A stretch of DNA of 64,000 nucleotides from Syncephalis fuscata S228 (GCA_025786725.1 JAHLTZ010000015.1:310001-374000); one strand, 5' to 3'; positions 1 through 64,000 are shown, counted from the first letter of the stretch. Notes: a model not told the origin generated them from the sequence alone. A program made the numbers and translations.

Positions 1-916
1 CACAACCTATTAGCAATTTAGTCTTCTACACGTTAAATACATATGTTTCACTGACTTCCAATAGCGATTTGACGGTCAATTTAATTGCATCCTCGCTTGA
101 CATGTCTTCTTGATGATTCTTTTCCAAAAATTCACGTACTGTCTTTGAGCTACGACCAATAGCATTGGCCTAAATCAATGCGATTTATTAATGTTTATTA
201 TTAGTATATATTTTATTAGTATACATACCTTCCAAGCAGAATAGGTACCGGCTGGATCTGTCTGGTAAAGACGTGGCTGTCCATCAAGATCAAACCAATA
301 ATAAGTGTTGAAATACCAAATGGACGTACACCACCACGCTGTGTATATTTCTATTATTATTATTGTTAATTAATTAATTAATTAGTTTTATTCCATTAAA
401 TCATTGCTATGTAATTGCATTTATTATCATGCCAATTTACCTGTTGAATACCGGCTATATAACGTGAAATATACTCAATGAAACTGGGTCTTCAACTGTC
501 AAACGATGACTTTGGCACTCAACTCGTGCACGATCGACTAGAATACGCGCATCTGCCGTTAATCCTACAACAAATAGTAAGCATTTATTATACATTTTAT
601 TATTGTTTTAATTACTTACCAGCAAATGCCAAGCATACATGGTCATCTAGCTGATAAATCTTGCGCACAGTACGAGGTTCCTGCAATTGAAGAGCCGATT
701 TTTTCTCTACGCCTAACACGACTGCATCCTTGCCACGAACACCAACCTATTATTGTATTGCACACAACAGCTCGTCATCAATACGATTAGATGATGCGAT
801 AGAAATGTACTAACTGCAGTTGTGCCTTTGCGCACCGCTTCCATAGCATACTCCACTTGGAAGAGATGGCCATCAGGCGAGAAGACGGTAAGTGCACGGT
901 CGTATCCACTGGCCAT
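1..916 (-). CDS. PRE6: 20S proteasome alpha subunit (alpha-4/PSMA7 type), multi-exon, runs off the left edge
   Basis: N-terminus [31 protein letters not shown] is the proteasome alpha signature. Later exons (e.g. 620-746, [16 protein letters not shown]) are joined by GT-AG introns. Confidence 0.95.
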
Positions 917-1406
917 TGCGAATAAACTAGATGTGGATTCCTAAATAGATGAACTACAATAAACTAGTATCGAAAACAATACTAAGCAATGCCTGTAGCG
1001 CGTAGATCGGCGACGATGAAGCGAAACGGGAAAAGCAGTATATAGAGGAAAGGTATCGGCTACTATTTCGTTGATGCGGTGAAGTCGGTGACGTACGCAA
1101 ACCACCGTCTATCCGCTCGAAGTAACATCGAGTCAATTAGACTTGAGATTTGATAGTTCTGCTTATCCCCTGCCAATAATAGGAATAGCAAAAACTACTA
1201 AAACTAGAAAGAAAATTTAGACAAAATCATAGCAAATTGGTGAGCCGTCTATTGCTCCACCTCTTTCACCTTTCGCAGATCAGGTCGCCAGGTACGTGTA
1301 TTATGCGGTAATGTCGTTAATTATCGACTATAAACGATATTATACGGCAGAATTGCATTTATACTATTTTTATTTGCATAATGGCTAATTGCTTTATTAT
1401 TGCTAA

Positions 1407-2220
<814 letters not shown>

Positions 2221-2599
2221 AGCGAGAGTAGCACAGCAAGGCATTGGACATGTGTCCATTCTTGTAGATTTGACGGCTAACGGTAGCAGTGCATATCTGC
2301 AATATCTGGTTATGTTCAAATAAACAGAAACTATATTCTACCACATTTGTGTATTATAATTTAATTAATCAGTTATTAATTGTGTGTAATAATAATAATA
2401 ATAGTAATAAAAAATATATTTATAATTTATGCACACTGTAATTTGAAATGTAAAATATTTTTGAATAAAAAAAAGAAAAAATTATCTTTGCCTACTAGAT
2501 CGCTGTCTCGTCTTTACGGATTCCATTGGTTCTTTGTAGCAGTGAACCTACTTTTATTTCTATTTTATTACTGCTATTATTAGTAATACACTAACGAGT

Positions 2600-5343
2600 A
2601 TGGCAAAAAAGAAGACAAACACGACAGCCAAGACACCAGCTACAGCTGTTGCTGCGGTGAAAAAGCCGGTAAAAGCAGCAAAGAAGGCTGAAGTTGTACC
2701 CGACGCGGTAATGACAACGACCGTAACTATGGCCAGCGATGTGCCAGTTGCTGAAAAGGCACAAGAAACTGCAGCACGTCGTAAGCGAGGCCGTGAACAA
2801 TCTGCAGCACGTAATAAGTTTCTAGAACAAGATGAGGAGCTGGCTCAAGGTATATTTGGCTCAGCAGTTGGTTTGGATATGAATTCGGACGAAGAAGAAG
2901 AGCTTGAGGAGGAAGAAGAGGATCAGAATGACGCAGATGCCAATGAAGCTGACGATGCTAGTAGTGAAGCTGCTGCCGATTCAGACGACGAAACAGATAG
3001 TGAGGCTGGTTTCTACGAAGGCAGTGAAGACGATGAAGACGATGATGATGATGACAAAGTAAAAGATAACGACAACGATGAATTAACACCGCCAGGTTTG
3101 GATCCAGCTTTAAATCCACTACGTGGTGTTATTTGGCCAGAAATAGATGCTGTACCGGATAGTGATTCAGAAACCGAACAAGCTGGCTTAAATACAGTTG
3201 GTAAAATTCCAATGGAATGGTACAAGGATATGCCGCATATTGGCTATGACTTGGACGGCAAGCCAATTATGAAATCGGGCGTGTCAGATGAACTTGACAA
3301 GTTTCTGGCCAATGTTGACGATCCTAATACGTGGAAGACGGTACGAGATGAACTTGAACAGCAAGATGTAGTTCTATCGCCAGAAGATCTTGAGGTTATT
3401 CAGCGTATGCAACAAGGACACTTTCCTGATGCCAACTACAATCCATACGAGGTAAGTTGCAACTAATATAACTATTCTATTTGATACTTATGCCATTAAT
3501 TAGCCATTGGTCGAGTTCTTTTCGAGTAAAACAAGTATTATGCCAGTAACAGGCCGTGATGAGCCAAAACAACGATTTATTCGGTCCAAATGGGAAGCAC
3601 AGCGTATTATGCAACTAGTACGCTACATTAGACACGGTGTTATTCGTCGTGATAAGCATAAGGTAGTGCCACCACGCTTCTTTGATTTATGGACCGATGC
3701 ACCAGAAGAAGCCACTGGACATCAGCCACAGCATTTACCAGCACCTAAATTGGCATTACCTGGCAATGAAGAGTCGTATAATCCACCTGAAGAATACTTG
3801 CCGAATGAAAAGGAACGCAAAACATTTGAACGAACTGAACCAAGCGAAAGAAAGCAGCAATGGCTGCCACAAAAATTCTCTGCATTGCGACATGTACCTG
3901 CTTATGAACATTTTATTCAAGAGCGATTCGAACGTTGTCTTGATCTTTATCTTGCTCCTCGTGCTCGTAAAAATCGTATTGATGTTGATCCAGAGTCGCT
4001 TATTCCACAGCTGCCCGATCCAAAGGATTTGGAGCCATTCCCTACTCGCACATCAATTATTTATAATGGTCATGAAGGCCGTATTCGTGGCTTTTCGTTG
4101 GATGCATCCGGCCAATGGATGGTATCAGGATCTGACGATAAGACGGCACGGCTTTGGGAAGTGGCTACCGGTCGTTGTATGGCCGTTTGGCAGCTTAATG
4201 AGATTGTGGAACATGTAGCTTGGAATCCAAGTCGCGATATTTCCCTATTGAGTGTTGCAGCGTAAGTTGATATTTAATATTTACTAAATTAACTAATTGC
4301 TAACTTTCTTTTAGTGGTAATAAAGTATTTCTAATCTGTCCTAAACAGCTTTGGGATAGTGAACGTCAATTAAATACGCAAAACTTAATTTCAACTGGAT
4401 TTGCACAAGCTGCTGCTATCGATTCTGATGAAAGTAAGTATATAATTAGTTTATTACCAACTTGTAGTTAATCAACAATTATGTTATAGTACTTGCTTGT
4501 CGATGGGATAAACCAAATAATGAGCAAGCAAGTCAAGGTATTTTGGCAGTTTTAGTTCATCAAAGGGTAAGTTTATTGGCGTATTAATTATTTAAATAGC
4601 GATGTTACTAATACTAATTAATATTTATTTGTTTGTAATTAATAGGATGTAAAACAAATTGCCTGGCATCGCAAGGGCGACTATTTCTCCACTATTCAGC
4701 CAGAAGGTATACAGCTATTTATACAAATGATTAACTACTAACTACTCACTGCCAATTACCACTTATAGAGGTCGATGCTCCTGTGCTTATTCATCAACTG
4801 GCCAAACAGCAAACACAGCGACCATTCCGACGCACCAAAGGTGTTATTCAACGCGTTTCATTTCATCCAACAAAGCCACTTTTCTTTGTGGCTACACAAC
4901 GCTACGTTCGTATCTACAACTTGCAGAAACAAGCCTTGGTCAAGGCGCTGCAATCGAACGTCAAATGGATCTCCAGTATGGATATTCATCCACAGGGCGA
5001 CAATCTGCTTATTGGCAGTTACGACAAACGCGTCTGCTGGTTCGACCTTGATTTGTCAGCACGTCCTTACCGTACACTTCGCTACCACAAACAAGCAGTA
5101 CGTGGTGTGGCTTACCATCATCGCTATCCGCTATTCGCCAGCTGTGGTGACGATGGTAATCTTCATATCTTCCACGGTATGGTGTACAATGATTTCTTGC
5201 AGAATCCACTTATTGTACCTGTACAAATTCTGCGTGGACATAAGGTCGAAGAAAGTCTTGGCGTGTTGGCATGTCAGTTCCATCCTACACAGCCATGGCT
5301 CGTCTCGGCCGGTGCCGATGCTACATTGCGTTTATGGTGTTAG
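2600..5343 (+). CDS. ERB1: Ribosome biogenesis protein ERB1/BOP1 (PeBoW complex, WD40)
   Basis: [38 protein letters not shown] and C-terminal WD repeats ending [20 protein letters not shown]. About six exons. Confidence 0.96.
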
Positions 5344-5980
5344 TTGTGCACTATTTTCCGTCGAGAATAGACATGTTAAGAGAGTATTGCGTTGATTAAA
5401 ATTTTACTTGAAATAATCATACTATCATATAATAATAGCAGTAATATCAGCAATAAATGGTAAATGGGATGTAGTTGGTTGATTATGAGGGAAAGAGATG
5501 ATGGTTGGTATATGTTACAAGAAAAGAAAATCACGAATAGGTGAATATTCTTTTTTTGGTGTTGGAGTCGTTGAAAATGTACTGGTGGTTAGATAGATAG
5601 AGATAGATGGATAGAGAAACGGAAAATGTAGCATCTAGTGCCACATAGACACACGCGCACATACACAAGTATTGCTGTTTCCATTAAACATCCTAAACAA
5701 AATGAGACATTAAGCCACACCTGTCCACAAACAACAAAGCGAGAAAACAAACCAACCAACCAGCAAACGGGCTAGTTAGTCAACTAATTGGCCGTTAACT
5801 GGCTGGCTAGCTGGCTAGTAAGCAAAAAGAAAATAGAATAGGAAAAGGACTGGCATCGTGCACACAAGGGCAACGAGCTACGTGTCCTAATCCAACGTCA
5901 TTAATACGTTAAAATATCTCGATGCTACTCAGATTAAATAGCAGCCTCTATTTCGTTTAACCGGTCATCTTCCGGATAAG

Positions 5981-7088
5981 TCATATCGTGCATAGGATGA
6001 AGATAGGGATCATATGTAACAGATGATCTGGTTGTTGCATGCCTAATAGAGCGTGGGCCGCCTAAGATTAAATAAAATAAAATAATAAAATAAATAATAA
6101 AATAAAAAATTAATACATTAAATAAGACTGTCTATTCATGATCTACAATTATTTCATACCTCCATCATTTGTACTTGTTGTCGACGAGGTAAACCAAATT
6201 GTACGGCAAATAACCAGCTTGGATGGTGTTCCCATCGATGCTATAATTACTAAGAATTAGCAGATATTATGCTAATTTATCTAAAAAAATTACCGTTACT
6301 AGTGGTGCCCGATTAATATATTTTTTGCCACAAAATTCACATCGAAAACTAGCATTTCTAGGTGCTCGTCCCGATAATGCAAATTTCATTTGGCCCGAAC
6401 CAGCCAAACCGATGGACTGTGCGCCATATGACTCGTGTTGCAAATGAAGTTGCTGAGCATGTAGGCTATGGCCATGGCCATTGGTATTTTTATTGTCATC
6501 AATATGACCAACATCATTACTGTCGTCAATTAGCATATAGGCATTGGCCAACACAGTATCAGTCGTATCGTCGTCGACCAAGTCGGTTGAAAGTGACGAC
6601 TTGATCGTGGATCGTCTGGGTCGTCGAGGGGATGACGGCGACGACGATACGTGGATTTCGACTGATATTGCCGTGGGCATTGGTTCATGCATTTCTAGTG
6701 GTGTAGGCAATGCTACATCGTCGGCTGAGTAGGGTGGTGTCGTGTCGGATTCATTTGAAGATGCTACAATATCAAAGCTATCAGCTATAGATACTGTAGC
6801 ATCGGTATCTTCGTCAAAACTATCCATACCGGCAAAGACAGATGCACCCATAATATCTCTTGAGTTGCGAGGTCGTCGTGCGCGATTAAATGGATAATGG
6901 TTTGGTGCGTCCTTGCGTTTACGAAGACCGGAGCGGTGTGATTCGGCAGCGGCAGCCGTATCAGTGCTGGCGGCCAACGCTTTTAGTAGCCGTTCTCGGT
7001 CGCTACCAACGTCTTCTTCGCTTTCTGGTGGTGGTGTAGGACTAACAACGCCGGGGGACTGGACGAGTAGCAGCGTTTCTTGTGTCAT
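5981..7088 (-). CDS. C2H2 zinc-finger protein, three exons
   Basis: FRCEFCGKKYINRAPLVT spliced to HRWEHHPSW...RRQQVQMME and AAHALLGM, a fungal C2H2 motif with a QQVQxxEAA tail. The 3' end is uncertain: one frameshift would extend it to about 5934. Confidence 0.75.
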
Positions 7089-8196
7089 GCCGTATTTTAT
7101 GGCAATCGTTTTTAAAAAAAGTGAATATGTAAAATAATGTGGTTGCGGAGCTGAATTGCAAACGGATAGCCAAATATAATAATATAATTATTGTAATTAT
7201 CGTAGCAATAATAAAATATTTCAAATTATTATTTAGCAGGCGCCAGTGAGTGCCCACAACCAAGGCCAATAGAAAAACAAAAATAACAGCTTTTCAAGAG
7301 AGAGTAGCAGATTTTTTAAAATAAAATACGAGTCTACGTGGAAATTGTTGTGTTGTAGGCAAACTAGTATTTTTTGGAGGAATTTCAACGGTTACCGACA
7401 AATATGCCGGCTTGTAGGCTGTCGTGTAGACGTATGCAAAGATACACAAAGGGTAATATGAACGTCTAAGGAGGCAAAACGGTTCGGCGCTGTAGCAGTG
7501 TCAAACCAGTGTCTATCGGATAGAAGAAGTCGCGCTAATTCAAGAGAGATGTGGCTGTAGTAAGAGTAATTGCCAAGGTTTAAAAATGAACCGCGTGAAA
7601 AGACCAAGTTGCAAAAACGAAAACCATGAATTATCAAGTAATTTAAGAAACTATTTTAACACCACGCGGTGTGTATTCAATGTTACTAATTATTGTAATT
7701 CTATATATAACGCCACTAATTACTATGGTTATCCTTGTCTTAGAGATTAAACAGTATGACAATTAAGTGTAATAGTGCTTTTTATAAAGCTTATTCGCTT
7801 TTTCTACACCCAACGTGTATATTGTGTAAGCCATGTATATTTGTTATTTACAGATTTTATTTTGCTCTATTTATAAATAAATTTACGTGTTTATAATTCA
7901 TATAAATGTGAATTGTTTGTAAAATGAGAATAATTAATACATTTACTATTTCAATATATATTTACAACATTATTATACATTAACGTAATTCATAAAGTAA
8001 CAGACAACTTTGATCTATTTGTATATAGCGTGTGTATTTGTGTTTTATTGATGCAACTATCAAGGCCTAGCAATTATATAGACGGCAAAGACCGACGACA
8101 TCACATGTTGATGCAACAAATCAGCAATGCTCACACTTGTCCTAGAGCTAGAAAGAAAGAGTGAGGAGGCAAAGTGGGCTTTGGCTGTTTACGCTT

Positions 8197-8952
8197 TTAC
8201 ATAGTCAATTCCTATCAATTAATAAATGGAAAATATTCGTTAATTAGTGTCGTATATTTAAACTTAATTATAAATAATTAAACTTACCATAATGGCATTG
8301 ACAATGTCGTTGTCATTGTTCTTAAGCGCCTTGACGGCCTTGTTGCGAGACACGCCAGTCTGTTCCATGACTAGCTTGATGTCCTTATCCTCAACACCGG
8401 TAGCATCGACTTCCTCCTCATCAGCGTCATCTGGAGTACCTTCCAAAGCGGGGGCGTCCTGGGCAGCTTCCTGGGCCATGCGCATCTGCTCAGCGGCCAT
8501 AGCCTGGGCCTGGGCGTTCATATCTTCGACCTTGGTCTCACCGAAGACGATGTAGGTGTCGGAGTTGACGCTCTTGTAAACATCAGGGCGAGAGACAACA
8601 AAGTGAATCTGGACGATGATTAAAACAAAACATTATATTAATAAACGTAAATAATTTGGTGCATCAATTATATACTCTGTAGTATTTTCTCTAATATACC
8701 CATTCCTTGCTAGCAAATACTTACGTTGCGTTGACGGCGAAGGACAACACGGGTAATACCTGGAACTGGCTTCAAACCGAGCTTGGCCATAGCCTTGCGG
8801 GCTTTCTTCTCGCCACGGTTTTGTACGTGGCGGTGACCAGCATGATCGTGGTCGTGCTCGTGGTCGTGCTCCTCGGCCGACTCGTGGTCGCTGGTCACCT
8901 CTTCGATGGTGGCCTCCTGGACCTCAACCTGCTTTTGTTCAACTTCGGTCAT
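8197..8952 (-). CDS. EGD2: Nascent polypeptide-associated complex alpha subunit
   Basis: [25 protein letters not shown] (NAC domain) and a UBA tail [20 protein letters not shown]...DIVNAIM/ELTM*. Confidence 0.96.
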
Positions 8953-10598
8953 AGTCTAAGTCGAAGAATCCCGAGCAATGATGCAGCAGCAATAATAATG
9001 ATATAATAATATAATAATATAACAATAATAACAAATGGTAAGTCACAGTAAACTACTCATATATCTATTATATTCCATATCGAACGATAATAACAAGTCC
9101 AACAATACATTACATACAAAAGATAGATGTAAAGTATAGGTTGTATATATTAACAGCGATTGTAATAATAACAATAAACTGATAATAACATTCCGCTTTA
9201 CACGTACACTATCTATTGTTATTTAGCTACATTATTAAAAGTTAAGTAGCAATTCTGTAATGTCTTAGTCTTCATCAGGATAAAGTCAGTTTCCTGTGTT
9301 GACAACACGTCATCTATCCACCTCTCTCTCTCTCTATCTAATAGTATCATTCTGGTTTATAGATTGTTGCTTATCTGCTCATTTATCCATCCATCCATCC
9401 ATCTGTCTATCTCTACTCTTCCTTTGTATCTTCACCACCCCGATAGATTCTACTCACAACAGATGAAATGTCGGCTTATAATAAAGAGACAAACGGTGTG
9501 GATGAGCGTTGGTGGGCGCGAATGATGGATTGTCCGTGTCGATGTGCACGCCATCACTCGTCCCATCAATCCACACACACACACACACACAAATTTAATA
9601 ATTAGAATTATCATTGTCAATGATAGTATATAATGACTGTGCAAGTTATTTACTATTATATTCCATCAAGCCAGACATTTGTTGTATTTTATCAGTACTA
9701 ATAGCATTATTAAATATAAAATAATCAATTGCAGTAGCTATTATAAAAGTCATTGGCTTGTTCTTCAATTGTATATTATAGCTATCCATAGTAAACTTAC
9801 GTATAGTTAATTATTTAAATTGATCCTTTTCTACACATGTATAATTTTACTTTTGAATAATGTATAACATTTAGCAGAAATAATCCTTAGTTAAAAATAC
9901 TGTTACATTTTAATAATATTAATATAGTACTATTAAGTATATTTATAAAAATGAATTAACATTTTTTGTAATTATTGATAGTTGCAACTGTTTATAAATA
10001 GATAAAAGTATTCAAGTAAATCCACTTGTTCATAAGTTATAAAATATTAATATTAAAGCGTAAATAATAAGTAAATTTAATAACACTCCTATTGCAACGT
10101 AACACTGTTAATGGTTCTTTAATATTATACAAAGAAATGTGTAGTCACGGCACATACTCACAACAGAATACTGCCACTTAGTGTATAGTTAAACAGCAAT
10201 TATTGTGACACATAGCAAGCAATAAACAAAAGAACGAGTAAAAATCAGATGTACGTCATGACAGAATGAAATAAAAAAATACCAATGTTTTCGTTCCATT
10301 GATTGTAGCATACAAATGAAGCAGTATCAAAATAAAGGAATACATTATTCGCTATTGTTGTTGTAATTGTAGTGGGTGTGGTTATTTTAGTATTCAATAT
10401 ACGACCATATTCTATGTTGCCACCTTATTAGCAGTGCTAGTATCTAGCTATAGAATATAATCAATAATGGTGACGACGATTTAGGCCGAGATGTAATTCC
10501 AGTTAAACAAGAATAGTTTTTTTCAATCATTTGTCATTAATATCTAATGGTACATCATTTAAATTCGCTTGTTTTACGTTTCTCTCTCTCTCCTGTCT

Positions 10599-12135
10599 TT
10601 AGCCAAACCATGAACGTCGCTTGACCCATCCATTTAAATTGGAAATGCCATTTTCCGACGTCTCTAGAAAGCCTGTAACACCGCCGAGAACATTGGTGAA
10701 TTGCTGGTTCATGATTTGACGGTCCGTGACGTGCGTGTTCATTTTGATAGGAATTGCCAGGAAGACACGTGTCATTTGAATGGTAAGTCGTAGTCGACCT
10801 AGTACATCGAAATAAGATAGTGAACGTAATTCTTGTTGGATTTCGTAAAGCCGCATAACTTCAAACTTGGCTACACTTAGATATTGGCCGGCCACTGTAA
10901 AATGTAATGCAATGGAAATGATTAGAAGATATAATAGCAGGATAAATAACGGTGTTCAATGATTTACTACGTACCAAGAGCAACATCACGAATTTGGTGG
11001 AAAAAACGACGAGCCGAGTCTTTGTTAATGGCCAGTTCGGGGTTTTGTGAATTTAAGAATTCTATAGCACAAATCATGTGTGTTAAATGATGATTGTTAT
11101 ATAGAATACGCTACAATACTTACCAACAATCTGTAATAGATTATCAAAGTCACCGGCCATAAATTCGGAAAAGAACTAAATAACAAACGGGTACATAGTT
11201 AGTAGCTATTTATCGATAATAAATACTGCTGCTTACTTGAGCCAAAGCGTTAGATAGTGTCTCTTCGCTGTTATGTGAATGATAACGACGGCCACTAACG
11301 TCGTAGTCTCGTCGACGTGATGGGTTGGATAACGTTTCGTATGCAGAGGAAAGTTCTATAGAATACCAAAATACAAGTTTAGCCAAAAATGCTAATTATG
11401 CTTAATATTGTATCAACTTACTCTGAAAAGCTTGTGTAGATGACTCGCTGTTGCGCATCTTATCCGGATGAATAACCCGACTTCTCTATTGGCAATACAT
11501 GGTAAGTATGGCACATCAAATAAACTATATCTTTATTGTATTGTACAGGTAGTATACTTACCGAAATATAGGCACGGCGAATTTCATTTTGTGCACAGCT
11601 ACGCTCCAAGCCAAGAATCTGATAAAAGTCATTCTCAGCAAGGATTTGCTCGACCATGGCTATGCGATCTTCCATTTCGATACGACCACCAGCATCGTAG
11701 CTACTGGTAGCTGTCTCGGTTGGCTGCTTAGTAGTAGTCGAGGCCGTTGCATCGGTGCCTGTATATAAAAATAGATACAAAAAACGTGTTATTAGTCAAC
11801 TGAATAAATATGGTTACATCACTCCATAACCGGCCACTACATCACATCCACACAATGCACGCACCGCCTTCCATGTTGGGAAAGGTAGTTGACGAGGCTG
11901 ACGTAGAGTCATCAGCATTGGTAGTGGTGCGGTAATCGCCGTCGACAGGACTGTCGTGTTTAAGAGTGCTATCGTTCGTACCAGTAGTAGCCGTGGCAGC
12001 CGCGGACGAGTCGTAGGTGGTCGGAGCGTTGCCGGAACGCTGGTCATCGGAAAACAAACCGCCAAAACGGAAAAAGGACGTCATACTAAAGACATCAAAC
12101 GGGCTGTATGTTGCAGTAGGGCCGTGGGCAGACAT
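10599..12135 (-). CDS. DnaJ/J-domain protein, multi-exon
   Basis: DFYQILGLERSCAQNEIRRAY spliced to RSRVIHPDK (HPD motif), then AYETLSNPSRRRDYD. Confidence 0.85.
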
Positions 12136-13128
12136 CGATTGTAATAGCGCAGCGACAGAAATCAGTTAAAAAGATAATCGTCAGTAAACGTCAAAATGAA
12201 CGTAAAAGCAAAGCTAGCGTTTTCTTGAAGTGCAAATGCGTAGCAGATAAGCAGTAAATGCAAGCGAAAAAAGTAAATAGTCTACTTTAATCGTTCGGAC
12301 AAAAGATGGCGCGACTTAATATAGCGGCTCACGGAGTAAATGGCAAGCCAAGGGCTGCCAATTATACAATTTTCCGCTTGTTTCATCAACGTGGCAGGAC
12401 ATGGAAAAATGCGATCCATTTTGCCATGTTGGTTGGAAACAGCACTTAACTGCATAATCACATGCCAGAAAAAGATAGGAAAGGCGACGGAGACAGCTTT
12501 GTCATTTGAAGAAAAAGTGTGGATGCCTGCAAGTTAAGGCAAAGCGCGTTACATCTGTGAAAAAAACAAGGCAAATTTGCTATTATTTGTAACTATCGTA
12601 GTTCAGATAACTACAGAAGTGCGTCAGAAAACGGGCACGGAAAAGAACAAGGCAGAGCACACCAATAAATGGATTTTGCCAGCAATAGCAACCGAAAATG
12701 CATGTAAGTAGGAGATACACGTGGAACCAACAGCAAACACTTGTAAATCGATTGCATATGCATACTAGTGCGGTAAATAAGAATGTAAAAGCGGTATGAA
12801 AATAAATAGTATGGTTGAAATTGAATGTGATAAATATAGCGTATAAATTATTGGGACTTTTTATGCCAATACAATCAAAGTAAGCAGAATAGCAATAGTC
12901 GAAACTATTAAAAAGAAAGATTGGCCATAGGCGTGTATAACCTTATGTGCAACCGTATTAATAACGATGTTAATAGTAACGATAGAATGTGCATAAGGCA
13001 GCGCAACATATCATTAGCACCTTTGATCAATTTAATTAATAATTAGTCAGTTTGCATATGACTTATTTGATCCCATCAAGACTGTATAATAAACAAAAAA
13101 TGGTGTATATACATAAATTAATGTATAC

Positions 13129-13163
13129 AATAATAATAATAATAATAATGATAATAATAATAA
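13129..13163. repeat. (AAT)n microsatellite
   Basis: Direct trinucleotide run with one interruption. Confidence 0.8.
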
Positions 13164-16100
13164 AATATAACTATATGTTTGCAATCCTTATAGTATTGCT
13201 ACACGCCATCTATCAATGTAGATTGTAGTTGTATATAACATACTAGTATCCATTACAGCTATAACACTTACCAAAGCTAAAGAATTAAATTATCGGCTTG
13301 CTAATGCTATAATGCCGATGAGTTTAACCGAAAGGCTATTGCACAATCCGATGGCTTGGCCAATAAGTATGCTAGACACAGATGATAAGTCACAAGTAGG
13401 CCGAGAGTAAAAGACCTAGTCACATGTAACAAAAGACAAATCAGCAGGAGTATATTATTACGCAACATAGATATAAATAGCCAAGAAAGTGACAAGTAAT
13501 GCAAATAAAAACAAAAAACAACTACAGACATAGAATATGTAAATGCGTATTTCGATCGTAAAAGTCAATTATCAGTGCTAACCAATGCTGTGGCGCCAAT
13601 GCGACCGTCAGCGTGCTTAAAAGCCAGTTGCGACTGTTTATACATAAAACCGTACTGCATTCCATTTAGATCCCAGATCCCTGCAGCCATACCTTACAGA
13701 CGCGCTTTAGTAACCAAGTGTACCACAGTCCTGCAAGAACAACGTCGATTTAAAGGTGAACGAAATGACAACGAGAACTATTAAGATATTGTGAAGTAAA
13801 ACGCAGATACGTATGAATAAGCGATTACGACAAGCTCACCAACGATAATAACAACAACAACGAACAAATGCACGAATGAATAGAGCGCACGGCAAAGAAA
13901 CGGCTAACTACACCGATGAGACTTTAATGTAGACGGCGACAGTAGTAATCCGTAATAGTCGAATCACGAAGAAGGAAAAGTGGCGTTAAAAGGTCAAGGC
14001 ACCGCCACACGGAACGACGACTACACACGCACACAAATACACACATTATACACACACACACTCACTCACAAGCAAACATACGCACAAGCACGCACACACT
14101 GTTTTGCCTAAGGGGTATATATAGGTGTATACATACCAGCATAAATGTAGGATAGATTCAACTAGAACATAAGAACCAATACTATACAACATGAATAAAG
14201 GAGAGAAAGCATTGAAGGGAGGATAACTGTTGCTATTGCTGTTACTATCGCTGTCTATTAAGAATATCCATAAGCATGGAAACTTGGTAGGAGAGAAAAG
14301 ATTTAAACAGCATAAGCTTTGTAGCAATGCAGTAAATTTATACACACATATATATATATATATTCGCACAATCTATCCATTAATGATGCGCAATCATTCA
14401 TACTATAGCTATACTCGCTTAATTCGCCAGCTACTTACTCGACAATAATCCAATAGTTTAACGAAATAGTATATTTTAAAAGTAAATGAAAAAGACTTGT
14501 GTAGAAATGGCCAGTTCATTACGAGTGCTATTAACACGTGATAGAAGGATGTAAAGGGGTGGATTGAATAGGCCAATCAATTTATTCACTTTCACATGTC
14601 ACGACACGCCAATACCTATCAATTGTTGTCATCGCTTCCGAACTTGTTAGATTGATCAGCGTTGCTGTTAGCATATGATCATAGTCATGAGCCTGGCTAG
14701 TCCTAGTTGTACGGTACTCACGTGGACAGCCAGCAGTTAATAAATAGATTATTGGTAATGGCGATACAGATACAATAGATAAGGATACACAGTAAAAGAA
14801 TAAATCGTTGGTACGACCATCATTAGCTTAAATAAATATTAGAGTATTAGTTGTGTTGATACTGTTATATAATTAGAATAAAATAGTAATGATAGTAATG
14901 GTATTTATAATATAATATTTATAGTATAGTAATATTAATATCAATAGTAGTAATACTAAATTGATAATAATAATTATACTATAATTTACTGATAATAATA
15001 ATGTACGACATCAATCACGGAAAACTGATACACATTTAAAACAAAACAAAAGTAAATACTAAATTGAGTGATTGGCTTATTGAAATTAACTAATACTGTG
15101 GTACTTGTAGATCAGATCATCATTACATGGCTTAGTTCTTGTCGCCTACTCATCCATCTGCCCTTGCAATATATCTTTTACTAGTTAAATCTACTCTTTT
15201 TTTGTTATTAATTATAGTTATTAATGCTACACGCTATACGTTCTAATATATATAAAAATGATTGATGATATACTACACTATAGCTTGTATGCATGTACTA
15301 ATAGCAACTAATTCATAGCAAGTCATTTCAAAGGCTTTGAATAAAACAAGCAATACATGAGGCTGAATGTTGATTCGTTCCAATCAACTATGACTGCGTG
15401 AAAATAATGCCCGCCCTTTCTCCCTCTCTCTCTCTTACTCTCTCTGCTACACATGCGGTTTTCTATGACAGACATCTGTTATGCTGATATCGCTATGATA
15501 ATCACTATACTCTTCATTTATAGTCAATAGATACTTTTATACCCATCATTAAGCATCTATTCGGAATTTTAATTATGCGGAGATATAAAGTTTGCAATGG
15601 TCACTACTTGCCTACTGTAGCTAACTTTATTGCTGTGCTGCTGAATTAAATCAATCTTTTTATCACACCTTGAACAGAATTCCCTTTTTAACCACCAAAC
15701 ACGCATATATCGTCATCTTTCCTACCAGAGTTACACGCCGGTGAATGTCAAAGGCATCTGTGTACTTGCACTGCCCCTTGTTGATTCATTTACTGTCTGT
15801 CCCTGCTCTCTCTCTCTCTCCACGGTGTTCCTCTCCCTTCCCCCTCTTCTTTCCCTCCCCTTTGCTTTTGGTGGCTGGCACCAATCGACGAAGCCGTTGA
15901 CCAACAAATCGACCAACCAGCAATTGAGCACGTTGGTATAGGCCGTGGCGGTAGTAGCTGTGTTTCTATACTTCTCCATTCACGCGGTTCTTTGCTATCG
16001 CGTCACTCTTTATCTCTTCTTATTCACTTCCTTATTGCTAGCCCACCTTCGCTCTTCTCTCTTTCTCTTACTCCATATACGACAGACGTTTCGTCTTCCT

Positions 16101-17703
16101 TTTTGCCACACACGTCTTTCTATTTCTTTGTTCTTATGCGTGTTAACGCACCGCCAACTCTTAACTAACTAGCCAACTAACCAGCCGTTATAACATACGC
16201 CATTTATTTAGGTAAGTTGGGCTTTTGAATATGCATTACAGGTGATGAGGAGTATGTAGTATTGCCATAAAGTAGAAGACGCGACTATCATTTGTAACAA
16301 TGTTGTGGATAGTGCTTGGCTGGTTATCGCCGCCATATTCTATATCGTAACCGGTCAAATGGTATCAAATCTATTGTTTCAATTGATTGTATTCGGTGTA
16401 TGCACTTTTGTAGCAATAATTATACTACCGGATATAATAAATTGAAACATTGTTGGTCAATACAACTTGACCGGTTATCACCGCCACTATTGAATATACA
16501 TAACCGGTCATAGCCATCGGTAATTAAGATGTATTGGATGGTGGTTGGTTGGTTGTGTATGTGCGTGTATGTACGTGTGTATGCTCGTTATTCCCTCTCT
16601 CTCTCTATCTCTCTATCTCGTTGTATACAATTGATATTCCTCATTTGTCCCACCGTTATTGCTTCATTCACACACCCACGCCGCATTTACAGAAATGTAG
16701 CATTGTAGGATTCATACGGCATTTCTATTTCCACACTTAGGTTCCCACCCCTGCTCACACACCCACACTATTAAAAATCAGCCGATAGCCAAGAATACAG
16801 GCACATACATATCCTCTTTCATTTGCTCCTTCTTTCTAAACAACACCACCAATAGCTATAACTACTATTATTACCGCCTCTTCCTCTTTCGCTCGTAACC
16901 AACCACAGTATTACTATTACTTTCTAGTATTATTATTACTACCATCCTGTGCTTGCTTTCCTTTGGCTGCCACGTACCTCTTTGTCATCTTCGTTTTATA
17001 CGTTTATTGTCATCATCTTGTGTTTGTGCCTATTGCACCATATACGCCTAGTCTACGTCCAGTTTATTCTTTTAAGCTCATCGCTTATCTGAAATACGCC
17101 AACCAGCACTTGTTGCATTTATCGCCGTTATAGCGTCTGGACGCCTTGGCATTTTAGCGCTGTATTTGACGCTTACTGTCATTGTGTACGTGTATAGAGT
17201 ATAAGATTGGAGTGGAGTGTATGCATACAGAATATAGTATCAAAGTGTATGCGAATAGAGTATAGAATTGGTGTATGTGCGCATATATTGATGGTTTACA
17301 GCTAATAATACGGCATATATTGTAAAAGAAGTGTAGTAACTAACGTTATCTTTATTGTTTTATTTCTATTATAGTGAGGTTGGACCAATAGTGTGATAGC
17401 AGTAGACTAGTAATACTTGTCGTGTGTAGCAGTAATAGCATCATTACTACTGCTGCCACTACTAATACTGCTATTATAGTATTACAGACGCTTGTTGATT
17501 GCGACGCTTCTCTTTCTATCTATTTTCTTTCTCTACTCATCGTCGTCACTGCTTGACACGCTTTGAGTGTACGACGCACGTACGCACGAACGCAACGCTA
17601 TTTCGTGATTGAAAGAACGGCTGTTCTATCCATCTTCCTTCTATTCACTCTTATTTTTGATTTATAGCTTATACGCTTATTGTTTACGGACCCACGAGTC
17701 AAC

Positions 17704-19251
17704 ATGAGCGGCCCTCATACGCCAGTGAGCGCCTCTACGCCTGTCTCGGACGATATCAAGGCACGTCTCGAAAACTTGACGCTTGAAGAGTTTCCGAGCA
17801 CGCCTACGTCTCTTACCAGCAATGGTCACGTACAATCCCATGCGCTGCACTCTTTCCAGTCGCCGACGCACCATGCCTTTTCGTCTAACAGTTCAGCATC
17901 CACGCCTACGCATGCTACATCGTCTGCACAAAACGGATCGGCATCGTCCAGCTTTTACGCTACTGCTGCGACGTTGGTGACGACCACCTCGTCCAGCGCC
18001 GAACTCGAGGAAAACGTTATTACATCCTCATCATCGGTTATGATGACCACAAGCGGTGCGCCGTTGGATTTAAACGACTTTGACGATAACTCGCCAGTGA
18101 CGTCTAGCCGTTTGAGCAGCAGCAATAAGCCGTCGATTTCCGATTTGCCATCGCTCAACTCGTCGAGTTCGTTATCTGACATTATTCCAACGGCCATCGT
18201 GATTAAGAATATTCCATTTGCTATGAAACGCGATCAGCTGATCGCATTGTTGGACGAACTGTGTGTACCACAACCTTATGCACTCAATTATCATTTTGAA
18301 AATGGCGCGTTCCGTGGATTGGCGTTTGCTAATTTCCGCAACAGCCAAGAGGCCGATCTTGTTGTTACCCGGCTCGATAGCCACGAGTACATGGGCCGCA
18401 AGATTAAGGTCGAATACAAGAAGGTCCTCCCACCAGAGGAAGCCGCCCGCAAAGAAGCTGAACGTCGTGCATCAATTGCCGCACTTAATGACCGTGTCAT
18501 GGAATTCGATCTAAACGACCCGGCCACCCGCCAACTTTACGATAAAATGGTCGCATTCCGTGACGATAAACTGCGAAATGAACTTATTTTCGCCAAGTCA
18601 ATCACCGGTCCTGAACGCAAGCTAGTGCGTGCTATTGGCCAGAAGCTCGGCTTCTTCTACCGTACCGAAGATAACGGCGAGGAACGTTTCTTTAAGGTGA
18701 CCCGCCGACCATCAGTCAGCGTTAATAAGGTCAATCTAAAGGAAATGGAGCTGGACCGTATGCCACGTAAATACTCACTCACCCACCAGCAATCACGCCC
18801 AGATATTTCACAGATACTCGGCGGCGCATCTTTGCCCGGCAGCGTGGCTGGTCCGGCTGCCGAACGTCTTATGACTCGTACAACACGCTCACTCTCACTG
18901 AGCGCCCGTGATCAGCCGCCATTTGCCCGGTCGGCCGTTTTCCGCAAGAACTCGTTTGTGTCGCAAGCACCGCCACCTGGCTTTAACGCACTTCGCCAGC
19001 CCAAGGGACCAGATGCGGGCTCAAACTTCCAAAACACGGTGGGCCGCAAGCCTAGTTTGAATCCAGGTGCCTTGCCATTCGATGCTGCACAAGTTGAAGC
19101 TGCACTTGCTCGTAAGCGTGAAGCGCATCCATTAGACATTGTGGATCCAGTTACTCGCTCCGCAGTCCATCCAAGTGCCGCTCCCAATCTTGCGGGCGAT
19201 ACGACAACTGGTGCCGGTCTAGGCTCTCCCGTGCACACAACGAGCGGTTAA
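17704..19251 (+). CDS. PIN4: RRM + R3H RNA-binding protein, Pin4/Cip2 family
   Basis: IPTAIVIKNIPF...PYALNYHFENGAFRGLAFANF...GRKIKVEYKKVLP followed by an R3H-like segment (ERKLVRAIGQKLG). First ATG at 17704. Confidence 0.88.
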   Translation: MSGPHTPVSASTPVSDDIKARLENLTLEEFPSTPTSLTSNGHVQSHALHSFQSPTHHAFSSNSSASTPTHATSSAQNGSASSSFYATAATLVTTTSSSAELEENVITSSSSVMMTTSGAPLDLNDFDDNSPVTSSRLSSSNKPSISDLPSLNSSSSLSDIIPTAIVIKNIPFAMKRDQLIALLDELCVPQPYALNYHFENGAFRGLAFANFRNSQEADLVVTRLDSHEYMGRKIKVEYKKVLPPEEAARKEAERRASIAALNDRVMEFDLNDPATRQLYDKMVAFRDDKLRNELIFAKSITGPERKLVRAIGQKLGFFYRTEDNGEERFFKVTRRPSVSVNKVNLKEMELDRMPRKYSLTHQQSRPDISQILGGASLPGSVAGPAAERLMTRTTRSLSLSARDQPPFARSAVFRKNSFVSQAPPPGFNALRQPKGPDAGSNFQNTVGRKPSLNPGALPFDAAQVEAALARKREAHPLDIVDPVTRSAVHPSAAPNLAGDTTTGAGLGSPVHTTSG

Positions 19252-19799
19252 ACTACCATTGTATAGCGCGTTTAAAGTATATAACAATGAAGCATTACAG
19301 AATTGAACTTTACAGACAAATAGACGCATGTTAACCATGCATTTCTAGTCTATACACGTGTGATATGACTTTGTTTTATTTTCAATGTGTCTTTAATATA
19401 TTACTTTCATTTATTATGCTTTAGTTTACATAATCAGTTAGTTTTTAAATACTAAACAAATGTTTTATCCAATATATACAAATACTTTTTATTATTTATA
19501 CAATTTATATTATATGTATTAAATAGTAAAATAGTGTTTATTTTTAACATTTAATGTACTATCATCAATGTTGATCTTTATAATAATAATAAACTAGTGG
19601 CAAGTTTGTTATGTTATTTATTTATTAACATTAGTGTAAATATGAATATAAACAAATATAAAATAGAATGACCTGATCATCGTCATTACTATTTAACACG
19701 ATCTGTTGTCATTCATTGGCTTATTTGCTTGCCAGGTCTATCCTATTTCTACTTGATTATTAAGGCATCAATTAGTATTTATTGGTTCTCAGAGCTATT

Positions 19800-21268
19800 G
19801 TATTTTGGCTCTTACATTTTTATTACTCATTTCACTTCCTTTTTCTTAACACTTTAAATACAATTAAACATTATCCATCACTATTTTATGTATAATATTG
19901 CATTCAACATTGACTAATTCATGTGTAATTATCAGTACAATAATGTAATTAATTAGTTATCTTTATTATTGCTTTGATATATATATTGTCATTATGATAT
20001 TAATTGTTCAAAATGCCATTTATTTAGTCAGATTGACTATAGAAGTGACTGTTTAATAACAATATTATAAAATTTATTAATATTGATCTTACATCACAAA
20101 TATGCCCAAAATGCAATAGTAAAATATTAGAAAATAGAAAAGGCTATTCAAACGCAAGAAACCACGCTATACGTATTAACAACAATAACAACTGCGAACG
20201 ATATGGAATTGCGATTATATGGCTTCTATAACATTCAACCAATCTTTCTACACATGGCCAACAACAATAATAATCGACTTAAATTTCAAAAAATCAAATA
20301 GTATGTTGCATTATGTATTTAAATTAATTTATTAACTGCATTTTAATAGGAAGTAATACAATTATGTTTTGTTGTGCATAACAGTGCGACTTCAATTGGA
20401 ATAAATTTTGCGTTGGGAATTCATAATGTGGAGGTCATACTGTTATATATAACATAGGTATATCACTTCCTATTAAAATACTATTAATAAATTGATTTAA
20501 ATAAACGATGTAACATACTATTTGATTTGTTTGAATATTTAAGGCTGCTTATTATTGTTGTTGGCCATGTGTAGAAAATTGATTGAATATTGATAGAAGC
20601 CATATAATCGATTCCATGTCATTCCGCAGTTGTTATTGTTGCGCTAATATATACATGCTATGTATTATTCCATTTTTAGCTTTTAACTTTTAGTACTTGT
20701 TAATTAAGTTGAATATATTCATAGAACAATGTCAACAGTAAAACAATGAGTGTAATAAGAATGACAAACAACAAACAATAAAGACAAATATATTCATAGA
20801 ACAATGTCATCAGCAAAATAAGAAGGATGGATATCAATGCATAAGCAAATGTCATTATCCTAGAACATGATATTATAATTGACAGCTAAACTTTTAAGCA
20901 TTAGATTCAGATATGGGCAACAGTGTTTATTGAATGTTAAATAAAATACTTGTAAACATATCTATTTTAAACTACGTCTTGTATATATATATAATTAATA
21001 ATGATCCATTGAACGAGAAAGAAAACGAGTTGGCAAAAAAGACTAGTATAAATGGGTATACCCAACATATCACCTGAGTAAAATAAATGTTTAAAATAGT
21101 AGCTACCAATACAATGCTCTGTTACATTCAATCAATTTTATTTTATGAAAATAATAATGATATATGTTAATATTTACTGTGAATGATCATTTAAACACAA
21201 ATCAATTAATTGAATTATTATGGTCAATTGCGTAAAAAGATTTACTGATCTGGGGGTTAAAGTAAATC
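19800..21268 (-). mobile_element. Degenerate copy of an AT-rich dispersed repeat family, with an internal inverted duplication
   Basis: 21080-21268 matches 47173-47365 in reverse complement. 20050-20335 matches 47365-47625, 38240-38462 and 42290-42503 in reverse complement. 20180-20335 and 20484-20640 are inverted copies. The left boundary is approximate. Confidence 0.7.
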
Positions 21269-21374
21269 TTCTCTATTCTCTTTTGTTAGCTAAACTTTCT
21301 TCTCTGCTTCTTACTTGTATCTGTTTGTTATTGCACTTGGACTAGTCTTAGTATAGTATTGTCAACTATACACT

Positions 21375-22645
<1,271 letters not shown>

Positions 22646-22860
22646 ATGTCTACATGGCGATAATTAAAACAAATAAACAGCCAGTTTATACTGAACGTGA
22701 TTAATAATAGTAAATGTAACAAATTGTATTATTGTTATTGTTATTATTGTTATTAAATGCTACGTTGGTCTATCCCACATCCAAGAAGTAACACCAACAC
22801 ATTTTAAAAGATGGAGCAATGAACCGCAATTTAAACAAATAAAAATAGAGTGAATGATAA

Positions 22861-23328
22861 CTATGCAGTAGAAGCAATACTCGCTTCTTGTTCCGGCAAC
22901 GATAAACCAACACGCTTTGCTGAAGCTGTGATACGATCACTTTGTGACATTTCTGGTGGATAATAAGCCAGCATTAATTCCTGTTATAGTATAGTCAATT
23001 AGTTAATTAGTCAATTAGCTCTGCCAATCAATATGTCATTACCTGATATCGACGACGACTATGCAGAAAAGCAAGTACGTTCTCAGCATCAACCCGAACA
23101 CTATTTAGCCTTGTGGTATCCTGTTCCATACTATATTGTCGGAATCGATCTCGTATTTCATTACGCCATAGGTTATTGTGATTAACTGTAGTAAACTATA
23201 GACGTCATATTAATCATTATGGCTATGTCATGCTACACACTTACCTGTTGGTCTACCTCGCGTAATAGACGGCGATATATGCCACGGGTGGACAATGCCC
23301 GAAAGTTTACCACAGCCGTAGACGACAT
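22861..23328 (-). CDS. FMC1: Mitochondrial ATP synthase assembly factor FMC1-like (LYR family), three exons, absent from the ORF track
   Basis: Spliced product MSSTAVVNF...IYRRLLREVDQQ/FTTVNHNNLWRNEIRDRFR...FLHSRRRYQ/ELMLAYYP...SAKRVGLSLP. Confidence 0.75.
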
Positions 23329-23546
23329 ACTTGCAAATGTTTAAGATTCAATAGATAGTGTTGTTGAAGAGAAGGAATAAAGAATAGACAAAAAGAAAAG
23401 AGCGTGAAAATCGTATAGCCACTTCCGCTTTCTTTCTTCTCGCTCAACTGTATCACTTATGCTTTGTCGCCACTTGTAGATATAGTATACAATAGTCAGC
23501 TTTGTCGTATAATATCCGTAGCAGATACAGGCTTGTTTAACTGATT

Positions 23547-24841
23547 ATGGACCCGTTTGAAGCGCGTCTTACTTTTCTCGACTTGTTGGGTCGACTTACC
23601 GCGTCGCAACAAACGATTCAACGAGCAGCACAATTTGCTTTAAATGAAGAAGAATTATGCGAGGATTTATATAGCTGTGTTCTTGAAGAGCTTGACCAGG
23701 TAACGGCAATAAACTATTGCTTATTTAACATATATATTGGATATGTTGAGTAATAATCTACGATATACGTATAATGATATAGGCATCCATTAATGCCCGT
23801 GTCAATCTATTATATACACTCGATGCACTGGCCCAACCTGCCCTTCGAGGTGGATTTCCCGGCTATCGCGATCAATTGCGTCTAGATCTAGTACGAGTAA
23901 TGCGTGCTGTTGTGCCTGAAGGACAGTTAGGCGCTGTTAATTTATCACAAACTCGCAAGGTATACTAATAATAATAACGCCCATTAATAATAACGTATTT
24001 TACTAATAATAATTATGATTAGGTGTTAGAAACGTGGAGAAAGAAACAATTATTTAAAAATGAAGATATAGAGGCGGCCGAACAGGTTCTTGGTGATCGA
24101 CTTGAACTTCATGGGTAATTTAATAGAATTATTGTGGTATAAATTATACTTATATAGTCATTTTTATTATAGTGGAAATACAAGTGGCAGTGAAAATACA
24201 AGATCCATTGAGCCAGATACAACATCAAAAGCAAATCTATCAACCAATGACACTACACAGCCACAAAAATGGATGTTAAGTAAAGACGAAATTTCACGTC
24301 GAATGGAAGAAGATCGTGAACGAGTAAGTTAATATTTATAGCTGTAATGTGAATAACCAATGCTATGTAGCATAAACGGACAAGAGAAGAAGCATGGCTA
24401 CGAAATACAACAGATGGAACAGTAACACGTAGTGATCCAGCCATTCTACCAATTGAACTTGATACGGAATTTGCTCTATTATGGCAATCAAGTACCGATG
24501 ATGTAACCACTAGTAATGGACATAGTAGTGTAGGCGATGATAGGCTGCCTGTGCTATCGGAACAGGATATTCTAGATGACAATAAGCAGTATTTACCGGA
24601 TTATGACTGGCGATGGACACAACAGGAAAGTTGGCGTAATTGGTGGTCCGACGAGGAGGATAACTTTCTAAATGACGATAGTACAAGTAGTAGTGCTATG
24701 TCTATAGCAGATACTCAGCATCCATATACAACATTATATTCAAATAACTCTAATACATTAGGGGTGCATGATAAAAGCAATCAGTATCATTTATTTGCAG
24801 AAAATGAATCGATTAAAGATTCATATACTACTACATCTTAG
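23547..24841 (+). CDS. CTK3: CTD kinase I gamma subunit
   Basis: MDPFEARLTF...EDLYSCVLEEL/ASINARVNLLY and EISRRMEEDRER/HKRTREEAW. Confidence 0.88.
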
Positions 24842-25144
24842 AAAAATAAACACATTAACAACGATTGTAGTAATAAACAGCGATAACAGCAAGTCACGTG
24901 TCTCTTGTTCGAGTCGCCTTTCATCGTGCAGATGCTTCACTCTCACTCGCTCATTCTATCAAAGCTCCTCCTTCTCTTTCTATAAATCATTAGTTATAAA
25001 ATCTTCGATAGTTGAGGTGTGCACGTATCTGTTTAATAGTGTGTGTTGAAACACTGGATTCAATTAACTGGCAGGAACAAGTACTTGAAAGTAGTTTAGT
25101 TCGCATTCGCTTGCCATCTGAACGTGTTAAGAGCATCGCGTACG

Positions 25145-26593
25145 ATGACGACTCGTAGTCGAACACTACTCTTTCTACAGTATAGGTCGTCCTATACACG
25201 TAGTCATCTATCTCGGCCACCTGCTGGAGTGACAGACTTTGCAGAGAGAGCCGGATTAATACAAAATGCCGCTGAAGTAGACGGCCAACTGGAGAGTGGT
25301 AGCACAGTTATTGAGATGTCGGTTCTACCACCCCAATGGTAAGTAATAATGTTTATGTAGAACATTAATAGCTAAACAGAATTGTTAACTACTGCAATAT
25401 AATAATAGGGTAGATACAATGGAGGAGGTAGATTATTGATAATGTGTATTATTTGAGTTAATTAATTCGCGTATTATTAATTAGATTGATGAAGATATTA
25501 GTAAGTTACGGCAGTCAAGTAAGTAATCTAATTTAATTTAATTAATTAAGGCAATTAATTTAATTTAACAATAAATAATAATAATAGTTAAAAATCTGGA
25601 TGAGCTTCATCAAAAGCAATTATTACCGGGTTTGGATGACAATATACGATTTGAACGGGATATTGAACGACAACAGGCGGACATCACATCAGTAAGATAG
25701 GCAATCAAACAAATTGTTATAATGACTTAGACAATCGATAGCAATTCCGACAATGTCAACATAAAATTAAACAAATTGGTCGTAGAGGAGGTGCGTCAAA
25801 CGCCAGTGGTTTACCGGCAAACGAGGAGGAACGACTTGGAAAGAATGTACAGGCAGCACTGGCTACTCGGTTACAGGAACTATCTTCGATGTTTAGACGG
25901 AAACAATCCAACTTTTTACAAAGTAAATAAGCAATCAACATATTGGTAAAGCAATGAATAACACGTAATGATCTAGAATTAAAACAACGAGAGGCACGTA
26001 CCAAAGGATTATTATTTGAAAGTTCATTTTCGTCTAATCAACAAGATGATAGTGAAGAAGGTATAGTAAGTATGGTTTATATCATTTGGATCATTGTTAT
26101 AACTTAGTTGATGTAGGGCGCATTTACAAAAGAGCAATTAGCATTGGTGGAAGATAATGATACTGTTGTGACACAACGCGATCGAGAAATACAGGAAATC
26201 ACACGATCTATATCGGAATTGGCTGATATATTCCAGGATTTACAAACGATGGTTATTGATCAAGGAACACTATTAGATCGAATTGACTATAACATTGAAC
26301 AGGTGCATACTAGTACACGAGGAGCAGCTGAGGAATTAACAAAGGTAAAGAATTAATACTAATTAATACTAATTAATTAACTACTTGATTGATGATTTAT
26401 TATGGATTTAGGCGGAAAATTACCAAAACAAACGGGAAAAATCAAACTGATACTGCTACTTGTACTGATTATATTTGGATTAATTGTTGTATTAATCTTT
26501 AAGCCACGATCATCTGCAGCTATTGTTACCGAGCCACCAGTGGCGTCAGCACCGGTTGTTGTACCACCTGATCTAGAAACCGGCGTATCATAA
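25145..26593 (+). CDS. TLG2: Syntaxin Tlg2/STX16-type t-SNARE
   Basis: N-peptide MTTRSRTLLFLQYR, LPPQW, SNARE motif REIQEITRSISELADIFQDLQTMVIDQGTLLDRIDYNIE, and a C-terminal TM helix. Confidence 0.92.
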
Positions 26594-26763
26594 ACTATTC
26601 CGTATTTGCTAAAATAACGATGCTTAACATAACATATAGTTATCTATTTATATTTATGTATTATGTGAGCATTTTATTAGACGTATTTTTAGAGCGATAA
26701 AGCATATAATTTACTTCAATGATAGACAGTCGTAAAATGATAAAAATGATAATATTGTAATGT

Positions 26764-29008
26764 TTATTGCAGTGTGACAATGAGACGCAAAAGCTCAAGT
26801 TCCGCTCGACCTAGTCGATAAAGTGTTGCTCGTAATTCTTTGAGCATTGTGTGCTCGCTCTCCGATAATAGATTGGCATTCTCTTTGACGTCAATGCGTT
26901 CACTTTTAGCAATGAGTGCGGCTTGTTTCTCTCGTTCATTATGGCGTCGTTGGCGTAGATTGCCCAGTGTACGCAAAGCATTGCGCAACAATACGCGATA
27001 ACACTTTTCTATAGGTACATACCAAAGGAAGAATGTACGGGAGGGTGCACGGTCGATGCTTTTCGGTACTTCCTATTAATGAGTGTAAATGGACAGAGGA
27101 TGAAAAAGCGATTAATTGTATTAGTGGTTGATTAATAAAAATAAAAATAATTGTAATTTACTTGTAATTCGGCAAATCCATAAAGAGCTAGTGCTTGTAA
27201 TAGTTCTCGAGTATCTTTCATTGGTAACATGACAAGACGTGATACTTGTTTCTCGTCCATTTTACCGCGCGAGTACAATAGCTTAAGAATACGACAAGCA
27301 GCATTGCCAAAATGCTCGAGCGCCGTTGATTCAATAGCCTTGCGTTTCTGTAGTGCATTGACCCTATCAAATGGTAGATTGCGGGAATAAAAGTTAACAA
27401 TATACAAATTGTATTTATAGTATTTTATCGTTAATTGACTAAAGGATATCGATGGCATATTCACCGCCTCCGCGTGAATCTGTACGTATTAGTACACCGG
27501 ATACATCGGCGACCATAACATCGAGCAATTCGCTAATTAGCTCGTTTCGAGGACGGACCCGTCCACTATAATGATCATCAAATACAATGGACGATGCTAA
27601 ATCGACACTTGTTGGTATGTGATGTCCAATTTGCATTAATGATTTCGATTCTAAATGATATTATAGGCAAGTTGAGATGCTTTAGTATGACAACAACAAA
27701 TAACTTACTTGATCGCGAGTCTTTTAATGAATAAATATTCGGCTCAATTAATGTAAGCAGCGTATTGATTACGGCACCTGCTGCTCGATTAACACGTTCT
27801 ACAAAATAACGTACGATTTGCTGATTGATATATAATTCATTAGCATCTAGTATTCATTTCAATTAATACACCGCCTATTACCTGATTACGTAGACGAATG
27901 TTGAATCGCTCAAAATTAATACCAAAATAAATGTTTTCCTAAGTAATGATGAACTTGTGTTAAAATGCAATATACGGTCTATTTATCATTATTATCATTA
28001 TTATACCTCTACTTCAACATTGGATATACCATCACTATTTTGTTTCTATTAATTTAATTAGCAATTAATAAATCAAATCTACTAATTAATACTTACTTTG
28101 CTTTTTGGTTCATCAAATTCACTCATATCCGTTGGCAATTTACGTTTCTAAGTATTCAATTAATACTGGACATAAAGTCTAATACAATACGTACCAATCC
28201 AACAACATTGCCACTTCGCATCTCCTCCTCTTCTCGAAGATTGCGTTCCGACTGAACCTCTGCAACTTGTTTTGCAGTAGGTAAAGCACCAATCTTATCG
28301 AGCCGCTGCTCGTCAGCCATTACATCGCGATCGTATTTCGTCTGTGTATCCTCAATGCGCACAGCTACTAAAAACCGCTCGCTAACCAGTTTTGTAAAAC
28401 TAGCCGTTAGTGCGTTTTTCTCTATTGATCAATAAAACTAAGTTATTGCCGGTGTTACATGCTGCGCCAACTTACGGTCTAATTTTGGTCGAGGTCCAGC
28501 AATTTTACGAACGGTTTGCTGCATTGTAAGCATACCATTGGCAAGAATCCCTTTGACAATTGTACTGCTCTATATAACATAATCTTTTGATTAATACAGT
28601 TGATATACATACATACCCATGTATTAAGTTTAGCCTACCTCTGCTCCAAACCATTGTGAGGCATAATACGCCACCGTGCCTAGTTGCAAACGGTCAAACA
28701 ATGCAGCTGATCGCACGTGATAATAAGTGGTGGTTTGCCGCCCTCCACGATAGTGTAGTAGCAAGTAAGACGATGCTGAATGAGTACTACAAGCGCTTCC
28801 CGAACCTGGGCTGGCTCAAGCCCGGTGCCTCGTACGAGAAACGGCAGTGTTTGACGGCCACGTCGTTCCATATACGTCGCAACTTTCTGATCAGTACTTA
28901 CGGTTAGCTTACACAAGCGATTCACATGCAGCAAAGTACCCACCGAGACGATCGCTCCAAACTGCTCTCTAGAACGTCGCTCCATAGACGCACTTCATTG
29001 ATTGACAT
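26764..29008 (-). CDS. RPC82: RNA polymerase III subunit RPC3/RPC82
   Basis: EQFGAIVS..VATYMERRGRQTL, VREALVVLIQH, FGNAACRILKLL..RGKMDEKQV, EVPKSIDRAPSRTFFLWYV. Single-base deletions near 28968 and 28735. One AT-AC intron. Confidence 0.92.
27374..27449 (-). other. U12-type (minor) AT-AC intron in RPC82
   Basis: Minus strand reads ATCG|ATATCCTTT...TGTTAAC...CTAC|CATTTGAT. Removing it joins the two flanking ORFs in frame (GGGEYAIAFDRVNAL). Confidence 0.85.
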
Positions 29009-29300
29009 GGCAAAAAAAATAAATAAAAAATAGTGTTTATAATTTTTCTAAATAGACACACAAAGTGGTATTCTGAACACCTACACAAAAGTGGAAATGG
29101 CTTATGAAAGTTACAATTTGCTATTTCATTAAGAGTTAATATGCTTAATAATGCCTTTTAAGCAGATAAAGTTTATATTTATTAATTTACTTAGGTACAA
29201 AAATTATTCGTTAGAATTTATAGTCATCTATGTAGAAGTGTATATATATATATAAGCAGGTGAATTAACATTCTTGATGTTCATTGCCTGAATAATCTTT

Positions 29301-29951
29301 CTAATCGTCTGGATATAGATTGGATTCACGAATAAAATCGTTGTCGCCGTCATTTGATTCGAATGCTTTGTAGAATTCAAGTTCAGAATGCACTTGAAAT
29401 GGATGCGTCTGGTCTTCGCTAGGAGAACAGAGCGAGGGCACACGCGGGTGTTTACGACGGAATGAGCTATATGTACACGATGTACTTAGCACGCGAGACG
29501 CCTTTCTTTCAGCAGCATCGTCTAGATGGCATCTTGTCAGAACTGATTCACTTGATAAAGAGCGTGGTGCCATGCTAATCAAAGGAACTCGTTTTTGTTT
29601 CTCCAGCGAATGATAACGTCGAAGAACTGGAATTGCTTCGCTTTTAACTTCTTCTTCCGTTACTATATTACTATCGTCTAGAATATGCGATGCTGGCTCG
29701 CCAAAGGTGGCCGAACTTGTACGGCGTGAACGAGGTGTCTGGCAGACGGCGGCCTCTGGTAATACGTTTAAATTATCGATACCATTATAACCAAAGGTGC
29801 ATCGTCGTGTAAGCTGCTGCTCGGCACTTTTATATAAGTCCTGCCGTTGCTCACGTTTACTAATAGCAGAACTACTTCGAAGTGGAAACTCGGTCGCACT
29901 ACTAATCATATTATCATTTTCAGTGGTCATTTTTGGTGTGTTTATGTTCAT
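29301..29951 (-). CDS. Hypothetical single-exon protein, Ser/Arg-rich, no recognised domain
   Basis: Open frame of about 216 codons from the first ATG, with higher GC than its flanks. Confidence 0.55.
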   Translation of the reverse strand: MNINTPKMTTENDNMISSATEFPLRSSSAISKREQRQDLYKSAEQQLTRRCTFGYNGIDNLNVLPEAAVCQTPRSRRTSSATFGEPASHILDDSNIVTEEEVKSEAIPVLRRYHSLEKQKRVPLISMAPRSLSSESVLTRCHLDDAAERKASRVLSTSCTYSSFRRKHPRVPSLCSPSEDQTHPFQVHSELEFYKAFESNDGDNDFIRESNLYPDD

Positions 29952-30801
29952 GAAATACAAAGTGTCATATGTTATCGTCACAATAGAAGTGGCTAGAGAT
30001 TAATAATTATAGGTTTATCGCTAGCAAGAAGGTAATGGTTGATGTTGCAGATAGTTATAGTGCACAGTCCAAGTCGGTTGCACATGGGATATTTATAAGA
30101 CAAGTGTCGTGAGAATATAATTTATTGCATCGTCACTTCGTGGGAGTTAAAAATTTGCCGGTAACATACTACATTTTTGCCGTTATTATGACGATTCATG
30201 CTCGGCTAATCTTTATCATAATGCTATAAACCAAGAATGGAATACCATAAGCAACGACACCGGCAAGTTCAAAAAAAATAGAATATACCTTAGTCAACTA
30301 AAATATGCCAACTACAAAAAGCGTAATATTCAACATAGCAATGTTTCGCGTCCAGATGTATCTACTATCAGCAAATTCACACAAGTACTCGACTGTGGCT
30401 ATTATGATAATCGCGATAATCTAAATTGCAAAATGCAAATTTTTATCGTTATCTGTTATCTTCGAGTATGTATATAATGATAAAGCTCTAATAAAAACTA
30501 TGCATTGCAAAATTAATGATACGAGAAAAGCGTCAATTATAACAATATAGTGATATAAATTAAACTTTTGTTAAATTGTGTAAATCACATAGCTAATACT
30601 TTACCACTAATAACATTTTCTACATTGCTAACATATCTTTTGGCGTGAAATAATTTTATCAATTAATTGATTATTGTTTAAGTGCAAATAATCTTTACAA
30701 CACTTACTCGCATTGCTTAGTTTAGCTTCTTTACTAGTTACATCCATTATTTTATATATTAGTATTGTTGCTTGTATTTATGCTATTATACTCTAGTTTA
30801 A

Positions 30802-32009
30802 ATAATACGCTAATAATTGTGTAAAATAGTAGTTTTTTGCCAGCCATGACTTATATAACTAAAATGCAGCAAATCATTGCCAAATTCGAGTTTCCGTGCT
30901 TAGTTATACAGATTGGCATGATTTATAAAACATTGATTTTTGCAAAAAAAACGGACCAAAAATGCGATTTACGTACTATTAATTTACTTAGTAAGGCATT
31001 ACAATGATCGTGTATACCTTTACGTATAATGAAGCAAACTGCATGACATTTTGTACAAGTATACTTATAATACATAGGTAGCTATTGACAAAGTATACTG
31101 TAATCGTATTGAGTGATAGAGCAATGGCTGTGATGATATGCTAATAATTGTGTAAAAATAGCAGTTTTTACTATTCATGGCCTATATAGCTAAGATGCAG
31201 CAAAATGATTGTCGAATTCGAGTTCTCCATGCTTAGCTGTATCGTTTGATATAATTTATAGAACAATGATTTTGTAACAAAAGTTAGTCAAAAGTGCGAT
31301 TTGCGTGTAAATAGTTAATGAAAAGTAATTACATTACATAATTCTAAAGATCTTAACATCAAATGTGAAATCTAATTTAAGTAAATTCAAGGCACTCTAC
31401 AATACTAAACAAACATAATAGTAAGTTAATATGCAGAAATATCAATGTATATTAGCAAGTTACACCATCTATATACATATGCGTAAGTTTTCATTAACTA
31501 TTTACACGCAAATCGCACTTTTGACTAACTTTTGTTACAAAAATCATTGTTTTATAAATTATATCAAACGATACAGCTAAGCATGGAGAACTCGAATCCA
31601 GCAATCATTTTGCTGCATCTTAGCTATATAGGTCATGAATAGTAAAAAACTGCTATTTTTACACAATTATTAGCATGTCATCACAGCCATTGCTCCATCA
31701 CTCAATACATTACAGTATACTTTGTCAATAGCTACCTATGTATTATAAGTATACTTGTACAAAATGTCATGCAGTTTGCTTATTATACGTAAAGGTATAC
31801 ACGATCATTGTAATGCCTTACTAAGTAAATTAATAGCACGTAAATCGCATTTTTGGTCTTTTTTTTTGCAAAAATCAATGTTTTATAAATCATGCCAATC
31901 TGTATAACTAAGCATGGAAAACTCGAATTTGGCAATGATTTGCTGATTTTAGTTATATAAGTCATGGCTGGCAAAAAACTACTATTTTACACAATTATTA
32001 GCGTATTAT
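30802..32009. mobile_element. Foldback-like element: about 520 bp inverted repeats around a 160 bp spacer
   Basis: 30802-31324 is a near-exact reverse complement of 31488-32009. Each arm contains a diverged internal repeat (units start near 30806 and 31137). Confidence 0.85.
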
Positions 32010-32691
32010 CTTTATTGCTCCATCATCAATACAATAACACCATATTTTACCAGTAGCTACCTATATGTTATTTACACACTTGTGCAAAATGCCATACAAT
32101 TTGCTTTGTTATACGTGAAGTTATATATAGTTTCAGTAGCGCCTTATTGCTTAAATTATTACTATTAGTTTTGATATTGCTTTTTATCACTTAATTACAC
32201 CAAATTACTTTTTAATATTGATGCATAATGTCATAGAATTGGCACAATAATTTGATTAGTAAGGTTTTAGTAATAGTCACAAAAATAGCTTATTCGTTAA
32301 AATAAAAATATATTAAACAATACATATAAATACGAAATAGCGCTTTATTTTGTTTCTACTACAACACTTTCACAAGTTTTAATATTAATCACAACGCCTG
32401 TTAACAAATCATTTATTGCGACAAAATTGGTTGTTCAATACATTAAGATCTCACATAGTTATTATTGGCAATGCCCATGTTTTACATGCCTTCAAGCTAT
32501 ATTTAACTGCAAATAAAACAATAGCATTATTCTTTGCATTGTAATAGACATACGTAATTGCGTAACAATATTAATGTAAAGAGCATAAAGCAACACATGA
32601 CCATGCAACACCCTTGTATTTATATGAGCATCTGCTAATATTTATCATGTTTATCCCGTATCAATCCTAGCGCAATTATTTCTATTTAACT

Positions 32692-34663
32692 ATGTCTTTG
32701 GGTACTAGCAGCAAAAGCTTATGGCAAAACCATGGCACTTTGGTGTATTTGTGCCGCTTTATAAATGGTCAAGAACTAGCGCTGTTTGCCACTAGCTGTC
32801 GGTTTGTCTATGGAATAATAGTTAAGCAACCTGATCATTGGGAACGCCAGTATAGACAAACATTTTGTCTGGGTGACAGGCGTGAACAGGAATGGCTTGC
32901 ATGGTATAACTTGTGCATCAGTATTACAGCGAAATTGAAAGAATCAACACTCAATGCAAATAAGAAAAAGCAAAAATGTTCATTATCACCCACCTATGGT
33001 TTTAATTCCACTCGGTGATTATATGCTTATCAGCGACGTCAACAAACTAATCACAACTTTATTACAGGTCAATTCAAAAACGGACGTGCCAAATTCCAGT
33101 TATTGAACCTAATTATTTGAGTTTAATCAATGTAAATCCATGATATGCATTGGCACAAGACAAATTGATATCAAGGATTTGCACAATTCAACATAATAGC
33201 TTTAGCAGGGAAAACAAACAAAGCAACAATAAATTAACTTGGAAATAGTTGGCTTTTTATCAATCGTTATATCTATTTAATGGCAGAATTAGAATCAACT
33301 CTGTCCATAATGCAAATCAATTTGTTGTGGCATACGTTTCTATATGTACATATGATGATGTGGTACTGTCATTCCTGGAGATCTGATAGGTAACTAATAA
33401 TTGTTAACACAGCTTAATACATCAGCTATTTATTAATTATATTAAAATAGTAAATATCGCTGAAATGGAAGTACAATACATCAGAGAAAACAAAGCTAAA
33501 GTCCGTGCTTCTACATCCGCAGAGAGGCCACAAAGCCATATGAGAAATGGCATAGTAGTATGGAATTATACCGACAATTCATCTCCCAATATTGTTTATT
33601 TTCAGCGCACAAATAATCACTGGACAGGCCAGATCAACCTAATTTAATCGAGACTTATCACAATTGGATGCTATTAAAAACTAATAACCGACATGATTCA
33701 TAACAACAATCTGACTTATTTAATTTAAGTAGAAACCGATGGATAAAAGGTCCAAGAATACACAACTGTAATTCAGGTGCATCTATCATATCCGCTTCTC
33801 AAACCCAATGTCAATTCTTAGTACAAAAAATAATGACCGGGTTTATAAAAACTGGCAATATCCCTACATTCATTCCTACTCAGAATTCTCAAGATATTGA
33901 GAGTGATAATCGAACAATGCGTACCAAATGGAAGATATTTGATGCGCAAAGGGATCGGAATCAATGTGAGAGGATATCGTCTGGTGAAATCATTATTCCA
34001 TACTGTTCGGCTGCTATAATTAATGTTGAGTTGTATACAGGAAATATATGCTTGTTTACTGTATACCGTGTAACAAATAATCCATGCCTTATTCACCACA
34101 GAATATATGAAGCTTCATTGTAGTTGCTTGCATTTGGCAAGTTTGCACCAAACGATTTGCTACAATCAATATTTGACGCCAGAGATTACGGCCATTTACT
34201 TCCCATTGATAGTTCTGATAAAGGACATTTATTCTGGACTCAGCCTATACGTAACATTGATATTACAAAACTATATAGTGAAAAGCTTATCGCTGTTTAG
34301 AAGCTTGGTACATTGGATGTGTTGAGTGCTTTAAATGAAGATTTATTGCGGTCAGTCACTTGTTCGCCTCATTACGTAAAGCTTACTCCATTCCTCGGAT
34401 TTTTATGCAAAATTGTTGGCAAAAAATACAGAAAATATTGGTTTATTGACATGCACACTAGTCGTGTATATAATCCATCGAACTGTTTTACTAGAGAACA
34501 AAATGGAAATGACAAAGAAGCCAAGCCTTTAGGTCTTGTTGAAACAACGCTACAAGATATAAAAAAGCATAGAAGAATAAGCGCTGACTATTTATTATCA
34601 AACGTCGTTATTGGCCAAATCAATTCAAACAAAAACGGTTTATATGAAGTATACATGTTATAA
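32692..34663 (+). pseudogene. Decayed F-box-like protein gene
   Basis: F-box-like N-terminus LVYLCRFINGQELALFATSCRFVYGII..HWERQY, then in-frame TGA in TR*LYAYQRRQQTNHNFITG, further stops and frameshifts, with fragmented ORFs to 34663. Confidence 0.65.
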
Positions 34664-36127
34664 ATAAAAGACTAATTGAAAATACTTGATAAAAATAACT
34701 TAAATATCATTTATATTAAATATTTACAACATTTATATTTATCTGAAGTAATTTAATGGATAAATACGCATATTTTTACATTAACTTATAATCAAACGGC
34801 TGACAACAGCATTATTCAAATCTAATGCTTTATTATTAATAGCGCTATCACACAACAAGCAATAATTAATGACAGAGATTGATTGATAGCGATGGTGCTT
34901 GTATCAATAGTTGATACTACAGCGTTAGAAATAAATCACACATTTCTGTGGCTAAATTGCAATGTCAAGTAAAATAAACACGCAAATCAATTAGTATATT
35001 TATGATATAGAAAGTGCGGTATTGTACATTAATTATCTATATATTAAAAATATTATATAAATTCATGCATTTAATACTTTGTATTAGCAGTTGGTAAATG
35101 CCATTGTATATCAATTGGCCATATAATAAACATATACTATACATTGTGCATGTGTTCAATAACATTTAATAATAGACGGCAAGTAAAGTTATAAAATACT
35201 AACTTATACGCTAATTACATGGTAGTTTACATATGCATTTATAAACATAGAATAGCTTGTGCATTCAAGACATTGGAATTACCAGCATGGTTAGATTACT
35301 ACTCCAATATACTTTAAGTATATACTCAACAAAAACCAAAACTATTTGACAAGTAAATCATTTAGTCTATTTATCTATCAAGCTCCAGTCAATGCTCCGG
35401 TTTGTTTAACTCTTAATCGCTGGTCTCATTATATTAGCAGCAGGTCTGCACTTGTTTGTACATGCTCGGTTATGCAGACGTTTAGTAACAAACATTTAAT
35501 CTGCTATATTTATATCTATATTTATTTATGTACAATGTTTTACAGAAATTAAACAAAAATAAGCATGTTAATATTAGACTTTTACAGGAATGCTGCTTTG
35601 ATTACTAGCATAAATTGACATAATTCTAATCATATTTATTTGCAAGTAGCAATTTTATATGTAATTATTGTAGCAATATGTGTTGGCAATATAATCAACT
35701 GTATTTGTTTATGCACTGGTATAAGTCATGATGCTACTAAAAGGATATGGTAACAACAATAAACATATATATTTGTTTAAGATAATCCTAAAGTGGGCTA
35801 AATAGGTTAGCTTTTGTTACTAGTGACAGAAATGGACAATTGTATATTGGCAGTATCTATATTCAGAATAAAGCACTAGAAATGATAAAGTACTGTTCTT
35901 TATATCATGATGTAGAAATGGTGATATATTAAGTATCATTAAATATTACTATAACAGTTTGTAATATTATACTAGAGCTAAATAGTCCTCAAATAAAATG
36001 ACTGTTTTGTAGTATGTGGGAGATAACTCTAGTATGCCTTTACGTGCTGCATTCTATTAGCTGTTGACTACTTATGTTTATTAGAAATTTACATAGATTT
36101 TGGCAATAGGTTTATGTTTAAATATTT

Positions 36128-37081
36128 TTAGCAAATTATATTTAGCAAAACATTATGATGCCGTTGATGAAGTTTTGCTGCTCCCTTTAACACCGCAATG
36201 ATAAACTAAAACAGTTGATGTAATACACCTAACATACGATTAGTAGTATGTCAGTCAATTTGTCTAGTTACATACCAATCTATAACAAAAAACATTTGTG
36301 AATATGAATCGCCTACTTTGAATAAAATGCAAAATGCGCAAGTAATATTGCAAAACACTACTAAACACATGATTTGAATACCGTTACGTGTCAGTCGTCT
36401 CCATGCTTCTGAGCCAAATGTCTTATACTGTTGATATGCAATATAGCTAAATATTCCTGAGAACAGTATATTGACAGGTATAGTAACACCAAACCAGTAT
36501 AAAGGCATTGAGATAGGGTAGTTGGCAACACAACCACCATGCTTTTCGAATGTAATATAAGATACGGTTATAACAAACGGTGTAAATCCTAACTGTGGTA
36601 ATATAAGAATGATACCAACAACCAAAACCCAGCGTTGTTTTAAAAGCACAATATACGCTTTCTGCAGTATGACTATACTGTTGCCTATGCTTACAACTGA
36701 AAATGCAGTAAGAATATACCAAATTGTTTCACGACAATTTAGAATTTCGAAAAAATACGGAACTACAATAACAAACCAGCCGGCGCCAAACAAACTAGAT
36801 ATTAAGAAGCACCACCCAGAAAGAAATTGTGGCCGATTTAAAACCATGCGGATTGAGATCGCAAGGTTTGATATAAATATTAGTGATGCGAGAATATTAA
36901 TAATCATTTGAGTATAAATGGCAAACAATCGAGCTTGAGCGTCATGTCTATCATTTGGCACTGCTGCTATAAAACTGTATAAAGGCGCTTCGCCAGACGG
37001 ATGAAGCGGAATATCCCACAGCCGTGTAGCATTGTGTCTCCAGTCCATGTCATTGTTTACAAGGTTTTGAGTAGTGCCCAT
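36128..37081 (-). CDS. 7TM GPCR-like receptor, copy A (intact)
   Basis: Seven hydrophobic segments, NAT sequon, Cys at the top of TM3 and in ECL2, one intron after FFVIDW, last exon CITSTVLVYHC...IIC*. Confidence 0.85.
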
Positions 37082-37717
37082 GTCTATGACTGCTTAGATA
37101 TACAAATGTAATTTAAAATGGGGGTTGGCTGATGAACGATAAAGAAATAGGGGATATTGAAAATAAGTAGGCGTGAATGATAAATCTACCGGCTGTCGGT
37201 TCCGCATTGCGCGTATGTACATACTATGCTAATAAACCTGTTTACTTGCATATCAATACTATGCTGTTACACACAAACTCACCTTTGCATGCTAAATCGC
37301 TCTTTAAAATAATTTACACGTAACACCATGTTAAATTTACAGCTTTGGACAATTGGCATTTGCTAGCTATATTGAATTAGCATGTTTTTGCTTGATGCTG
37401 AATTTCATTATACTATGTTTTACATTTCTGTTTAAAACATACTACTTTAGTAAACAACTGGTATTAAATGCGCTAAACTGTTTAATGTATTCGGTCTTGT
37501 CGAATATTTAATTTATAAAGTACGTCTAAAACTGGTCTATTATGCATTTATATAAATTGCAGCTTATATTTATGTTTTACATCCGACTAAATTCCGAATC
37601 AAATAAACACCTTTTTAGTATGTTAAACTCAAGTTAGTATGTATTTACACGTTGCAATTTACTCATTGATGACTATTATAATTATAATAGCGCAACACCA
37701 AGTAGTATGTTTGCAAT

Positions 37718-37973
37718 TTATTTTGTTAAAACGGTATAGATATAAATTACAAGATTTGTATACATAAAGTTTCCAAAACTAATACAAATGGCTAACACCA
37801 AATAAGCGCTAAATAGCCGAGTTCGAATGACTTTCATGTCATCTGATATCGCTGTTACAAAGTCATACATATACAATTCACCGGATGGATGGAATGAAAT
37901 ACTCTATTCTTGTACAGCACTTTGTTTTTAATCCAAACTGGTATATTCAAAACAACTTTAGGATAGCAAACAT
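37718..37973 (-). pseudogene. Truncated N-terminal remnant of the same 7TM family
   Basis: LD*KQSAVQE*SISFHPSGELYMYDFVTAISDDMKVIRTRLFSAY aligns with MDWRHNATRLWGIPLHPSGE...RLFSAY. Confidence 0.8.
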
Positions 37974-38354
37974 TGATTAGAAGTTTAATAGATGTATTAA
38001 ATAAAACTACAGGCTTAGTCAAAGCTAAGCATAGCAAATAGAATAAGATAAGAGTGCCTATATACACATGATTGCCTATTGTTTAATAAAGTATATTTGG
38101 TTGATTTTGCTTCGACTCCCACATTTGGAGTCCCCATAGTAAATTCGTTCCAATTGAAGTCAATTGTAACAAAGTGGCTGCAGGATGGTCACTTTATTAC
38201 ATTGATGCTGTTATGCATAACAAAATGCATTTATAATGTTTTCATTTGATTACTTTAAAATTCACAAGGCCAATTATTATTGCTGTTGACCATGCGTAGA
38301 AAGTTTGATTGAATATTAATAAAAACCATTGATCGCGATTCCATATCGTTCCAC

Positions 38355-38843
38355 AGTTGTTGTTGTTATTACTACGTACAGTGTGTTTTCTTGCGTCTGA
38401 ATGGTCTCTTCTATTTTCCAATCTTCTACTGTTGCGTTGTGGGCATATTTGCGATGTAAGATACTCATCTATGGTGACAAGAAGATAGAATGACTAGCGT
38501 TTCTGATGTTCACCATTGTCTTGAGCATTCTTGGTATTAACTTGTAGACGCAGATGCTTTGCCGACCATTGATGAAGCAAATCTACCTCCATCATACGCA
38601 ATAATGATAGGTTGAGTGTATTCACCAGGAAGATCGTGGCGACAGTTGTAACCAAAATATACGGCATGCCGTTGAGGTTACTTGACCAGGTGTTGATGTA
38701 AAATAAGAAAAATAAAGACTAGGGATTGAATAGTGTTTTTTATTTATGTTCAAATACGCATGCTATTTATATTGTTATATTTAACATTATCGTATAATAT
38801 ATTATTGAATAGAATATTCAAAAAGAAGATAAGACGATAAGAT
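38355..38843 (+). repeat. Direct repeat copy 1 (near-identical to 42400-42884), member of the dispersed repeat family
   Basis: About 490 bp with only a few differences. Weaker similarity extends at least 150 bp left and some distance right. Confidence 0.9.
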
Positions 38844-40503
38844 AACAATAAGAAAAAGTAATGAAATAAGTAAACAAAAAATGTAGGAGTCAAGGTAAAA
38901 TGATTTGATCATGTAAATATTACGCGCTCAATCCAATGTTTTGTTTTATTTTAATATACAATTATACGACTTTTATTAATGATCAATAAATGAAATTAAT
39001 CTGTCTTTCAATTGTTGCAATAATGTATAATATTAGCTGCTTACATTGATAAATAATTAGATTAAGCCTTATACTAGTTGTTTTAGTTGATGATCATGTA
39101 AATGTAAGTATATAAGAAGTTACAATGTGCTTGTAAATATTTATCTGTACAAACAGCCAGAATTATAAGTTATAGTAACAATAATAAGTATTTAATTACT
39201 AAACTTGTCAATTCAATTTTATCTACAACTCTTTGTTTTCTGTGCGCTATCTCAATTTAACGTTGCTGCTGTTCTAGCTGCATCAGCAACAGCCAACTTT
39301 TTGATAAACGTAGTCTAGCTTAGCATAGGTATAATGATTTGTTATAGGTCAAACCAGTAATCCTTTGAGCTGCTAATTGTTTTTCTATTGGTTTCTGCTT
39401 TGGCTTGTTCTTCTATATTCCATCTTGCTTAACTTGTCAAAAGTGGTTTCATAAATGTAAGCATCACTTAGGCCTTGGATAATTACCGGTTGATATACGA
39501 TCCATTGACATTATGCACTCGAAATTGCTGACATTCAATTGGAACTTTCTATTGTGTCTAGTCCAGTGTCTGCATATTGCATCGCGTGTAGTTTGGCCAA
39601 TGCAATTTAGTCTACAGCTAAAAACTGATGGCGAAAATGACTTGCTGAAATATTCCATTGCTCAAATGTCGTGATGCATCATGCTACAAACAGTACTTAT
39701 TGTATAGTTGCTTTTAGGTAATTTGGATTAGCCGTCATTTGAATGATGGTAGTTGCACATGTGGCATGATATACCTTGATGTGATGCATTTGTGAATTCA
39801 GAACAATTACTACCCCATAACAATGGGCATAGTATTGAATGAAATGCACCCATAAAACCAGTCAGCACACTTTATAATTTGAAAACTACAACTGACTTAC
39901 GTATAGCAGTAAAAACCTGTATAAAAATACCAGTTTAATATATTAAACCTGTTTTTGCATCATTGTTGTGCACTACTTTGTATGATGCAGATATTGGGGA
40001 CTGAGTCATTCAGGGAACTGACAACAAAGACGTCTTTGTCTTGTTTACAAAACTAAACAATATGCTTGTTTTTACCAAATAGTTAGACCATATAACAAAG
40101 AATACAGACTAATATATCTATTTTTATCGCATATGTACTGGGTTATTAGCGTTGTTCCATTATTTGTGCGAATGACTAGCAGATTGGAGTAAAGGCCGGG
40201 CAGATTGAAATCAAGACCGGGAGCATTCTATCATGCCATAGATTTATGGGTACATGTGCACCTCAAACCATTGTTTGGATTGCTTTATTGGCCCATGTTA
40301 CACATCAATGGTATGTATCGTATACTACAGTATACTGGCATCTCAGCATAATCATAAGTTTAAATAGCCCACAGAATATACACATCCAACTGCGGTATCC
40401 TCATCACGCTCTACTCTCTGCTAAACACACTCTACTCTCCACTTTATACCAATTACACTCTACTATCTCTTTTATTTGTTTGTCTTAACAAGTCAATATC
40501 ACC

Positions 40504-40701
40504 ATGAAGCTTTCCATTGCCGTCATTTGCACCATCGTTGTGGCTTTGATAGCCACCACAGCTATGGTGGATGCTAAGCCAGCCTTAGTTCGTCGTGGTG
40601 GCAAAAGCCCTCAATGCACCAGCTGCATGGCTACTAAATGCAAAAAAGGCATGAATGCTAGCATTTGCAACGACATTTGCAAAAAGGAATGCAGCGCATA
40701 A
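40504..40701 (+). CDS. Small secreted cysteine-rich cationic peptide precursor
   Basis: Signal peptide MKLSIAVICTIVVALIATTAMVDA, short pro-segment ending RR, then 34 aa with 6 Cys and 6 Lys. ACCATG start context. Confidence 0.85.
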   Translation: MKLSIAVICTIVVALIATTAMVDAKPALVRRGGKSPQCTSCMATKCKKGMNASICNDICKKECSA

Positions 40702-42399
40702 TCAATGGCTACAATACATTAGCATTGGTAGTGTAATCAAGCCACTATTTCAATACACTTTAGATATATATTCAGTGAAAAGCAAAACCATTTGACAATT
40801 ACGCCGTCCAGTCTATCTATATAGCAAGTTTTTGCCAATGCTTCGGTTTATCCAGTCTTTAATCAATGGAATCATTATTTTAGCAACAAGTTTGCATCTA
40901 TTTGCCCCTATTCAACTGTGCAAGCTTATAATAATAAATCTATGGTTTCATCTTAACTATATACAATCAAATTGCTATATCTATAACCATGTTCTATTTG
41001 CATTCAATAATGACAACTATCAATCAAATAGTTAAATTAATAACAAAATGTGTATAGTTATATCGCCTAAGCTATAGGCATAGATTGGTATGAATAGTAG
41101 CAAAGCTATCATTATCATATAGCCAAATAATAGTATGCTGAAATTAGAATAAATTCGCATTTTAATAAAACATGGCAATAAAGCATACGATATTATAAAA
41201 CAAAATAAATAGACAAAACGAATACGTGAATAGTAATAAAAAAACTATACTGTATGCAATTAGTCAATAGCAATAAACGAAATAAATCAAGATCTGCTAA
41301 AAGAATACAGTTAGCAATAAACTTTTAGCTTCTATTAATATAATTTCTACAATTTACAATATTAATGCTATAGACGGACATATAGTATGTGTATACAAGA
41401 CAGATATGTACAGTACAATAATAATGATAAATAAATAGCTTGATAACCAATGACACTCAACAGCCAGTTTCATCTTCAATAAAGCGGATACTTCATTTAA
41501 ATGTGTGGCTATTATAGCTATTTAACTGCCAAATCACACTAAACAACCAATAGCGTGCTTAATATTGTGGAAAAAGTTATTTTTATTTAGTTAATAAAAA
41601 TACCATAAGATTTAATACAAATCAAGTGGTTTAAATGATCCGTCACAGCACCCTTTTAAGCTTCTTTCGCCATGTTCTACAACTCTTTTAAATTAGAACA
41701 TTGGAGCGACTACTGCGACATTTAAAATGAACGTTACGAGTAGATTGTTCTAGTTTATCAATGACAAATGTCATGTTGACGGTTTTATTTTGCACATCTT
41801 CACTCTTGTTTGATACACCAACTAATTAATTTAAGTTGATCAAAGCAATAACACTTTTATGTAATTCGGAGTTATTTAATTGCTATATCTGATATTCAAA
41901 ATGCTCTAAATCAATCTAATCTTATTTGTTGGTTAGATTTAAATCTAAAATATTTATTAATTAAACAATTTTTGTTTGCATTACACTTTATTTATTTTGA
42001 TAGTTGCTTCATTAGTAGTTTGTATTTATTCAATAAAAACGTTTATTTTAGCACCAACCACTGTTTCAACACAATTGGTGCTAATCTTTACATAGCATGT
42101 TTTTGTATTGTATTTTGAGTTGCATTTGCCACAAATATATTGTTAAAAGTCTTTTAACAAATAAAACATGATTAGCTCTTCAAATTCCCCTATTTTGCCT
42201 TGAAATTCATATTTTGAGTCCTCAAAGCAAAATTGGCTTCAATTGAAAACATGCTGTTATGTACAAGAAACATAGTTACAATATTTTCATTTACTTTCTT
42301 TGAAATATTGAGGACAATCGTTATTATTGTTGACCATGTGTAGAAAGATTGATTGAATATTGATAGAAGCTATATGGTTGCAATTCCACATTGTTCCGC

Positions 42400-42884
42400 A
42401 GTTGTTGTTATTACTACGTACAGTGTGTTTTCTTGCGTCTGAATGGTCTCTTCTATTTTCCAATCTTCTACTGTTGCGTTGTGGGCATATTTGCGATGTA
42501 AGATACTCATCTATGGTGACAAGAAGATAGAATGACTAGCGTTTCTGATGTTCACCATTGTCTTGAGCATTCTTGGTATTAACTTGTAGACGCAGATGCT
42601 TTGCCGACCATTGATGAAGCAAATCTACCTCCATCATACGCAATAATGATAGGTTGAGTGTATTCACCAGGAAGATCGTGGCGACAGTTGTAACCAAAAT
42701 ATACGGCATGCCGTTGAGGTTACTTGAACAGGTGTTGATGTAAAATAAGAAAAATAAAGACTAGGGATTGAATAGTGTTTTTATTGATGTTCAAATACGC
42801 ATGCTATTTATATTGTTATATTTAACATTATCGTATAATATATTATTGAATAGAATATTCAAAAAGAAGATAAGACGATAAGAT
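42400..42884 (+). repeat. Direct repeat copy 2 (near-identical to 38355-38843)
   Basis: Direct comparison of the two segments. Confidence 0.9.
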
Positions 42885-43512
42885 AGCGATATGAAAAAGG
42901 CAGTCAAATGGATAAATAAAAATATGAAAGTTAAAGTGAAGAAGCTCCCTTTATTTAATAATTAATAAATAGACTCATGTAATCCAGTGTCAAAAGACTA
43001 AAACTGACATGATTAAACTGCACATTTGTTATTCTACTAAACATGGAACTGGGTGATGAGTAACATTAAATATCAAATTATACTGCTTTAAATACTTTAC
43101 AACAATAATAATATGGATTAACATTTATTTATTACTATCATTTACCTATTCATTATATTTTATTGTAAGTAACATGAAATACTGTTTAACATTTATTAAC
43201 ACTAATATCAAATATTAAAAATAGTGTAGATTAATTAAGATTTTGATTGATTTAAACAGAGTTGATATGACATTGCTTTGACAAATAACGCATCTTAATA
43301 GTAAAAACTGATTGACGGTTTATTTAAATTATGGGGGTTTCTGTCCTTCAGTTTAAGGATAAGGTATCAAAGTAAAATATATCTGTTTATTTAATACTTC
43401 TAATTATACTAACTGTCACTAATTTTACTCAAATAATTTGTACTAAACTATTAAACTAATTTTTTAATTTATTGCAATTATATTTGTTATATAGCAATGA
43501 GACATACACTCT

Positions 43513-45245
43513 TCACATTCTTTCTAACGGCGATATACCTAGTTGATAAATGGTATTTTTCAATATTAGTTCACAGGTGCTTAGTAGGTAAACTCGAGGA
43601 AAAGCAATATGTGCTGAATAGTTTTTTACACGTAAAGCATCGCAAACTTTCATTGTTGCTCTGGAAAGCCTTACTGCGAATGCTACAAGTAGGCATGGCT
43701 CACGACGTTCAAGCGCTACTTTTGCAACTTGTTCATAGTCAATTATCTCGCGTGCTACCTCGACTGCCGCATGAGCTGTTGACAAATGATGAGCGTATGT
43801 TTTATAGTCTGCATCGGTTAACAAACTGCTATCAAAAGAGTAATCGGCCGAATGAGCATCTAAAATAGCACATAGCTTTGCTCGAGTATAAAGTATATAA
43901 ACCATTGGCTGTCCTTTTTCCAATAATAGTTAGGTAGATCCTCAAGCAATCGAATGTATTTTTGTCGCTTTGTTTCCATAAAAAGACCTGCGAAAGTGGC
44001 GGCTGTTGTGGTATTAACAATTGTTGAATCCAATAAATGACACTTTGTGTTTTCGTTTAATTTTGTACTTGACCGATTAACTCTATCAACATCATCATCG
44101 GTGAGTCGATTAGCCGACATGCGTTGCATAGTTGACTGTATATAGGCGATAGACTTATCAATTGAATAATCAACAACCTTTTTCCTGTACTGTATTGGTC
44201 CTACAGGAATATACTCTAAATCAATCTGCGTATACAGCAACCTATCTCTAGCAGATAGTACCTTTAGCAAAGCATGTACTTGCTGTATTCGCATCTGGTA
44301 AGTCTCCGGTGCAATAACTAATAATTTTGTTGAGTTATCGTTATTTTCAGATGTTGTTCGTAATAGTGCTGCTGCCATATCGAGTAATAAACCAGTAGAA
44401 TCATGTACATCCGATACTAGTGGTAATAGTAAACGATTAGCACCAAAGGATATTAAATCCAATAAGCATGTATTGTTTTCTGAATTGATTGTCGCAATAT
44501 CCAATATTGTAATTGTCTTTTAAGTGCTGCTTGTTCGTCCAAAGAAGCTACACGTATTTCATCAGGCTCTAGACCAATTGATTTTAAATGGCGCATAACC
44601 AATGATATATTATCTAGTCGCATATTAATAACAGTTACCAGGCAGCAAATAGCTTACCAGTTGGCGAGGCAGGTAATAATAGTAGCCAATGGACTCTAGT
44701 ACCGTTGGATCGCATCATATTTACAATGCTTTGTGCTATTAGCTGTGCCCTTATTGGAGCATCCACGACTGGCGTAAACGCAGTCATAGAAGCTACTGGC
44801 CATTCAAGCACGGAAAGAGCTAATGTTGGCGCTTCTTTACTTTGACAGGTGTCAACTGGATGGATTAGACTTTGCTTTACCGCAATGCCAGCATTAGCAT
44901 GGCCACAGATTGCAGACGGACATATAATGATGTGCCCACTCGCGATAAAGCGGCAACGGTATCCGTCGCTACAAACTAGCAGATCGATATGCTTTCAGTT
45001 ATTATTGGATCAATTGGTTTCAGTACTTACCTTATTGAGCTGACTATCGAGCTCGGGTAAGGATGTCGTCTCTACCAGATTATGTAACGATAGCTTTATC
45101 TCACCACATTTGTTGTGCCATTGAAGTTGAATAGCTTTTTCTATCGTTTCAATTGAAAGGCTTTTCTGAAGACTATATAGCAATTCCACTTGTTGGCAAG
45201 CACCGGATATAACATCACAAGCTGTGCTTTTTGGCTTTCAAGCAT
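43513..45245 (-). CDS. Arginyl-tRNA-synthetase-like protein with DALR anticodon-binding domain and degenerate catalytic domain (DALRD3-like)
   Basis: GQPMVYILYTRAKLCAI, EPCLLVAFAVRL and LGISPLERM* match the ArgRS C-terminus. The HIGH region is replaced by EWPVASMTAFTPVVDAPIRAQLIAQSI. Several 1-bp frameshifts and two introns. Confidence 0.72.
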
Positions 45246-45330
45246 TGTAATTGAATTCGAAAGAATGTTTACTTTTAATTTTTTTGTCTAGTTGCTCTAC
45301 TATTTATTTTTGTTGTTGACAGCACCTACT

Positions 45331-46158
45331 ATGGAGTCATTCCGTTTATCTATGTTGCCTATGGGCACAGCATATTATATACCTAATTTTATTACCGAGC
45401 AAGAAGAAGAATCGCTACTCAAACAGGTACGAGTACTGTATGAGCTGAATGCAATAACACGATATTAACAACACAACAGGTCTACGCGGCACCAAAGCCC
45501 AAATGGGTAACACTTTCAAATAGACGTTTACAAAACTGGGGAAAGTATATTAACTTTTGAAGAATAGTAATAGCAAACTAAACGTACTTAACGTGTAGGT
45601 GGAATACCCGCCACAGAGGCATGCTGGTTGAACCGCTGCCTGACTGGCTTCAATGGCCATTACAGCGTATGGAAGAACAGCAGCTATCGGTATTTCCGAC
45701 AGATGCTCCAGCTAATCATTGTTTAGTTAACGAATACCTTGCCGGTCAAGGGATCATGGTAAGTAATCTATCAGTGGTAACAATAACGCTTTAACTTTAA
45801 TAAGCCACACGAAGATGGTCCAATGTATCTTCCATGTGTGGCTACACTGTCTCTAAATTCACATACTGTATTGGATTTCATACATCGAAATAATGATCAA
45901 GAACAACACGCAAGCTTTTCACTACTATTAGAACCGCGTAGTCTTTTTATTCAGCAAGACCAAGTTTATAAAGAGTATATGCACGGCATTAGCGAAACCA
46001 CCACTGATAATCTATCGGATGAACGTACATCAGCTCCATTATTACTGCCAGTGCCCGAACACTATCGTCATGACCAGATGGAGCGTAATACACGCGTTTC
46101 TCTTACCTATCGACGTGTAGCTAAATGTATTCGCGCACCTGCATTTTTACGCCATTAA
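45331..46158 (+). CDS. ALKBH6: AlkB-family 2OG-Fe(II) dioxygenase, ALKBH6-like
   Basis: YYIPNFITEQEE, APKPKWVTLSNRRLQNWG, NHCLVNEYLAGQGIM/PHEDGP, YMHGI, RNTRVSLTYR. Confidence 0.88.
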
Positions 46159-46243
46159 TTCGCAACACTATTACAAACACTAACGTTGGCTATAATGCCT
46201 ATACTATTTTTAATAAAATTGGATGATAATTAAAAAAGCCTTG

Positions 46244-47102
46244 TTATTGCGTAGGCTTATTTGGCGCTGCTTCTCCTAGCATGGCTCGTATCTGTGATCG
46301 CCGTGGCTGGAATGGCATGCCCAATCCACTAAGCAGTAAACGAGCTTCCCAGTTGGTTTGAGCGGTTGTAATGAAATTGATCTCAAAGCCAGATAGTCGA
46401 GGAATTCGATCGTATACTTCTTCGATCTCCGGAAATAGACCCATTACGTGCGAAGGAAAACCGAGTGCAATATTGCCTAGACCATCTCCACTGCCACCAC
46501 GAAGTACACGCCATTCTTTGATACGTGGCAATACAATTTCAGTCAATGTCTCAACAAAACTGTACATCTTTTCGCCACGTAGTTCTACTTTACAGCCAAA
46601 GGGCATGCCTTCACGTAGATGCCACGGTGCAGCATTTGACTTTGAATAAATTGTTTCTGGTTGTTGGCCGTAATGCAGCGCATAGCCGTAAATGTCGACA
46701 ATAGCGTGTATTTGTTATGCACCGCGTCCTTTGTCTGGCAGTGCACGATAACGCGTTCAAGCTCCGGCTGACTGGTATGCGTCTGTGGACGACGTTCCGG
46801 ATGCTTTGGACGAACACCACGTCGCTTAGGCGTCTCTCCAATCGTGTAGGCGGCATTACGTTTAGGCTTTGGTTCCGGTTCTAATGCGGTTGCTGCTTCC
46901 TTTGCCTGTTCAAGTTTTGCTTTTTCTTCCGCCAGATCCGCCTCGTGTTGATAAGTCAATACAAGCAGATCCTCGCGTAGCATGACGTGTAGTAATCGTG
47001 AAAACGCGAGAAAGACGTGGCGTGAGGTAGGGTCGAGATGCTGCGAAGTGCAGTGCCCGTTAGACGCGGCGACACAACTGCGCGTAAGTGATTCAACGCC
47101 AT
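46244..47102 (-). CDS. MRPL7: Mitochondrial large-subunit ribosomal protein uL5m
   Basis: Basic presequence, REDLLVLTY, PELERVIVH, GCKVELRGEKMYSFVETLTEIVLPRIKEW, EARLLLSGLGMPF. Frameshifts near 46985 and 46655. Confidence 0.9.
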
Positions 47103-47172
47103 GATCTAGCGAGAAAAAAATAAAGATTACAAAAATGTTAGCGCAAATGATGTGCAGATTAATTTGGTTAAC

Positions 47173-47720
47173 ATTTACTTTAACCCCCAGGGTAGTAAAT
47201 TTTTTTACGCAATCAATTACAACGATTTAAATAGTTGACGAGTCGATTGGATTAATTGTGTTTAAATCGTATTTATAATAAATGTTAATGTAATATAGCA
47301 ACATTATCATTTCCATAAAATACAATTAAATGTAACAGAACATTGTATTAGTAATAATTTAGCATTTAAATAAACAATGTAACATACTATTTGATTTCAT
47401 TGAAACATTTGAGGCTAATTATTGTCGTTGTTGCATATGTAGAAAGATTGATAAATATTAATAAAGCCGTATGTTATATTCCATGTCATTCCGCATTTAC
47501 TGTTATTGCATCTACATACACATGGATTTTGATCTAATGGTGTCTTTTATTTTACAATATGCTACTATTGCATTTTGGGCATATCTGTGATGTAAGATTA
47601 ATATTAATACAATTATTATAAAACTATGCAGTATGAATACTGCTTTAAATTATTCATAATAACAAGTTGATGTAAAAATAGAGAACAAAATGTAATAATA
47701 AATGAAACAGAAAGAGACGC
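47173..47720 (+). mobile_element. Copy of the dispersed repeat family with a hairpin-bearing terminus
   Basis: Begins ATTTACTTTAACCCCCAGGGTAGTAAAT, matching the reverse complement of 21240-21268. The body matches the 20, 38 and 42 kb copies. The right boundary is approximate. Confidence 0.7.
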
Positions 47721-48008
47721 AAAAGAAGAAGAAAAGGATCTATCACAAATAATAGAGATCACTAGAATACAAAAAGATAAGTTATTGCTTACATTTTATT
47801 ATTGTAGTTTCGCAGCAATAGCATATTCCATCATACGAACTACACTATAAAGCATGTTTTATATATTTGATAACAAGACTAGCTATTGCTGGCAGTTTTA
47901 ATACACACTGATCACTAAAAAGCTATTGATATAATATAACTAACTTAAAATCATTTCAGCATAGTGCCCTAATATTCAAATACAAGTTTGCATAATAGCC
48001 AGACTTTG

Positions 48009-48026
48009 TATGCAAGTAAACAGGTT
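48009..48026 (+). promoter_or_regulatory. Conserved upstream motif TATGCAAGTAAACAGGTT (forkhead-like core GTAAACA); representative copy
   Basis: Also at 37235-37252 (minus), 49545-49561, 50954-50971, 52733-52750 (variant) and 54498-54515, each about 150-165 bp before a receptor ATG. Confidence 0.7.
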
Positions 48027-48179
48027 ACTTGCATGTACGTTTTCACGTGTATATTTGGAATCATTAGCCAGCAGATTTATCCGCCAAAACTCTTTCTCAA
48101 TCATACTCCCATTGTTTTATCACCTTTTATCAGTTCAGCTTTATATAACATATGTACATTTAATCAATGTATTGCAACC

Positions 48180-49120
48180 ATGAACACTACTCAAAGTTTT
48201 CTACAAGATGACATGGGCTGGGAGCACAATGCTACACGGCTATGGGGTATTCCACTTCATCCATCTGGCGAAATATACTTATACGACTTTATAACAGCAG
48301 CGCCGAATGATAGACATGACACTCAAGCTAAATTATTTAGCGCTTACTTTAAATTTTTATTAATATCTTTATAATGCTGATTTTTATATCAAACTTGTAG
48401 TTTCAATTTGCATGATTTAAACCGAGCCTACTCTTTTTCCGGGTGGTGCTGTTTAATACCTGCTTTTTTGGTATTAGTTGGTCTGCTTTTGTAGTTTTAT
48501 ATCTTTTTGAAATTTGAATTGCCGAGAAATAGTCTGGTATACTATTGCTGCGTTTACAGTATCAAGTGTAGCTAATAGTATGCTTGTGCTGCAAAAAACA
48601 TACATCGTTTTTTTAAAACAACGTTGGATTTTAGTTGTTGGTATTATTTGTATATTGCCTCAGTTGGGATTTATACCGTTTTCTATAACTGTAGTTTACG
48701 TCACACTCGAAAATACGGCGGTTGTTTTACTAATTATCCTAGCTCGGTGCCTTTATATGGTTCGGTGTTACCATACCTGTCAATGCACTGTTCTCGGGAG
48801 TATTTAGCTATGTAGCATATCAACATTATAAGACATTTGGATCAGAAGCATGGAGACGACTGACACGTAACGGTATTCAATCATGTGCTTAGTAGTGTTT
48901 TGCAATATCATTTGTGCAATATGCATTTTATTCAAAGTAGGCGATTCATATTCACAATGTTTTTTGTTATAGATTGGTAGTAACTAGACAAATTGATTGA
49001 CATACTACTAATCGTATGTTAGGTGTATTACATCAATGTTTTAGTTTATCATTGCGGTCTTAAAGGAGCAGCAAAACTTCATCAACGCATCATAATGTTT
49101 TGCTAAATATAATTTGCTAA
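48180..49120 (+). pseudogene. 7TM receptor copy B, multiple 1-bp frameshifts (pseudogene or assembly errors)
   Basis: MNTTQSFLQDDMGWEHNATRLWGIPLHPSGE start. The defects I can see are single-base deletions relative to paralogs. Confidence 0.6.
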
Positions 49121-49725
49121 AAATATTTAAACATAAACCTATTGCCAAATCTATGTAAATTTCTAATAAACATAAGTAGTCAACAGCTAATAGAATGCAA
49201 CATGTAAAGGCATACTAGAGTTATTTTCAACATATTACAAAACAGTCATTCTATTTGAGATTATTTAGTTGTAATATATATATATTATGATTTATGTGTT
49301 TGATAGCAAGTTTGGCTATTGTAAGCTGTTTTAGTGCGTGTAATGCTAATTGTTTATTAAATGAATATATACGGCAACAATATAGCACAGCATAATGAAA
49401 TTTAACTCTAGGCAGAACATACCATCTCAGTATAGTTAGTATACACCAATTACCAAAAGCTATCGATATAGAATAATAGCTTTTGATCATTTCGGCATAA
49501 CAATTTGTACTCAAGGACAAGTTTGCATAATAACTAGATTTCAAATGCAAGTAAACAGGTTATTACGTGCATTATGCATGTATTGTGCGTGCGCAGTTTG
49601 AGATTAGCAGCCAGCAAATTTATCTCTTAAAAGCCTTTCGATCATTAATATCCCCATTCACTTTATTATTCTCTATCAATTCACTTTTATATAATATATG
49701 TATATTTGATCAATATAGCGCAACC

Positions 49726-50695
49726 ATGAGCACTAATCAAAGTCTTGTACAGGATGACATAACTGGAGACACAATGCCACGCGATTATGGGGTGTTCCGC
49801 TTCATCCATCGGGTGAAACGCCTTTATACAACTTTATAACAGCAATGCCGAATGATAGACACGCCGTTCAAACTCGATTGTTCAGCATCTATGCCGCATT
49901 AGCTATTAGTATTTCTGCAGCACTAATAGTTATATCAAACTTTGCAACCTCAATTCGCATGGTTTTAAATCGGCCACAATTTCTTTCTGGATGGTGCTTC
50001 TTAATATCTGGCTTGTTTGGCACTGTCTGGTTCTTTTTCTTAGTTCTGTATTTTTTCGAGATTCTAAATTGCCGAGAAACGATTTGGTATATTCTTACTG
50101 CATTTTCAGTTGCAAGTGTGAGCAACAGTATAGTTGTACTGCAAAAGGCATATATTGTGCTTTTAAAACAACGCTGGGTTTTGGTTGTTGGTATCATTCT
50201 TATATTACCGCAGTTAGGATTTACACCGTTTGCTATAAGCATAGTTTATGTTACACTTGAAAAATATGGTGGCTGCATTGCTAATTACCCTATTTCAATG
50301 CCTTTATACTGGTTCGGTGCCACCATGCCTGTTAACACTCTATTTTCGGGAATATTCAGCTATGTGGCATATCAACAGTATAAAGCATTTGGTTCAGATG
50401 CATGGAAGAGACTGGCGCGTAATGGTATTCAAACTATGTGCCTAGTAGTGTTTTTAAATATTACCTGCGCAGTAGGAACTTTATTTAAATTAGGCGATTC
50501 GTATTCACAAATGTTTTTTGTCTTAGATTGGTAAGAGGTTACGCAAATTGCTTGACATTTTACTAATTACGTACTAGGTGTGTTACATCAACCATTTTAG
50601 TTAATCACTGTAATTCGGCGAAAAACCATAAAACGTCATCAGCAGCATTAAACTACTCACCTTTTCTTAATTCAAAAAAAGACACCCAGGTATAA
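49726..50695 (+). CDS. 7TM receptor copy C (one 1-bp deletion near 49761)
   Basis: ORF 49845-50534 plus an upstream MSTNQSLVQDD start and a last exon CVTSTILVNHC...TQV*. Confidence 0.78.
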
Positions 50696-51126
50696 GCTGT
50701 TACAAATTTATACAGCTTTTTAATGTATATAAACAGCAAACACTAATTATTTATTTATTAAGTTAGTGTGTTTTGCAACAATAATATAAACTGTAGAATA
50801 ATGAGGTTTACTATCAAGCAAAAACATGCTAATCCAATATAATTAACAAATACCAAATGTCCAAAGCTGTAAATTTAACATGGTGTTACGTGTAAATTAT
50901 TTTTAAAAGCGGCTTAGCATACAGTGTAGCTTATGTGTTCAGCATGATATTTATATGCAAGTAAACAGGTTTACTCGCATAGTATGTACATACGCGCAAT
51001 GCGGAACCGACAGCCGGTAGATTTATCATTCACGCCTACTTATTTTCAATATCCCCTATTTCTTTATCGTTCATCAGCCAACCTTTACATTTTAAATTAC
51101 ATTTGTATATCTAAGCAGTCATAGAC

Positions 51127-52058
51127 ATGGGCACTACTCAAAACCTTGTAAACAATGACATGGACTGGAGACACAATGCTACACGGCTATGGGGTATTCC
51201 GCTTCATCCGTCTGGCGAAACGTACTCATATGATTTTTTAATAACAACGTCAAACGATAGACATGACGCTCAAGCTAGACTGTTTATAGTTTACGCTCAA
51301 GTTATTATCAATATTTTTATAGCAATCATGTTTGTGCCAAACTTTGTAATCTCAATTCGTATGGTTATAAATCGTCCATACTCTCTTTCTGGATGCTGCT
51401 GTCTAATACCTGCGTTAGCTGCTATTTTTTGGTATATTTTTATAGTTTTATATTTATTTCAAATTCTAAATTGCCGAGAAATAGTCTGGTATACTATTGC
51501 TGCGTTTACAGTATCAAGTGTAGCTAATAGTATGCTTGTGCTGCAAAAGGCATACATCGTTTTCTTAAAACAACGTTGGATTCTAGCTGTAGGCGTTTTG
51601 TTTATATTGCCTCAGTTGGGATTTATGCCATTTTCCATAAAATCAATTTATGCTAATTTTGAAAAAGACAATGGCTGCATTGTCCACTATTCCACTTCAA
51701 TGTCTTTATACTGGTTTGGCGTTACCATACCTGTAAACACATTTTTTTCGGGAATATTTAGTTGCATAGCATACCAACATTATAAAAAATTCGGATCAGC
51801 TGCATGGAAGCGATTGGCGCATAATGGTATTAAGACGATGTGTCTAGTAGTTTTTTGCAATATCATGTGTGCAGTATGCGTTTTATTTGAATTAGGCGGC
51901 TTATATTCACAGATGTTCTTTATTATAGATTGGTAAGTAATTAGACAGATTGATTGTTACGCTGCTAACTATGTTTTAGGTTCACTACGTCAACTATTTT
52001 GGTTAATCATTGCAGTGTGCTAAAAAAACGTATAACATTCTCGCATTATCTGACTTAA
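51127..52058 (+). CDS. 7TM receptor copy D (intact)
   Basis: 269-aa ORF, intron after IIDW, last exon FTTSTILVNHC...YLT*. Confidence 0.85.
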
Positions 52059-52906
52059 TAATAGTAAATCGTTAATAGCGGGAAGGATCGATGCTTTACT
52101 AAAGAATAGCAATTTTGTGCATATTTATATTGAAAGTATTCTGTTCGTTCATCTAAAGATGGTAATACCGTATATCATCTAGAGTCGGTGACCAATCGGG
52201 CTTTCAATTCAATTTGAGATAACATTGTTAACAATGCTATGATTTCCAACTACATTCAGTTTACAAAAAAGTGTCCAAATATGAATTCATTAAAATGCTG
52301 ATAAAATATTATATACTTATTAGTAGTCAAATTCAACCAATTGTAGTATTTAAACACATAATAAAATCTTTTTAATAGGTAAAAAATATTCACCCGATCC
52401 AGTATTCACTTATCATGATATATTATTCCAGCTTGTAATGTATATGTGCGTATAATATACTTATTATAGCTCCACATAATTAATTGCATTTTTAACAACA
52501 AGAGGCGCATTAAACAGTTTAATGCATGTAATACTGTTTGTTTACTAAATTGCTATACATGATAACAACATAATACACGTATAGTGATATTCGACTGTAA
52601 ATAGGCATGTTACTTTAATATAATTAGTACACGCAGATTATAAAAAACCACCAATATGGTATAATTAGGTTTAAATTGTCTCAACATAATATTTAATGTT
52701 TAAAGAAATGTCTGTATAATAACTGGATTCCATATGCAGATAAACAGGTTCTTACAGAAATTGTGCGTGTATTTATGCGTATGCAACGTGGAAATATTAG
52801 TGTACAGGTTTATCGTTCAAAAGACGTTAGTTTACGGATATTCCCATTTCTATCATTTTTATTAGCTTTTCTTTATATATGTACATTTAAGCAATATATT
52901 AAAACC

Positions 52907-53877
52907 ATGAACGCTACTCAAGATTTTGTACGGGATGATATAGACTGGAGGCACAATGCCACGCGATTGTGGAATGTGCCACTTCATCCATCGGGTGAAA
53001 TACTTTTATACAATTTTATAACAGCGGTGCCAAATGATATTCATACCACTCGTACTCGACTATTTACCATGTATGCCCAAATAGTTATTAATATGTTTAT
53101 AATGTCAATATTTATGCCAAATCTTGCAAAATCCATCCGCATGATTGCAAATCGACCACAATTTCTTTCCGGATGGTGCTGCTTGGTCCCTGCTTTATTT
53201 GGTGTTGGTTGGCTTGTTTACATATTTACGTATCTCTTTGAGAAGACATGTTGCCGAGAAGCAGTTTGGTTTGCGTTTACTGCATCTTCATTTTCAAGCG
53301 TCAGCAACAGTATAATTGTGTTACAAAAAGCATACATTGTTCTTTTAAAAAACCAATGGGTGGTTGCTGTCGGAATTTTGCTTATATTGCCGCAGCTGGG
53401 ATTTATACTGCTAGGTATAAAACTAACTTATGTTACCATGGACAATAGTGGCATGTGCCTTGCTCACTATTCTAGCTCGGTGCCTTTATACTGGTTCGGT
53501 GTTACTATACCTGTCAATATACTGTTCTCGGGAATATTCAGCTATGTGGCATATCAACAGTATAAGGCATTTGGCTCAGAAGCATGGAAAAGGCTGGCGC
53601 GTAATGGTATTCAAGTCATGTGTCTAGTAGTGTTTTGCAATATCATTTGTGCAATATGCGTTTTATTTAAAGTAGGCAATTCATATTCACAAATGTTTTT
53701 TGTTTTAGATTGGTAAGTGATTAAGCAAATTGATTGATATATTACTAATTGTATATTAGGTGTGTTACATCGACCATTTTGGTTAATCACTGTAGTTCAG
53801 TGAAAAACCGCAAAACACCATCAGAAACATTAAACTGCTCTGATAATTTTAATTCACAAGAAGACACTCAAGTATAG
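52907..53877 (+). CDS. 7TM receptor copy E (intact)
   Basis: ATG at 52907 (MNATQDFVRDDIDWRHNATRLW), intron after VLDW, last exon CVTSTILVNHC...TQV*. Confidence 0.85.
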
Positions 53878-54664
53878 GTTGTTAAAAATGTATACAGCTT
53901 TTTAATGTATATATAAATAACTAGCAACCAATAAGTTGTAGCGTCTTAACCACCAAACTAGATAAGAATAGAATAAGAATAAAAATTGATGTTTTATTAA
54001 AAGATGCACAATTATGTGTGTATTTATGTTGAGGTATACCACTCATGTACCACGGATATAAAAGTAAATTATGTGATTAAAGTGTATGGCTTGTAACAAC
54101 GCACGAAAGTAGTATGTAAATACATATTAATGTTATCTCTAATGTACAAAAAGTATTTATTTTATCCACAACTTAATTGTCATAATGTATTGCTGAAAAT
54201 TATAATGTATATATTTGTAATGTATTAGTTTTAGCATATGTCATAATTTATGTATTTTAAAACAATACTGGCTATTATGATCAATCTAGTACATGTAATA
54301 ATGTATACTAAATCAATATATACGGCAGCAATATAACACATGGCACAGCGAGGTTTAATGTCAAACAGAGCATGCTATTTCAGTATAGTTAGTATGCACA
54401 AATTATCAAAAGTTACCGATATAGAATAATAGATTTTGATTATTTTAGCATAAAAATTTAGTACTCAAGAACGAGTGCGCATGATAGCTAGATTGTTTAT
54501 GCAAGTAAACAGGTTATTGTGTGCATTGTGCGTGCGTAGTTTGAATCATTAGCCAGCAGATTTATCCGCCAAAACTCTTTCTCAATCATACTCCCATTGT
54601 TTTATCACCTTTTATCAGTTCAGCTTTATATAACATATGTACATTTAATCAATGTATTGCAACC

Positions 54665-55620
54665 ATGAACACTACTCAAAGTTTTCTACAAGATGACATG
54701 GGCTGGGAGCACAATGCTACACGGCTATGGGGTATTCTACTTCATTCATCTGGCGAAACGCCTTTATATAATTTATAACAGCAGCGCCGAATGATAGACA
54801 CACCGTTCAATTTTGCTTGTTTAACATTTATGCTCAAATATTTATTAATTTTTGTATAATGCTAGTATTTATTTCAAATCTTAAAAATGCAATTTGTATG
54901 ATTATAAATCAACCACAACTTCTTTCTGGGTAATGTTGTTTAATACCTACTTTATTTGGCGTTGGTTGGATTGTTTATGTAGTTACAGCTATTTTCGAAA
55001 AACAAATTGTTGAAAAGCAATTTGGTTTTTTTACTGTGTTTTCATTTTCAAGCGTCAGCAACAGTATAATTATGCTACAAAAAGCATACATTGTTTTTTT
55101 AAAAAAACTGATGGGTTATTATTGTTGAAATCCTGCTTATATTGCCACAGTTGAGACTTGCACCGCTCGCCATAATTGTAATTTATATTAAACTTGAAGA
55201 ACATGATGGTTACATTGCTCACTATTCTATTTCAATGCCTTTATACTGGTTCGGTGTTACTATACCTGTCAATATACTGTTCTCGGGAATATTCAGCTAT
55301 GTGGCATATCAACAGTATAAGGCATTTGGCTCAGAAGCATGGAAAAGGCTGGCGCGTAATGGTATTCAAGTCATGTGTCTAGTAGTGTTTTGCAATATCA
55401 TTTGTGCAATATGCGTTTTATTTAAAGTAGGCAATTCATATTCACAAATGTTTTTTGTTTTAGATTGGTAAGTGATTAAGCAAATTGATTGATATATTAC
55501 TAATTGTATATTAGGTGTAGTACATTAACTATTTTAGTTCATCATTGTATTTCGGTGAAAACTTGTAAAACTTCACATTCTGGAGTAAGTGAAAGGTTAA
55601 ACCTGCGCGCAGTGGTTTAA
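54665..55620 (+). pseudogene. 7TM receptor copy F, pseudogene
   Basis: Substitution-derived stops: TAA at the SGW Trp (54931), TGA at the CRE Arg (55011), TGA near 55109, plus frameshifts. Confidence 0.8.
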
Positions 55621-56341
55621 TTACAGATAATTATAAATATATATGTAAATTCCCATTATTTTCCAAGTAATAAATAATATTACGTTGAAGTTTTAATAGC
55701 TACGATCATTAGTGAGTGAAAATTATTATGATCTAGGCTAAAGATAGTATTTCTATACTAGTAAATAAACGCAGGTTGCTTTATTTAATATTCATAGCTT
55801 TTTTAAAAGCAAGCTATTGTTTTTTATTTATGCTTAAGTGTTTCATACTGCTTTATGTTTATAGTTTGCATAATGATACAGGTTTAAATTGGGTCGTTAA
55901 AACTTTAGGATTGGTAAACAATTTTTTATTCATAACTAATCAGCTAATTTGGTGCAATATTGATGCCCACTGTTCCGCACAATATCTAAAGTTTCTAATG
56001 ATCATTACAACTAACCAGCTCTCTCTTTCCATTCTTTAAAGTTTTTATGTTTTAAGTTATTTGCAATATGCTATAATTTTTTGACTATTGCGGACAGCTA
56101 ATACTTTGTTTACATAGTTGTACTAGCTAATAGTGCTACAAATATACTGCACAAAACTTTTTTCTAATTACATAGATTTGGATTTTGGTAAAATGACAAA
56201 AAAATGATTTACATCAGCAGTCATATAATTTCACCGTCTTTCATTACTTGTGTTATAATGCTAACATTTTAAGCAGCAACCTGTAACTAGTGCATATAAC
56301 TCATTTATTGCGTCAAAAATATCGCCTATTGTTATTTCACT

Positions 56342-58230
56342 ATGTCCGACATCAAAGTGACGTTGACTGATTACGGTATTAATACGCGTGACTTCTGAAA
56401 CATAGTATTAATAAATTAATCGTTGAATAATAAGCTGTAAAATTTATCTACAAGTTAACCAATTATCATAACGTAGCTTTACTATAATCGATGCCATTAG
56501 TATTTACAACACTAAATCCAAATGAATTCGGCAATGGAACGATAGTTGAAAGTACGTGCAGCTTACCGGTTACTAGTTTGATAAATAATAATTTATGTAA
56601 AAAAGTTTTGGTTGTAGCTAAAGATACAACTTTGGCCAAGGATACTGATGTTGTGATAGCAACCAAACCTTGCTCGGATATTTTTTTAACACAACATTGT
56701 GTACAGCCAGTATTTCCCAATAATTTTGATTCAAAAGTACATTTTCATTTAGCAACACAAGACACAAAGCTACATCCATTGGTTGCCACATTCTTTTCAT
56801 TTAGTAATGAAAATATAGCCTAACATTCCACTTGGGCTCATCCAGGAGTCTTGATAGTTACAGTCTCGTCGTTTGTGCGTCATTTAGATATTTAGACGCT
56901 CAATCAGCTATTGGTTTGCTCGCACAAAATTTAGCAACAAATGAGTAAAATGTGCTGCACAAAAATAGCAATATAAAACATTTTTCAACAGCGGCTGTTA
57001 AAAAAGATTTGACTTTTGTATTTCACTCGATATCATGGGAATCAAGCGGCTATGCTGCTGCCATGTCTAATGCCTATAATGAACGTGTATGGCTTGTTAA
57101 ATATTTGGAAAAGATCCTAATCCGCCGGTAAGATGGACGGATGATGCCATTATAAAAGTCTAAGATACTAATGGTAGCAAGTGTACAATTACTATAAATG
57201 AACACCATTGTAATTATTGCAACTCTATTGATATAGGCTGGCATGCTATTCATGCATGTTTTTGTTTTGTCGTACAACGCCCATGAATAAAATTTTTATT
57301 GCAGCCACATACAAAAGTACTTAATGGCGTACTTTTATGCATTGCAGGTGGTTGCAATAAACAAATAGCGGCAATTGCCTACGAATCATTTAATGCAGGG
57401 CTAAATGGCACTAGATTACAGATTCGCACACCATTAACAAAACATAATGTTAGCTTAAAAGAAATACCAGCAATAGTAAAGTGCTTTGGTAGCCGCGCTC
57501 TAGTTAAAACGCCCTACTCTAACTCGAGTGCGTAATTTTTATAAGTAGCAACGAATAATTATATAAATACATAACTAAATTGAATAGGCAAAGGAGTGTA
57601 TACCATTAGCAATCAATGTGAGCTAGACGTGTTTATAGCAATGAAGCATAGGTATGAGATTTTTATTGTTCAATCGCTTATTGGCAACGTTAAATGGTTT
57701 TCTCATACGTCCGAACGATGCACCTATCGCGTTGGCACTGTACCTGACAAAGACAACAATAAATACGTGTACGATCTGCGAGTTATGATTATCGGCGATG
57801 AACTTGGTTATAGACCAATTGCCTACTTTGCACGACGTGCTCATAAGCTACTATTAAACTGTTTAGAGAATAGTTCCAATGGTAATCATCTAATTATCTA
57901 ATTATTCCAATGATTAAACTAATCATTATATTCTAGTTGACTCTTGGGAAATGCTCGGTACTAACACTTAACCTAACGACAACAGTGGCCGGTGGCTCTT
58001 TTGCCGATGAACCATTTTGTATTATTCAAGCGGATAAAAAAGAATTTTTACTATTAGGCATGGATCTTAACAATCTAGTTGATGCTTACATTCAAACTGT
58101 CCTTAGTGTAACAGCTATAGATAAGGTGTGCTAAAAATTTATTCATCAAAAGTAATACATTTGATTTTGATATTTTCTGCATATTTAATCCAGATGGAAT
58201 CTTGTTATCTGAAATTATTAGGAAATGACA
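56342..58230 (+). pseudogene. Decayed ATP-grasp-fold protein gene
   Basis: Fragments ALVKTPYSNS/GQGVYTI, FIVQSLIGN, VGTVPDK...YVYDLRVM and LVDAYIQTVLSVTAIDK follow ATP-grasp motif order. Many stops at 56820-57300. Ends approximate. Confidence 0.62.
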
Positions 58231-58402
58231 TTAATAAATAGCTGTTTGAAAAACAATTAGCATATTACTACAATCTATATATTATTATATGGCTACTAAT
58301 GAGTTTTATTGTATTTTAAATGCAATATACTAATATTTACAAAATATACTATTTTTATTTAATTACATAATAATAAAACAATTTATTCATTGGTTGCTAT
58401 TG

Positions 58403-58936
58403 TTAGTCCCATGTACCAGCATAGCGCAAATCATAATTAGTATCAGGGGGTGGACGTAAAGAAGGCGGTAGGTTTTTCGGCATATCCTTGGGCACACGAT
58501 AAGTGGTACGGCGTATTTTAGTTACTACTAGTACATAAATAATTAGTAAAACTAGTATTAAATACTTTTACTTTATTATTTACCTTTTGTTGTAGGTGCG
58601 GGGTGTGCATATCGACATTGTGGGCCATAATGACAATGACCCGTATGTATAAATGTATGACATATTGGACGAGCATCAAAGATGGCACTATAAGGATCAC
58701 GTCCTATAAATACTAATTAATAATATGATTCCGCATAGTTACTAGCCAACCTACCTGACATAATAGCGTCCCAATAGGTACGTCGAACTTGTTGATGTTG
58801 TGCACTCTTCTCGTGTCGTTCTATTGTTCCTGCGTCTGCGGTCATTGCCTTGTCGCAATAGTCGCAGTAATCTTTAAAGTGTTAGCTCCTTTCGCTCATT
58901 GTTAAAACAACGATACTACTTACGTCGTTTACCCAT
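58403..58936 (-). CDS. ZMAT5: U11/U12 snRNP 20 kDa protein (matrin-type + CCCH zinc fingers), four exons, absent from the ORF track
   Basis: Spliced product MGKRHYCDYCDKAM...RHEKSAQH...CHTFIHTGHCHYGPQCRYAH...LPPSLRPPP...WD*, in frame across three GT-AG introns. Confidence 0.88.
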
Positions 58937-59191
58937 TGTAAATCGTTAATAAAATACTTGTGAATGCAAAAGAAAACTATTTGTATTATTTCTGTGTGTA
59001 TTGCACTAGTAGTGTAGTTTAATTAATACAAAAGGTAAATAAAATATTAATTTTCACAATCATTGTAATAAAAGTAGAATCTATCAACTGTACTGAACTA
59101 GTTAGTAAACTTTATCGCCATTATACTAATAGCATTATTATAAGGTATATCATAGTATTTATTTGTGTATATTAAACTATAGAATAAAACG

Positions 59192-62100
59192 CTATTCAAC
59201 GTTAGTACCACGCATTTTCCTGGCTTGTGGTAATCGACCACGACTTTCTCGTTCTTTAGCCATTTTACGCTTCGCCAATACTTTCTTCTTTTCATTATTA
59301 CGAATCTTTTTCAAAGCATGTGCTTCTGGATCGACCATAGCCTAAATAAATAAATAATTTTAATAACTAAATCTATTGCTACTATCCTTTTAATCTATTT
59401 ACCTGTAGGGCACGTTTTGATTTGCGTTCATTACGTTTCTCTTCTGCTCGTTGACGAACCGTTGAATAAGCAGCAAAATAGGCTGTATCGCCTATATGTT
59501 TCTGTAAAAGTGTTAGTAATTCACTCGCCAATTCACGTAATGAACCTAATAATAAAATAATTAGCTATTAATTTGTATAATATAAATATGACCCACCAAA
59601 TTCTTCAGACTTGTTTGTTTCATCGGTCATCGTACGATAGACGGGTAGAATAATAGGCATTAAATAAGGCGACATTTCTGAGGCTGGAATGAAATTCGTC
59701 ATAATAGCAAACCATCGATAAATAAATGTACGCTATAAAGAATTATTAGTATTTATCTATAATATTTAATAATCTATATTACCTGTAGCAGACTTTGGGT
59801 TCTACCCGCATCTAAACGAGCAGCTAATGATAGACGTTTAAATAGACCAAGTAGCTGTTGACCTGTCTTTACATCAGTATTGGCCTCTGTCTCCTCCTCC
59901 GCTTCTTCTTCCTCTTCCTCTTCCTCTTCATTATCCTGAACCGTTGATTTAGATGGTGCATTTAATTTATCTTGGGCGTATAGACAACGAGCAATAAAGA
60001 ATAGATTCTTTACTACTTGTGTACCCATATCATCGGTTATTACAGGGCTTTTCAATTGACGACCCATCGTTAATGATAATGGCTTCAATTGACTTGTTTC
60101 GATCCAAGTAGGTGCATTGGGTAGATTGGTCACTTTTAGTGTAGTAGTGTCTAATTTGCTGAAATACAACCCAAGTAGACGGGCACTTGATAACCGAATC
60201 CATGTATGTGGATATAGTTGCAGTGCGCTAATCTTACGCCATAGCTCAATCGTGGTGGCAGCATAGGTTGTATCGGGGAATTGCTTCACTATCTTTGTAA
60301 ATGTAGATAGTGAAAAGTAGATTAACTCCCAACCTGCTACTTGTGCTTCACTACTTGTAACATCCTCTTCATTGGCATCTATTTGAGCTAAATCCGGTTT
60401 AGTTAGGGCTTCTTCAATATACGGTAACCATTTCCCAATATGTTGATTGGTGCGCTGTCCCAATGATTCAACCATTAGGCCAAATGTTTGTATAGCTGCT
60501 CGTTGCATAGCAAGCGAATCCTTCCTCTCGTACCATTGGACCAACATCTTATGAATATTATTCAGCGATGTTTCATTAACGCGTTTCAATAATACACGAA
60601 TCAATGAACCGGCCATTTCGCGACATTGGCTTGATTCATCGTTAACAAGCGCTAATACCAAGGCAAGCATAAACATTTCCCAATAAGGAGCAAGGAGTGA
60701 TGCATCGAACTTGGTAATGACTGCGTGTAATAGTTCCATGACTGATTCGCGACCACTTTCATGTACATAGGCCAAATTGGAGGCGAGGAAGTTTAGCTGC
60801 GTCTTCATACGCTTATCACCTTGTGGATATTCAAGCAAGAATTGCAGATAGATTTGTCGACATTGTATACGAACTTGGTCGGTTTGACTTGTCACCAGTA
60901 GTTCACGTATCGCATCCATTAAATCGTAGACTTCGGGTGATACGAATTTACGAGCTACCATAGCCCGAATAAGATTAAATGTCGTCGTTTGCTTCTCCGT
61001 CTCTTCAATATCCGGCTTAATCAAATTAACGAGGAATGTTAACTGTACTTCAGACACGGTTACTTGAGGACATTGACGAATAACCACCGTCAATAAACGG
61101 AAACATGATTGTGATAAATCCAATCCGGTATCGGTAGATTTGCTTAATACTTCAAAGGCCCGTTTAACAATGGCTGCACGGCCATTATTAAGACCGTTTA
61201 ATGGTAATGGACATAGAATAGCCAATACTTTAAATGATTGCGCCATGACTGAGGCATGTTGCGAATAAGATGCATTACCAACTGCATCTACTAGCTTATT
61301 AAGCCAGCCTAAGTGTTCCTTGTTATTATGATTGCTAATATCAAATCGATTACGTTTAAAGGCCGTTAACAGCACAGTTAGACCCAGTTCTACAAATCGA
61401 TGAACATTGGCGGCGTAATAGTCTCGTTTCTCTGCATTATCCCGTACAAGTTGTACTTCATAATTTAGATCACGCATTGATTTCTGCTCCCGTATTTGCT
61501 GTTTTGGTAGAGCAATTTTAGCATCAAGGGCAATTAAGCCATGACAAAATTGTACAAGGACATAGGCTTTAAAGTCTGGATTATGACTAATACCCGTTGC
61601 TAATCGAACAAGTATTTGGTCGACCTTCTTCATAACCTTCATACTTGCCGTCTCACTCATAATATCCTTAATGGGCAGTACAAGTTGATCAATGGTGTCA
61701 TAAGGAACAATACGGGCCAGTATCTCGTATGAATCATAACTACGCATACTACGCATTTCCTTGGTCTTTCCGGTTAATTCTTCCGTTTCTTTCTCTTCAC
61801 CAATCGCGCCAAATATATCCTCGACAATAACGCTCATTAATAGATCGAGACATTGTGTTAAATCATTTGGCTTCAATGTTGGTTGTAGATTGGCCAATAG
61901 CGAGTGGAGTGTATAGCCAAGTACATGTCTTTGTGATCCACGCGTCAATGCATTACGTAGCTCAACTACCATGAATCGTAGATAACTAGGACCTAAGAAT
62001 AACGCCAACTTATTAAGTGTATCACGTGTACAATCACGGGCATCTTGTGTTTTATACCGTAATGATTGACATAGAATAACCACTAATCCAGGTAATTGAA

Positions 62101-64000
62101 TACGTAATGATGTTTCGGGTAATTGACGTAATATCTTGGCTAATGATAAGGCCATGGGTACACGCATCCTTACACTTTCTTCATCTTTAGGACGTATAAA
62201 TGTCATTAATTCAGGCAATAGACGTGTAGTCAATAGCGTGTGAATACGCGTGGCCATTTCAACTGGTACAAATGAACCTGAAGAGGCATCCATAAATACA
62301 TCTTCCGCGTCATTTTCTTCCTCCTCTTCATCCACCGTATCATTATCTACTTCTTTATCTTTAGATTCTGGTTCTGGTTCTGGTGCTGGCTCCACTTTAT
62401 ACTTTTTCATCGTGGCTACATTAATATCGACTTCTGCTTTGCTTAAATCAAAGTGGAAATGTTCAAGTGTGGACATCAGTGCACGGACCATAATACGTTC
62501 GATATCCGGTTTTGTCTTAACTGCTCGTAAGAATTTACGTATTTGTCCATAGTAGGCACTCCATGGAATGGATCCAGCTGCTTCACCCACTGTAATAATC
62601 GTGGCATTAATCAGATTGTGATCAGCAATACGATCCGTGTCAAATAAAAAGTGATCTAATAATGGCAAAATAAGCTGAGTGAGGATCATGGCGGATAATC
62701 GACCCTGTTGACACATTTGGCCCAATCGTTGAATAGCACGAATACGTCGATGTAATTGAATATGATAGACATTATGAAGAAAACTTGCTTCTTCGTCACC
62801 ATCGGCTAATAAACAAGTCATACTAGCAAATAGTGGTAATGATGCTAATTGCTGTGTCATATGAGCAAGTACTAACACGGCTTCTTGTCGAACTACTTCA
62901 GCCCGGGTCTTTAAGGCGCGTCTTACACCCGAATAGACAATACGAACGAGTAGTGTTTGCCATGCCGATGATACAGTCGCATCATCTAAATGCAATTTAA
63001 CCTGATCTATAAATCGACGTAATCCATAGGCAGCACTGCCTCGAATGGCCAATTCTTCTGTATCATGCATAGCAAATAAATAACAATAGAGCAGTGGTGT
63101 CCATTGCTGTGTCGACAGTTCAGCGTATAGATGATCATTTACTCGACTGAATGCTGCTAAACGACGCTCAAAATCCGGTTCACCCAATCGTCTACCAGTA
63201 AAAGCGTTTAATTCACCGACAAGTTCGGCCATTGTGGTAAGTGATGGATCGATTTGCGCAAACTTCATCATCACTTCCGCAAGTAGTAGACGGCAATCAC
63301 GCGTGGATAGTCGCGCCAATAATGTAGCAAATTCATTGTAATAACGATTAAATAGAGCGGGCTGTGTACGTAATGCGTCAATTAATGGTAAGAAGCCAAC
63401 AACAATACGAAGAATATCTGCTTTAACATATTCTGGTACATGTCGATTTGGTTTACGCAAGAATGGTACGAGTAACTCGACCAGCTGTTGTACTTGATGT
63501 TCACCATCAACTAGACTTGCCACTCGTGACAAAATACTAATCTCGCGTCTAATTAATGCGGTATCTGATGTTTTATCCGCCGTTTGTCGAACAAGCATAG
63601 TATTGAACTCTACTAATAGCTGTGGTATATAAGGCTTTAGAATACGCCGAGTAAGTGATGAAGCAATATAACTAGCCATTCCTTGTGGTTCATCTACATC
63701 TTTATCAATCAACATAGCATCCAATTCGGGCAAGTCAAGTAACTGTTCAATCAATGTTAATACTGCCGATATCACTGACAATTGAACCTTCTTAGCCGAT
63801 AAACAACTTAGACACTTTGCAATAACTTGATTGTTATAGTCGATCAAATAACTAGCATATTCCGATGTAGATGACCAGGCTACAAACATTTCCAATACCG
63901 CCGATGGTGACTGGGTACTTTCCACGTCAAGTTGTTCAACACGTTCTGATAAAAAGGCTGAAAACATAGCCGGCATGTATTGTTGATAACTTGGCAGTAT
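59192..64000 (-). CDS. UTP20: SSU processome HEAT-repeat protein Utp20, 5' part beyond the right edge
   Basis: GDEEASFLHNVYHIQLHRRIRA, LTRGSQRHVLGYTLHSLL, FLLEYPQG, YVHESGRESVMELL. Three short 3' exons end at a TAG at 59192. Confidence 0.95.

Follow-up and report, generated by a model that had tools for sequence, protein, structure and literature searches.

Gene conversion between tandem paralogs is a textbook process, and chicken Ig V genes and trypanosome VSG mosaics are diversified from pseudogene templates. Interlocus gene conversion has been described in tandem receptor families, including mammalian olfactory receptors, plant NLR clusters and fungal NLRs (e.g., PMC13449251, PMC6709784). 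The locus described here resembles the olfactory and NLR families in its short tracts between clustered paralogs, conflicting segment trees, pseudogenes within arrays, and divergence alongside patchwise homogenisation; it differs in belonging to an unnamed Zoopagales 7TM family in a mycoparasitic zygomycete. Like the chicken Ig V and trypanosome VSG systems, it holds mosaics assembled from paralog segments and a pseudogene within the array. Unlike them, the Syncephalis cluster has no single expression site and gave no sign of pseudogene donation, and at least three copies (B, C and D) were transcribed from their own promoters. The cluster appears to offer a clean case, statistically strong, of ectopic conversion between genes in a fungus of an early-diverging lineage, with an 8.2-kb duplication as its internal clock.

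The window, the whole stretch of DNA that was analysed, comprised 64,000 nt of Syncephalis fuscata S228 (GCA_025786725.1 JAHLTZ010000015.1:310001-374000), and positions are counted from its first letter. Five copies (B-F) were arranged in tandem with a spacing of 1.4-1.8 kb, and a sixth, copy A, lay inverted 11 kb away. The recent twin of A, a seventh copy designated G, was located approximately 96 kb from A at C57:442366-443136. The features were as follows.

30794-38901, no strand assigned: 8.2-kb segmental duplication carrying copy A; its twin with copy G was found by blastn at C57:436784-444954 (96.5-97.7% identity)
36153-37081, minus strand: copy A, open as assembled; exon 1 37081-36276, 47-nt intron 36275-36229, exon 2 36228-36153 (from the ORF and sequence, with the gene model taken from the alignment)
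37721-37936, minus strand: relic N-terminal family fragment; 35-38% protein identity to residues 12-83 in tblastn
48180-49100, plus strand: copy B, expressed; 14 one-base gaps in the assembly relative to all other copies
49726-50695, plus strand: copy C, expressed and spliced; intron 50531-50577 (RNA joint 50529/50577; contigs over 49770-50529)
51127-52058, plus strand: copy D, open, expressed and spliced; intron 51933-51979 (RNA joint 51931/51979); annotated protein P0003
52907-53877, plus strand: copy E, open; annotated protein P0002
54665-55620, plus strand: copy F, true pseudogene with stops inside the frame

The initial annotation had counted six full-length paralogs. Copies A, D and E were indeed open as assembled, but B and C contained one-base gaps (14 and one, respectively) and F had true stops and indels. 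The single gap in C followed position 49760 (codon 12), outside the RNA contig coverage. In the single RNA run, copy E was represented by one 151-nt contig only, with a depth of 2 and two differing letters. In exon 1 of F, substitutions had created two stop codons, three deletions had removed 1, 1 and 2 bases, and one base had been inserted; in addition, Tyr stood in place of Cys184, which is invariant in the family. F is the only demonstrable pseudogene among the copies.

The six units and copy G were aligned with MAFFT and scanned in sliding windows. The patchwork mosaic that the initial annotation had described was reproduced, with all seven block matches recovered almost base-exactly. Identity within the blocks was 88-100%, against a background of 60-75% for the same pairs. 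The blocks were as follows.

B 48058-48252 and F 54543-54737, plus strand: 195 nt, 0 differences; -122 to +73 relative to the ATG
E 53481-53763 and F 55236-55518, plus strand: 283 nt, 0 differences; end of exon 1, intron and first bases of exon 2
A 37253-36989 and D 50953-51219 (D on the plus strand): 6 substitutions and 2 indel positions; proximal promoter, 5' UTR and N-terminus; this part of D also resembled G (3 substitutions)
B 48517-48630 and D 51469-51582, plus strand: 3 substitutions in 115 alignment columns (97%); TM3 region
A 36439-36023 and B 48815-49224 (B on the plus strand): 14 substitutions and 7 one-base gaps in 420; from TM6-TM7 through the intron and exon 2 to about 130 nt into the 3' flank; also similar to G
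A 36887-36569 and C 49919-50237 (C on the plus strand): 88-98% identity from the end of TM1 to TM4; also similar to G
C 49432-49487 and F 54385-54440: distal promoter, 89% identity, with 76-85% over about 150 nt

Along copy A, the best partner in the sliding windows was in turn D-like (37390-36988), C-like (36887-36569), E/F-like (36528-36409) and B-like (36448-36012). The resulting proteins combined an N-terminal ectodomain with its promoter, a helix core and C-terminal helices from three different lineages. Partner-specific tracts with diverged sequence at either end were found for B/F (195 nt, 100%), E/F (283 nt, 100%) and B/D (115 nt, 97%). The likeness of C to A/G seems to be partly common descent, since segment trees S2 and S3 likewise placed C as sister to A/G. 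Tracts extended over non-coding sequence, including promoter, 5' UTR, the 47-nt intron and 3' flank, showing that the block identity was not due to constraint at the protein level.

The pairs AB, AC, AD, BD, BF and EF agreed at 25-109 polymorphic sites in a row; the global maximum run after permutation was 29 (mean 13.7), and all six pairs were significant at a global p <= 0.001 (2000 permutations of polymorphic sites). The PHI test gave z = -45.7. Five segment trees conflicted with bootstrap values of 95-100%, and AU tests rejected the topologies of other segments (e.g., p < 0.001 for S1 and S3 data). A single history was rejected by permutation, PHI and AU tests alike. The backbone relationships were (A,G,C), (B,D) and (E,F).

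Recurrent short-tract ectopic gene conversion among the tandem and inverted paralogs is likely to explain the mosaic. Stretches of approximately 80-420 bp would have been overwritten repeatedly by the sequence of another paralog, and we infer that the mechanism was non-reciprocal, homology-directed repair between paralogs, as we do the direction of each transfer. On direction and non-reciprocity this one genome gives a single indirect hint, the defect-free blocks of F. Segmental gene conversion had been suggested from the outset and is upheld by tracts that are two-sided, reach beyond coding sequence into promoter, intron and 3' flank, differ in age and, in some cases, link inverted copies 11-95 kb apart. 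Coding sequence and non-coding parts (promoter, 5' UTR, intron and 3' flank) were struck alike, which makes the tracts a product of mutation rather than a mark of selection.

The tract ages were graded: 0 differences were present in two blocks (195 and 283 nt), the A/G duplication was 2.3-3.5% diverged and other blocks were 76-92% identical. With no differences against 2.3-3.5% divergence, the two youngest tracts, B/F and E/F, look younger than the 8.2-kb duplication that copied A. Differences between A and G were clustered in a 34-nt patch (alignment columns 1183-1216) where G was like B/E/F and A was like C, which, judged by its sequence, argues for conversion after the duplication.

Duplication history alone, in which unequal crossing-over within the tandem array produced single-breakpoint chimeras and no conversion took place, is an unlikely alternative for the same data. 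The tandem arrangement with its spacing of 1.4-1.8 kb would suit it, as would some likenesses that are long and one-sided, such as A/D over the whole 5' flank (76-98%) and A/B from TM6 through the 3' flank. However, the B/D, B/F and E/F blocks are internal and two-sided, and the 34-nt patch of A-G differences matches other copies. Further, A and G have the opposite orientation to B-F and are separated from them by 11-95 kb, so that simple unequal crossing-over is excluded for their blocks.

Some of the assembled junctions were supported by RNA. The data were Illumina-type contigs from one public run, and the contigs were spliced, demonstrating that they derived from real RNA. A contig over B 48102-48546 matched the assembly with 0 substitutions and bridged the B/F block at its right edge. 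At the B/D block, the left edge was bridged in both B and D, and the right-hand flanks of D were confirmed. Contigs ended 30 nt into the B/D block in B (48546) and in D (51498), and another began at 51469; such breaks are expected where two contexts merge in Logan contigs, built with k = 31. In this one run, no contig covered the E/F block in E, and the 3' block shared by B and A/G was without coverage.

The contig over B also added five letters (48350, 48393, 48415, 48462 and 48514), filling all five of the gaps it covered, and the frame was open for residues 1-124 once they were included. Every gap in B was a deletion of one base, with many falling in short homopolymers, and the B-like stretch of 3' flank had one as well. 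Since the RNA filled every covered gap and reopened the frame, the 14 apparent frameshifts of B are probably assembly errors and B is probably an intact gene. Insertional RNA editing was considered for the five extra letters and is far less likely than consensus errors, given the one-base deletions, the homopolymers and the gap in the flank. Because the public assembly has local one-base gaps, a pseudogene in this 7TM family cannot be called from frameshifts alone.

Between RNA and assembly, C differed at 2 sites and D at 6, and four of the D sites fitted no assembled copy. Five of the 8 differences fell inside the A/D block; a contig bridged the right edge of that block but carried 5 other letters within it. 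An additional D-like copy that could account for the 6 other letters in the contig was sought in the assembly and was absent. The exact tract edges, and sequence exchange between G and D after the duplication, are uncertain because the assembly is locally imperfect.

These discrepancies, together with the gaps of B (5 of 5 tested absent from RNA), show a locally poor consensus and would fit an assembly or polishing artefact, in which reads of one paralog piled onto another created the near-identical blocks. We nevertheless regard an artefact as highly improbable. RNA reproduced B across the B/F edge without a substitution and entered the B/D block from B-specific and from D-specific flanks; at 25-40% background divergence, reads are much too dissimilar to mis-map and yield identity where there was none; the older 76-92% blocks cannot come from polishing; and similar blocks of the family occur on other contigs.

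The family to which the copies belong was large, with at least 143 six-frame matches in the 29-Mb genome. Protein searches with the annotated P0002 (E) and P0003 (D) retrieved named relatives exclusively from Zoopagales. The closest named proteins were those of Syncephalis fuscata, in agreement with the parasitic fungus assumed initially. A Pfam scan of A, D, E and 46 family members gave no match, including to 7tm_1 (PF00001) and Ste2 (PF02116), and no PDB chain was matched by the family profile in sequence searches. The AF2 model contained seven helices with the N-terminus outside (pLDDT 91, pTM 0.87). Its best Foldseek matches were class A receptors (peptide GPCRs; E ~1e-4, TM ~0.5), and VIA-align gave Z of 14-17 to GPCRs, with microbial rhodopsins and designed 7TM folds scoring equally, indicating that the general fold alone is held in common. 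Ste2 (7ad3_B) scored Z 15.8 and was a weak neighbour in feature space (0.83). C184 (ECL2) was invariant and C116 (top of TM3) nearly so. DRY and NPxxY motifs were absent; the cytoplasmic end of TM3 read LQKAY and TM7 contained DWxxTSTILVxHC. Thus "GPCR-like" stands at the level of the fold (AF2, Foldseek, VIA-align) but not at that of Pfam. The predicted seven-helix fold, outside N-terminus, ECL2 beta-hairpin and TM3/ECL2 cysteines would be shared with class A GPCRs and with class D Ste2; the family differs in having neither a Pfam or PDB sequence match nor DRY/NPxxY. In the literature searched, no paper paired Syncephalis with GPCRs, nothing specific was found on GPCR expansion in Zoopagomycota, and papers on Syncephalis fuscata listed only its genome. 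The copies represent an undescribed, large 7TM family, so far only in mycoparasitic Zoopagales, which is a reasonable candidate for sensing of the host or environment.

Among the intact copies dN/dS was 0.24-0.37 (0.22-0.60 on the extracellular side) with no signal of positive selection; selection on these copies is purifying. Family members varied most where TM2 and TM4/ECL2 end on the extracellular side, and the cytoplasmic TM5-ICL3-TM6 face was most conserved, the one feature that might hint at coupling to heterotrimeric G proteins. A broader proposal is that this GPCR-fold family of more than 140 genes in an obligate mycoparasite has hotspots like the A-F cluster, where frequent short-tract conversion is kept by selection and recombines promoter plus ectodomain, helix-core and tail modules. 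If true, new host-sensing receptors would be created continually, and the family would be a chemosensory counterpart to the mosaic gene families found in parasites; we consider this very unlikely. Conversion as a process is already known, an adaptive role in the A-F cluster is not supported by present evidence, and any benefit of the mosaic to the fungus would be conjecture.

In the initial annotation, pseudogenes acted as donors. This part was not supported: the frame of B was restored by the RNA contig, and F, the sole true pseudogene, was free of defects in its shared blocks (0 inside the two 100% blocks, 7 in the 498 nt between them). From the sequence, F looks like a recipient, because the blocks identical to B and E carry no defect. 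Selected diversification, with pseudogenes donating modules to expressed receptors and so widening host sensing as in chicken Ig V genes and trypanosome VSGs, would draw on the unusually dense conversion here, the variable extracellular ends over a conserved cytoplasmic face and the obligate mycoparasitic habit, but it is a very unlikely reading, given the status of B and F, the low dN/dS, tracts that hit promoter, intron and flank as readily as ligand-facing parts, and the same picture expected without selection from any tandem family under conversion.

Other clusters of the family showed conversion-type pairs less often (2 of 91 and 1 of 15) than the A-F cluster (6 of 15). When 24 dispersed family loci were searched for near-identical blocks, none were found and the copies were 64-72% alike, with the exception of whole-locus near-duplicates such as L008/L009 (99.3%). 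In S. plumigaleata, the locus of the closest homologue (P0004) was not syntenic and no other family copy stood next to it, and this species consequently supplied no outgroup array. Of the private substitutions of F, 14 of 23 were G>A or C>T; RIP-like mutation was considered and set aside, as the excess fits plain decay in an AT-rich genome.

The flagged region held one gene in six copies, A to F, within a 29.4-Mb genome of 371 contigs; the window lies on contig C57 (C57:310001-374000). Among named proteins, the nearest were annotated as hypothetical and carried BDF19DRAFT locus tags; they belong to Syncephalis fuscata, a mycoparasitic member of the Zoopagales. In each copy, exon 1 measured about 806 nt and was separated from a short exon 2 by a GT..AG intron of 47 nt (46 nt for B in the assembly). 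A seventh copy, G, was located elsewhere on C57.

Copies and fragments of the gene (window positions unless C57 is given)
Copy A: ATG 37081, minus strand, open
Copy B: ATG 48180, plus strand, 14 one-base gaps
Copy C: ATG 49726, plus strand, one one-base gap
Copy D: ATG 51127, plus strand, open
Copy E: ATG 52907, plus strand, open
Copy F: ATG 54665, plus strand, true pseudogene
Copy G: C57:442366-443136, seventh copy
37721-37936: relic N-terminal fragment of the family

When the units were aligned from ATG-420 to ATG+1250 and scanned in sliding windows, all of the shared blocks described in the initial annotation were recovered, nearly to the base. Outside these blocks, the same pairs were 60-75% identical. 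Along A, the closest partner changed from D-like to C-like, then E/F-like and then B-like.

Stretches shared between copies
B/F: B 48058-48252 and F 54543-54737, 195 nt, 0 differences
E/F: E 53481-53763 and F 55236-55518, 283 nt, 0 differences
A/D: A 37253-36989 and D 50953-51219, 6 substitutions
B/D: B 48517-48630 and D 51469-51582, 3 substitutions
A/B: A 36439-36023 and B 48815-49224, 14 substitutions and 7 one-base gaps
A/C: A 36887-36569 and C 49919-50237, 88-98% identity
C and F distal promoters: 76-89% identity

The mosaic is genuine and statistically highly significant. In a GENECONV-style permutation of polymorphic sites, the pairs AB, AC, AD, BD, BF and EF had runs of 25-109 successive agreeing polymorphic sites, against a global maximum of 29 and a mean of 13.7 for the permuted runs. 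The PHI statistic lay 45.7 SD under its permuted mean. Maximum likelihood trees of five segments conflicted with one another at high support: the proximal promoter and N-terminus (S1) gave (A,G,D) versus (B,F,E,C), the helix core (S2 and S3) gave (A,G,C), (B,D) and (E,F), and exon 2 with the 3' flank (S5) separated (A,G,B) from the rest. Conflicting topologies were rejected by the data of each segment in AU tests; S1 data rejected all other topologies (p < 0.001) and S3 data rejected the S1 and S5 trees (p < 1e-7). The outcome that the initial annotation had named as refuting a mosaic, one topology fitting all windows, was therefore not observed. Recurrent ectopic gene conversion, by which short tracts would be copied repeatedly between paralogs, is in our judgement very likely the best explanation, a known process that would here be at work on a new, unnamed receptor-like family.

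Contigs of the single public run that contained the stretch served as independent data. They skipped the 47-nt intron in C (joint 50529/50577) and in D (51931/51979), which identifies the run as RNA and shows expression and splicing of both genes. The right edge of the B/F block was spanned by a 450-nt RNA contig on B 48102-48546 with no substitutions, and the right edges of the A/D and B/D blocks by RNA contigs of D. The B contig ended 30 nt inside the B/D block; a D contig likewise ended 30 nt inside it (51498), and the next began at the block's first base (51469). Logan contigs are built at k = 31, and such breaks are the pattern expected where B-specific and D-specific contexts enter one shared sequence. 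Of the E/F and A/B 3' blocks, the comparison took in the halves in E and B, and neither carried an RNA contig of this run. RNA contigs differed from assembled C at two sites, both A/G-like, and from assembled D at six, five of them within 96 nt of the 5' UTR and first codons (51094-51189). At four of the D sites (51094-51119) the RNA letters were absent from every assembled copy, and a search of the assembly for an additional D-like copy found none; the mismatches may reflect an allele, a copy missing from the assembly or errors of polishing. Caution applies to the exact tract edges and to the stretch in which G and D apparently show no difference.

The 14 one-base gaps of B (region 48180-49224) were accompanied by no insertions in the alignment, and many fell within short homopolymer runs. 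The RNA contig inserted one letter at 48350, 48393, 48415, 48462 and 48514, that is, at all five gaps that it covered; with these letters the frame was open for residues 1-124 and agreed with the family consensus. Consensus error in the assembly is the simplest reading of these gaps, and a broken state of B is not established. The gap in C (after 49760) and the one in G, which shortens its annotated protein P0001, may be errors of the same type. Because of such local one-base deletion errors, pseudogene calls based on frameshifts are unreliable in the S. fuscata assembly. Copy F carried two stop codons, both from substitution, three deletions (1, 1 and 2 bases) and a one-base insertion in exon 1, and a change of the invariant Cys184 to Tyr. 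All seven defects lay within the 498 nt separating its two perfect blocks and none inside them, so F appears to have received sequence from B and E. Given these recipient-like, defect-free blocks and the RNA contig that opened B, the proposal that pseudogenes acted as donors is not supported. Within F 54738-55235, 14 of 23 private substitutions were G>A or C>T, two of which made stop codons; the bias in the other copies was opposite, and the excess in F fits neutral AT-biased decay.

A lay within a direct 8.2-kb segmental duplication on the same contig (30794-38901 and C57:436784-444954, 96.5-97.7% identity, about 96 kb apart) that carries A/G and their neighbours. Over 1.8 kb, 25 substitutions separated A from G. 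Five of these were packed into columns 1183-1216 (34 nt), in which G resembled B/E/F and A resembled C; judged from the sequence, this patch would be a conversion later than the duplication. At the A/G divergence of 2.3%, blocks of 195 and 283 nt should contain about 4-7 differences but had none, indicating that the B/F and E/F tracts are probably younger than the duplication. Blocks at 76-92% are older. Because A and G have the opposite orientation to B-F, their exchanges with B-F cannot have been simple unequal crossovers. The 5' end of the duplication had an inverted or palindromic repeat structure (about 30794-32161). Between A and the tandem array, 4 kb of sequence was bracketed by direct repeats at 38267-38899 and 42311-42940 (up to 100% identity over 300 nt), of which the left repeat falls at the duplication's edge.

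The family had at least 143 six-frame matches in the genome and 206 representatives in a library of 1.84 billion proteins; nine of the sampled representatives were named, all from Syncephalis species or Thamnocephalis, and the tenth was an unnamed JGI record. Mosaic-like pairs made up 6/15 in the A-F cluster, 2/91 and 1/15 in the tandem clusters on contigs C361 and C212, and none in those on C79, C301 and C306. The A-F cluster is a hotspot compared with the family's other tandem clusters; the probable reason is that its copies have remained alike enough for pairing. Whole-locus twins at 97-99.3% identity were seen on other contigs (family loci L008/L009 on C92/C307, L010/L012 on C361/C362, L025/L026 and L027/L028), and are due either to recent segmental duplication or to haplotypes that the assembly kept as separate contigs.

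Pfam gave no family match for A, D, E or any of 46 relatives, and the family profile found none among PDB sequences; DRY and NPxxY were absent from the family sequences. The AlphaFold model of D had seven helices and an ECL2 beta-hairpin (pLDDT 91, pTM 0.87). Foldseek ranked class A peptide GPCRs top (E ~1e-4, TM ~0.5), VIA-align gave Z of 15-17 alike for designed GPCR folds, Ste2, class C receptors and microbial rhodopsins, and ESM Atlas neighbours were fungal 7TM proteins, DUF6533 and 7tm_1. The label GPCR-like in the initial annotation would, on this predicted structure, hold for the fold and not for the sequence. C184 was invariant and C116 almost so; conservation was strongest on the cytoplasmic TM5-ICL3-TM6 face, and variability greatest at the extracellular ends of TM2 and TM4/ECL2, a pattern that suits a receptor but is no proof of one. 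Among A, C, D and E, dN/dS was 0.24-0.37 (0.22-0.60 on the extracellular side), indicating purifying selection with no sign of positive selection. Against what could be tested, neither the adaptive story of host-sensing diversification nor the idea of pseudogene donors was supported.

All six copies had a motif, ATGCAAGTAAACAGGTT, with a forkhead-like GTAAACA core, at -158 to -173 relative to the ATG (A 37235-37251, B about 48010-48026, and the equivalent place in C-F), in E as the variant ATGCAGATAAACAGGTT. At 24 other family loci the corresponding place lacked it. RNA contigs began at -78 in B and -76 in D, which hints that transcription starts about 85 nt past the motif.
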